A stretch of DNA of 64,000 nucleotides from Hydrolagus colliei (lineage: Eukaryota), in assembly GCA_035084275.1 (NCBI GenBank), contig CM068769.1, forward strand, positions 1,054,001-1,118,000, written 5' to 3'. Below the pieces are notes generated by a model. The model did no database searches and had not been told where the DNA came from. It saw only the letters and a program-made list of their open reading frames with translations. Made by a program: the position numbers and the translations under genes. Positions 1 to 64,000 of the stretch are shown here, one piece after another. The stretch's first letter is position 1. Each line of letters begins with the position of its first letter.

Positions 1-893
1 TACCCACAACACCAAAAAAAATGTCATCCTCCACTCGCTATCCCTCACCGCAATTATCAGATTCCGCTCAACTTCTCCGCTCCCTCCACACAGTCAAATT
101 CACATTCACCGCCCACACCCTCCACCAACATCAAATTCACCCCGAACCCCAGAAACATCGGTATCAGGGTTTCAGCCATTCAGTCTCTTCTCAATGTATC
201 TGCATCCCTGACTCGCTCAATGCTTTCCCTCGTTCCAGATTCATTTTGATGACCGAGTATTTTGACCATGCTTTAGGTCGTCTTTCCCGCCATTTTACTG
301 CACAAATCCAGGTGAAATTGCGAAGCCTGTCAGGTACACGGCTTGTTCCACCCCCAAGTTGAAATGCACTGATTAATATCAGTTAGAGTTGGTTTAGAAT
401 TAAATTATCCACTGTGTGTGGGTCGTTTTGTCGGTAAAAAAAAATGCTGGTGTTTGCCGTGAAATGAAAATCACTACATTTTGGAAATCATTTTGGACGT
501 GTTCCTGACATAGAGGTTCATCTTTAATGTTCGTATACTTTTTCTGTGAGGCATCGATTTGACGGAATTATCTTTCCTGATCGAGGCAAATGAAACAGGT
601 GCTAACATTGCGAGCGTTCCCAAGTGAGAGGGCATAGGTTAAATTCCAGGGAATGGATAAAACTTTGGTAAGAATCCTCATTCAGCGTGGCCGTATTTAC
701 GCCAAATTAGTTAGGAACCCTGCTTTTATTCGATTGGCGTTTAGCCCACAAAATATACAATCAACAAAGTGTTGTGTTTGGCACTTTGAGATGCATTAAA
801 CAATAGCTTGATATCAAAAGAAAGCATTCTACATATCGAGATTATGTAAAAACTACAAAAATGTTATTGAGTGAGGTTTTACACTGCACTTAC

Positions 894-1178
894 CTATCAC
901 AGTGATTCCCACTCGCTCGCTCTCTGGTGATGTAAACTCTTGCCCTTCTATACGTTTGATATATTTACACCAGTAATTTCCTGCTCTGATCGCCGATGTG
1001 ATGAATGTAGTCATGTTCTTATTCTCTGGAGCTGGTTGTGATGTCATAACCTCGCCGTCTCTGTATAAAGAGAATGTGCTGCCAGGATAATTACCAGAAC
1101 ACGAGATCTCAGGGCTTTCCCCTCTCACAAACAGCCGAAAATCTGGCTTCAGGGAAATGGCGGGTTTCTATAGCGGAT
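894..1178 (-). pseudogene. Ig-like (C2/LRC-type) domain exon with in-frame stop
   Basis: Acceptor ttccag at 1179-1184, donor GTAAG at 889-893; 285 bp phase 1-1 exon reading DPL*KPAISLKPDFRLFVRGESPEISCSGNYPGSTFSLYRDG...GNYWCKY...SPESERVGITVI; TAG at 1168-1170. Confidence 0.85.
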
Positions 1179-2299
1179 CTGGAATTGAAACAAAGTTAAG
1201 CTAATCTCACAATCAATCGCTCTGCTCTGTCCTGCGTCTGTCAACATCAGTATTGACAATGACCGTAGTCGCAGCTGTTTATCTGTAGAAGTGACACTGT
1301 TTCTCTTTGAGATTCAAGATTGGACAGAACAGTGGACTATTAATGAAATCAGATTACAATTGCCATTGATAACGTACTCACTGCGATTCGGCAACAGTCT
1401 GGATCGGTGTTCGAGTCTCTGAGTTAAATTAGTCAGTGTTCAAGTCACACACGAGCGACTTTGAACGAACAGCCCGGCCGACGCTGGGGGAGTGAATCAC
1501 TGCATTCCGTTGGGTGAGATGTTAAATGACAGTTCTGCATTTCTACAGCTCAAATAGAAATCAAAGATCCAGAGGCTTGATGTGAAAATAGAACTGAGCT
1601 TTTCTAAATTATCTGACCAACCACCCTCCAAATATAGTTCTGAATTTGAACTATCGAATTGTGATCAAGATCTTGCTTTTCACCTTCACCTCCCTCAACA
1701 TTATCTCTTTACCCAACCTCTGTTAACTCTTCAAATCCCAAGATACAGTCACCCACTTCACTCAGTGAGTAACAGCCTATTTTGCTTACTCATCCTCAAC
1801 ACTTGGCTATCAACCTTCACGCACCCCACCCAACCCATCACTATAAACCTCACCTACCCCGCCCTTCACCTACAGTGACTAACTTCAACACAGTTACCCT
1901 AACATTGGGATCAGACTTTCTTACATTCCGCCATACTGCAAAGGATCCAGTTCATGGAGGCCCTCTGATTCGTGCCCTATTTCCCCTCATTCCAGGATGT
2001 TCTCAACACCTAACTGCTTGAGAGTGTGCTGATTCTCTCCACTGAGTCTAACACTCACAGCTTGATGTCCATACCTTTCATTTACACGGCTTTTGGCGTC
2101 ATAGTGATGAAATACACTATGACGTGTATAATGTCATAGTGAAACGTCAGTTAGTGTTGAATTTTAATTCTGTTCGCCGCTGTGTATGGGAAGTTGTTTT
2201 GGGTAAATTCGATGTTGTGTTTGACGAGAACTGAATCACACTTTTGAAAGTGTTTGAGACGTGTTTCTGACGTAACGTTTTACCTTTGTTATTGCTATT

Positions 2300-4392
2300 C
2301 TTTGGTTAACCGAGGAGTCAACCTCTCCTCCCTTATTCAAATCCCCACCCTCCCCGCCGACCATCCCAGGCCGCGCTCACACCACTCGGCCAACTGCTTG
2401 TTCCGCATCGGCTTCCAAAATGTCCGCTCTGTCTGCAACAAGACCCTAGCCATCAACGATCTCATCCTTGATGAGAACGTTGACATCATGGCCCTGACTG
2501 AGACATGGATCACCCCAGGCGACACTTTCCCCCTTGTTGAAGCCACACCACCCAACTACACATTCCACCATGATCCTCGACCCAACCGTCGTGGGGGTGG
2601 CGTGGCCCTCATCTCAAAGTCATCCCTCGCCTTATCACCCTATTCCTCCGGCTCTTTCCACTCTTTCGAACAACTCACCCTCTCTCACTCCTCCCACAAT
2701 TCTTTCAAAATCCTATTTGTTTATCGCACCCCCGAACCCTCCCCCACTTTCATTTCAGACTTTTCTTCACTTTTAACTTCCCTTTGTGCCTCCTCTGATC
2801 GCCTTAATATTCTTGGCGATTTCAACCTACATTTCACCCCCTCCTGCCCCATTGCCTCTGAATTTTCCTCTTCACTTTCGTCTTTCAACTTCTCGCTTCA
2901 TATAAACAAAGCCACCCACACTCACGGCCATCCTCTCGATCTAGTGATCACCCGAGGAATCAACGTCTCTGGCGTCACCATCACAGACAAGGCCATTTCC
3001 TTGTCTGTGATGAACCCCTCCAATCAGGTTTCCGCCCTATCCACAGCACAGACACTGCCCTGGTTAAGGTCACAAATGATATCCTAACCGTCTGTGACCA
3101 GGGCTCCCTCTGCCTCCTCGTCCTCCTTGACCTGTCTGCTGCGTTCGACACAGTCGATCACACCATCCTCCTTCAACGTCTTTCCTCCCACCTCAACCTT
3201 CAAGGCACAGTCCTTGACTTGTTGCACTCTTATTTGACCCACCGTTTACATTTTGTTTCTTCCAATGGTTTTTCTTCAAAACCCGCACAGTTTCACACGG
3301 CGTCCCTCAGGTCTCTGTCCTCGGTCCCTTCCTTTTCACTCTTTACACGCTCCCGCTGGACGACGTCATCAGCAGACATGGGGTAAATTCCCACATGTAT
3401 GCGGATGACACCCAGTTGTACCTTTCTGCCTCATCCCTCAACGCCCAGACGATCGATGTTCTGACAGCATGTCTGTCCGACATCGAGTCGTGGACGAGGG
3501 ACAACTTTTTGCAATTGAACGTGAATAAGACCGAGGACCTCCAGATTGGATCAAGCCAGCGCCTTCGCACATCGTGCGCTGCCAGGCTCAATATCCAAGG
3601 TTGCACTCTCCACCTCACAAAGCCAATCAGGAACCTCGGCATCATGTTCGATCAAAAACTATCCTTCCTCCCCCACATCCGCGCCTTGACCGGCACCGCC
3701 TATTTCCATCTGCGCAACATTTCCAGGCTCCGTAATTATCTTACCCCCCGCGCTGCCGAAACATTCGTGCATGCATACATCACCTCACGGCTGGACTACG
3801 GAAATTCTCTCCTAGTCGGCCTCCCCAGTACCTCCATTGATAGGCTGCAGGTTATCCAAAACTCTGCAGCCCGTGTACTATCCCGCACTCGCCTCCGCGA
3901 CCACATAAGCCCCACCCTCGCCCGTCTCCACTGGCTCCACATCCTCCAGAGGATCGAGTTTAAGATCCTCGTCCTCACATACAAGGCCTTACACGGCCTT
4001 GCCCCATACTACTTAACCGATATACTCTCCCCCTACACGCCCACCTGGACTCTCCGTTCAACAGGACTTGGCCTGCTCCAAACCCCCCGCCCGAACCGCC
4101 CCACCATCTGAGGCCGGGCCTTCAGTTTCACCGCTCCCACCTTATGGAATACCATCCCTCAATCCCTCCTTTTCGTCTCTTCCCTATCCTCTTTCAAGGC
4201 CGGTTTGAAGAGTTTCCTCTTCGATCGTGCCTTTTGTTGCACCCCGAACTCTTTTACTTCCTCCTCGTGTTTCACCCCTTCCCAAACACTCCCCGCCCAG
4301 CTCGGGTCACACGCCTCCTGTGCAGCGCCTTGGGACGTCCTCCCGACGTGAAAGGCGCTCTATAAATGTAAATTATTGTTGTTTGTTGTTAT
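2300..4392 (+). mobile_element. L2-clade LINE, internally deleted
   Basis: APE motifs (QNVRS, LTETW, GGGVA, GDFN, GHPLDL) joined directly at about 3000 to RT (YADD at about 3397); 3' end cagcgccttgggacg...tataaatgtaaattattgtt. Start boundary approximate. Confidence 0.9.
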
Positions 4393-4967
4393 GTGATACA
4401 CCGATTTAAAGAAATTAACTTTCCTCATCGAAACAAAATAATCAGGTCATGTTGGTATGAAAGTTCCTAAATGAGAATTTACATGTTCAAATCCCGGGTG
4501 GGAAAAAAAGTTTGGCAAGATGCCTTACGAACTCACCTCTGTTTAGCTCACTATATGGAGGAACACGATTGATATTAAATTGGTATTTCCTCCATACGTT
4601 GTCGAGTTAATAAAGTGTATAATAGTGATAATGATCCTTGCATTGAAATCATGCTTTCCCCGACTTCTGGATGTCTCAAAGCACTTCAGAGAATCTACTT
4701 TACAGTGAATTGGTTGTACAATTGTGGGTGAAACATGGCAGCCAATTGCGCACCCTCACCCCTTCCCCCCCCCCCCCCCCCTCCCCTCCCCCACCGGCAA
4801 GCTCACTCTGCCGGTTTTCACCGCAGCCTTTGTTAATACTAAAGATCTCACCATTGTGCTCTCCTCACAGTTTGTGAATTTCCCTCCCGAGGTTGCCACC
4901 TCCCCAACCGCTGTGCTCCCACCTCCTGCAGAATACCGAGTTTGTGATCAAAGAAAGAGCAATGTAC

Positions 4968-5279
4968 CTGAGCAGATGACGCCGACATCATAGTTGTGAT
5001 TCTTTGAATAGTGAGCCCAGGACGCTGAGGTACATTCACTCAGATCAGATTCACTCCCTTTGCTGTGAACATCATACGTCACAATGGGACCTGAGCCTTC
5101 ACCAAAGTGAGCTCCTGCTGGTGCTGTGAGCTCAGATCCACAGCCCAGTTCCTGACACACCACAGCCGCGGCCTGAATACACCAGCCATGATAGCCAGAC
5201 ACCGTGCCCCATTGTCCATCGTGGTAAAGCTCCACTCTCCCGTCACACGGGCTCTTGCCATTCACCAGCCTGACACTCT
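4968..5279 (-). CDS. Group B SRCR domain exon (CD163/DMBT1/WC1-like)
   Basis: 312 bp phase 1-1 exon between ttttacag and GTACAT; ESVRLVNGKSPCDGRVELYHDGQWGTV...VVCQELGCG...HFGEGSGPI...DVGVICS; open frame but three canonical Cys absent. Confidence 0.9.
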
Positions 5280-5571
5280 CTGTAAAATATCGCAAACAAA
5301 ATCAATAGTTTGGTTCTTGATCTCTAGTTACTCAATGTGCCTAGGAAGGTGTGTATGATATTGGGGGATTCTATGAGAGTTACCTATACAAGAACAATAA
5401 CAAATGTTATGATGTTTGCAGTGACTGCCTGTGACATACAGTACAAAAACAACCACAACATTGTACTTCTATAGCATCTTTCTCGTCAGAGGGACGTCTA
5501 AAGGTTCCTGTTTTCATACTTAAATAGCCTGATTCTAATTTTCAGACTAAGCCACTTTGTTTTGCATTCAG

Positions 5572-6190
5572 AGAATCAGAGAATAGCAGGGAAGAAAAGG
5601 AGGCCATTCGGCTCAAATTATGTGTGCCGGCTTAGAGCAGTGGAATTAAATCTCACACCCAGCTCTCTCCCCATCAACACGCAAACTTGTCCTCCCCTAA
5701 ATAAATGTCCAGCGGCCTTTTAAAAGTTGTTATCGAATCGGCCTCCACCAACCTTTTAGGCAATGCATTCCAGATTCGAGCAAATCGATGAGCGAAATAA
5801 AATCTTCTCGCCTCCCGTCTACTTCTTTTTGACACTATTTTAAATCTGTGATCGTGAATCACTGATACATCCACTAGTGGAAACAATTTTCCCCGGTTTA
5901 CACTGTTGAATATCCTTATTGTCTTGAAAGTCTCTATTTGATCTCCTCGTAACTTTCTCTGCGCCAAAAAGAATAAACCGAGCCTCTCTAGCTATTCCTC
6001 CTAACTGCAATCGCTCACTCCTGGAATCATCATGCAAATTTCGTCTGAACCCTTTCCAATTTCCAGTTTCCTTCCTGCCTAAGCTGTGGTGATCAGAATT
6101 GAACACAGCACCATAGTCGAGCCTAAACAAAATTTTGTAGAGGTAAGCCAGAACTTCCTGACATTTGTGCTCTATTCAACCAACAGAGAA
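5572..6190 (-). mobile_element. CR1 LINE 3' fragment
   Basis: ORF2 C-terminus QRKLRGDQIETFK...IWNALPKRLVEADSITTFK and attctctg tail near 5575; right boundary approximate. Confidence 0.85.
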
Positions 6191-6639
6191 ATTAACTTCT
6201 CCACTCACTGCTATCTATTCTTGCTTCTCTCCTGTCTATTCTCAAACTTTCAATTTTCCTCTCCTCTCTTTGTGTTGGGGATAAGAACAACAATAACTAC
6301 ATTTACACAACGCATGTAACGGCAGATGAACGTCCCAAAGTGGAAAGTCAAGGATATGTTACCAACGTGGTGGTATGGAGGGCATGGTGGTATGTTAGAG
6401 CTAGGAGTGTAATCTAGGCACTGCAAACACGGCATGAAGGAGGCAAGGAATGAGAGACGCACAGTTACTGTGGGTTGAAGTTCCATATGTTGGTGATAGA
6501 AAGGCTGAAGGGGGCGGTTAAAGCTGTAGTTGTGAAAGATGTAGCAGGTCAACGAGCAGACGTGGGGGATGGATCACAGTTGAGGGTACTACAGGATTCT
6601 GAGGGGAATTTTGTTTATTGGATTATCATGCTCACTCAC

Positions 6640-6664
6640 CGAAGAAGAAAAGTAGCAGGTTCAT
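6640..6664 (-). CDS. Candidate signal-peptide exon of the SRCR-Ig gene
   Basis: ATG AAC CTG CTA CTT TTC TTC TTC G then GTGAGT (MNLLLFFF, phase 1, compatible with the SRCR exon); short, so a further mini-exon may exist. Confidence 0.55.
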
Positions 6665-6989
6665 CTTGAGTATTTGAAAGAGCTGTTGATGAGCAGACAC
6701 TGAAGCATAGTCGCTGTATCCCTTGGGGATTCCACGTCTTTGAGGATAAACCATTCGGAGAAGTTTTCCAGTTTGCTCCACAATGTTAAGGACCAACGAA
6801 AATGCCGTGTTTAAAATTAGGACAGATTTTGCTTGTGTAGGTAGTGAGAAAGTTTTCTGAATTGATTCAGAACAAAAATGGGATTACAAACAAGGAGGTT
6901 TTGTTTTAAATAACCCTAAACCTGACATTTCGTCCTCTTCGTGATCCTTAGGCCAATCCTCTCCTGCAACCCCATCATTAGTGTTTTCA

Positions 6990-7920
6990 GATTATTTGGT
7001 GGAATTTAACGAAAAGACAAAAACTATAAACAGAAAAAAATTTGTGAGAAGCTGAAAGAGGAAGAATGTGTGACGTAAAGGGGCTGAGCTGCGGAAACAG
7101 ATATCTGCAGTTCCACTTTATATAGATATATTCACGTTACCTGAGCACGTCATCAGAGCAATTTAAAATATCTGGAAAGCCTGCATAAATTAAAAAAAAG
7201 AAATATATTAAAAATATATATATATAAAAAAAAGAAACCTTATATTCATACTAAGCATAATACTGACAATAAGCCTGATACTGCAACTGAACTGTTCACT
7301 AATCCTAGCCCATACACTAACCCTGAGCTAAACCTGATTCTCGGCCTAATCCTGACCCTGAACCTGAAACTGACCCTGTAAATAATCGTAACACCAATCT
7401 TGACACTTTAACCATCACACGATCATTAACACTGATATTAAACTTTATCGTAAGTTGACCCTAACCCTATCTCTGAGCCTAGTGTTGGTGTTAAAACCTA
7501 ATATTGGACCACTCTTTGTACATAACACCTGTCCGTGACCCTGAAGTAAAATCTTGAACCTAACTTTGATCCTATCTGCTGCCTGTGGCACGAAGAGCTA
7601 ACAATGATGCTAAACGTGACCCTAATCTTAAAACTGACCTTAAGTCATCAATGTGACACTCACCATAATGCTCTCCAGAAACTCCAACATTTAAGTTTTC
7701 AATTTATTTGGTGGAAGTTAGCAAAATGAAAACAATTTAAACCTAAAAACATACGAAACTTTGAGAAGCTGAAAGACGAAGAATGGGTGATTTAAAGGAG
7801 CTGAGCTGCGAACACGGATCTCGATAGTTCCACTTTATGGAGATATCTTCACAGTTACATCATCACTCCATCAGCGAATTGCATTGCAAAACTCTGGAAA
7901 GGCTGCAGAATAAAAAAAGT
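6990..7920 (-). repeat. Duplicated ~210 bp unit (6990-7200 and 7703-7920), each with a candidate non-coding micro-exon
   Basis: Shared gagaagctgaaaga.gaagaatg.gtga...gctgagctgcg...agttccactttat; acceptor/donor pairs bracket 7141-7180 and 7859-7902. Confidence 0.6.
7290..7650 (+). repeat. Degenerate hexamer (CCCTAA/CCCTGA-like) array
   Basis: 6-bp periodic units such as ctaaccctg, cctgaccctg, gaccctaaccct, gtgaccctaat. Confidence 0.55.
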
Positions 7921-8445
7921 AATTGTTTGTTTGTCTCCTGCTGCCTCCATTTTATTGCCTCTATTTTGTTCTTTCTCTCTCTCTCCCTCTTTCTCTCTCT
8001 CAAACACACACACATATGTATGCATAATCAGTTGCTTTCACACTCCGATTCAATATCTAACTCTCTGGCTTTCTGTCACACACTGCTTCTCTCAAACTCT
8101 CTATCTTCCTCTCTCCTGAGAGTCTCATAATCTTAGTTCGTCACTTATTGACAGCGCTATGTCTCTGAAACTCCCAGTCGCTGTCGCTCTCTGTCACACA
8201 CGTTGTCTCTCACACAATCAGACACTTTTTATCTTACTGTGAAGGTCTATCTGTTCCTATCAGCCTATCACGCCAGATGATAAAGTTGACTTCCACTTTA
8301 TTCCATGTCGAGGATGTTAAAGATTCTGCAGAACGTTTGCAAAAATAGAAGTGAGTTTCTTCCCATGTTATAATCCATACCAGCACATTTCAAGTTGTCT
8401 GAAAGGGCTATTCTTGAACACGGTATATCACTGCAAATGCTGATG

Positions 8446-9108
8446 TGTCGCTGAACCACTGTTGTGGTTTAGCTGAGCAGCGTTACCGGATATGAAGCAC
8501 AAACCTGCAAAGATTGCTAAAACATTTAAAGTTATAGTTCTCTGGAAGCCAATCAAGTGTCAACGTTTAATAATAGTAATCGTTCCATTTGATATATCGC
8601 CTTATTATGACTACTATGAATCTCAAATCTTCACAGAATAATTGCAAAGTTAATTAATTGTAGATTTGTGCTCGAAATGCTTTGCCCACTGGCAGTCCTG
8701 AATTGAAATAACCAAATTATGATCGTAACTTTTGATTCAGCTATGTCTCTCTTCATCCCTCTCTATGTGTATAGGTGTTTCCTTCTCTGAGAGTCTCGTG
8801 TGAGATGGTAAGATTGGGGTCCTATGTGTGCATTGTAGAGGGCAGATGTTTAAAATCCTACAAAGCTTTTGGTGTAAGGTGAAGTGAGTTGCTATGTGAC
8901 TTAAACTTCATACTAGTTCAATTCAAGTCGTATGAAAGGGTAAATGTTGAACATGATGAACACCCACCAATTCAATTTATACAACGCCGTTCATGTCGGG
9001 AGGACAGCGTGAGATGTAGCCGAACCACTATTTTGGTGTTAGCTGAGCATCATCACCGGATATAAAGCACAAACCACACAAACCTCCTACAAAAAGTGCT
9101 CAAACATT
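8446..9108. repeat. Duplicated ~90 bp unit (8446-8530 and 9012-9108)
   Basis: gaaccact.tt.tggt.ttagctgagca.c.t.accggatat.aagcacaaacc is present twice. Confidence 0.6.
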
Positions 9109-9139
9109 TCCCTGCAAAAGTTTTTTAAAAAACAATTGG

Positions 9140-9670
9140 AGAATGTGTGTGTCTGGATGGGCTGCGTTTATGGGTGTGTGTGAGTTTGTTTGTTTGTGAG
9201 GAGTCCGTGGTTGTGTTTATGTGTGTGTGAGGCGACTACGTGTATGTGTTTGTGAGTGAAGGGGCTGTGTGTGAGTTTTTGTTTGTGTGAGGGAGCTTAT
9301 TGTGACTTTCTGAGGGGCCTGTGTGTGTGGGTGGAGCTGTGTGTGTTTGTGTGTGTGAGGGGGTTGTGCGTGTCTGTGAGTGCGGGTGGGGTAGGGGTGC
9401 CGTGTGTGTTTTTGTGCGTGAGAGGTGGTTGTCTGCATGTTTGTGATTAAGAAAATTGCTTGTGCTGTTTTGCGTGTGTGAGAGGGTTGGATGTGTGTGT
9501 TTGATTTTGAGGGGTCGGTGTGTGTGTGTGTTGGGGGTTGAGTGTATCTACGTGTGCTTGACCTACAGTGAGTGTCTTTGATTCCTGAAGACCAGAACCC
9601 ATGTGTGTGTGTGTCAAAGAGAGACAGAAACAGAGGGCTGTGTGTCTCTTTCTGAATGTGTGTGTCCCGC
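9140..9670 (+). repeat. GT-rich low-complexity tract
   Basis: Interrupted (GT)n runs with G blocks. Confidence 0.85.
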
Positions 9671-9927
9671 TCATTTAGTGCACTTCACGTCGTCTCGGCT
9701 TCGAAAAGCAATATCCTGCATAGTGAAATTCACTGTCTATTTGTGGGTGAGACGCTACAGCCATTTACGAACAGGAATGATGTAACAATGATGGATTAAA
9801 ATTACCAGTTTATTATTATAACAACAATAATACAAACAAAAGAATAATGACAATAACAGCAATAGTACAACAGGTGACACCTCCCACACAGTGACGTGTC
9901 AGAGTTTAACATCGTAACTGTGGGTGT

Positions 9928-10130
9928 GTCCCGCTCCCCTCTCAATCACTGGTTACCAGAGAAACAGTGGGTATGTCCCACACCCCTGCCAATCACTGCT
10001 AACCATGGAGATAGTGGGTGGGTCCGTCCCACTCAGCCGCGCGGCGTACATCGTCATGACGTTCCGAGCGTATTGACCGTGGGCAGCTCCAGAGACAAAA
10101 TCAACTGCAAACATGGCGCCGTCAGAGAGT
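9928..10130 (-). promoter_or_regulatory. CpG-containing promoter-like segment (RFX X-box-like, GC-box-like, CRE half site, YY1-like)
   Basis: Minus strand GTTTCTCTGGTAAC at 9952-9965 followed by ATTGA and GAGCGGG; TGACGT near 10057; AACATGGCG near 10110. Confidence 0.45.
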
Positions 10131-10199
10131 GCGAGTCTGAGTCTCTGCATAGAGAGAGAGGAACTTGATACTTGATCGCTGCAAAGTTTCAGGGAGACG

Positions 10200-10830
10200 C
10201 TGTGTATGGGGGTTAGAGTGGGGGTGCTGTGTGTATGTTTGTGAGGGGGAGCTGATTAGGCTGTGTGTGGGGGGCGTGGTTGCTGTTGGTGGGGCTGGAT
10301 GGGCTGTGTGTGCGGAGATCTTTGTGTTTAGGAGGCGGTGAGGACTGTGGGGGCTCTTTGTGTGGGTGTGGGAGTGTGTCTGTGTGTATTGTGGGATGCT
10401 TGTGAAGAAGGCGATGTGTGTGGGGTGTATAGGAGGTCGGTTTTTGTTGGGTGGGGTCTGTATATTTGTTTGTGGTGCGGCAGTTTTTAAGCGCTCTGTG
10501 ACGTCGTCCGGTGATGAGAGCGCCATATAAACAATAGGAACAGAGAGAGAGATCATGTTGTCATTGCTGTTATCTGTGTGTGTGTCTCTCCCTGTGAATG
10601 TGTGTGTGTTCGAGGGTGTGTGGTGTGGTGTTGGGAGTATACTGTGTGCGTGTGTGAGGTGTGTGTGTGAGGGATTTTGGGGCTGGTTGATTGCCCTGGG
10701 GGTGTATGAAATTAAAGTGTATTGGTATGTATTGGTGTACATTGGTGTTGTGTGACGTGTGCCAGATACAGGGAGAGAAAGTTAGAGGCTAGTGTGTATG
10801 TATGTCTCGGTGTGTTTGTGTGTCAGCGCC
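10200..10830 (+). repeat. GT/G-rich low-complexity tract
   Basis: Degenerate (GT)n with G runs; long His/Thr-rich ORFs on the opposite strand are by-products. Confidence 0.85.
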
Positions 10831-12599
10831 TTGGGACTTCATCCCGAAGTTAAACGCGCTCCATCAATGTAATTTTGTTGTTTGTTGTTTGAGCGTCTCA
10901 GAGACTCAGAGTCAGATATGTACCTCTCTGTGACTACATCACAGAGTTTTGAGAGGCTTCTGTCTCTCTCGGTATCTAGTTTTATTTCTGAGAGTCAGAA
11001 ACATATCGAGAGTGATACTATTGTCGTGTTTACAGCCTGAGATACATTCACATAGAGAGTGAGACACCTGCACACATATACTCACAGGCCTCTGTTACTG
11101 TCTGTCTCGTGTCTCACAGACACAGCCCCCAGTCTCTAATCATCAGCTATCACATACACTCACTTGGACACACTTACACACACACTTACATAAACACAGA
11201 CACATTGTAGTACAATTCCCCTCTCCATATTTCTCTGATAATAATATTGCCCGAGTTAGATATTGCTTGAACACTTCTTCTGGAGCCTCTTAGCGTTATT
11301 AAAGGATATACTTTAAAGCGTAGTGACTGTTTTGTGGGTGAAATATTGCAGCGAATTGTGCAGAGCAACATCCCATGAATAGTCATGGATTGAGTGACAA
11401 CAGTAGTGTTATTATTGAGGGACTGTTAGCCAGGTAAAGCGATCACAAATCAATGAAAAGCATTTTCTGACCTACTGGTAGCTAAGGGAAAAAACCTGGT
11501 ACAAGATTCCTTACTCCACAAACAGGCCTGATAAAAAAACTATCGATCACTGCAATCCACGACTGTTTGTGGGACAGTCTTGTGCAATTGACTGCTGCGA
11601 TTCACCCACAAACTAATAGTCGCTTCACTTTACTGTATATTCCAAGAAGAGCTTTAAGATGTCTAGAATACATGATAAGGCACTATCTCAAAAGCAATGA
11701 TTATTATTATCACTGTCGTTAAACATAAACGTGCGTAAAGTAAAGATAATTACCCCAAATTTTATCCTAACCCACAAAGGAATCCAGCCCAGGCCCTCTC
11801 ACAAGCGAATTGCAATATACAGATACACACACCCATACACGCACACTCATATTCACACACACTCACATGTACTCACTCGCACATGCACAAACTCTCACGT
11901 ACACATAACCTGACTAAAATATACTCATGTGCATTGACTCTCACACAGCACGCATTGGCTACCATATTTTGCTCACAAAACATACCTTTAGTTACTGATT
12001 ATACAGTAAAGCGTTTTGAGATATCTCAAAGACGGGATGACGCGCTATATCAACTGTAAAGTGCATTATTATGATTATATACAGAGAAACGTAGAGATAG
12101 GTGCTTACAGTGGTTCGCGGTAGGTATGCATGAGAGGAAGTACAGTGTAACCTGTGATTTCTGATTTCCAGAAGCAGAGGCCTGTATGTGTGAGACAAAC
12201 AAAAATGCCTGTGTAAGTGTCTCTGAGTGAGTGTATCTCAGTCTATAAAGAGGATGTCAGTAGATCTTTTTGCGTGTATTTATGTTACTCTCTCAGTAAT
12301 ACAGAGACATATTGAGGCAGAGAGAGGGGATTCCAATGTTTTCTGCGTATGTTCGTGTGTCTCTATCTCTCATTTTGTGTCTCTTACTGTGTGTAACTAA
12401 GCGTGAATATACGGTATAGACACACAAAAGACAGTACCTGTTTGAGTGTGAATTTTGTGTGTATCTATAAATGCATGTGTATGTCATTTAGGATGACAAG
12501 AGACACAAAGAATATGTGCTCAGTGAGAGATTTATTGGTTGTGTATCTCGTCGTCACTGTATGTGTTTCTCTCACTCTGTTTCGGTGCGTATGTTTTTG

Positions 12600-14620
12600 T
12601 CTTTCTCTGTCTCTCTCGTTATGTGAGAGAGACAGACGGAAAAAAAGTGTCTGAGAGATGCAGAGATGGTGGGCATGTGTGTGGGGAGGCGTACTTATGT
12701 GTGTGTGAGGCGGAGGGTGTATGGTTGCAGGTGTCTGTTAGGGATGTGGGTGTTTGTGTTGGGAGGGTGAGTAGGAGTTTGTGTGTGTGAGGGTTGTTTT
12801 TGTGGGTGGGGTAGGGGGGGTTGTGTGTGTGAGAGGGAGTTGTGTTCCTGATGTTGTGATGAGCATGTGCATGAGATAGTGTTCTGTATGTGAGGTTTGG
12901 TTGTGTGTGTGACCGGAGCTTTGTGTGTTTGAGGGTGTTGTGTGTGAAGGGGATTTTGTGCGAGATAGGGTTGTGTGTGTGGTGGGGGGGGGGTTAGATT
13001 TGTGAGTGAGGATAGTTTTGTGTGGTTTTTGTTGCCAGATGTTGTGTTGTGTGTGAAGGGGGAATGTGTGTGTGAGGGCTTGTTGTGTGCCTGAGTGGTT
13101 GTTGTCTCTGTGAGGGGAGATTTGTTTTTGAGGGTTCATGTTTGAGGGGCGTTTTGTGTTGTCAGGGAGGGGATGAGTGCCTGTAGTTGCGTTGAGTGTG
13201 TGGTGGTGGGTTGTATGTGAGGTGGGGGATTTGTGCATGATGTGGTGTTGTTTATATGAGGTGGGTTTGTGTGTGAGGGGAGTTTTGTGTATGTAAGTGG
13301 GGTTTTGTTTGAGGGGGGTGGTCTGCGAGAGTTATCTGTGTGATGGTATTGTGTGGTAGGCGTGTAGATGCTGTAGTCGTGCTGGTAAGTGGGAGATTTG
13401 TGTGTGGTAGGGAGGGTTGTATGTGTCGGGAGGGGTCTACGTGGGGAGGAGTGAGTGTGTGGAGTCTGTTGGTGGTGTGTGTGTGCAGATGGAGTGTGTG
13501 TGGGGATGTAGTGTGGGATGGGTGTACGTGTGTGTGTGGAGCGGGAATGTTTATGTAACGGGGTGGTAGGTGTGTGTGCAGGTAGTTTTACGTGAGGGTG
13601 AATACATTCTTCCTGTATGTTTGTGTTTGTATGTTATGGAGGGTGTAGTGGGGGGTGGGAGTTATGTGTGTGAGCATGTCCAATTGAGTGTCGGTGCCTA
13701 TTATTTCTGATGGTCACAGACAGAAGCCTGTGTGTGAGAGACAAATAGAAACGGACAGTGAGGTCTGAGTGCCACTCCTTCTCTCTGCATTTGTGTGCGT
13801 CTCTCTCTCTCTCCCTCTGTATGTGAGGCAGTGTATATGTCTCCCCCTCTCTCGTTTTGGGTCCTGTGTGTGTTTGAGCATGTGTGAATCTGTACGTGGG
13901 GCCTGAGAGTGCATAGATATGTATTCTTCTGTCTTTTGTGCATGTATGTATATGAGTGCATGTCCTCTCTCTCTCTCTCTGTATGTGAGGCCTGTGAGTC
14001 TATATGTATCTTCTCCTCTGTGTTTGTGTGTGTATGTTCATCTCCCCTTCTCTGTATGAGTGTGTCTCTCCACCTCTTACTCCTTACGTGTGTCTGTCTC
14101 CCCCTTTTTTTCTGTATGTGAGTATCCTGCTCTCTCTCTGTATGTGTGTGTCTCACCCTCTCTCTCTGCACGTGTGTGTTTCCTCACTCTCGCTGTATGT
14201 GTGCGTGTCTCCCCCCACACCAATCTCACCCAGTGTGTTTAAGGCCTGTGATTTTGGCTCTCTCTGTATGTGAGGCTGATAGTGTATTTGTTTGTGTGTC
14301 TTCCTCTCTCGGGTGTTTGTGTCCCAGAGACACAGATTCAGTCACAGACCGTGGGTGTCTCTCTCTCTCTGCACGAGTCTCCCTCTGTGTGTTTGTATCT
14401 CACACACACGCCGCGGTGAGATTTATTTCTCTCTCTTTCTATATATCTCAGGATACAGAAATATGTGTCTCTTCCACACATCTATAGGTCTATGTATATA
14501 TATATATGCCACATTTACTCCCTCTCCCTCCCTGTGTGCTTCAGACCGTAGATAAATCTCTCCCACCTTCTCTCCGTGTGTCTGTCGCAACCATTTTGGA
14601 CCCAAATCACGTGATACACT
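12600..14620 (+). repeat. GT-rich then CT/GT-rich low-complexity tract
   Basis: Degenerate (GT)n and (CT)n arrays. Confidence 0.85.
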
Positions 14621-14639
14621 GACGCCCTGTGTTGATGTA

Positions 14640-14820
14640 GTTCGGTTACACGTGTCACGTGATGCTGGCAGCTCCCTCCCACTCATTCATGTCACACCTT
14701 CGCGCAAAAACTCTCCAGTCACCCGCCCTCTCGTGACGTCAGCACGTCTCCTCCATTCCCCGCTGAGAGGGACAGCCGCGTTTCCCTGGTAACCAGCTAT
14801 TGACAGGAGAGGCGGGGAAT
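14640..14820 (+). promoter_or_regulatory. Likely promoter of the TRIM gene
   Basis: Two CACGTG E-boxes near 14649-14662, palindromic CRE TGACGTCA 14734-14741, X-box-like GTTTCCCTGGTAAC 14780-14793, GGCGGGG 14811-14817; locally CpG rich. Confidence 0.55.
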
Positions 14821-16289
14821 CATGCACACATATAAGAACACATATGTATAAGTTGTTCTTTAATATTGTTATTACTATTGAACTTTTGGTACAGTTATCG
14901 TTATGTTATTATACACAGTTACTATTCTATTAGAGAGTAATGAAATACTATTGCATTGCATATTATTATATGTAATTATGTTATATTGTGTTATATTATG
15001 CATTCTTGCATAATATATAATAATGACGATTATGATATCTAATTATATATATATGTATATATATATATATTCCATCCTTAGGGATGGAAATACAATAATG
15101 TATAATATTTATTAATAAAGGTCTATATAATTGTATTTCCATCCTTATTATATTTCCATCATTATATTAGCGTATAATTATTCTGTTAATAGACGACGGA
15201 CGGAAGGACGTAGGGACGGACGGACGGACCGACGGACCGACCGACGAACCGACCGTTACCTGTTAGGTTTAGTCAAATCATCATATTATTTTTTTAGTTA
15301 ATAAGTAAATCAATGTGTATAATAAGTAGAATAACATTCGAATTTATGTTGGTACTCAGAAAGCTGTAGCATTGCATAAATCAGCCATTTATGTAAAACA
15401 GAACTGAATGTACCAGTTGAAGTAAATGTGATAAGTGTGAAGGACGGAAGACAGAAAACGTGTTCATTTAAAGACATAAGTAAAGCTACTTGTTGTCTTC
15501 CCAACTGTGAGTATTCACGGGGTAAGCATGGATGCAGACAAAAACGGCCTGGGTAGAATTGGAGGTGTTTTACAATAACATATTTTAAGAAAACAGGTAT
15601 GTTTGAGAACTGCTCTGCTAATCAAGAAAGCGAGGCTGGAGATGTATAAAGAAAGGAGGGAAATAGTGGCTCATTACAACAATTGGTGAATATCTCAAGG
15701 TGGAAACCAACATTTTCAACCTACCACTATTGCCAACAACTACTGGAATTGAGAGCATCGTTCCAATTGTTCTGTTTTATAGACAGTGATGGGCCAGTTA
15801 CAGAAGCACATGCCTGGTACTACTATTCGATTAATTTTTGTAATGATTTGTAGCGTGTGTTTGGATAGGTAAGAATAAATTGAGCTTCAGAAAAAACAGT
15901 ATCATCAGGTATTGCGGAACCTAAGTAGTTAAGTTTGTTGCACCAGACTTCGTCCAACAAGTTTATAGATGAAGAATATTTCAGTATAAGAAGTGACAGA
16001 CCGGTGAACAACCTACTAGAGACTGATAGTATTGCTTTGTATTCTTCGAGTGACATACATTGTAATTTGACTCTCTGTTAAATAAACATATTTTCCCTTC
16101 GACCCACTGGTATGTCGAGTGTGATCCTTTATTTAACATAGGAACTGGCTCGTTACAAATAGCCATTTGTCCGAAAGAATGCGTCGGGTGAATCCATTGG
16201 CAAGTGTGAAGTGGAGGCATTGGAAAATCGAAAATAGAAACCAGAAAAGCAGATAGCTATGCAGGTGAAGCTGAGTGCATAGGCGGAAA

Positions 16290-16440
16290 TGGTGTATGAG
16301 ATCTTGAGAGATTATTTGCCCTGGTTAGAGAAAATAAAATCAGGCGTCAGAGTTTTAAAGTTAGGGGTCAGCTTTTTCGCACAGAGATGAGAAAAAACAT
16401 CTTCACTCAGAGAGTAGTGAATGTATGGAATTCTCTTGGG
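16290..16440 (+). mobile_element. CR1 3' fragment
   Basis: ...ttcactcagagagtagtgaatgtatggaattctct, homologous to the CR1 ORF2 end at 32600-32650. Confidence 0.7.
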
Positions 16441-17453
16441 GGTGTTGTTGCTCAGCTATCAACGGTCTGGCCTCTCTATCAAGGTCTGCTCCCTGTACCA
16501 GTAGTCTGGATTGCAGAACAGTTCTGATCTGTCTATAACAATGATTATAATACTTGCATTTGACATAGTGCATCATCGCATCTTCGGGACATATCAACGT
16601 GCTTCACAGAACATTTAGCAACAGGAATCGACTGCATATTTTGTGTTGAAAACGTGGCAGCCGATTGTGAACACCAGTGTCCCACAAACAACCATTCATC
16701 GAATGACAAGATTTCAATGCCTCCCATCCCTTCCACACACTGATGAAACTCTCACGTCACACACTGTTAAGGCCACCCTCTCTCTCACAAGTCACCAGTC
16801 CAGGAAAGACTTTGTGTATTTGTGCTTGTGTGAGTATAAGTGACAGGAGAGGCATTCAATGATGGGCCGTGGCTGTATGCGCTCGTATGTGGGTGTTTAT
16901 GTGTTTGTCACCCTCTGTTCGTGTGTTTAACTGTATATTCTGTAGCTCTCTCGCTTTCTCTTTCTCTCTTGGTGTCCTGACAGGAGTGGAAGTGAAATGG
17001 TTAATATTTGCAGTGTACGTAATTGATTGTGTGGTTGTGTGCATCTCTATCTCTCTCTGCGAGTGAATTGCATGGGGGAGGTAATGATAGAGTGAAAATG
17101 TGTATCTCCTGGTTTCTCTGTGTGTGCGTGTGTGGCTGAGTCTGTGTCTTGTTCTTTCTGAGCACACGTTATAGCGCTTAATGAAACATGTGGATGGTTA
17201 TTATTCATCACAATTCCCACGGATGGAAAATCACTGGAAGTTCGACTAGTGACTATCATGGAATGAAATGAAGAGAGTAATGTCCCTTCCGTGTGCGTGT
17301 GATCATTACATTTTTCATTGTCTCCTAGATTCACCTGATTTCATATGAGCAGACTAAAGGAGAGGGTTTGACAGTCTGACAGTGACTGGGAGCCGCCCAC
17401 ACACTTACACATAAAGTGAAACTAGGTTCAATCAGGAAGAACTGAGAGTGAAA

Positions 17454-18976
17454 ACGGCTTCTAGACTCCAGGATCAGTGTCTGACCGAAGATTAAAAATA
17501 TCCAATTTTTCTGTATTTCTTCACTGATCCTGTGATCCTGGAATGTGGCCACAACTATTGTCGCTCCTGTATCACCGGGAGCAGGAATAAACAGGAGACA
17601 AACTCCTGTGCTGTTTGTTAGGAGGTTTTTCTGGAGAGGTATCTGAGGGTTAATTGAGCCTTGGTGAGTCTATCTGGGAAAGCTCAGAAACTGAGCCTGT
17701 CCGTGATAGAAATGGAAACTAAACCGAACTGTGAGAAACACCGCGAGGAACTGAAGCTATTCTGTGAAACTGACAAGAAATTGCTGTGTACGATTTGCAG
17801 TCATGGGCGAGAACACAGAGATCACGGCTTCCTGCCAATTGAAGAAGCTGCTGAAATCTACAAGGTACTATTCACCTTCACCTGGGATTCACTCTAATTC
17901 ACTTCACATTTCCACCTTCAATCAGTTTATATTCTATGTGCTTATTCCAGGATAAAGTGAGATCCTCCTTAGTTTCTTTCACACAGAAGCAGGAAAGTGC
18001 TATACAAGCTGAATTCAAACAGAGAGAAAAGATTCCACAAGTTCAGGTAAGTTGTGCCGGCAGTGATTTCTGTGCACGTAGTGTCTCTCCTTGCTGTGTG
18101 TAGACAGAGTGATATCTCTCTTTACAGTGTCTACACAGTTTGATGGCTGATGTTTTGCAGGAACAGTTGAGCAGTTTGCAGACCCACCTGAAATTTGAAT
18201 TTGCTCAAATGCACCAGAGCCTGACTGACAGAGAGCTGCTAGTGATGCTAGACGTCTAGAGGCGAGAGATGGAGATTTTACACAAAATGGAGATAAGCCT
18301 GCGAGACATTCAGGACAATTTAGATTCAGTTAAACAAGAAATCTCAGAGTTATATAAACAGCTGAAAAAAGACACACTGACGTTTCTTCAGGTAAAGACG
18401 ATAAATTACAGTTGAGTTCAGTAGAAATTCTACACATTATGGAGCAGGTAATCATAGCCTGAATATTCAGCACCCTGGGACTTCCTCCAGAAGGGAAACG
18501 CGCTCTATAAATATCATTATGCAATTGTTGTTGTTGTTGGTACACAGATTAATGATTTACTAGTTGGTATGTACTTAGATGCATTTCTAACCACGTATAT
18601 CCACTTGGTTGTTGATGAATATCCGAACTTTTTGTCCTTTGGAGGCAATATTGAATGAGTTACGTCGTTATTGTACACTCAGTAAACTCCATTGTATAGA
18701 ATAGTATTTAGTGTTTCGGTGTTTACAATGTAGCAGCTAAGAGTGACTCAAACTTTCTGTGTTTGATTTAATTAGGAACAAACTGAACGGAAGAGAAGGT
18801 ATGAAATGTTTATTTCAATATATATCCCAGAATTTAATACAGAAATCAAACACAATGAGTAGATTCACTTTATATTGTGAACATTTCTTATTACAGGTTC
18901 CGTGACATGGACATCAAGATGTCTGTGTGTGAGAATGATCTGCCTGTGAGAGAGATCATAGACAGCATCAGCCCAG
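17454..18976 (+). pseudogene. TRIM (RING-Bbox2-coiled coil) pseudogene, TRIM39/21/27-like
   Basis: Exons 17454-17864 (411 bp coding), 17951-18046 (96), 18161-18391 (231), 18776-18798 (23), 18897-18976 (80), all GT-AG and matching the classic TRIM 96/231/23 pattern. Start is ACG, three stops and two lost Cys in the RING, TAG in the 231 bp exon; B-box CEKHREELKLFCETD...C..C...H..H intact. Confidence 0.93.
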
Positions 18977-18989
18977 GTAAATGTCTCCA

Positions 18990-20560
18990 AATTATCAACA
19001 TGAACAGCACAGCCCCAGCATAGCCAGCACACACAGACCATAGCATAGACCAGTACACACATTGCCGCCAAAACATACAGACGTCACTATACGCATATCC
19101 CCCACATAGCCTAGCTCACACACATCCCCTAGCATGGCGCAGCACACACATCTACTAGCATAGACCAGCACATACACTGCCGACAATTCACATAGACCCC
19201 ACTACACGCATAAACCCCAACATAGCCCAGCACACACAGCTCCCAGCATACACAGTGACCTCAGCACATACAGGTCCCCCAGTACACATACTGAAACCAA
19301 TACACACACATACTCCACCACCTTGGTAGACCCCAACATAGGCCAGCAAGCATAAAGCCCCCAGGGTAGCCCGGCACACACAGATACCAGAATAGCCCCG
19401 CGCACACACAGCTCCTCGCACAAACCCTAGTATAAACATAGACGCTAGCACAGAAATAACCCCAGCAAGGGGGCAGCACACACAGACCTGAACACATATT
19501 GCCTCCAGCATAGACGAGCACACACACAGTGCCCAGCCAGGCACACACTGACAGCCACAAGCATACGCACAGCAAGAAGCATACGCACAGCCGCCAGATC
19601 ATTCGCATCCCCCATCACACGCAGCCCCTTGTACAAGCACAGACCCTTGCACAGCCGAGCACACATAAAGTACCGAACATACACACAAGCGTCTACCTCG
19701 GCACAACAAGAACCACAAAGTTACATTTCCGGAGTGACTTTCACGACGAGATGATACAGCACATAGACAGCAGGGGGTGGAGGACTGTGGGGGGTGGTCA
19801 GGGCCATTGGGAAGGTGAGAAGTGTTGGCGGGTTGATGTATGTGAGGGGGCGTAAGTGCTGATAGGAGGGGCTGTTGGGCTTTTGGGCTGCGGGTGGGAG
19901 GGCTGAAGTTTAGGAGGGCAGTGGTGATGGTTGTGGGCCTATGAGTGGACTGCTGCGGGGGCTGTTGACGGCTGTGAGGGTCGGATGTGGTGTGGAATGT
20001 GGGTTTAATGGGCGTTGGTGAGGGGGATATAGGTGGGTGGCTGAGGGTCGTTGGTATCACGGATATGGGGGTGGGGGTGAGGATTGTCTGGGGTTTGAAG
20101 GCTCTATGTGTGTGTGAGAACAATGGTGATGGGGGGAGAAGCTTGGGGATGGGGGGGCTTTGGAAAGGACTGTAGGGAGCAGTGATGGGAGGGGGGGGAA
20201 GATGGCTGTTTGAGTGAGGGCTGTTGTGGAGGGCTTTTTGTCCGGTAGCGCTTTGGGTGGTGGGAAATGTTATGGGTATTGACGTGCGTGCATGATTCTG
20301 TAAGGGAGTCTAAGACTGTGAAGTGGGATTTTGGTAGGTACGTGTGGTCTGTGGGTTGAGGGTTGTGAGAGTGTAGGGCTGTAGGTGGCGATGGGCGTTG
20401 TAGGCTGAGTGGGTGTATTAAGGGCTGTGTGAACTTACGCTGTTGTCGGGACTGTTAGGTTTGTGGGGGCTGTGGGGTGATGAGTGCTAAGGATGGGGGG
20501 GGTGGTGTGTGAAGGCTGTGGCGCGTTCAGATTTGCGGGAGGGTGGGTGAAGGGGTGGTC
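18990..20560. repeat. CA-rich minisatellite-like tract (18990-19730) followed by G/T-rich tract (19780-20560)
   Basis: Degenerate cccagcatag...cagcacacaca units, then G-run rich sequence. Confidence 0.8.
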
Positions 20561-22657
20561 TCATAAGAGACTGTATGAAATATATGCAGCATGAATTTAA
20601 ACAGATGTTGTCAAAGATTGAGTTGAGTATTAAGGTTACCTCCAGCCCCTAGTTGAACACTATTGTTGATTCTCACAAAGAGCAGCGTGGGTTAGGGCAG
20701 GAGGTGTGGAGAAGAGGGTGAATTAGAAAGCGTATCTGACTCTTGAGATGACAATGCCGTAATTTTCTCACTCCCATTAATGAGTGCCTATAATATACAT
20801 GGAAAAGACAGCGAGATTTTACATTGTCATTGCAGGGATATTGAAAGTTATGGTGTGAGAATATAATATTGTATGTGACAGTGTAAGAAAAGCGTAAATA
20901 CAGACATTTGGATATAAGAATAGATTTTGATAGGTTTATTTATATTTCCTGATAGACCAGATCTTTCAAAAAGTGCCAGTGAGTTTGATGGTTTGCTCTC
21001 TTTTCCTTGGACTTGCTGTTTTGGTGCTGAATGGTCTTATTGGATACGGTGTCAAACAGAACCGAGAGATCATAGGTACGTACCCCTTAATAACATCTCA
21101 TCATCACCTTTCACAGAACACTTTTTGTTTTCATCTAAACACTACATTTTTATACATTTGGCTACAGCATAGACGGTAAATGTGTATGTTAATGTGTGGG
21201 TCAGAAGCTGATCTAATAACATTCTAATTCATTTCAAAGTCTGTAAAAATATATTGAGGATACGTTGGTAGGAATAAACCTTTCCCCTGATACATTACAA
21301 TAAAAATAATAACAGTCCTTTTTGCACTGCACCTTATCATAACTTCTAGACTGTATGTCAAAGGGATTCACGGAATATGCTGTAATGGGAATTGATTGTA
21401 TATTTTGTTCGCGAATCTCACGATTGTAAAATCAATTAACTTTACAGTGTATTCTGTGAAGCGCTTTGACTCACACACAAGAAGCTGTGAAAAGCTCTAT
21501 AGCGAATGCAAGCATTGTTGTAATTTTTCATTAGCAACAGAAAATTCATTCACCAGTGCATTAGCAACCAAATTCTTAGTTAATCTTAAATACACAGCGG
21601 CGTGTGGAGGAAAGCAAACTTGCCAACAGTTGTCCCCTCACAGGATTCAAGGTCACATCTCTGTTTGCAATACGAGTGCTCTAACCTCTAACCTACATGC
21701 TTCTATATATAGCTAAGACAATATATATGTATATAGCTGATGCATCTGTCTGTATCTTTCGCTACGTATCTCATTCTATGTACTGGAAGCCAATTGTAAA
21801 CTGATGTAAATGCAGAAAATATTGACATTTATAAACCCAAAGAATGTGAATGTCAATATTTGAATATCAGTGAATTGTCGAGTTACACGTTTGTAGTTTA
21901 TCAAGTTGTTCAAATTGTAGACTTGTGACTTATCCAACATCATAAAACATTATCAGTATTCTTTCGCAACTGTACAGTTATAACAAATTTGCGTAGTAAC
22001 TGTTTTATTTTTTGTTCACTAGTGTGAAATTGTAAAATTTAGCCATTTATGCCTAGATGTAACTTCTATACTTTTACACCACTAACAAAATGAAAAAGAC
22101 ACGTGTTGGGGAACGCAGACTGGCACAAAGCCAGTCGCATCCTTATCTAAGTATTTCACAGGGCAGGGAACGGTAACTCCTGCAAACCTTGAAGAAACTG
22201 AGACGTTGTTAATTCTTGTAAAGTAACTTTAGAAATATATCTTGTGTGATTTAGACTACAACATTCATCAAGCACATACCATGTGGCAATTAGATTTTCT
22301 TAACCCTTAGCGGACAAATGCTCAGCAAGTGAAGAACTAATCAGTAGACAACATTTAACCTTGCTAGCGAGACATGGAGTGATTGATGTCACTATTCGAA
22401 TAGTTGTCGGAGCCATGCGATTGATAATATTTGTGTAACTGCCTTTGTGTGTACTGCAAACCCCTGTATAAAAAGGCTGCATTACTGATCACTGAAGCTC
22501 ATTCTTTTTACTGTCAGGTACTCTACTTGGAGACTGTTGACTTCTGAGAATCAGCTTTAGCTGCAGCAAATAAACTTTACATTTTCTTATCCACGGTTTA
22601 TGGTCTGTTTGTAAGACAATGGTTCTGGGAACGAACAAAAAATTACAACTTCACATT

Positions 22658-22675
22658 TGGCGCTGCGAGCAGGGT
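22658..22675 (+). promoter_or_regulatory. Primer-binding site, tRNA-Ser (CGA/UGA type)
   Basis: TGGCGCTGCGAGCAGGGT two bases after the LTR end; complements a vertebrate tRNA-Ser 3' end from memory. Confidence 0.7.
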
Positions 22676-23073
22676 CACAAAACTTTACATCAAGGAACGA
22701 GTAGTCGAATAAGAGGTCGAACAGTTGTTGGGAGCAGCATCCGAGAAACAGGCCAACAAGGTGAGATAAAATATCTCTAGAACTTTGGATTCTCACACGT
22801 TGTTTTCAACAAATGTGACCCACGACTATCGAACCTGAGTAACTGTTGACGAGATCCAATAAAAGAACCGTTACGATACATCCGTTGGAGAAGAAAATAT
22901 AATGGAAGGCGTTACAAAAATCTAAATTTGTGTTTTTTTTTAAATGTGTAGGTATAATTTAAAATGTGTAGGTATAACTCCAACACCGATTGGAGTTCAT
23001 TGGAACCCACTGTGAGGTTGGAGCTCATTATACGAGGTGTAATTGGAATTCACCGAAGGGTTGGAGCTCATTA

Positions 23074-23768
23074 TGTGAAGTTGTAAGTTTTTTACTCGTT
23101 CCCAGAATCGTTGTCTTACAAACAGACCTTACACCGTGGATAAGAAAATGTAAAATTTATTTGCTATACCAAGAGCTGATTCTCAGAAGTCAACAGTCTC
23201 CAAGTAGAGTACCTGACAGTCAAAAGAATGAGCTGGTGGTGGTCAGTTCATGCAGCCTTTTTATAACCAAAAAGGCAGGGGTTTGCAATACACACAAAGA
23301 CAGTTACAAAAGTATTACCAATCACAGGGTTCCAACAACTATACGAATGGTGACATCACTCAATCCATGTCTCTCTGACAAGGTTAAATGTTATCTATTG
23401 ATTAGTTCTTCACATATCAAGCATATGTCGGCTATGGGTTAGAAAAATATAATATAAATGAATCCCAGTTTGGAACGTTTCAGGCAAAAATAAGCTTATC
23501 TCTAGATGGTGTCTAGTTTAGACAATGTCACAGTTTCTTCAAGGTTTGCAGGAGTTACTGTTCCCTGTCCTGTAAAATGCTTAGATAAGGAAGCGACTGG
23601 CTTTGTGCCAATGTGCATTTCCCAGTACCTGTCTTTTTCATTTTGTTAGTGGGCCAAAAGCACAGAAATTACATCTAGGGATAAAATGGCTAATTTCATA
23701 TTTTGTTAGTGGGTTAAAAGCACAGAAGTTACATCTAGGTATAAATGGCTAAATTTTACAATTTCACA
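23074..23768 (-). mobile_element. Inverted solo LTR of family A nested in the element leader
   Basis: Reverse-complement copy of the LTR with 4 bp TSD ATTA (23070-23073 and 23769-23772) and an internal ~60 bp duplication at about 23640-23760. Confidence 0.9.
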
Positions 23769-24471
23769 ATTACACAAGGTGTGTAATTGGAGCCGCCGGT
23801 TGGAGTTCAATATAAAACGTGGAGTACGTACGCGCTCACCGTAAGAGAAACTAACATGCTGGTAGTTTTGAACGGATGTAGCACAGAAACACAGCGAAAT
23901 TTGGTAATCGCTAGACAAGCTAACCCATTACGCATTGGAGCTCATCGCCAAATTACCCACTATGTTTTCGTAGTGGTTGCTGTAGGTTTGAACGGTTGGT
24001 AGCTCATGTTGATAGTAATGGTGCTTGTAGTTTCGAACGATTCAATTTATTTGGGTAATGAATGGCGTTCTTCCAGCATCAGCAATTTATTGTGATTTGT
24101 TACTTGTCGTATCGGGTGTTGTGGTTGTCTGTGTGTCTGGTCGGTCTGTCTGGTCGGTCTGTTCTGTTTGTCTTGTATGTCTGTCTGGTCTGTCCTGTCG
24201 GTCTGGTCTGTCCTTTCTGTCTGTCTGGTTTGTCTGCAAGTCTGCCTATATTTTTATGTAGGGAAATACAAGTTTTTATTTCGGGAAATACAAGTTTTTG
24301 TGTCCAGAATTGAAGAAAGGCCTATTTGTGTTTTAGTGTGATTCATGAAAAAAAGACATGTGATTTGTTATTTGTTGTATCATGTGTTATAATTTGTGTA
24401 ATTCGTGTGAAGTAATACAAACCCAATAATTATTTATTCTAAATTATAAGGATACACCGGTGTAACATAAA

Positions 24472-24750
24472 ATGGGTACAATACTTCACAAACCAAATGG
24501 CCCAAAGGATCCAGTCCAAATTATGTGCAAATTATTCCCTGAATATGAGCCAAAATTTAGATTACTATCTGTGCAAGGTAACAGACAATTACGCAGGTCC
24601 ATTCGTAGACCCATTATCGAACAGAACGAGGTTCACTTTATAAAAAAACTAACTGATAAACCACATGGGAGTCGCACTCCTAAACAACATCACGATAGCG
24701 CGCTGCATGCACATATTTACAATATAAGTTATTTAGAGGCCGGGCATTAA
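24472..24750 (+). pseudogene. gag matrix N-terminal remnant (element A)
   Basis: MGTILHKPNGPKDPVQIMCKLFPEYEPKFRLLS aligns with MGNIVDKTEGPCPLTSMCKMLPENQKELRLAS at 38860; MG start after PBS and leader. Confidence 0.55.
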
Positions 24751-27700
24751 GTAAGATACACTATAAGTATTGGAAATTTTAGAATATACGATTTGGAAAT
24801 AAAGAATAAGATTAAAGATAAAGAATAAGGTATTTCAGTATACGTTTTGCAAAGTGATTTTAGAGGTTAAGAATTTCTATATTAGCATACAAGCAAAAGT
24901 GTAAATTTCGTGGTTAAATAAGTTAAATAAGTTAGTAGCCGGCGATAAAATAAATACAGGGTTTTTTAATTGAAGTAGAAAAAGAACATTAAAGTATAAA
25001 GTTGTAAAGAATAAGATTTAAAGTATAAGAATTTCTGAAGTAATACACATGAAAGTAAAGTATAAGATTTTAGATTATAAGTATTGATAACATTGTTATA
25101 TTTACTGTATTTAATACAATTGTTTTATATGTTTAACTGTATTATGCTATAACAGATGATTGAAAGTCAAAGAAGACCAGACAGTCGAAAACCAAATGCA
25201 CATTGATATAAAAAAAATTAGAAACTTACATTCGAAAAGTCAAACAAGTCAAGCATATTTTTAAAATTAAACTGAGTGAGATTCCGTTTTTGTTAATAAG
25301 TAAACACACTTAAAATTGAAATGAAAACCATTTGGATTTGATGTTCCAATAACACCACTTGTTCTGATTAAAAAGGAAGTGTGATGACTAAATGTCAGTT
25401 GAAAAAAAACTAATTTTATGCAATTGCTATCTGAATTTACGGTCTCTATGGGGTATGTTGCGACGCTTTGAATGAGCATTTGGGGAACGACAAAAGTCAC
25501 AACATGAGTATGAGGCCACTCTGCATATTATTGATAGCATTGTGCCTCCAAAACTATTCTTTAAAAAGAGCAATCCGAACAGTCACAATACTCCTAATTG
25601 AATGTTTTTCCCCACAGGAATTTGTGACTGTACGGTCCTTAAGACAACTTGAGCTCAATGTGTTACCCTTTGTTTTAGTGTAAAAGATGTGTAAAAAAAA
25701 GTTTGTACCTGTAAATGGTTTAGCTTGAATGAGCAGTAATTAAACTTAAAAAAAGAAAGCAAATTGAAGTGAAGCTTTTTTTATATGTTTTATGTAATGT
25801 ATGCGTTTGAAGAGGACAACGTTGGGTCTGACTTTGCTCTGGACGCGGAGTATTGCCAGATACCATCCATGTTCCATAGATTTTGGATTATTTTAAATGT
25901 ACCGGACCTTGATAGGTCTGACTGTTCTCTGGGCGCTGAGTTTCAGACAGATACTACCCAAGTTCCAGATGTACTGTGTAATAGCAAAGTAAAAGATACA
26001 ACCAATAATTTGGAAAAAATTGCTGCAAGCAAGAAGGGAGAAAGAAGAGTAAATTTGAAGATATAAGAAAATTGGTTTTTGTTTTTAAAAAAGTCTGATT
26101 TATTTTATGTATCATTTATTTTGTGTATTCCAGTATTTACTTAAAATGTTTGTAGAAATTAAATAGGGATAAATTAGCGTGTGGCAGTTAACTTGCGGCA
26201 GTTAAAATTTACTGCAGCCATTGACTGTGGGCAGTTTAAATTCACTGACTGCAGGCACTCTGGTTTATATGGACAAAATGACTTTCCGTAACCCTTTGGT
26301 TTCCACATCAACTGAAAGTGTTTATGTAGGTAATGATAATGTCATGTTAACAACTGAAAATGTTTAAAGAAACTTGAGATTTCACCTTGTAATTTAGTTC
26401 TTACAGATACTGACAAGAATGGCATTCCATGCAGCCGCTTCTTCTGGGAGAACTTATAATTTTCGCTCCAACTCTCCCACCCACAAAGCTGATCTTCGCT
26501 TTTAATTTCACTCAATCATCTCAGGGGGAGATGAGTGGACAAGTGCAACCCAGTCAATCGTGTACATTGGCAACCGTATGTGTTTTGTATGCGTCGGTTA
26601 TTGTAGAGTGTGAGGTGACCGATTCGATAGGTAAAATAAATATCATACAGTTCAAGAAGTGATAGTAGTAAGAATGTCAGTATACTGTAATATTTTACGT
26701 AACCTTTAGTTTGTTTATTCCAGTATTTCAATAATGCTATTCATAATTTTAGTGGCTGTACTGTTTATGTTAATCATGATATTATTGATAATGATGTGCT
26801 TTAATTACAGATGCTAAAATAAGTTGCAACGATTGATTTGGTTGCTGAGGTAAAAGGGAATCGTGAAGATTTTGATAATGACGATGGTAACCAGTTTCAC
26901 CCACTCGAGGTGGGAACTGGACATTCTGGTCTTGTCTTACGTTGACAAAAAAGAAATTATAAAGACTCATGGACTTGTTTGCTGAAACAAAGCTGACTCT
27001 ATGGACTTTCGAAGACATTTTACCAGTGAATGGTCAAAACAAGCTGTTGAATTTCTCACTACAAATTTGGCTGAGTGACCAAAACGTTCTGAGTTTGCGA
27101 ACAAAGAAGACAAGTCGAACCGATATTGGAAAAAAAGGAGATATTCTGCAATCAACACAAACTGTATTACGTTTTTAAAAAGTCGATTCCTAATCACAGC
27201 CACTGTATAAATCTGCGTAATTAATTAATTGTACTGAACTGTACTACACACGTCTTGCTCTGAACTTTACTTCTCATGTCTTATGTTTTTGTGATTTTAC
27301 AATGTCTTATGGTATTTTACACTTTTCTGATTACATGCTATTTACGCCGAGGGCTGCACAAGAATGATACAAAAGGGATTTACAACTTGCTAAATTAATA
27401 CAGGCGTAGTTTGGTTGTGAGAGATCGAAAATTGTATTTTCTCACTCTCAAGGTGGGGCTCTGTTGGGATATGGAGGTACTGTACTAAAAATTATTTTTA
27501 TTTCCAATCGGGCACCAATTAAAACAATCTATCCAGAACACAGGCACAGTCAGCAAACTTGAGCAAAAGGGAGAGAAATAATTAACAAAGGCACAAAGGA
27601 TTGTACTCCTTTGGGAATTTGCCAAGTGAGTAGCAGGAGAGCCATCTCAAGGTCTGGGAAAACAAGGGAGGAGAACAACTCCCTACAACTCTGGCCTTTA

Positions 27701-29699
27701 GGTAGTCTGGTTTTGACATCGCTTCTGGACAATGTCCAAGTGATCAACTGGCTGAGTTCGTTATGGTGGAGTGCGTAAGTTTATTGGAGTTGAATGCTGT
27801 ATGCAAATTCATGATTTAATTAGAACTAATATTGTGCTAAATGAACTAAACGAACTCTCAGTATCTTGGTATTCAAAGAAGGTCTAGCAAACAATAAAAA
27901 GAGAGTTAGCAGAACGAAAAGTAAGGAAGGACAGGAAATATTGGGAAGAGGAAAATGAAATGCAAGGGATAAATGAAATAATTATTAAAAATGAATAATT
28001 GTTGTTATCATATGGGATATGATAAAAGGAGGGAATGTGAAATTGTAAAATTTAGCCATTGATGCCTAGATGTAACTTCTATACTATTAACCCAATTAAA
28101 CATAAAAAACAAGTCCTGAGAAACGCAGACTTGGCAAACTGCCAGTCGCATCCTTATCTGAGTATTTCACGGGGCAGAAAACAGTAACTCCAGCAAACCT
28201 TGACATTGTATAAACTAGACACCATCTGGAGATAAGCTTGTTTTTAACATTTAACCTTGCTGGAGAGACATGGAGTGATTGATGTCACTATTCAATAGTT
28301 GTTGGAACCATGTGATTGATAATACTTGTGTAACTGTCTTTGTGTGTACTGCAAATCCCTGCCTTTTTCTCATGTATAAAAAGGCTGCATTTACGGACAA
28401 CGACAGCTCATTATTTTGACGGTCAGGTACTCTACTTGGAAACTGTTGACTTCTGAGAATCAGCTCTTGCTAAAGCAAATAAACTTTAAATTTTCTTATC
28501 CATGGTGTATGGTCTGTTTGTAAGACAACGGTTCTGGGAACGAACAAAAAATTACAACTTCACATCTTTCTTGCTGTCTTTCTTGCTGTTTTTCTTTCTT
28601 GCTGTATTACATTCTTGCTTATGCCTCACCCAACGGACCACATCACTCTATCCATTGATTGCCAACTCGCCAAATCTTCCACATCCCTTCCAACTCCAGA
28701 TGATTCAGAAACCCAGATGGGTTGCTCGGCTATATATATCCAGCACAATGGGTTGTCAATAATTACTTTAATAACTAATAAATAAACCACGATTGTTTGT
28801 GGGATGTTAGTTCAATTGTCTCCTGCTTCTGGCTAAAATATATGCAATGAATTAACGTTGCAATTTGTGCTACCAATTATTTCGGCGCCATCTCGAAAAC
28901 CGTGTATGTTGCTATATCAAATGCTATTATTATTAATGGCTCGGACTAACGTATCGTGATGTTGTTTGTGACTTTTCCATTTTTTGTTTTCCTTATTATA
29001 TTTCTCCTGTGCCACTGTGTTTTCGTTTATTTATGTCCCAATGTTATCTTCTTACTCTATCCTACCAATTGATCTGCCTATCTCCATTTGTATTTATTAA
29101 TATTTTCTATACTATTCTATGCATATTGTTGGAAATAATGCAACGAAATAAAATTTTACATCTCTCATGCCAGGGAAATGGCTCAAAATGCGTTGCAAGG
29201 TAAAACTCATGAGGATGAAGGATCAAGATCTACACTTGTACAGCGCGTTTCACGTCAGGAGTACGCCCAGAAGTTTGGGCAGACATTATTTCAGACCCGA
29301 GCTGTGGTCAGAGATGGGGTTGTTAGAGTGAGTGAGGGAAAGTGGGATTTCGGGTGACCAAAGGATCTGTAAAAACCGAGGGATATTAGGTTGGTCTTCC
29401 AAGAGGGCAGGGAGGTTGGCATGGCGGAGGGACAGCGGTAGTGAGTTCCAGAGTGGAAGATTGGATAGTGGAAGACTGTTTCCCATTGTTGGAGAAACTA
29501 TAACCAGGGATCACAGAATTAAAATTAGGGAGTCAACCCTCTCGCATTGCGTTGACAAACTTCACTCGGAGCGTACTGAATGTATGGAATTCTCTCTCCC
29601 AAAGGGCTGTGATTGCTCAGTTCTTGAACAAATTCAAGACTGATGATGACAGATTTCTGGTTTATAAATAGAATAAGGGATACGATGATAAGAGGTGTA

Positions 29700-32600
29700 C
29701 GTGGAGGTAGATTAAACATCAGGTTCCTAGACCATTGGGACCAATTCTGGGGTCGGTGGAACCTGTACCAAATGGATGGGTTACACCTGAACAGGGCTGG
29801 AACCTCCTTGCAGGGAGGTTGTCCAGTTTTGTGGGGGGGACTTTAAACTAATCCCGGGGGGTGAGGGTGGGAAACTGATCAGTAGTTCAAATACGGGTGG
29901 GGTAATAAAGAGGACAGGGGTAAAGGTAAGACGGGAGAAAAATGCAGAGGAAGTAATTTGTGCCTTAGATTGCATGTATGTAAATGCACGAAGTTTGAGA
30001 AATAAAATTGGTGAACTGCAGGCTCAGGTTGCTGCGAGGCGATATGATGTTATAGCAGTAACAGAGACTTGGCTCCAGCATGGGCAGGAATGGGAGTTGA
30101 ACATTCCTGGTTATAATGTATTCAGGAGGGATAGAGAGGGGAGAAAAGGGGGCGGGGTGGCACTTTTAGTTAAGGACTCAGTGACTGCCTTAGAAAGGAA
30201 AAAGTTGGAAGAAGGACTAAAAACCGAATCTATCTGGTTAGAATTGAGGAATTAAAAAGGTGCAGTTACACTGTTAGGGGTATACTATAGACCACCAAAT
30301 AGTGGGGAGGAGATAGACAAGCAGATCTGCAAGCGTATCACGGAGAAATGCAGAACTAATAGAGTAGTGATAATGGGTGACTTCAACTATCCCAACATAG
30401 ACTGGCAGAATAGTAGAGTAAAGGGCAAGGAGGGAGAAGAATTCCTGAAGTGTGTGCAGGACAACTTTCTTGATCAGTATGTTTCCAGTCCAACGAGGAA
30501 AGAAGCATTGCTGGATCTAGTTTTGGGAAATGAGGTAGGGCAAGTTCAACAGGTTTCTGTAGGTGAGCATCTAGGGAATAGTGACCACAATATCGTTAGA
30601 TTCAGAATAATTATGGAAAGGGATAAGGAACGATCACAGGTGAGTACACTCAACTGGAAAAGGGCTAATTTCAATGAGTTGAGGTGGGACCTAGCCAAGG
30701 TGGATTGGAAAGAAAAAATGGCAGGTAAGACAACTAACGAGCAGTGAGCAGCGTCCAAAGAGGAGATAGTTCAGGCACAGGTCAAAAGCATCCCCACAAA
30801 GGTGAAATGTAAGACATCCAAACCTCCATGGATGACTAAGGAAATCGGGGCCAAAATTAAACAAAAAAAAAGGCTTATGATAAGTGTCAGGCTCAAAATT
30901 CAGAAGGGAACAAAGCAGAATATAGGAAGTGTAGGATAGAACTAAAAAAGGAAGTTAGAGGGGCAAAGAGACTGCATGAAAAACAATTAGCGAGTAAGAT
31001 TAAGGGGAACCCTAAGGTTTTTTACCAACATATTAAGAGTAAAAGGTTGGTCAAGGAGAGGGTGCGGCCAATTAGGGACCTAGGAGGAAATCTCATTGTG
31101 GAGGCAGAGGGCATGGCTGATGTACTGAATGAGTACTTCGCCTCTGTCTTCACAAAAGAAAAGGATACAGCCAATGCCATGGTATTAGAGGAGAGGGTAG
31201 GAGAAATGGATAGAATAATTATAACCAGAGAGGAAGTGCTAAAAAGGTTGACGTCGCTCATGGTGTATAAGTCACCTGGTCCGGATGGGATGCACCCTAG
31301 GTTACTAAGTGAGGCACGGGAGCAAATAGCAGGGACTCTGGCCACGATCTTTCAATCTACCTTGGAGACAGGGGTCGTGCCAGAGGACTGGAGGATAGCT
31401 AATGTTACTCACTTGTATAAAAAGGGGCAGAAGGACAAGCCTGGTAACTACAGACTAGTCAGTCTAACGTCGGTAGTGGGCAAACTTCTAGAGTCCTTAA
31501 TCAGGGACAAGGTAGATCTTCACTTAGAAAGATATAGGCTAATAAAGGACAGTCAACATGGATTTGTTAAAGGCAAATCTTGCCTTACAAATCTGGTAGA
31601 ATTTTTTGATGAGGTATCGGAATGGGTGGATAATGGTAGCGCAGTTGATGTAGTTTACATGGACTTTCAAAAGGCATTTGACACAGTGCCACATGAGAGA
31701 CTTATTATGAAAATAAAGGCCCATGGCGTAAAAGGGACAGTGGCAGCGTGGATCCACAACTGGCTGCGAGATAGAAAGCAGAGAGTTGTAGTGAGCGGCT
31801 GTTTTTCAGATTGGAGGGAAGTGAGCAGTGGTGTGCCACAGGGATCGGTTTTGGGACCATTGCTGTTTGTAATCTACATCAATGATCTGGACTTGGGTGT
31901 ATGGAGTACAGTTTCCAAGTTTGCAGATGACACTAAGTTAGGGAGAATAGTAAACAGTGAGGAGGATAGTAGCCATCTGCAAGAGGATATAGACAAATTG
32001 GTAAAGTGGGCAGATACATGGCAGATGAAGTTTAATGCAGAGAAGTGTGAGGTGATGCATTTTGGGAGAAGAAATGAAAGGAGGCAATATAGGCTAGATA
32101 GTACAATTTTAAATGGTGTAAAGGAACAGAGAGACCTGGGGATTTGTGTTAGGGACTCGTTGAAGGTGGCAGGAGAGGTAGACAAGGCTGTTAAGAAGGC
32201 ATATGGGATACTAGGCTTTATAAATAGGGGTATAGAGTACAAAAGTCAGGAAGTGCTGACTAACCTCTATAGGACTATGGTGAGGCCTCAGCTGGAATAC
32301 TGTGTTCAATTCTGGTCACCACACTACAGAAAGGATGTGACGGCATTGGAAAGGGTACAAAGAAGATTTACTAGGATGGTGCCAGGATTGAGGGACTTCA
32401 GCTATGAGGAGAGGCTAGATAGGCTAGGGTTATTCTCTCTGGAGCAGAGAAGATTGAGGGGAGACCTAATAGAGGTTTATAAGATCATGAGGGGTTTCGA
32501 CAGGGCAAATAGAGAAAAACTATTTCCACTCGTGGGTGAATCTGTGACTCGTGGTCACAGATTTAAAATAGTTTCAAGGCGCAGTAGAGGGGAGCTGAGG

Positions 32601-32855
32601 AGAAATGTTTTCACTGAGCGAGTTGTTCGAATCTGGAATGCATTGCCTGAAAAGGTGGTGGAGGCTGATTCGATAACAACTTTTAAAATGGAATTAGATC
32701 TTTATTTAGGGAGAACGGGTCTATTAGGCTATGGGGAGCGGGCAGGGCAGTGGGATTGAATCGCTCTTTTCAAAGAGCCGGCACAGACTAGATGGGCCGA
32801 ATGGCCTCCTTTTGTGCCGTAAAATTCTATGATTCTATGATTCTATGATTCTATA
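29700..32855 (+). mobile_element. CR1 LINE, 5'-truncated in ORF1, nearly complete ORF2
   Basis: ORF1 esterase tail DGLHLN; APE motifs (YVNARS, VTETW, GDFN); RT ORF 31047-32759 with FADD; stops at 30253 and 30745 plus a frameshift near 30870; (ATTCTATG)n tail 32823-32855. Confidence 0.95.
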
Positions 32856-33149
32856 TGTATATTGAAGTTGTAGCTGTTGTCTCCAAGGCACCAGTCACAA
32901 TGCATTTTTGCTACAATGCACGTTTGAACAAGCAACAGATCAACACATCTAAATTTTGTTTGTTTGTGTATCAAGTTGATAAATTGTCACTATCAGGGCC
33001 CTGGATTATTGCACACCAGTCTAGTTCAACCACCAAATTTCAAAGTTCTTTTGAAATTATTCTTACTTACTTTGTGTTACTGTTATTCTGGTTGCAGGCA
33101 TATATTTGGTTTTTTCTGAGCTTCGCACATAGCAGGGATGTTGATAGTA

Positions 33150-33422
33150 TCGTGCTCTGCAGTAGTAGTTAGAGCTGACTTCAACTTCCAAGTTATTGAT
33201 TTCTAATGAAAAATAAGTCGATCCTTTTTCCTGATTTTATAACACATCGATCAACAACAGGGATGGACACCCGCTGTGTCTCTTTGCCAAAATGTCGAAC
33301 AAATTACATGCTCTTGAAAATAACATCCGTTCTTGCTTCAAATACACAGTTGATGAACAACGACTCGCATTCGTTACGTGTCAGAGAGGTTGGTGTCTGC
33401 TTTACTGAGACGCTGACAGCTT
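33150..33422 (-). pseudogene. VNAR-like V exon, probable NAR-TCR (NTCR) V pseudogene
   Basis: Acceptor tttgttcag at 33423; EAVSVSVKQTPTSLTRNECESLFINCVFEARTDVIFKSM*FVRHFGKETQRVSIPVVDRCVIKSGK/GSTYFSLEINNLEVEVSSNYYCRAR with one stop (33304-33306) and one extra A (33225-33229); 61 residues between the Cys; GTAAGT donor at 33515-33520; possible decayed 23-RSS at about 33108-33149. Confidence 0.75.
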
Positions 33423-33964
33423 CTGAACAAACATACAATAACATGTTGATATTTTTGATATTATCCACTCCTATTCTAAATAAATCCCAAGATTGGGCTT
33501 TATCTAGTCTGTTGACTTACAATGTATGTGTTACAATTAGTGCTTTGGGACGCCATCTAGGTATGAAGGTAGCGGTGAAAAAGCAAAGTAGACTTGTTTA
33601 CTTCAGGATAGAATTTACATGCTAAAATGTACATTTGAAATCGACAATTCACCACTGGTTCACTGTCCATTTTATGTATTTTCATTGTGTTTGTGTTATG
33701 TAACAAAGGATATCATTTTTATTTTTCTGGAAAAAGCAAAAAAGCAAAGCTTTAAGGAAAGGGACTGATTGGCAGCTCTCTCAAATGGTCTGAATATCCT
33801 TTTTCAGGCTCAAGCTGAAACATGCCACAGTCCATCGCCATGAATCAAAGCTTCCTAAGCAAACTTTAGAGTTACGCCACTCCGAAAACGTTAAATCTCA
33901 AGGGAAGCACGCCGATTTGCTCGTGATTGAAAATATATTTGTCAAACTTTCAGTGTTGTGAAGT

Positions 33965-34040
33965 CATATAGCTCAGTGGTTAGGACGTTTGGCATTTAAA
34001 CGTGAGACCGGTGTTTCGAATTCAGGCAGTCCAGGGTGCC
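33965..34040 (+). mobile_element. tRNA-derived SINE head
   Basis: A-box tagctcagtgg and B-box-like gtttcgaatt; related heads at about 46555, 47615, 48750, 50035, 51215 (minus) and 53825, 56962 (plus). Confidence 0.6.
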
Positions 34041-37000
34041 TGAATTCGAAACACCGAATACCCTCACAACTCTCTCCCCTTCACCCCGAAATATCTCCCT
34101 GCCCTCCCAACTCTCTTATTTCTCTCCCAATTGTCCACAACCACATACGGATGTCCCCTCGAAGTGAAATACGCTCTATGAATGTAATTTTGTTATTGTG
34201 TTTGCTTTATCATAATATTAGCAGCATTGCATGATAATGATAATAACACTAATGCTTTCATTTATCGTATCGCCAAATCACATCTTTGGTTCCAATCACA
34301 GCACCTCACAGAATATATCATAATTGTATTTCACTACACTTTGTCTGGAAATGTGGCACCCAGCAGTGTAATGGTGTTCCACAAACAGTCGTAGATTTTG
34401 CTATTTAAGCTTTTGTATCGATTACACGGCTTGCGTTCGATATAGAACTTTTCACATCTTCTAGACGTTTCAAAGCGCTTCACATAGTATACTGTAAAGT
34501 GACTTGACGGTATATTTGTCGGCGAATCGCAGCAGTCATTTGCACACAGCAGCGTCCCCACAAAGAGTGGATTGAAATGACCGATTTCATTATTGTGGTT
34601 TTTAACTAGATACTAAATCTTCCCGAATAGCAACCGGGTGATGGACTACCAACCAGCGGTCACTTAATGCTTTTTAACACGCGTAATTTGGAAGATGCAA
34701 ATTTGCCCAAAGTTTATTACTGATAGTTATGAAACCAGAGGTTTTCTCCGTAATATTTCTCCTACAAATAGGTCAATTCTCTATACCGCATATTCTGTCA
34801 AGCGCTCTGAGACGTCGGCAAGATGCGAAAAGCGATATATCAAAAATGCAAGGATGATTATTATTATTATTCTATTACCATAACCTAGCCTCGCGTTCCA
34901 TTCTATACAGATTCTGCCTGCCCTGGTGAGTGTTCCCAGTGATCTAAGTATTCGTTCCCGTTTACATTATGTTTCACTGACAAAGCAATAAAGTTAACAC
35001 AGTGCGTCGTTGAAGTTTGTACAACTAACATCCATTGGGACCAATGGCTCGAAATTATTTTGGCAAAAGCAAAGCAATTGAGAAAATGATGCATCTCGAA
35101 AAAGCTACACAGTATACTGTGTGATATCGAAAAGTGTTGGACACGATATAACAACAAGAACAAAAAACAATACATTGATAGAGCGCCTTTCACGTCGGGA
35201 GGACATCCCAAGGCGCTGAACAAGAGGCGTGTGACCCGAGCTGGGACGGGAGTGTTTGGGAAGGAGTGAAAGACGAAGGGGAGGTAAAAGAGTTCGGGGA
35301 GGAACAAAAGGCACGATCGAAGAGGAAATTCTTCAAACCGGCCTTGAAAAAGGAAAGGGAAGAGGCGAAACGGAGGGATTGAGGGATGGCAATCCATAAG
35401 GTGGGAGCGGAGAAAGTGAAGGCCCGGCCTCCGATGGTGGGGCGGTTCGGGCGGGGGGTTTGGCGCAGGCCAAGTCCTGTTGAACGGTGGGTCCGGGTGG
35501 GCGTGTGGGTGGAGAGTAGATCGGTTAGGTAGGATGGGGCAAGGCCGTGTAAGGCCTTGTAGGTGAGGACGAGGATCTTAAACTCGATCCTCTGGAGGAT
35601 GGGGAACAAGTGGGGACGGGCGAGTGTGGGGGTTATGTTTTCGCGGTGGCGGGTGCGGGATAGTACACGGGATGCAGAGTTTGGGATGGCCTCCAGCCTA
35701 TGAATGGAGGAACTAGGGAGGCCGACTAAGATACAATTTCCCTAGTCCAGCCGTGAGGTGATGTAAGCATGCACAAGTGTTTCGGCAGCGCGGGGGGGAA
35801 GATAGTTGCGGAGCCTGGCAATGTTGCGCAGATGGAAATAGTCGGTGCCGGTCAAAGCGCGAATGGGGGGGAGAAGGAAACTTTTTCATCGAACATAATG
35901 CCGAGGTTCCTGATTGGCTTTGTGAGTTGGAGAGTGCAGCCTTGGATGTTGAGGCTCGCAGCGTCCGATGTGCGGAGGCGCTGGCTTGAGCCAATCAGGA
36001 GGACCTCGGTCTTATTCACGTTCAAGTGCAAAAAGTTGTCCATCGTCCACGATTCGATGTCGGACAGACATGCTGTCAGAACATCGATCGTCTGGGCGTT
36101 GAGGGATGAGGCAGAAAGGTAAAACTGTGTGTCATCCGCATACATGTGGAAATTTACCCCATGTCTGCGGATGACGTCGCCCAGATGGAGCGTGTAACAA
36201 CAACAACAACAATTTATATTTATAGAGCGCCTTTCACGTCGGGAGGACGTCCCAAGGCGCTAAAAATGGTGAAAAGGAGGGGACCGAGGACAGAGCCCTG
36301 AGGGACGCCGTGGGAAACTGTGCGGGGTTTTGAAGTAAAGCCATTGGAAGAAACAAAATGTAAACGGTGGGTCAAATAAGAATGGAACCAGTCAAGGACT
36401 GTGCCTTGAAGGTTGAGGTGGGAGGAAAGACGTTGAAGGAGGATGGTGTGATCGACTGTGTCGAACTCAGCAGACAGGTCAAGGAGGACGAGGATGCAGA
36501 GGGAGCCCTGGTCACATGCGGTTTGGATGTCATTTGTGACCTTAACCAGGGCAGTTTCTGTACAGTGGATAGGGCGGAAACCTGATTGGATGGGTTCAAT
36601 AAGTGAGTGACTTGAAAGGAAAGAGCGGAGTTGGGAGGTAACCAGTCTTTCAAGGACCTTGGATAGAAACGGGAGTTTGGAGGTGGGTCGATAACTTGAT
36701 GGTTGCGACGCAACAAGGGAGTGTTTCTTCAGGATAGGGGTGATGGTGGCTGTTTTAAGAGAGGTAGGGACGGTTCCTGAGGAGAGTGACAGGTTAATGG
36801 TGTCAGAAATGAGCGGGGCTAACAAATGGAGCTGGGTGCGGAGGAGGGGTGTGGGGAAGGGGTCCAATGAGCACGTGGTGGGTTTCATGGAGGTGATTGT
36901 TTTCGTGACTGAAAGCGGGGTGGTGGGGTTGAAAGTGTGAAATGGGGGGGGTGAGTATGTGTTGAGGTAGCTGATGAGGGCGCGGAGTGGTGGGGTAAGG

Positions 37001-38164
37001 AAACCGCAGAGCGGATTTTCTAAATTTTGTACTCGAGGAAGTCCGGCATTGCCTCACAACGAACGTTTGAGGAGAGAATCTGCGAGGTGAGGCGAGGGGG
37101 GCGGGGGGTGGCGGAGGAGGGGCTGATTGGTGGTGGCGAAGAGGAGGCGGTGGTTGGCCTTCGCTTCCAGGATTATCCTGGAATAGAAGGTTGATTTGGC
37201 GGTGCCTAGGGCGGAGCGGTAAAATTTGATGCGGTCCAGCCAGATTTGCCGGTGAACCGTGAGGCCAGATTTGAGCCAGGTGCGTTCAACTGCTCTCACG
37301 TGGCTTTTGTGGGAACGGAGGTAAGATATGTACCACTGTGATGATCTGGAATGGGAGACGGTTTTGGAGTTGAGGGGGGCCAGAGTGTCAAGGGTAGTGG
37401 AGAGGATGTTGTGGAGGGCGGTGGAGGCAGAGGATGGGTCTGTACAAAAAGAATGCCATTACGGGAGTGAGAAGTCAGCTCGTCTGCCATGTACGAATAG
37501 TGGTTATTTGCTCGTCTGCTACGCAACGCATAATAGTTACTTGCAAACCTGTACTACGCTTTGATTTTACCTCTAGCCGACACCTGTGAGCCTGTTACAG
37601 AAAGATGCGAATAACAGGGGCCATAAGGGTGTCTGGCAGGCATACCAAGGCTATGATATAATTATAAAGCTCTAGGCTTCGTTATCATCTTGCTTTTAGG
37701 TTATCTTGTTGTAAGATGTAGCCGGCCTATAACTCATTCACTCCCAGGCCATGATGTCTGTATGCTTATCTTGTTGTAAGGTGTAGCCGGCCTATAACTC
37801 ATTCACTCCCAGACCATGATGTCTGTATGCTTATCTTGTTTTAAGATGCAGTTGACCTATAACTCATTAATTCCTAGGCCATGATGTTTCTGTAAGACAA
37901 CTGCAAGGCCATATATTGCTGACCAAATAAGGTAATTAATGTATAACCATGCCCATATATGGTAGACAAATAATTGAAACTGTATAAAGATGTGTGTATA
38001 CTAGTAGTTGGTGTGCACTAGTAGTAGACGGACGAGAGTCTGTAGCAACATAGTGCACCGCTTCATGAATGCTAAATAAACTTGTTTGAATCACACACCC
38101 GAGTCACATATTTGTGAACAGAAACCCCAACCAAGGTACTGAGACGATTTTTTAGTTTCACATT

Positions 38165-38182
38165 TGGCGACGAGGATGGGAT
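38165..38182 (+). promoter_or_regulatory. Primer-binding site, tRNA-Ser(GCU)
   Basis: TGGCGACGAGGATGGGAT, complementary to the vertebrate tRNA-Ser(GCU) 3' end ATCCCATCCTCGTCGCCA. Confidence 0.85.
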
Positions 38183-38397
38183 CTCGTGACGAATAAGACA
38201 GTGCGTAGACGGCGGGACAATCCCTGGGTTTGTTTTGCCTAAGTGAAATTGCGCAGCCCAGTGAGTATATCATCTATTTTTGAATACTCTCAGTGTTTTT
38301 CACCTACGGAATAGGCTTCCGGGGTATGCGTAACTGATAGTCGTTAATGAGATCGGGATAAGAAAAGGTTGGTGGGTGTGTATTCAGTTAAAAACTT

Positions 38398-38850
38398 ACT
38401 GAGGTAAGGACCGTTAACGGGATAAAAAAGGCGTACAAGCTGAGTGCAGCAGGTTCAAATCTTACTGGGTAAGGACCGTCGACGGAATAAAAAAGGCGTA
38501 CAAGCTGGGTGCAGCAGGTTCAAATCTTACTGGGTAAGGACCGTTAACGGGATAAAAAAGGCGTACAAGCTGGGTGCAGCAGGTTCAAAAGTGCACGAGG
38601 TTTAGTTTAGAATTTAAGGTTAATTTAGTTTAAAGTTTAAGGTTGTAAGGATAAGAATTTAGTTTAAAGTATAAGGTTGTAAGTTAAAGTTTAAGGTTGT
38701 AAGGAATAAGATTTAAAGTATAAGAATTTTTAGTTTAAAGTATAAGGTTGTAAGTTAAAGTTTAAGGTTGTAAGGAATAAGATTTAAAGTATAAGAATTT
38801 TTAGTTTAAAGTATAAGGTTGTAATTTTTTTATTATTAAAGTATAAGAAT
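38398..38850 (+). repeat. ERV leader tandem repeats
   Basis: Three 65 bp units with GGTAAGG at 38403, 38468, 38533; then ~71 bp AT-rich units at 38661, 38732, 38803. Confidence 0.85.
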
Positions 38851-38859
38851 TTCAAAAGT

Positions 38860-39063
38860 ATGGGTAATATTGTGGATAAAACTGAGGGGCCGTGTCCCCT
38901 AACGTCTATGTGTAAAATGTTGCCAGAAAATCAGAAAGAGTTGCGATTAGCTTCGGGTCAGTTAAAAAAAATGGGGTGGACAGTATACACCACCAAACAG
39001 AGGAGAGTATTAGGTTGCAGAGGATTAAGAATCAATCTCTTGCTGGACAGTATACACCATTAA
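38860..39063 (+). pseudogene. gag: Truncated gag (matrix N-terminus)
   Basis: MGNIVDK... start after the leader; no capsid, protease or RT motifs found downstream. Confidence 0.55.
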
Positions 39064-40609
39064 GGGATCCCTGTGTTTGGTATCAAGCCCTGACGGGTTA
39101 GCCTGAATAAACAACCTGTTTTGATGAGATACGACTCTAGTGCATTTCACTCATGGTCGAATCTCTAACAATGGCGTAGTCGACAGGATATTCAGTGGCA
39201 CTAAACACAGGAGAGTATTCGGTAGTTAAGAGAAAGACGGTAACGGCTAGAATTAATAAGTGTTGATGTTAGTGTGTGAGGAGAGTATGTATTGATAAAA
39301 CAATATATATTTACTGTGTTTTATATGTTTAACTATGTTATGCTACAACAGATAAATGAAAGTCAAAGACCAGACAGTCGAAAACCAAATGAATATTGAT
39401 TAAAAAAAATTGATTAAAAAAATTAAATGTAGAGACTTACGTTCGAAAATTCAAACAAGTCAGGCATATTTTTTTTAATTAACCTGACTGAGAATACGTT
39501 TTTTTAATACGTAAAAACACATAAAATTGAAATGAAAACAATTTGGATTTGATGTTCCAATAACACCACTTTTTCTGATTAAAAAGAAAGTGTGATGACA
39601 AAATGTCAGGTGAAAAAAAAAAAAAAAAATTTAAGCAATTGCTACCTGAATTTACGGTCTCTATGGGGTATGTTGCGACCCTTTGAATGAGTATTTGGGG
39701 AAGGCCAAAAGTCACAACATGAGTTTGAGGCCACTCTGCATATTATTGATAGACTTGTGCCTCCCTAACTATTCTTTAAAAAGAGCAATCCGAACAGTCA
39801 CAATACTCCTAATTGAAAGTTTTTCCCCGAAGGAAGTTGTGACTGTACGGTCCTTAAGAAAACTTGAGCTCAATGTGTTACCTTTTTTTTGTGTAAAAGA
39901 TGTGTGTAAAAAAAATGTTTGTACCTGTATATGGTTTAGCTTGAATGAGCAGTAATAAAAAAAAAAGAAAGCAAATTGAAGTATGGTTTATGTAATGGAT
40001 GCATTTAAAGTGGACAATGGTGGGTCTGACTTTGCTCTGGAAGCAGAGTATGGCCAGATTTCATCCATGTTCCATAGGTTTGGATTATTTAAAAAGTACC
40101 GGACCGTGATAGGTCTGACTTTTCTCTGGACGCAGAGTATAAGCCAGACACTACCCACGTTCCATATGTACTGAGTAATAGCAAAGTAAAAATACAACCG
40201 ATAATTTGGAATATTTGACGCAAGAACGAAGCGATAAAGTAGAGTAAACTTTGAAGATATACGATTTTTTAAAAAAAAATGAAGCCTGATATATTTTATG
40301 TATCAAATATTTTGTATATTCCAGCATTTACTTAAAATGTTTGTAGAAATTAAATATGGACAAATTAGCTTGTGGCAGTTAACTTGCAGCAGTTAGAATT
40401 TACTGCAGCCATTGACTGTGGGCAGTTTAAATTCACTGACTGCAGGCCCTCTGGTTTATGTGGACAAAATGACTTTACGTAACCCTTTGGTTTCCACATC
40501 AACTGAAAGTGTTTCTGTAGGTAATGATAATGTCATGTTAACAACTGAAAATGTTTAAAGAAACGTGAGATTTCACCTTGTAATTTAGTTCTTACAGATA
40601 CTGACAAGA

Positions 40610-42211
40610 ATGGCATTTCATGCAGCCACTTCTTCTGGGATAACTTATACTTTTCGCTCCAGCTCCTTACAGGATGGAACCCCAGTCTGTATGAAGAAAC
40701 TGGTTCCTCCTAAATCTGCCCAAGCCTGTGAACTAATTGCCCTTGCGGAGGCTTGTAAACACGCTGTGGGAAAACCGGTTACCATATATACTGACTTTCG
40801 CTACGCCTTTGGCGTGGTTCATGATTTTGGGAGGTTGTGGGAAAACCGTGGATTTTTAACTTCATCAGGTCATCCCATTTCTAACGGTACTGAAGTTGTC
40901 AACCTCCTACAATCTGCTCTGCAACCTGCTCAGTTAGCGGTTGTGAAATGTTCTGCCCACACGTTGGCCCAGGATCCGGTCTCACTTGGAAATGGACATG
41001 CGGATAGATGTGCCAAACTAGTGGCTGAGGCCCCACTTGGTACCTATCCAGTTAAAACTGTGGTTCCCATTATTCCCAAACAACGTACTAACATGCCCTC
41101 TGTTTATGATATTGTGTTACTCCAGGAGGACGCTCCGGTGGCAACTCGTCAGTCATGGGTTGAAGAAGGCTGTGCCCTATCCGAGGAAGGGGTCTGGATG
41201 ACCCCTGTCGGTCAGACCTGCATGACTGATGAGCTGGCAGGATGGGTAGTCGCCTGCGGTCACCAACAGACTCATTCGGGGGGTAAACAGCTCTCTGAGT
41301 GGCTCCTTCAGACCTGGTGACACCCATGCATGATGCAGCTGTCTGAGAAAGCTGTCCTCCGGTGCCTATTGTGCTCTGAGCATAATCCTGGGAAAGGGTT
41401 CCCAGTGGTCACCGGTGATACCCCTGTACCTCAACTTCCATTTGAGGTGCTTCAGATGGATTTTATTCACTTACCTAAATGTCAGAATTTCAACTATGTA
41501 TTGGTTATCATCGATGTATTTTCCCGTTGGGTTGAAGCATTTCCAACGGTAAACAATACTGCTGAGACGGTTGTGCGATTGTTGTTACGGGTAATAATTC
41601 CTCGTTTTGGGGTGCCTGGTCGTTTGGTTTCCGACAACGCCCCTCACTTTATTGCCTCTGTTAACCGCTCTCTCTGTTCCCATTTAGACAGTAAACAGTC
41701 GTTTCATTGTGTTTATCATCCCAAAGCGGCGGGCATAGTGGAACGAGTCAATCAGACGATTAAGACAAAACTGGCTAAACTTACAAGGGGGCATGGCTCT
41801 TCATGGGTCCGCTTTTTGCCTCTTGTATTGTTTCAGATTCGCTCGGCACCCACTGTAACTACCCGGTTATCTCCAGCAGAAATTATTTATGGGCGCTCTT
41901 TAATAGGCCCTTGGTCGGCTTCGGCTTCCTCTTCGCTTACTCATATGTCTGCTGACATGGTGGAGTATTTCAAAACTCTTTCTACCATTCTCCGTATTAA
42001 TCAAACAACAGTTTCCAGTCCCTCTAACAATATTAGTTTACCTGATCCTCCTTTACACCCCGGTGATTATGTTATGATTCGCAATTGGGTCAGGAAATGC
42101 CTGGACCCCCGGTGGATAGGTCCTTTCCAAGTTCTCCTCTCAACTCCAACTGCGGTTAAATTAGAGGGGAGAGATCATTGGGTTCACATACATGAGTGTA
42201 AACAATCATGA
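40610..42211 (+). pseudogene. pol: pol remnant: partial RNase H plus integrase, one internal stop
   Basis: SAQACELIAL, TIYTDFRY, KCSAHT, GNGHAD; HQQTH...CLLC zinc motif split by TGA 41318-41320; QMDFI / SDNAP / VERVN catalytic D-D-E; WIGPF C-terminal motif. Confidence 0.93.
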
Positions 42212-42328
42212 AGTGTAAACAACATGATGCTACTGCCTTCACCATTGTCCCGTCCTAGGGTACAATTTTGTTCCTACAGGCTCGAAGACGTCGTGGAAAG
42301 AAGCTCGAAGAAGTTGTGGACGTCGGCG

Positions 42329-43711
42329 ATGAAGAACTACCTGTCACTCTGGTGGAAGACGTTCGATGCCTTCGTGAGACGAAGTGGGCCGACACGATCA
42401 GAAAAACAGAGACTGCTTGGGCAGGGCCTACGATATCCACATTTCAGCCTTGCAAAATGGACAGGGATTCTGATGATATTGGGGATGATGCTGGACACAG
42501 AAGTAGAATGCTCCATAGTAGCAAATACTTTTCTCCTCACTGCGTACAAAACAACGGTGACGCTGGGAGTATCAAGCTGTTGGGTGTGTGCGGCTCTCCC
42601 ACACAGTGCGGGAGGGGGTTTTCCCATGTTGATAGTCCCTTTCAGCAAAATGCAGACAATACGGGCTCTGCAACAATCGGGTTTTAATATGACTGGTGTG
42701 CTAACTAATGAGACAGTTTCCTGTTCTCCCCTCAATAATACTATGTACCGTCAAGATTATAACTGCACACAAAAACCACCATGTATCAAGGTAGAGAAAA
42801 CAGATGGAAGTGTTTGTATAATACGAACAGGCCCAGGGACAAAAGTGGGAGAGAGTTAGTGTTCATATTCTCTGTAATTAGGAAATGCCACCAGTCGGCA
42901 GGATTCGGCGACCATCTCACTCAATGATACTTCTTGTAAGGTGACGGGCAGCCAATAGGAGGCAATCATCCACATTACTCCCCCAGACCACCCAGTACCC
43001 TCATTTAATGGGACATACTGGGTGTGCGGGACTTGGGCATACCCATGGCTGCCAACCAACTGGAGTGGTTCCTGTTACCTTGGACATGTTGTCCCACACC
43101 TGCATATTACAAAACTTTCGGAACACCCGCATACAAAAAACCATATCACACGTAGAGCAGTAGCAAGGTACGAACAGATTTTTGGGGTATTTGTGCCCCC
43201 ATACGGTCTGCTCCGTACTAATCAAGCATTGGGGGCTTTACAAACGGTTTTGGAGGCTGTTGCGAATGAAACCGCGGATGCCTTACAAGACATATCCGCT
43301 GAAATGGTGGCTATTCGCACTGTAACCCTCCAAAACCGGATAGCTCTGGATATATTGCTTGCTGAAAAGGGAGGCTCTTGTGCCTTGATTGGCTCTGAAT
43401 GTTGCTCCTATATTCCGGATGCTTCTGAGAATATTAATAATATTGTACAACACATCCAACAACAAGTCAGAGAATTGCATCAGACTGACGTAAGCCCTGG
43501 TATATGGGGTTGGTTGACCGATTGGTCGATTAGCGGTTGGATGACTAAAATTTTGCCATTTATTATCATAATTGTTATAATCCTGGTAGTTGTATTATGT
43601 TGTTGTATACCCTTATTTTAAAAACTTATACTATCTATGATGACAGGCTGGGATGCCCCGGCAGCAATGTTGTACATGGCTCCTGACGATGATTTCTCAG
43701 CATTCGAGTAG
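42329..43711 (+). pseudogene. env: Gamma-type env with in-frame stops
   Basis: Acceptor ttcctacag 42271-42279; CWVC, furin site ITRR, ISD LQNRIALDILLAEKGG, CX6CC, TM anchor; stops at 42857, 42875, 42956 and 43619 in one frame, tail remnant to 43711. Confidence 0.93.
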
Positions 43712-45032
43712 CAGGTTGTCATGGAATGACAAAAAGGAAGGAATGAGAAGTCAGCTCGTCTGCCATGTACGAATAGTGGTTATTTGCTCGTCTGCTACGC
43801 AACGCATAATAGTTACTTGCAAACCTGTACTACGCTTTGATTTTACCTCTAGCCGACACCTGTGAGCCTGTTACAGAAAGATGCGAATAACAGGGGCCAT
43901 AAGGGTGTCTGGCAGGCATACCAAGGCTATGATATAATTGTAAAGCTCTAGGCTTCGTTATCATCTTGCTTTTAGGTTATCTTGTTGTAAGATGTAGCCG
44001 GCCTATAACTCATTCACTCCCAGGCCATGATGTCTGTATGCTTATCTTGTTGTAAGATGTAGCCGGCCTATAACTCATTCACTCCCAGACCATGATGTCT
44101 GTATGCTTATCTTGTTGTAAGATGCAGTTGACCTATAACTCATTAACTCCTAGGCCATGATGTTTCTGTAAGACAACTGCAAGGCCATATATTGCTGACC
44201 AAATAAGGTAATTAATGTATAACCATGCCCATATATGGTAGACAAAGAATTGAAACTGTATAAAGATGTGTGTATACTAGTAGTTGGTGTGCACTAGTAG
44301 TAGACGGACGAGAGTCTGTAGCAACATAGTGCACCGCTTCATGAATGCTAAATAAACTTGTTTGAATCACACACCCGAGTCACATATTTGTGAACAGAAA
44401 CCCCAACCAAGGTACTGAGACGATTTTTTAGTTTCACAGGAGGAGGTCGGAGGTTTCTAGGGCAGAGATGAAAGTTTGAGTGGGAATCTTCTTCCAGGGC
44501 CAGTAGAAGATGGTGGTGGGTTTGGAAGTGGGAGTGGGTTTCGAGTGTGTTATATGTTGATTGTTTCTATCTGCCGACTCGCAGTTAACTCAATTCACAG
44601 TATATTAACTGAAACACGTTGAGACGTCGAGCAACAACAACCAAATTACATACGTACAGCGTCTTTCCCGTCAGGAAAAAGTCCCAAGTCTCTGAACTGC
44701 TTTAGACACGAGCTGACGATGGCGTGGGAAGGGTGGAGCGGAGGACGTGTTACCGATGGGTCCATCGAAGAGGAGAGTCTTCGGGGGCAAGAATCAAAGG
44801 AGACAAGGCAGACGCGGTAATGATCTCGTACCAAAATTAAAGATTAGTTTTGCTCTTGATTCCTCGACTCTTTTCCTTTATATACCATTATATCACTTTT
44901 TCGCTTGTGGTTTGGAAATATAGTCACGTGTTTCCTGTAAGAGACAGACCAGCAAAGTTACAAGTAGTCAACTAGGGCAACTGTCAGGAATGACATCTGT
45001 GCTTTGAATAAACCCATTAAGGCCTCTTTGTA

Positions 45033-45071
45033 GATTTATGTATGGTGGTGTAGCTTGAAGGCAACACTGTG
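45033..45071 (-). other. 23-RSS of V(a)
   Basis: CACAGTG, 23 nt spacer, ACATAAATC. Confidence 0.85.
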
Positions 45072-46031
45072 CGAGTGATCCCACAATAGTATGTGGCTGA
45101 ATCAGATAGAGCCGCAGCCAGCACAGTTACAGTGGATGACTTGCTGCTCGTGTCCAAACTAATGGTGAAAAGACCTTCAGCAAATTGAGCTCTGAAAGTG
45201 TACCCATCATAATCGGGTATCAGTGTGTACAGAGGAGGCTGGCCTGGATATTAACGGTACAAGTACTTCAAAACATTGGTGAAACCAGCAAAGAAGGTCC
45301 ATCTTGGAGTCAGAGTCCGGCCTTGACTGACAGAGTAGGTTACTTACATACAAGGACACTTCCCTCTGCGATGGTTCAACAACACCTCCATTCGCTGTCA
45401 CTGTAGCCAGGAAGAAAATGTTACAACACAAACTTTGTTTTTTACATTGATCGAACCCCCCTTCACGTCGGTAGGACGTCCCAAGGCGCTGAACCGATAA
45501 GCCCGGACCCGAGCGGCAGGGGGTTTGTGGTGTTTCAGTGCAGGGGGAATGAAAGTAAGCGAGCGGGGAGAGTAAGGTGGGGGAGCACAAGGCACATTCG
45601 AAGAGGAAGTTCTTCAGACCAGCCTTGAAGTAGGAATGGGAGGAAGTGAGGCGAAGGGATTGCGGGTTGAAGTTCTACCGTTTGTGGGCAGAGAGCCTGA
45701 AAGCTCGTCCACCGATGGTAGGGCGATTAGGGTGGGGAACGTGGAGCCGGCCAGAGCCCGCTGAATGGAGGGGACGAGTATGTTCGCAGGGAGGCAGCAG
45801 TTCGGAGTGAAAGGCAGGGGCAAGTTTGTGAATTGCCTTGAAAGTGAGGACGAAGACCTTGAATTTGACCCTCTTGGTGATGGGGTGCCTGTGGAGACGG
45901 GCAAGGGTGAGAGTGATGTGATTGCAAACACCAGCGATACATCCAGAATTTGTTTCAATAGCGAGAGTAGGTTACTTACATACAAGGACCAATAACATTG
46001 AAATGAGCAAAGCAATGTGTTTACTCTCCAT
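45072..46031 (-). pseudogene. TCR alpha/delta-type V pseudogene (a)
   Basis: Leader 45980-46031 MESKHIALLISMLLVLV, V exon 45072-45400 ending LSDSATYYCGIT; 22 nt insertion, first Cys to Trp, Trp to Leu, a stop; L2 fragment in the intron. Confidence 0.88.
45430..45930 (-). mobile_element. L2 3' fragment in the V(a) leader intron
   Basis: GSNSRSSSSLSR-type frame and agcgccttgggacg tail; the paralogous V(f) intron is only ~90 bp. Confidence 0.8.
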
Positions 46032-47844
46032 GTTTCCAAGCGATGAATCAGTTGATTCGATGGGAGAAGTTGAGATGATTGATTGTGTCGGATATGTGCC
46101 TGGAAGCAGAATGGGGAGCAAATGGGGAGCAAAGTTGAATACAGCAGCGACAGATACGCCTCTGTAACAATAGTTTCAAACGCCACCACCGGATTTGTGA
46201 ACTCTGTTTGATTAGGTGACGAATCAACCACTTGGGTCGCACAACTGCCGATCTAAATAGCTTATTGTTGTTGTAACGCAATGCTGGCAGTTTAGTACAT
46301 TGTGAAATGCTATAGCTTTGTAGTTAGAATGATCAGATCACAAGCGAGACCCAAAGTAGTGCACTTTAGTTACTTTTTTTGGTGGAACATTTTGCTAATA
46401 ATAGCAAAAATAATAATCAGTTTTTATATTAAAATTATACAATCCTAACCCTAATATGATTATTAGTTTAATAATAATCCAAATTTTATTATTGTTTTTT
46501 TTAAAAAGGATTGTGATTTAGCGTGTGTGGAGTAAGGAAATTTACTCAAACTTTCGCTCTGATCTGCCTGGATTCGAACACATGTCTCACACTTGTAAGG
46601 CATGTGCCCTAACCACCGAGATACAGCAGCTCTATTGTTTCAGAATGGAACTTGATAGGTTATGTTAGACGCAGCTCATGTGGTGTGTGTCTTTAGTGCG
46701 CCATGTGCTGGTGGATTATATCTACAATGTCTTTACAATTGTAGACATTTGAAAGCAAACTTGTTTGAACCGTCCTAACATTTCACTGCGATGTGCACTA
46801 CTTTTTAAAACACAATTGATAGACAGGTGAGTGTGACAGCATTCCCCAGAAACCATAATCGGTGAGGTTTTTTATGTGATAGAGTAAGTATCATAAGTAA
46901 TAATAATCGTTGGGTTTGAGAATTTGGCATATCACAATTTTAAGTCACTTTGAAGAGATTTAGAACAGGAAAATATAATTGAATTAACTTCATATTGTGT
47001 GGGTAAAAAACGGTAGAACAAGTAAGTAATCAGTGTCCTCATTCTCTGATTGACCAATTTATTATTATTTTGAGTCAATCACTTATTATTACTTCATGGT
47101 GTCTTATAGCTCATTCCATAGAGCACACGCATTTGATGCAAGAAATATGACTTCACTTCTAGACAAGGGGAAAGGTTTGTGAAATTCCCTTACTCTACAC
47201 AACTAATAATAATAATCCCTCGAACATAACAACATTAAATTGGTCGTTTCAATCCACGAGAGTATGTGCCAGATTTGCTTTGTTCAAATGGCTGCCGCGT
47301 TTCACCCACAAAACATATCATCAATTCACTTTACTTTATATGCTTTGTAAAGCAGTTTGATGCGCTTAAAAGACGTGAAGAAAGCTATATCGATGCAAGG
47401 ATTATTACGAGTAGAGTCGTAGTATAGTGAAGCATTTAGGCGGAAGGAATGAGGAAGGGAATTCCAGAATCAGTCTTCGATTCAGTGAACATTTCTTGTG
47501 GGGAAATCGTTATTTGGAAAGAGATGCACCAGTCGATCATCAACCCTGATCCTATTTACTGCTAGTTATATATCTGTGTGTGTAGTAAGAAAACTTGCCT
47601 AAAGTTTTGCCAATTGCAGCCCAGGAATCAAACGCTTGTCTCTCTTTTGTGAGACGAGCGATCTAACACACAGAGGTACTTGTTTCCGCAGTTCATCTCA
47701 TGAGCAAATGAACAAAGGCTTGTCTTGTCTTGAGTGAGGGTCTCTGCTGCTGGTGACTTTTATTTTTGCTTCATACTACAGTGTTAACCTACAGGGTCAT
47801 CGCAAGAATGCAAAGCACATACTGTAACTGACGAAGGGCAAGGC

Positions 47845-47882
47845 AGTTTTTGTACGAGGCTGCCGTGCAGTCTATCACTGTG
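47845..47882 (-). other. RSS of V(b), 22 nt spacer
   Basis: CACAGTG atagactgcacggcagcctcgt ACAAAAACT. Confidence 0.85.
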
Positions 47883-49183
47883 GTGCGAGTGTAGCACAGT
47901 AGTACACCGCGCTGTCAGACATCTGCAGCTCGGAAACGGTTAACATGGTGGATGTATTGGATTTGTGAATATCAGCAGAGAATCGACTGCCAAACCCAGT
48001 GCCTTTGACTGGATTATCATTGCCAGTAGAGTATCTCCGAACTATAAACTCTGGCTGGCTGTGCGAGTAATGTCTGTACCAGTAAAGATAGTAATTGGCT
48101 CCAGTATTTGGATATGTAAAATCTACATTTGCAGTTTCTCCTTCTTTCCGAACCAACGCGGCAGCTTTGTAGCTGAAAGTGTCGCCAGCCCAGAGTTCTG
48201 TAATAGAAAAAGAAGAGTGGGTCCATACGTTATCCACTATTTGCCTCAATTAGCTTTTTCTGAGCTTGAGAAATTATCTCGACTTTACTGGTATTATGAA
48301 TAAGTCATTTGTTAAAAATACAATGATAATAGTTATTAAATTATAGAGAGAACGTGCTTAATTCGTTGTTGTTGTCAGAATTTACTGCACAGAACCTGCT
48401 ATCAAGCTGATTACAAAGTGTTATTGTGGGCGATACAACACGACCAAATATGCCCAGCAGTGTTTCACACACAACCGTGATGGAGTAGCAATATACATAA
48501 GATCAATAATCCTTGCATTTGATACTGCGCTTTTCACGTCATCTAGACCTCTGAAAGCGCTTCACAGAATATACTGCAAAGTGAATTGAATGTAGATTAT
48601 TGGGCGAAACGCGGCATGAGATTGCGCACAAACAGTGTCCCCGCAAACATTCGTGATTGAAATGTTCCAATTTTTTTCTTGCCTGATTTTTTGGTGGACG
48701 GATTATTGATAGGCGTATGGAGTAGAGACACTAGCCTAATGTTTCGCTTTGACAGACTTGGATTCGAACACAAATCTCACTCTTGTAACTCAAGATCCCT
48801 AATCATTCGGCTACTTTTATTATATTTGTCCTTATATTATTATCGAAACTTTGTGTTTCAGTGTGTACTGCCCTCCACAAACTTACCTACAAATCAACTG
48901 AAAGGAGTTTCAGTGGACAATATATTATTATTTCTGTTTTTGTCCGGCAGATGAAGGAAGAGTTATCCTAATTACCGCAGGTAAACTTGCCAAATGTTAC
49001 CACCTGACCAGAAATTAATCTCAGTTTCTATCGCGTGTGATTCAAGGACAGTTACCAATTGGCTAAAGGCTTCCGGCAATTGTTGAGGTGTAGGTGGCAA
49101 TCAGTAGCAACAGTATCTCAACCCAACACGACCTCACCTGAAATAACATTTGCCAGCATTAGACATACAGTCAATAGCCCCAT
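47883..49183 (-). CDS. TCR alpha/delta V segment (b), open frame but first Cys replaced by Phe
   Basis: Leader 49138-49183 MGLLTVCLMLANVIS, V exon 47883-48197 ...ANVDFTYPNTGANYYLYWYRHY...PEFIVRRYS...KGTGFGSRFS...SDSAVYYCAT. Confidence 0.88.
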
Positions 49184-49285
49184 TGTATGTGTCAAGCATC
49201 TGTGGTTATGTCTACGGCCTCAACTGGCTGATATCCCACAATGCTTGTCGTCACTGGCAAAGCCCATATTTTCACGTCACTTGAT

Positions 49286-49293
49286 TGACGTCA
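49286..49293. promoter_or_regulatory. CRE in V(b) promoter; related TGACATCA at 52806 and 62412 upstream of V(c) and V(e)
   Basis: TGACGTCA about 100 bp upstream of the leader ATG; CRE-like motifs are established TCR V promoter elements. Confidence 0.55.
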
Positions 49294-51985
49294 CAGAAAC
49301 GTTGCAAGAAACAACAATCAATTGGATTGATACAGAGCCAATCGCTGGAGGATGCAAACCTTCCATTCTGATCCAGATAACAACACAATCAAAGCCCTAA
49401 TGTGCAGGCTGGTCATTTTATTAACACCATAACAATCTTTCCGTTTCTGATAGCGGCTTTTTCGTCGTCGATATACCACAAGTTGCAACAGAGTCAGTTA
49501 AATAGAGTGCACAGAATCATAAATTCATCCAATTATACGGCGCAAAAGGAGGCCATTCGGCCCATCTAGTCTGTGCCGTCTATTTGAACAGAGCAACTTA
49601 ATCCGACTGCACAGCTCTCTCCACATAACCTAACAAACCAGCTCTTCCTAATTAACGATCCAGTTCCCTTTGAAAAGCTGTTATGAAACCTGCCTCCACC
49701 ACCTTCGTAGCCAATCCATTCCAGATTCGAACAACCCGCTGAGAGAAAAAATCTCTCGTCAGCTCCCCTCTTCCTCAGGCCCGGGTACGTCCGACCGAAT
49801 TGAAAGGCGCTTTATGAATGTACATTTGGTTTTGTTTACTCAATATTTTGCGAGCGAATCACAATTATGCACAGCAGTGTCCGGTGAACGATCGTGGATT
49901 GACCGATGGCCAACAAACTACCAATTTATTATCAATATTTTTTGAAGGAATTAATTCATACGGAAATGCCTTTCCACCTAACGACAGGTAAACATACTTC
50001 CGTGGTGCATGGAAACTTGCCTAGTATTTCACTCCGGTGGAAATCGAACCGAGGACTTTTATTTGCGTGACAATTCCTTTTTTCCCCACTAATATTGCGT
50101 GAGTGGTTGAGCTTCGCTGTCACCATGGGATCATCGAGCTGTTTGTTTGACTGTAAGACCATACATCAATGTAATTCGCACTTTCTGTCGTTCTCTCCTT
50201 TCCAATCGGCACGCGCTGCAGCAATCTACAAAGACATTATTAGAAACCTACTGGACTCAGTGCTTTTGTGTAGCAGTTTCTGATTGTTTCCTAGCACGAA
50301 CTTCTCTCTCCTCAAATCATTACCCGTTGCCTTCAATCCTCCGGTTCTGGTCTCCATCTTGTCCCCCGACTCCTCCGCTCCACCATCGTCGGCCGAGGCT
50401 TCAGTCAATACGCCCCGAAGCTGTGGAAATCGCTGTGATTCGCCCCGCTCTCTTTCCAGTTTCTTGTCTCAGCTGAAGACCATTCTTTTCGACCGTGCAT
50501 TCGATCAGCTTTGTGCCCCCGCTTTGGCTCGGGCCCCGGATCCGTTATTGCAAAACGCTCTCAGGGCGCTTTAGATAGCCACCCCAGCGCGGAGGACGCT
50601 TTCGAAATCGAAGTTACTGTTGTTGGTACTTGTAACAGGAAGCGGCTTTTAATGCTGCCGAAGAAGCCAGTTACAGAAAGCAACGTTGGCAAATTAAGTC
50701 AGTTGTTGTGATCGTACCATTGCTGCGCCATCTTCTGGTGGACAATAGCTACAACACGTCTATAATTGGTGACATTTCTGTTAAATTTTACCATTCCTGT
50801 TGAAGAATCAACTTTGTGTTTTTTTAGTAAAATATTATTTTCGTCTTACTTAAACACATGTGAGTATAACGGGACACCCGGGAAGCACTGGGTTATTTAA
50901 ATGAAAGTAACAATATTGTATGCAATAACATTAATAATCCCGCATTTCAAATTATTCAATTACTCAAGGTTTATTTCAAGTGGACTGAAATCGCTTTCAG
51001 AAGAATGTATTAACGATAAATTGACTTCGGCACTTCAGAGTTCCATTGGTTTGAGTGAACGATTCAACGTTTTTGTAGTAATAATTTTAAACATGCATTA
51101 TTAATTTTGAAGCGTGTATTGTCCAAGTAAACTGATATGCCATGCGACTACCAAGTGAGTTGCTTGGTTTTAGACCAGAAGCGTGTGTGTTAACGAAATA
51201 ATGTTTTGCTCTTCCATGACTGAACCAAGGTGCTCTCACTTGCAAGGCAATCACTAACCACTGAGACAAAGGCCTCAGTATTTGGGTCTCTGTATGGCAA
51301 AAACGGTGATCTGCTGCCAAATATGCAACAGTATTGAGAATATGCTGCATCATTGTGCACTATACGTGATATCATGTCAAGTGTAAATGAATGTATTTTT
51401 CAGGCAATTTCACAGCGAATTCACTTGGTAGTACATTGAGTCGTCCAGCAGCCGTGATAAGGTTCTGTGTCAACTAAAAGAATTATTATTATTATTAATT
51501 CCACTCTTTCTCGACTTGAACCACTCTATCAATTCTTCAGCTTGTGTTTGTAGATCAGTCACGTATTTCCACTGAGACACAGCGGCAGAGTTAACAGATT
51601 GTCAAACAGGTCAAAATTCAGTCCAGGCCTCTGTCCTGAGATTAAACCATTTCTCTGCTATTAGCATGTTAATGTAAAATGGGGCAGGCTGACAGCAGTC
51701 TGATTGTAACATGGCTTGTGTGATAGCTTGGTAACACGTGGATGTGTTAGACAAAGTGAGGGACAATCTCATCAGATTGTAACGTATAATGACGTGAGAG
51801 TTTAGCTTACAAGCTGATTGGAGGGGGATGTGGTTTCCTCTGAGTCTGGCTGCTGAAGTGGCTGCTCCACGCAGGGCATCAAGGCCTGACCAAGTTTCCG
51901 CTCAAATTTCAAACAGACGGATTGTCCCTATGTATTAAATCAAGGCAGTATTTGTACGAGCCCTGCAGTGTAGTCAACCACAGTG

Positions 51986-52774
51986 GAGAGACTAAAGGCA
52001 CAGTAATTCACTGCGCTGTCAGATACCATTCCTGTTCAGAAATGGATAAACTGGTGGAAAAACTATATGTCTGTAGTTGAGCTGAGAAGCGGTTTCCAAA
52101 TCCTGTGCCTTTGACTGGATTGCGACCCGTAGAGTATCTCCGGTCTACAAACTCTGGGTGTTTGTCTGTGTAGTGTCTGTACCAGAAGAGATAGTAAATG
52201 TTTGCAGTGGTGCGGTAAGTGCAAATCATATCGACAGTATCTCCATCTATCTTAGCCATCGTGGCAGCTTCCTGATTGACAGAATCGGCGTCACAGAGTT
52301 CTGTAATAAACGAGGGAAAACATAGCTAAACATTCATGTAATCATAGAATCTTACGGCACAAAATGAGGCCATTTGGCCCATCGAGTCTGTGCCGGCTCC
52401 TTGCACAGATCAAATCAATCGCACTCGCCAGCTCTGTCTCCCCATAACTGTGCATACTGCCCTCCACAAATAAGTGTCACATCTCTTTTAAAGATATTTT
52501 TGCATCGGCCTCGCTCACCGTTTCAGGCAATGCATTCCATATCCCAACAACGGGATGATTGAAAAAACTTTCCCTCAACTCCCCTCTACTTCTTCTAGAA
52601 ACTATTTGATGATTTCAATTGCGGACTGATTGCTCTGTGCACTCAGCTACAGGCCACACTCCAACAAATGTTGTTGAAATTGAGCTGACAATCAGCAGCG
52701 ACACTGAGTAAGCTCAACACGACCTCACCTGCCGTAAAGTTTCCCAGCACCAGACAGACAACAAACAGCGTCAT
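51986..52774 (-). pseudogene. TCR alpha/delta V pseudogene (c)
   Basis: Leader 52729-52774 MTLFVVCLVLGNFTA, V exon 51986-52300 with C23 and WYRH intact but a frameshift before SDSAV; RSS CACTGTG-23-ACAAATACT at 51947-51985; CR1-type tail in the intron. Confidence 0.9.
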
Positions 52775-55700
52775 TGCTGCTCCACAGCCTTCGCCGTTGT
52801 GTCTGTGACATCAGTTTGCTGGGAACCAACAGCAATATTCGTCACTGGCAGATCCCACAGTCCCAGGTCACCTCATTGACATCTCACACTTGCTTCTACA
52901 ACAGAAACCGATTTAACACAGCGCAATACACAATAGACTTTGTGTGTGGGGGTGGGGGGTGAGGCAGGTTGGGCGGGGGGCAGTGTATCCACAACCTCAA
53001 CTCCGGTTAACCCTAAAATCAAAACGCAGCATGTGCGATGGTCATAGTTAAAATGCAACAGCAACAGCTTCGATTTATATACCGCCCTCCACGCAGGACA
53101 GCGGCTAAGCGCACGTCGCAAAAATGCATCCCGATCCCATGCCAGAGGCAGGGGGAAAAAGGTTTCCCAAGGCGCGGTCGAAACAACGATCTTCAGCTGA
53201 TTCCTGGAATTGGTAAGAGAGGGAGCGAGGCGAAGGGAGTGAGGAATGGATTTCCTGAGATTTGGGGCGAAGTGGCTAACGACACGCCACCTATGGTGGA
53301 GCGGAGGATTTGGGAAACACAAAGGAGACGAGAACAGGAGGACGAAAGGCAACAGTTCATCACTTTGCGAGAGAGGAGGTCAGATACGTGGGGGAGGTGG
53401 GTGCAGAGGTGTGTAGAGACTTGAAAACCAGAGTGAGGATCTTGAAATCGATCCTCCCCGGTACAGGAAGTCTGGCAAGCAATGGGGTAATCTAAAGGAA
53501 ATTCAAGAATTATTATTTTTATTGTTATTACAATTATCATTATTTCTATTATTAATCCCATGCACAAGTGCCGTTTATTTTGACGATCGAGGTAATGCAG
53601 GGAGACTGGGGAGGGGCTGGCCAAAACAGAATGTTTGGAATATTTCTGACTTCCACTTCCTATTTCACAACTCAGTGTCTCACAAATAGTCGTGGAATCT
53701 GTGAACTGATTCATAATTTGCTTCTGTACATATTGCCTTTCTTTTACACTTTAATTCATCTAATTTTGAATGCACTATTACCACCGCCCGCGGAATGTGA
53801 TCTGCCAATCGACTAACACATTTTGAGCCTGTAGATCAGCGGTAAGTGATATAGCCTTACAAGCGAGAGACTTGGGTTCTATTGAGGCTGAGAAAAAGCA
53901 TGCTCAGGATACATTAATACATACATCTGATAAATATCCATTTAAAAAAAGGATTATTTCAATCCACGACTGTTTGGGTGACACTGCCTTGTGAAATCAG
54001 TTAGAGTTTCGCCCGCAAATATACAGCTAATTGACATTCTATACTGTGAAGTGCTTTGTGATAACTGGATGTCGTGAAAAGCGCTACAGAAAATGCAAGA
54101 ATTACGGTTATTTTCATTGTTAAATTGATTCCTCCTTGGTGCTAGTTAAACAGAGGTTTCTGCAGGAATGAAACTGACTCACGGTTTGACACACCCAGTA
54201 ACCGAATCCAACTCTGCTCGCTTTTGAGGCTTGCGTTGTGAATATTTAGCTATAGAACTCCGCGTTATTTGAAGTACAACGCAGTAACACGGCTTCATAT
54301 TGATGTGAATGTTGCTGTATACATCTTAGTTGTATTGTATTATTATCTAGCGCCATCTAGCTTTGATTCAGGCATTTGTCAGTTGATGGGTTCTATGAGA
54401 ATGGTATGATTTAGATGTACCCGTGTATCCAATGGGATAATTCATCCATCATCAATGTTCTTCCAGACAGCTCCCTGTTGAACAAGTCCTTGCAAATCTT
54501 TCCACACTTCAAAGTATATAAACCGATATCTCCCATCACAGGACATCCACGAACACCCCACCCCACACCCCGCCTACCCACAGAAGCACCCATCTTCCCA
54601 GCACTTACCCTAACTCCCTCCTTCTCCAAACCTTCCACCAGTCATTCCCATTATCGGACAGGCTGTCAGTCTCTCTCCGACCACTCTCTTGAATTCCATC
54701 CCAGAGAACCTTCGCTACACTTTCTCGCTTGACCATTTACGGCAGGTCTCAAGACCCTCCTCTTCGATCTTGCCTTATGCTGCCCTCCCAACTCTCTCCC
54801 ACTCCACCCCGAAATTTCTTCCCCTACCCTCCCAAATCTCTCCCCCTCCCCTTCTAACTCTCTGCCCCTCTCCTGCCATATCTCGACCACTCCTCTCGCA
54901 ACTCTCTAGCCCTTCACTCCCAACACTCTCCGTCGATCCCAACTCTCTTCCTCCCTCTCAAATCTCTCCCTCTCCTCCCCAAGCTCTCCTCATCTTCCAC
55001 AATCTCTCCCTCCCCTTCCATCTCTCTCCATTCACTCCCAATGGTCCACCGCCGCATTCGTATGTACTCCCAACGTCAAATGCGCTCTGTAAATTTTATT
55101 TTGTTGTTGTTGTTGCTTTATTCTAATACCAACAGCAGTGCATGATAATGAGATTAACATTAATGCTTCCTTTTGTCGGAGCGCCATATCACGTATTTTA
55201 TTTGATCCACAATATAATATAATGTAGAATAAAATATTCTTGTATTTCACTACATTTATTCTGGACTTGCGGCAACCAATAGACTGTGTTCCACGAGTAG
55301 TCTTGGATTTGGACACTAACGCTTTTGTAAGGGATGACAATTCTTGCATTCGATATAACACTTTTCACGTCTAATCGACGTCTCAAGGCGCTTCACAGAA
55401 TATACAGTCAAGTGAATTGACGGTATATTTGTTGGCGAAACGCGGCAGCCAATTGTGCACTGTAGTGTCGCACAAATAGTCGTGGTTCAAATGACCAATT
55501 TTATTACTGTGATTGGTTAATGGTTATTAAGTCTCCCTGAAAGGAAATGCGACGACGGAATACCAACAGGCGGCCAATTTACTGCTTGTTAAACAGAGTA
55601 ATTTGGAAGCGGGTAACATACCAAACACTTCACCTTGACGTTTATCAAACTAGGCGTCCTCGCTACGAAAACTTTCTTACACAAATATACCGTCAATTCG

Positions 55701-56633
55701 CTTTACAGAGTGTACTTTGTGAAGCGATTCAAGACGTCGATAAGATGTGAAACGCGCTACATCAAATGAAAGGATTATTCTTATATTATCATAACTTTGT
55801 CTCACATTCCACTCTACAAAGTTGCAGTTTGACTTGTTGAGTGTTCCCAGCGATTTCAGTATGTGTTCCTGTTTAAATTATGTTTCAATCACAAAACACT
55901 AAACTCAACACAATATGTAGTTTTGTATAATTAACATCCATTGGGATCACTGGCTGGAAATTATTTTGCCAAAAGAGTAAAGCCATTGAGAAAGTGAGAC
56001 ATCTCAAAAATGCTGCACATGATATTGTGTGATATCTAAAAGAGGGACATCCAAAAGCGCTGGACAAGATATAGTGTGATGTGTATTGACAGTTTATGTC
56101 TGCCAGCTCGCAGTAAACTCAGTTTACAGTATATTCAGTACACACGTTGAGATATCTACCAACAGCAACAACAACATTACTGTTGTACAGCGTCTTTCAC
56201 GACAGGAGAACGTCCCAAGACCATACATATTTACTGCTTCTGACCAGAGCTGAGGAGAGGTGGGGATGCGGGGAGTTGGGGAGTGGTGGCGGCGGAGTTC
56301 TTATGGATTCATCGAAGAGGAGAGTCTTGCGGCGAGACTCGAAGAAGGCCATCGAGATATGTTAATGCGCCAATAACCAAAATTAAAGATCATTATTGCA
56401 AATGTTTCTTCCACTCTTTCCTTATGTATTCCAGCACTGGCTCGCCTGTGGTTGGAAATGTAGTCAAGTGTTTCGCCTTCGAGACACAGCAACAAATGTA
56501 GGAGTCGTCAAATAGGTCAACCGTCAGCAATGCCATCTGTGCTGTGATTAAACCCATTAACTCCCTTCGCAGGTGTATATTCGGTGGTGTAGAGTGTTTC
56601 TGTACGAGTCTCAGACTGGTTCGCATCACTGTG

Positions 56634-57702
56634 TGGACGGAGAGCACAGTAATTCACAGCGCTGTCAGACAGCTCCAGCTGGGAGATAGTTAAGCTACTC
56701 AGTTTTGTCGAGGACTGGAGTTCCATAGTGAACCGTTTATCAATAAAATCTGCACTGTATGCATTCCCACTGGAATGCTTCATGAGTATATACTGCGGTT
56801 GATTTCCCAGCAGTTGTCGATACCATTGCAAAAAATAGCTGCTGAGAGATGTGTCAAACTGTCATTCCATGGTTACACTTCCTCCTTCTTTCTCGGTCAC
56901 TGGAGCCGCCTTCTATGTCACAGAGTCTCCTTGGGTCAGGCCTGAAATACACATACATGCAGTCCTGTAGATCAAGCGTTAGAGCGCTCGCTTCGACAGC
57001 GAGAAGACCTGGGTTCGATTCCCGGACAGGACAGCGGAAATCGTCAGGCACGTTTTCGAACAAGGATGCGTTTGTTTGCCTAGCGTCAAGTGGAACCCAA
57101 TTGTTTGTTGATTGGCGGATTGTGTTCATCAAGGGTAAGAATCCGTTGGAAAATCGAAAAATTATTTCGTCATTCAATCAATGACTGATTGTGCGACACT
57201 TCTGTGAGCTCGTGGCTTTCCCGTTTCTTCCATAATTTACATTACGCTGCACACAATTTTCCGTGAAGTGATTTTAGGATCTCTAATTCGTGCTTGACCC
57301 AATGCGTCGATTACTAGTTTTGTTACGAAACCTTTGGCAAGTTTTCTTACTCCACACGCCTAATAATGATCCTTCAACAAATACACAAAAATAAAATCGG
57401 TCACTTCAATCCACGACTGTTTGTGGGACACTGCTGTTCACAATTGGCTGCAGCGTTTCGCCCACATATATACAGTCAATTCGTTTTACAGTATATTCTG
57501 TGAAGATTTGAGACATCAATAAGATGTGAAAAGGGATTCATCAAATGCACGGATAAATATTACTATTGGTATTAACATAATGAAGAATATATATACACAT
57601 GTACAACTCAACGGTTTGGAAAACGGGTTTATATGACAACTGTTACACCGTATTACCTATTAGAATGGCAACCAGGGGCAGACGCCCATTGAATCTCCCT
57701 AT
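56634..57702 (-). pseudogene. TCR alpha/delta V pseudogene (d)
   Basis: V exon 56634-56941 GLTQGDSVT*KAAPVTEKEGGSVTME*QFD...WYRQ...LSDSAVNYCALRP; 46 bp candidate leader 57657-57702 starting ATA; RSS CACAGTG-23-ACAGAAACA at 56595-56633. Confidence 0.88.
56962..57033 (+). pseudogene. tRNA-like cloverleaf (SINE head or tRNA pseudogene) in the V(d) intron
   Basis: Acceptor stem GTCCTGT/ACAGGAC, anticodon stem CTCGC/GCGAG, T arm CTGGG-TTCGATT-CCCGG; D arm imperfect; loop TTCGACA. Confidence 0.55.
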
Positions 57703-59164
57703 TGCCACCAATCACTCCAAAATTGCGATGTTATGTGTGAATGTATTGGTGTTGATCTGAGACATACAGCTCTGAGACATTTGACGCTTGATGGCGATGA
57801 CCTAACTTCCTAATCCTTTGACGTGGACATCAACTGATCAGTGTGCTTGCGATGTCAATAAGTCACATTTCTTCCTCTGGGGAAAGGGATGGGGGAGCGA
57901 ATCTTAATTGATCTAATTCAGTTTGGCGACACGCGATATTTAAGTTTAAAAATAAGTTTTGGTATATGGTATTACTTTCTGTTGCAATGTTGAAGCAATT
58001 CCAAGCGTTCCACAAAATATACTGTCAAGATTAGTGACTGTACTCCATTTTTGTACGTAATTATGATATTACGTGCAATGCTTTAAAGGTAAGGAACTTA
58101 TAGCAGACGAGCTTTGGACTGGATATCAATGCATCGGAACAAAAATACGTAGAATCGCGAAACGCGGCAGCAAAATTGCGCACAGTAGTGTCCAACAAAC
58201 AGTCTTGGAAGTGGGATTACGAGAAAATGGGGGCAAAAATGGCAAGGGGAGGGATCGTGGTACGTGGAAGGAGAGCAGGATCCGAAAGGTTGACTCATTT
58301 TTTCGTTCTCCATAGTTGCTGCCTGGCCCACTGATTGTTCCCAGCCATTTCTGTTTTTTGTTTCAGATTTCCAACGTCTGCAATATGTTGCGTGTTTATT
58401 CATGCAGAATCTATTGATGGGAGTTCAGCTAGTTGGTCACACTTGTTGGTTAGCTATTACTGAATATAATCGGATACAATTTAAGCGATCGAGACACCGT
58501 CTGGCATGGAGGACGCTATGTGGAAGCAAATTGTTGTTGTTGATCTCATGTCAATTGTGGTCAGCCTCATCTTGGGCATATGTGGAATCCCATGAGCAGT
58601 CTTAAGCGTATCCAAACCAGATAGAGCATTCCATTCATACCACCATTCGTATCGGATAAGACAACAATTAATATTCCGCTTGATATGTTGCCTTTAGAAT
58701 CCAATACCTCGGAATTTAGAGCGCTTACACGACAAGCGAGACATGAGTTTGTTTCAGAGCAAGGCAAAAGTTGGACACGCTGATTTACTCCTCTGTTGAT
58801 GCTTCTGTTTAATTAGCATTAAATAGTAACACGTTTGTTAGTCGATTGGCCAATCACTGATTAGGCATTTTTAACCAATCAATATGTAACAATGATTAGG
58901 TCACTCAATTTACAATTGTTCATGGAACACTTTTATGCACATTTGGCTGCTGAGCTTCGATCATAAAAAATAGTCAATTCACATAATTGGGTATTTTATG
59001 TACAGTTTTGATGGGTATCGAAGACGTTATCAGTCGCTATTCTAAACATAAGGATATTATTGTTGTGCTCATGTCTTCGAGACGTCTAAACTACTTCGCA
59101 AAATACATGTATCGACTTTATTAGTTTTAAACTTACCTGACGTCAGAAAATCAAGACAATGCAT

Positions 59165-59183
59165 TGGCGCCCTCTAGTGGTCA
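59165..59183 (-). promoter_or_regulatory. CTCF-binding motif
   Basis: Minus strand TGACCACTAGAGGGCGCCA closely matches the CTCF core; weaker same-orientation matches at 50724-50744 and 54348-54366. Confidence 0.55.
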
Positions 59184-60405
59184 GTGTATGATAGTTCGGC
59201 TCTGCCTTCATATTTGATGTAAAACGTGACATAGTGCAATGATAGAAATAATAATATGTTGTACGTTCCAGTGTCTTACGCCATCTCCTAATACAGTAAA
59301 ATACTAGCCTACCAGTCGTATGATTTTGATCCAATGAATAGTATTGTTGATGATAATAATATTTTCGTGTGATACAGTGAATAATCACATCTTCGAGATA
59401 TGTGAAAGCGAATCACAGTATCTACAGTGAAGTGAATTAACTCTGTATTTGAATTAACTCTATATCAACGCTCCCAAATCCTCGCCCGAATCCATTGACT
59501 CTCATCATCCATAGGATCAAATCAAGATAAGGGTACTCACATTTAACTCCTTTCAGTACCTCGCCTCACCCTATATCCATGACCTCCTATGCCCTTATCA
59601 ACTTACGCATCACCACCGCTCTTCATGCTGTTGTCTGCTCTACACCCACAGACCCATTTGAACAAACAATCGCAGGCGAGCTTTTAGCCACTTGGGGGCA
59701 GAGTGGCTAAAAGCTCAACCGGAAAAGGCAAACCGTCCCTTTTCCGGCCTCCTTCAGATCTCGCCTGAAGTCTCTCTGCTACGGAGGACCCATCGGCAAC
59801 TCCTAATCCTCCGCTTCCATTACCGCAACCATCTGTCATCAGCTAGGGTCTGAAACACTAAAGGTTCAACGCCTTGTGACGCTTTCCTGACGTGAAAGGC
59901 GCTATACAATGCAATTGTCTTGTTACTGTTGTTTATTGCACAGTACCTTTACTGCGGAATAGTTGGCTGTTTCGTTGTGGAAGAAGGTTGAAATACATTA
60001 AGGAGCTAGAGGCAAAGAGTTGGAGTGGTCTGCACATTCCTCCAACACAATACTGCAAGTCTTGCTTGTTACACTATTGATATTTGGACTAAAGATATAC
60101 TAAATGGAAAGACACATCATATTTGCAAACTGATGTAAATGAATAGCATGTGGACCCTCACCGTCCAACTCGTTCACGAATAACTGGCTGCGTTTATTTT
60201 AACCTTTAATGAATAAAGAGTTTAGCTGACAAGCTGATGGGAGGGGAATGTGGTTTCCTCTGAGTCTGGCTGATGAAGTGTCTGCTCCCCGCAGGGTCCC
60301 AAGGCCTGACCAAGAATATGCACACTATTCAAACAGAGTGATCGTTCCTATGTATAAAATGAAGACAGTTTTTGTACGAGCCCTGCAGTGTAGTCAACCA
60401 CAATG

Positions 60406-62380
60406 GAGATACTAAAGGCAAAGTAATACACTGCGCTGTCAGATACCAGCAGCTCAGAGATGGATAAACTGGTGGAAACTCTGAATGTCTGTAGTTGAGC
60501 AGAGAAACGGTTTCCAAATACTGTGCCTTTGACTGGGTTGCCATCTCCAGAATATCTCTGCACTACACATTCTGGGTGTTTGTCTGGGTAATGTCTGTAC
60601 CAGTATAGATCTTAAAAGCCATCAGTAGTGGAGTAGGTGCACACCAAATCGACAGTACCACCTTATTCCTTAAACACCGATGCAGCTTTCTGACAGTCAG
60701 AATCGGCTTCACAGAGTTCTGCAATAATCGAGGGAAAGCATGGCTAAGCATTCGTAGAATAATATAATCATAAGGCACAAAAGGAGGCAAATTGGCCCAT
60801 CGAGTCCGTCCCGTCTCTTTCAATGGAGGAACTAAATCCCACTCCACAGCTCTCAATCTCCACGTAACGACGCAAACCCGTCCTCCCCAAATATACTTCT
60901 ATGACTCTTCTAAAATTTCTTATTGAATCGGCCTCCACCATCTATTCAGGCAATGCATTGCAGATTCCAACAAGTCACTGAGACAAAAACAATTCTGCTG
61001 ACCTCCCTTTTGTTTCTTTTAGAAACAGTCTCAATTAAATCATCTCAATTGCGGACTGATTGCTCCGTACCCTGAGATTAGCCTTGAAAGAAGAAAAGGA
61101 GGAAGCAAGGCGAAGGGATTGCGGGATGGAGTTCCACAGATTGGGGACAGAGAGGCTGAAAGCCCGGACACTGATGTTAAGGCGCATCTGGCGGGGAAAA
61201 TGGAGCAGGCCAGAGCCAGCTGAACGGAAGCAGACAGTAGGTCGGAGATCCAGCCAAGGTCTTGAATGGCCGTGAAATTGAGGACGAGGATTTTGAATTG
61301 GAAAACAATAGTATTCAGTCTTTGCCTGAATTTATTTTCTCGAGACTTGTCGCGCCCTCAGGACAGCAAATGCTATATGCACAATCCATTTGTTAGTAAC
61401 GAATAAACAATAATCAATAATGTTTTACTTGGCACGTTATCACATGGTTGAAAGAGTCTAATAACGCTACAAAGAATGAGCTATGAATTTTATATCTATA
61501 TATTGGGGGCAAAACACAGTATGTAATTATGCTGTCCCACCGGAAAATCTAACGTGTGTCCTCTCACTTGCGAAGTTAATCCTATGTCCACTCAGCTGCA
61601 GGTCTCCCACAAACAATTGTTGGTGAAATGGAGCTGACAATCAGATGCGACACAGAATTAGCTCTACACGACCTCACCAGCCATAAAGGTTCCCAACAAC
61701 AACAACAACAATTCACATTTATATAGCGCCTTTCACGTCGGGAGGATGTCCCAAGGCGCTGAACAGCAGGCGTGTGAACCGAGCTGGGAGGGGAGTGTTT
61801 GGGAAGGGGTGAAACACGAAGGGGAGGTAAAAGAGTTCGGAGTGGAACAAAACGCACGATCGAAGAGGAAAGTCTTCAAACCGGCCTTGAAAGAGGAAAG
61901 GGATGAGACGAAACGAAGGGATTGAGGGACGGCATTCCATAAGGTGGAAGCGGAGAAACTGAATGCCCGGCCTCCGATGGTGGTGCGGTTCGTGCGGCGG
62001 GCGTGGAGCAGGCCAAGTCCTGTTGAACGGAGGGTCCGGGTGGGCGTGTAGGGGGAGAGTAGATCGGTTTAGTAGGATGGGGCAAGGCCGTGTAAGGCGT
62101 TGTAGGTGAGGAGGAGGATCTTAAACTCGATCCTCTGGAGGATGGGGAGCCAGTGGAGACGGGCGAGGGTGGGGGTTATGCGGTCGCGGAGGCGGGTGCG
62201 GGATAGTACACGGGCTGCAGAGTTTTGGATGTCCTGCAGACTATGAATGGAGGAACTGGGGAGGCCGATTAGGAGAATTTCCGTAGTCCAGCCGTGAGGT
62301 GATGTGTGCATGCACAAGTGCTTCGGCAGCGCGGCGGCTAAGATAATTCCCAGCATTAGACAGACAGCAAACAGCCTCAT
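60406..62380 (-). pseudogene. TCR alpha/delta V pseudogene (e), paralog of (c)
   Basis: V exon 60406-60718 with two stops and YYC changed to YYF; RSS CATTGTG-23-ACAAAAACT at 60367-60405; leader split into 62347-62380 and 61678-61695. Confidence 0.9.
61696..62346 (-). mobile_element. L2 3' fragment inserted in the V(e) leader exon
   Basis: TSD TTCCCA at 61690-61695 and 62347-62352; [14 protein letters not shown]...[13 protein letters not shown] frame and (CAA)n tail. Confidence 0.92.
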
Positions 62381-63242
62381 TGCTGCTCCTCAGGACTCGT
62401 TGTTGTGTCTGTGACATCAGTTTGCTGGTAACCAACAGCAATATGCGTTACCGGCAGATCCCATAGTCCCACGTCACCTCATTGACATCTCAACTGCTTT
62501 TAATTTGTGCAATACTCCATTACAGTCTGTGTTTTTGTGGCGTGGCTGGGTGGGGTGGTGGGCGGGTGGGAGGTGGGTAGCAGGGAATCCTCCCACTCAG
62601 TTCCTAGTAAATTTACAATCAAACCTTACACATATACAGTCAATTCGCTTAACTGTATATATTCCATGAAGCGTTTCGAGCCGTTGATAAAAGGTGAAAA
62701 GAGCAATTTTGCCTGTAAAATCAAATGCAAATATTATTCATATTATTCCAATCCAATAAATGATGGTCACGAATTTCCGAATAGTTTACGTATACACAAA
62801 TGGATATAGCGTTTTTAATTTCACTCGAAGTAATGTTTCGTACTAATTCAAACACTACCTCCATCTTATAGTTCAATGACGGTTTGCACTTTTATTTAGA
62901 TTTGTAAATGTTGTAAAAGTAAATTTTTCATCCATTCGAAGATCTTCATGTATCTCCAGTATTGATTCGTGCATTACATATTTCCTGAAAGATCATTGTT
63001 ATCTTAATAATTATTTCCTTTGTTACAGTTTATTTCAATAATTCCCTACATGACGCCACGTGACTTGCTGTGGCGCCTGTTTTATTGCATGTGGTTGGGA
63101 ATTGATCACGTGATTCCTCTGAGAAACACAGCAGATAAGTCAAATAGTTCAACTGACAGGAATGACATCTGTGTTGTGATTAAACCATTAAATCCTCCTT
63201 GTAGGTTTATGCACGGTGGTGTCGCCTGAAGATAACGCTGTT

Positions 63243-63689
63243 CAAGGGATCCCACAAGATTATGTGGCTGCATCAGATATAGCCGCAGCCAGCACAGTTA
63301 CAGTAGATGTCTTGCTGCTCGTGTACAAAGTAGTGTGAAAATACCTTCATCAAATTCAGCTCTGAAAGTGTCACCATCATGTTCATGTCTCAGTGTTTAC
63401 AGAGGAGGCTGGCCTGGCTACTGCCGGTACCAGTATATCCAAACACTCGTGAAACCAGCAGAGTAGGTACATCTGAGGTTCACAGTCTGGCCTTCAGTGA
63501 CAGACACTTCCCTCTACCATGGTTCAACATTATCTCCATTTGCGGTCGCTGTAGCCAGAGAGAACAAATTATTCATTGTAAAGCACACACTATAGATAAA
63601 TCTCCAAAGGGTCTTCGGACGGAGAGTAAATTACTTCCATAAAAGATCAATAACATTAAAATGAGCAAGGCAATGTGTTTACTCTGCAT
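63243..63689 (-). pseudogene. TCR alpha/delta-type V pseudogene (f), paralog of (a)
   Basis: Leader 63639-63689 MQSKHIALLILMLLIF with donor GT changed to GG; V exon 63243-63548 ...TVNLRCTYSAGFTSVWIYWYRQ* with several stops and a frameshift; RSS AACAGCG-23-GCATAAACC at 63204-63242. Confidence 0.88.
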
Positions 63690-64000
63690 GTTTCCAAGCG
63701 AGCAAGTCATTCGATGCGAGCTTTTTGAGATGAGAGATTGTGTCCTGAATTGTGACTCAAAGCAGAGTGATGAGCAACAGATGCGCCTCTGTGTCAGATG
63801 ACTATAGTTTCAAAAAGTATTTGTGAAACTTAAGTAGACTGATGACGCTACAACGCCTTGTGACGTAGAAATAACAATGTAAATTTCTTCTTGTTGTTCT
63901 GATGAATGCTGCCACTTTACTGTTTTATTTGAAGTATAATTTTGTCATCCTTCCACGAACCACCCCAACCGTGTTCTTGTCTCTATCCAAATTTTCATCA

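Follow-up and report, generated by a model that had tools for sequence, protein, structure and literature searches.

NAR-TCR, the usual textbook case of a doubly rearranging antigen receptor and the proposed source of the V domain of the shark single-domain antibody, was reportedly described in the nurse shark and the elephant shark by Criscitiello in 2006 and Venkatesh in 2007. The V of IgNAR uses three D segments when it rearranges and is linked to IgNAR C exons, and germline joining is common in the Ig genes and gene clusters of cartilaginous fish. In the three elasmobranch NAR-TCR loci that we compared (L001, L002 and L003), a V with an RSS23 is followed by a J 0.7-0.8 kb further on and by a supporting V 1.9-3.5 kb after the J; the segments are separate and spaced over 3-4.5 kb, and a D with its flanking RSSs was read in L001 only. 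Two features are published as hallmarks of NAR-TcRV, a cysteine in the a-b loop and a lack of WYRK's canonical tryptophan (PMC1845163). Pre-assembled variable exons are described in other receptors: a germline-joined IgM V is listed for Hydrolagus, cartilaginous fish have a non-rearranging VJ gene, UrIg2, in linkage with TCR alpha/delta (PMC12227049), and retrotransposition has been proposed as the origin of the joined V of marsupial TCR-mu (PMC3457774). In the elephant shark, Callorhinchus milii, IgNAR is reported to be absent and NAR-TCR to be present (PMC3964593).

The window, by which we mean the whole 64,000-nucleotide stretch of Hydrolagus colliei contig CM068769.1 that was analysed, carries on its minus strand a NAR-type exon at the 3' margin of a cluster of mostly dead TCR V segments. 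In our view it is probably a NAR-TCR V(D)J exon that was joined in the germ line and has decayed into a pseudogene. The features of the exon and its neighbours are as follows:

33071..33422, minus strand: NAR-type V, CDR3 and J-like FR4 in one exon that includes the end of the leader; probable pseudogene of a germline-joined V(D)J
33423..33443, minus strand: 3' splice acceptor, phase 1, a polypyrimidine tract with AG at 33424-33423, reading ...CATGTTATTGTATGTTTGTTCAG up to the junction and AAGCTGTC after it
33367..33369, minus strand: TGC codon of the a-b loop Cys (RNECESL), a NAR-TcRV hallmark; compare KECES/KECQS in NAR-TCR Vs and ETGES in IgNAR
33346..33348, minus strand: canonical Cys1 (INCV)
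33304..33306, minus strand: in-frame TAA stop, in place of the Glu of the C. milii relatives (KSM-E-FFRQ)
33301..33303, minus strand: Phe codon at the canonical Trp site of WYRK, a NAR-TcRV hallmark; FVRH, compare FFRQ/FYRK in NAR-TCR Vs and WYRK in IgNAR
33223..33231, minus strand: +1 frameshift at the A-run GGAAAAAGG, between ...VIKSGK and GSTYFSLEIN...
33159..33161, minus strand: canonical Cys2 (NYYCRAR), 61 residues from Cys1
33114..33158, minus strand: CDR3-like RARYYQHPCYVRSSE, germline-fixed, with a Cys at 33134-33132 and no RSS after the V part; length, Cys and EKTK as in C. milii RARFDANRCAVGKRE
33071..33113, minus strand: J-derived FR4 KTKYMPATRITVTQ, its G-x-G bulge eroded to M-P-A
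33065..33070, minus strand: GTAAGT 5' splice donor, phase 1, where a J-segment donor would sit (ACA GTA ACA CAA A/GTAAGT)
29300..32855, plus strand: CR1-like LINE with endonuclease and RT ORFs and a (ATTCTATG)n tail
45077..45334, minus strand: closest TCR V pseudogene upstream, its RSS23 at 45071

The first-pass annotation had read a spliceable VNAR-like V exon here that needs only one stop and one extra A repaired, and this much held. The exon, delimited on the minus strand by an acceptor and a GTAAGT donor, measures 352 nt, or 351 nt without the extra base, giving it phase-1/phase-1 boundaries. Frame 1 contains exactly one stop, the TAA; the extra base lies in the A-run, whose flanks align in register with ...NAVKGSASCSLEIN of the C. 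milii model P0161 (listed below), and the second frame is open as far as the donor. The range given for the exon did not hold at either end. It had been ended at 33108, and the exon runs 37 nt further to 33071, which adds the CDR3, the FR4 and the splice donor. At the other end it included an ATG at 33556, which opens the mini-ORF MASQSTNCNTYI followed by GTAAGT (33521..33556, minus strand; 36 nt, 12 codons, non-hydrophobic); as this mini-exon is in phase 0, it cannot be spliced in frame to the phase-1 V exon. Another in-frame ATG 21 nt upstream (MLLYVCS...) is merely translated polypyrimidine tract. No ATG-started hydrophobic phase-1 mini-exon was found within 1.1 kb upstream of the V exon, where the candidates are polar or out of phase; NAR-TcRV typically has a split leader, and it is possible that this was lost in a pseudogene. 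The residue left as a mismatch in 'RNE.ESL' is a cysteine, and the phenylalanine that had been read as a possible sign of a divergent family is no such sign, since a missing Trp at this site is, together with this cysteine, a published NAR-TcRV hallmark (PMC1845163).

The proposed CDR2 deletion was borne out by the comparison with other V types. The 61 residues between the two canonical cysteines equal the spacing in C. milii NAR-type Vs and lie between those of IgNAR V (60) and one NAR-TCR V from an elasmobranch (62), whereas the neighbouring TCR Vs have 71-73; the missing part is the C'-C'' (CDR2) block, where the pieces of the window exon are empty across 12-14 alignment columns that are filled in TCR Vs. 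For searches and placement the exon was treated as three separate pieces, A, B and C, and no composite protein was made across the stop. The 17 best PDB matches of piece A (39 aa) were all VNARs (best E 0.015), with QTPTSLTRNECESLFINCV aligned to QTPTTTTKETGESLTINCV, in agreement with the framework parallels first drawn to VNAR. Piece C aligns through FR4, and this FR4 can be aligned with that of VNARs and nanobodies, with C. milii KTKDGTGTAVTVTK and with the elasmobranch NAR-TCR J segments WKYD..DGPGTVVTVTA. Aligned by MAFFT against a single VNAR the pieces were misplaced, and the addition of further VNARs corrected A and C but not B. The Pfam search gave no match for the three pieces, each of which is too short to score alone. 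A word-indexed search in which a VNAR sequence served only as bait gave nothing but VNARs, with no NAR-TCR among them.

When 1.84 billion proteins were searched with a profile, the matches included NAR-TCR chains and the C. milii domain P0161, which, with two paralogues, provides the closest relatives of the window exon. Their UniProt gene models are:

A0A4W3GPE3: C. milii model P0161, apparently joined
A0A4W3GLF4: C. milii model P0169, apparently joined
A0A4W3GJH3: C. milii model P0170, apparently joined

All three are annotated only as Ig-domain proteins. They are distinct, intact, single-ORF models, and P0169 and P0170 have the CDR3-FR4 of P0161, so that one fixed CDR3 is common to all three, with the invariant junction CRARFDANRCAVGKREKTKDGTGTAVTVT. 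Three single-ORF gene models that share one CDR3 thus suggest that the joined state exists in C. milii. P0161 (27.3 bits) and P0169 (29.7 bits) both pass the Pfam V-set profile (PF07686, cut-off 26 bits). The best single-domain PDB matches of P0161 are VNARs (E 1.7e-11), and an AF2 model of P0169 (pLDDT 87.8) has VNARs as all of its top 44 Foldseek matches, a fold match that is partly circular since the AF2 alignment included VNARs. Against the fetched proteins, the three co-linear pieces of the window exon matched one C. milii domain with E values of 4e-11, 7e-4 and 2e-14, the best matches being P0169/P0161, and C. milii NAR-type domains were the best match of each piece; judged by these values the similarity is far above chance. 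The C. milii models resemble the window copy in: 1) exon architecture; 2) the two hallmarks and the inter-Cys distance; 3) the length of the CDR3 with its Cys and EKTK; and 4) the read-through tail ..SK after the donor position, the models continuing as ...KSK and the window copy as QSK followed by a stop. They differ from it in having open reading frames and an intact DGTGT FR4, whereas the window copy is interrupted by a stop and a frameshift and reads M-P-A for G-x-G. Over CDR3-FR4 the window exon is co-linear, gap-free and 50% identical with the three models.

In its V part the window exon is 57% and 50% identical to joined C. milii copies and 42% identical to the C. milii rearranging NAR-TcRV, with lower values for elasmobranch NAR-TCR V (30-41%), IgNAR V (29-38%) and TCR V, supporting V, VH-like and SIRP-like domains (12-22%). 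In a maximum-likelihood tree of the intact relatives, which contained no UrIg2 sequence, the joined copies and the rearranging NAR-TcRV of C. milii are sisters (97/89), and all NAR-TCR V together with the joined copies form one clade (96/84). Placed piece by piece, A sits within the NAR-TCR V clade (95/89), B groups with the joined copies (98/95), and C has the joined copies nearest, without support. Neither the ranking of best matches nor the tree put the exon with conventional TCR, IgL or non-rearranging V-set genes; AU tests on 98 columns do not formally reject other placements. With known NAR-TcR V the exon shares a VNAR-type V-set with a short C'-C'', the a-b loop Cys, the lack of the WYRK Trp, a location among TCR V segments, a J-type phase-1 donor that ends the domain, and its position in the tree. 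The described NAR-TCR Vs, on the other hand, rearrange and are accompanied by a leaderless supporting V, whereas the window holds one dead germline exon with no RSS, for which neither a leader nor a supporting V was found.

The alternative that survives best, though we think it unlikely, is that the exon was never split: a primordial, non-rearranging VJ relic that would preserve the pre-RAG-transposon state of the NAR lineage. It would resemble UrIg/UrIg2, whose VJ exon is followed by C1-type exons and which are likewise located close to the TCR alpha/delta cluster. A single VJ exon with splice sites accords with such a relic, and the AU test retains a topology with the joined copies beside the conventional-V branch, basal in the NAR family (p 0.23). 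It is opposed by the sister position of the joined copies to a rearranging V within the NAR-TCR V clade, and by the CDR1 pattern C.FEA.S..TF..MEF.R, which is common to the holocephalan joined copies and the C. milii rearranging NAR-TcRV. Furthermore, no UrIg/UrIg2 chain is present among the best 60 PDB sequence matches or the best 50 fold matches of P0161, which are VNARs, and no C-type exon lies downstream in the window; germline joining, for its part, is a common event in the Ig genes of these fish. As the AU tests do not reject the alternatives, the choice between secondary joining and a never-split exon rests on the maximum-likelihood topology and the shared holocephalan CDR1 features.

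A second alternative, close to the first-pass reading of a NAR-TCR V relic, is an ordinary rearranging V with its RSS, orphaned by the loss of D, J and supporting V. The attribution to the NAR-TCR type and the description as a dead relic were upheld, as was the absence of the supporting V: no supporting delta V or other V-like or Ig exon is present at 1-33 kb, that is, in the 33 kb downstream of the minus-strand exon. The idea of a lone V segment whose D and J are gone was not, because V, CDR3, J-like FR4 and a J-type phase-1 donor are contiguous with no RSS between them, and the three C. milii models have the same arrangement. The reading frame stays open for 30 codons beyond Cys2, passing through the J-like TRITVTQ to the phase-1 GTAAGT, and the layout of this donor matches that of J donors in C. 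plagiosum (...ACA GCA G/GTAAAT) and S. canicula. The A-rich run AGAAAAAACC that ends at 33108 is superficially nonamer-like; yet no heptamer lies at 12 or 23 (+/-1) from it, the possible spacers being 19, 20 or 32 nt, and it codes for SEKTK, which is kept as REKTK in C. milii. The RSS scan of the window found none at or after the NAR-type exon, and the same scan scored a canonical heptamer-22/23-nonamer at four neighbouring Vs (e.g. CACAGTG-22-ACAAAAACT at V48). We accordingly regard an orphaned rearranging V as very improbable. A further RSS-like site at 37340 on the minus strand combines a perfect heptamer, a 23-nt spacer and a near-perfect nonamer, but it falls within repeats that hold no V-like ORF and was put down to chance.

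Equally, there is only a slight chance that the exon derives by retro-copying from part of the mRNA of a somatically rearranged NAR-TCR, as proposed for the marsupial TCR-mu joined V (PMC3457774). Contiguous V, D and J and the abundance of LINEs would suit such an origin, but the polypyrimidine/AG acceptor before the exon and the GTAAGT after it imply that both flanking introns were retained, the J end carries no fused supporting V or C sequence, and a poly(A) tail is lacking. Least probable of all is a relic of an immunoglobulin-type IgNAR V, which shares the fold, the QTP...ESL.INCV and FSL.IN.L.VE frameworks and the CDR2 deletion, heads the PDB matches because the PDB holds no NAR-TCR V, and in the AU test is not quite rejected as one clade with the joined copies (p 0.079), but which has Gly in the a-b loop (ETGESL) and Trp in WYRK where the window exon has Cys and Phe, and which fits neither the lack of C exons downstream, nor the embedding among TCR Vs with RSS23, nor the nearest relatives in the reportedly IgNAR-less but NAR-TCR-bearing C. 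milii (PMC3964593), nor the grouping with NAR-TCR V (96/84).

The joined form probably arose through the action of RAG, in the germ line, on a NAR-TCR V-D-J cassette of the rearranging kind, after the holocephalan NAR-TCR Vs had split from those of elasmobranchs; the leader intron and the intron downstream of J would have been carried through the joining. Such an origin would parallel the germline-joined Ig of cartilaginous fish, in which V(D)J is fused, the flanking introns are kept and RAG activity in germ cells is presumed; those, however, are Ig heavy- and light-chain clusters followed by C exons, whereas the NAR-type V described here is associated with TCR. Intact copies of the exon would encode an invariant, membrane-distal single domain and, by analogy with NAR-TCR, their J donor may be spliced onto a leaderless supporting TCR delta V that would then rearrange to D-J-C delta. 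The 50% gap-free identity with the elephant-shark copies over CDR3-FR4 indicates that the joined exon is old and duplicated. It is conceivable, at a little short of even chances, that holocephalans possess a conserved subfamily of NAR-TCR variable exons, fused from V, D and J in the germ line, whose fixed CDR3 bears Cys and EKTK and which would supply a TCR delta chain with an invariant, innate-like module of a single domain. The NAR-TCR family itself is known; no account of a joined NAR-TCR V came to light in the literature that could be searched. If such a subfamily exists, a diversifying distal domain would have turned invariant in one lineage, a new case of adaptive-to-innate conversion, and the joined exon would serve as a useful marker of when RAG was active in the cartilaginous-fish germ line. 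It would also be a natural comparison for marsupial TCR-mu, likewise a three-domain TCR chain with one of its two V domains pre-assembled and invariant; in TCR-mu, though, it is the membrane-proximal supporting V that is joined and thought to be retro-copied, while here the distal NAR-type V would be pre-assembled with its introns retained, and the two lineages are unrelated.

The window copy itself cannot act as such an invariant domain, because it has a stop, a frameshift, an eroded G-x-G, replacements of the Asp of the D-x-G-x-Y-Y-C motif and the Phe of the GRF motif, no usable leader or supporting V, and a CR1 LINE after the donor. An assembly error could account for the frameshift, which falls within a homopolymer, but not for the stop or the other residue replacements. 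The 3' end of the LINE is about 215 bp downstream of the exon donor in the sense of the minus strand, where the next exon would be expected. LINEs are abundant across the window. Being only a pseudogene, this copy is of value as evidence for an old, multi-copy joined form, and it points to three uncharacterised intact genes in the elephant shark. One of these, the chimeric model P0170, has before its joined NAR exon a V of the same type as the pseudogene at 45077..45334 of the window.

The exon on the minus strand at 33422 to 33071 constitutes a whole NAR-type V domain, already assembled and followed by a J-type donor, but one that has been disabled. The principal features are:

29.3-32.86 kb (approximate), plus strand: CR1-like LINE, ending ~215 bp past the exon donor
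33070-33065, minus strand: splice donor of the exon, GTAAGT, phase-1
33422 to 33071, minus strand: the exon, 352 nt (351 nt minus the extra base)
33424-33423, minus strand: polypyrimidine tract and acceptor AG, opening the exon
45077-63546, minus strand: TCR V cluster of six segments

Without the extra base the exon comprises 2 nt, 116 codons and 1 nt, giving the phase-1/phase-1 layout usual for Ig-superfamily domain exons. Its first frame reads EAVSVSVKQTPTSLTRNECESLFINCVFEARTDVIFKSM, a TAA stop (33306-33304) and FVRHFGKETQRVSIPVVDRCVIKSGK; following a one-base frame shift within GGAAAAAGG (33231-33223) the second frame, GSTYFSLEINNLEVEVSSNYYCRARYYQHPCYVRSSEKTKYMPATRITVTQ, reaches the donor. 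The first-pass annotation (33108-33560) had called for the repair of one stop and one extra A, and was correct on both. The stop sits where the Callorhinchus milii relatives carry Glu, the G-x-G motif has become M-P-A, and the Asp of the D-x-G-x-YYC motif and the Phe of the GRF motif are substituted. No hydrophobic and phase-compatible leader was found within 1.1 kb on the upstream side. An ATG inside the range first annotated (33556), considered as a leader start, opens a polar, phase-0 mini-exon of 12 codons. Likewise, no V-like, supporting-V-like or other Ig exon was detectable at 1-33 kb of the window. Given the stop, the frameshift, the loss of G-x-G, the Asp and Phe replacements, the missing leader and partner exon, and the LINE in the downstream intron, this copy is dead: it is a pseudogene of a germline-joined NAR-TCR V.

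NAR-TcRV is marked by its leader, by a Cys within the a-b loop, by a WYRK motif lacking the Trp, and by association with a leaderless delta V whose CDR1 has a Cys (PMC1845163). The exon has both the a-b-loop Cys (RNECESL) and a Phe at the Trp position (FVRH), and its canonical cysteines are 61 residues apart, as against 71-73 in the neighbouring TCR Vs and 60-62 in NAR-type Vs. We searched its three co-linear reading-frame parts (A, B and C), split at the stop and frameshift, separately. All of the top 17 PDB matches of piece A were VNARs, and a profile of VNARs with pieces A and C, run against 1.84 billion representative proteins, returned full NAR-TCR chains of many elasmobranchs together with a 121-aa C. 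milii domain, A0A4W3GPE3 (P0161). A follow-up search added its paralogues A0A4W3GLF4 (P0169) and A0A4W3GJH3 (P0170). The best match of every piece was P0169 or P0161 (E 4e-11, 7e-4 and 2e-14). C. milii also has rearranging-type NAR-TcRVs with a leaderless supporting V (XP_007909367).

Identity of the V part of the window exon to other V domains
Joined C. milii copies P0169 and P0161: 57% and 50%
C. milii rearranging NAR-TcRV: 42%
Elasmobranch NAR-TCR V: 30-41%
IgNAR V: 29-38%
TCR V, supporting V, VH-like and SIRP-like: 12-22%

The maximum-likelihood tree pairs the joined C. milii copies with the NAR-TcRV of the same species as sister groups (97/89) within the NAR-TCR V clade (96/84), separate from IgNAR V and distant from conventional Vs. 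Placed singly, piece A fell in that clade (95/89), piece B with the joined copies (98/95), and piece C, unsupported, closest to those copies. A PDB sequence search with P0161 gave VNARs as the best single-domain matches (E 1.7e-11). For the AF2 model of P0169 (pLDDT 87.8) the first 44 fold matches were all VNARs, which is partly circular because VNARs were in the AF2 alignment. Thus hallmarks, cysteine spacing, best matches and tree agree with the VNAR-like NAR-TCR V proposed in the first-pass annotation, but AU tests (98 columns) reject neither a grouping of the joined copies with IgNAR V (p 0.079) nor their placement adjoining the conventional-V branch (p 0.23).

In the adjacent TCR Vs an RSS follows Cys2 directly; the exon instead continues for 30 codons to its donor. 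Its C-terminal residues, KTKYMPATRITVTQ, align with: 1) FR4 of VNARs and nanobodies; 2) C. milii KTKDGTGTAVTVTK; and 3) elasmobranch NAR-TCR J segments, WKYD..DG(P/S)GTVVTVTA followed by G|GTAA. The RSS scoring proposed earlier found none, either at the exon or at 1-33 kb. The A-rich run ending at 33108, which resembles a nonamer, has no heptamer at legal spacing and codes for SEKTK, where C. milii has REKTK. Between Cys2 and the read-through tail the window and C. milii copies are equal in length and gap-free, with 16/32 residues identical, including a Cys and EKTK. Essentially one CDR3 recurs in three different C. milii gene models, as expected of a germline-encoded sequence and not of somatic junctions. 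Hence, of the earlier reading of an orphaned V that had lost its D, J and supporting V, the absence of the supporting V stands, and the loss of D and J gives way to a V-CDR3-J-like FR4 in one exon. As to how the parts were joined, retention of both the preceding acceptor and the following donor argues against a retro-copied cDNA and for RAG-type germline joining. Intact relatives would supply an invariant distal single domain that, by analogy with NAR-TCR, may splice to a supporting delta V rearranging to D-J-C delta.

At the loci of C. plagiosum (L001), S. canicula (L002) and P. pectinata (L003) V, J and supporting V lie apart, in contrast to the contiguous V, CDR3 and J-like FR4 of the window exon. 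All three have the classical layout: V carries an RSS23, J follows ~0.7-0.8 kb downstream, and the supporting V, leaderless, lies 1.9-3.5 kb past the J donor; only at L001 was an RSS-flanked D segment read. The V-to-J "introns" predicted in the NAR-TCR gene models XP_043538417 (L001 6491-7330) and XP_038643991 (L002 36300-37140) span the unrearranged V-D-J interval; the CDR3s of these models are annotation artefacts. Germline-joined Ig genes of cartilaginous fish and the joined V of marsupial TCR-mu are already known. Our search of the accessible literature turned up no account of a germline-joined NAR-TCR V; key papers and supplements lay outside that search, and an earlier description is possible. 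NAR-TCR itself is already known in holocephalans (PMC1845163; PMC3964593).

The six TCR V segments upstream, V45, V48, V52, V56, V60 and V63 (minus strand, ~45.1, 47.9, 52.0, 56.6, 60.4 and 63.2 kb), look like a decaying section of the locus. A heptamer-22/23-nonamer RSS was scored at V45, V48, V52 and V56, that of V48 being CACAGTG-22-ACAAAAACT. Stops or frameshifts occur in all except V48 (47884-48192), whose frame is open with Phe replacing Cys1; in V60 Phe replaces Cys2. The sole database relatives of V48 are C. milii V genes (61-64% identity), so the DNA is probably of holocephalan origin. P0170, an automatic model, has a TCR V front half of V63/V45 type fused to a joined-NAR back half, and V45 likewise lies upstream of the joined exon in the window; this shared order hints at a duplicated unit. 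P0170, like Cetorhinus maximus XP_078425937.1 (a NAR-TCR V and a supporting V strung together with two more V domains, of which one is VH-like, and with the constant region of a TCR), chains unrelated V exons of TCR loci and serves as a source of sequence, not as a real protein.

Between V45 and the NAR exon lies an endogenous retroviral insertion (40610-43621, plus), whose retrovirus-like ORFs are a pol of RNase H/integrase type and an env-like frame with its end transmembrane. Two oppositely oriented copies of another LINE family (2254-4111, plus; 35190-36888, minus) contain endonuclease and RT fragments and share near-identical stretches. An isolated perfect heptamer CACAGTG with a 23-nt spacer and nonamer ACAAAAGCC at 37340 (minus), in repeat sequence adjoining a LINE and with no V-like ORF upstream, is probably a chance occurrence; the shuffled expectation for such sites over the full window is ~1. 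On the V-gene strand, 28 kb downstream of the NAR exon, is one intact-looking SRCR domain exon (~4963-5279, minus; Pfam SRCR, E 7.7e-25), flanked by acceptor ttttacag and donor gtacat and the only one of its kind in the window. Long CA/TG-rich low-complexity tracts at ~10000-20000, where GC skew is extreme (0.53 at 12-14 kb), yield spurious His/Thr/Pro-rich ORFs on both strands.
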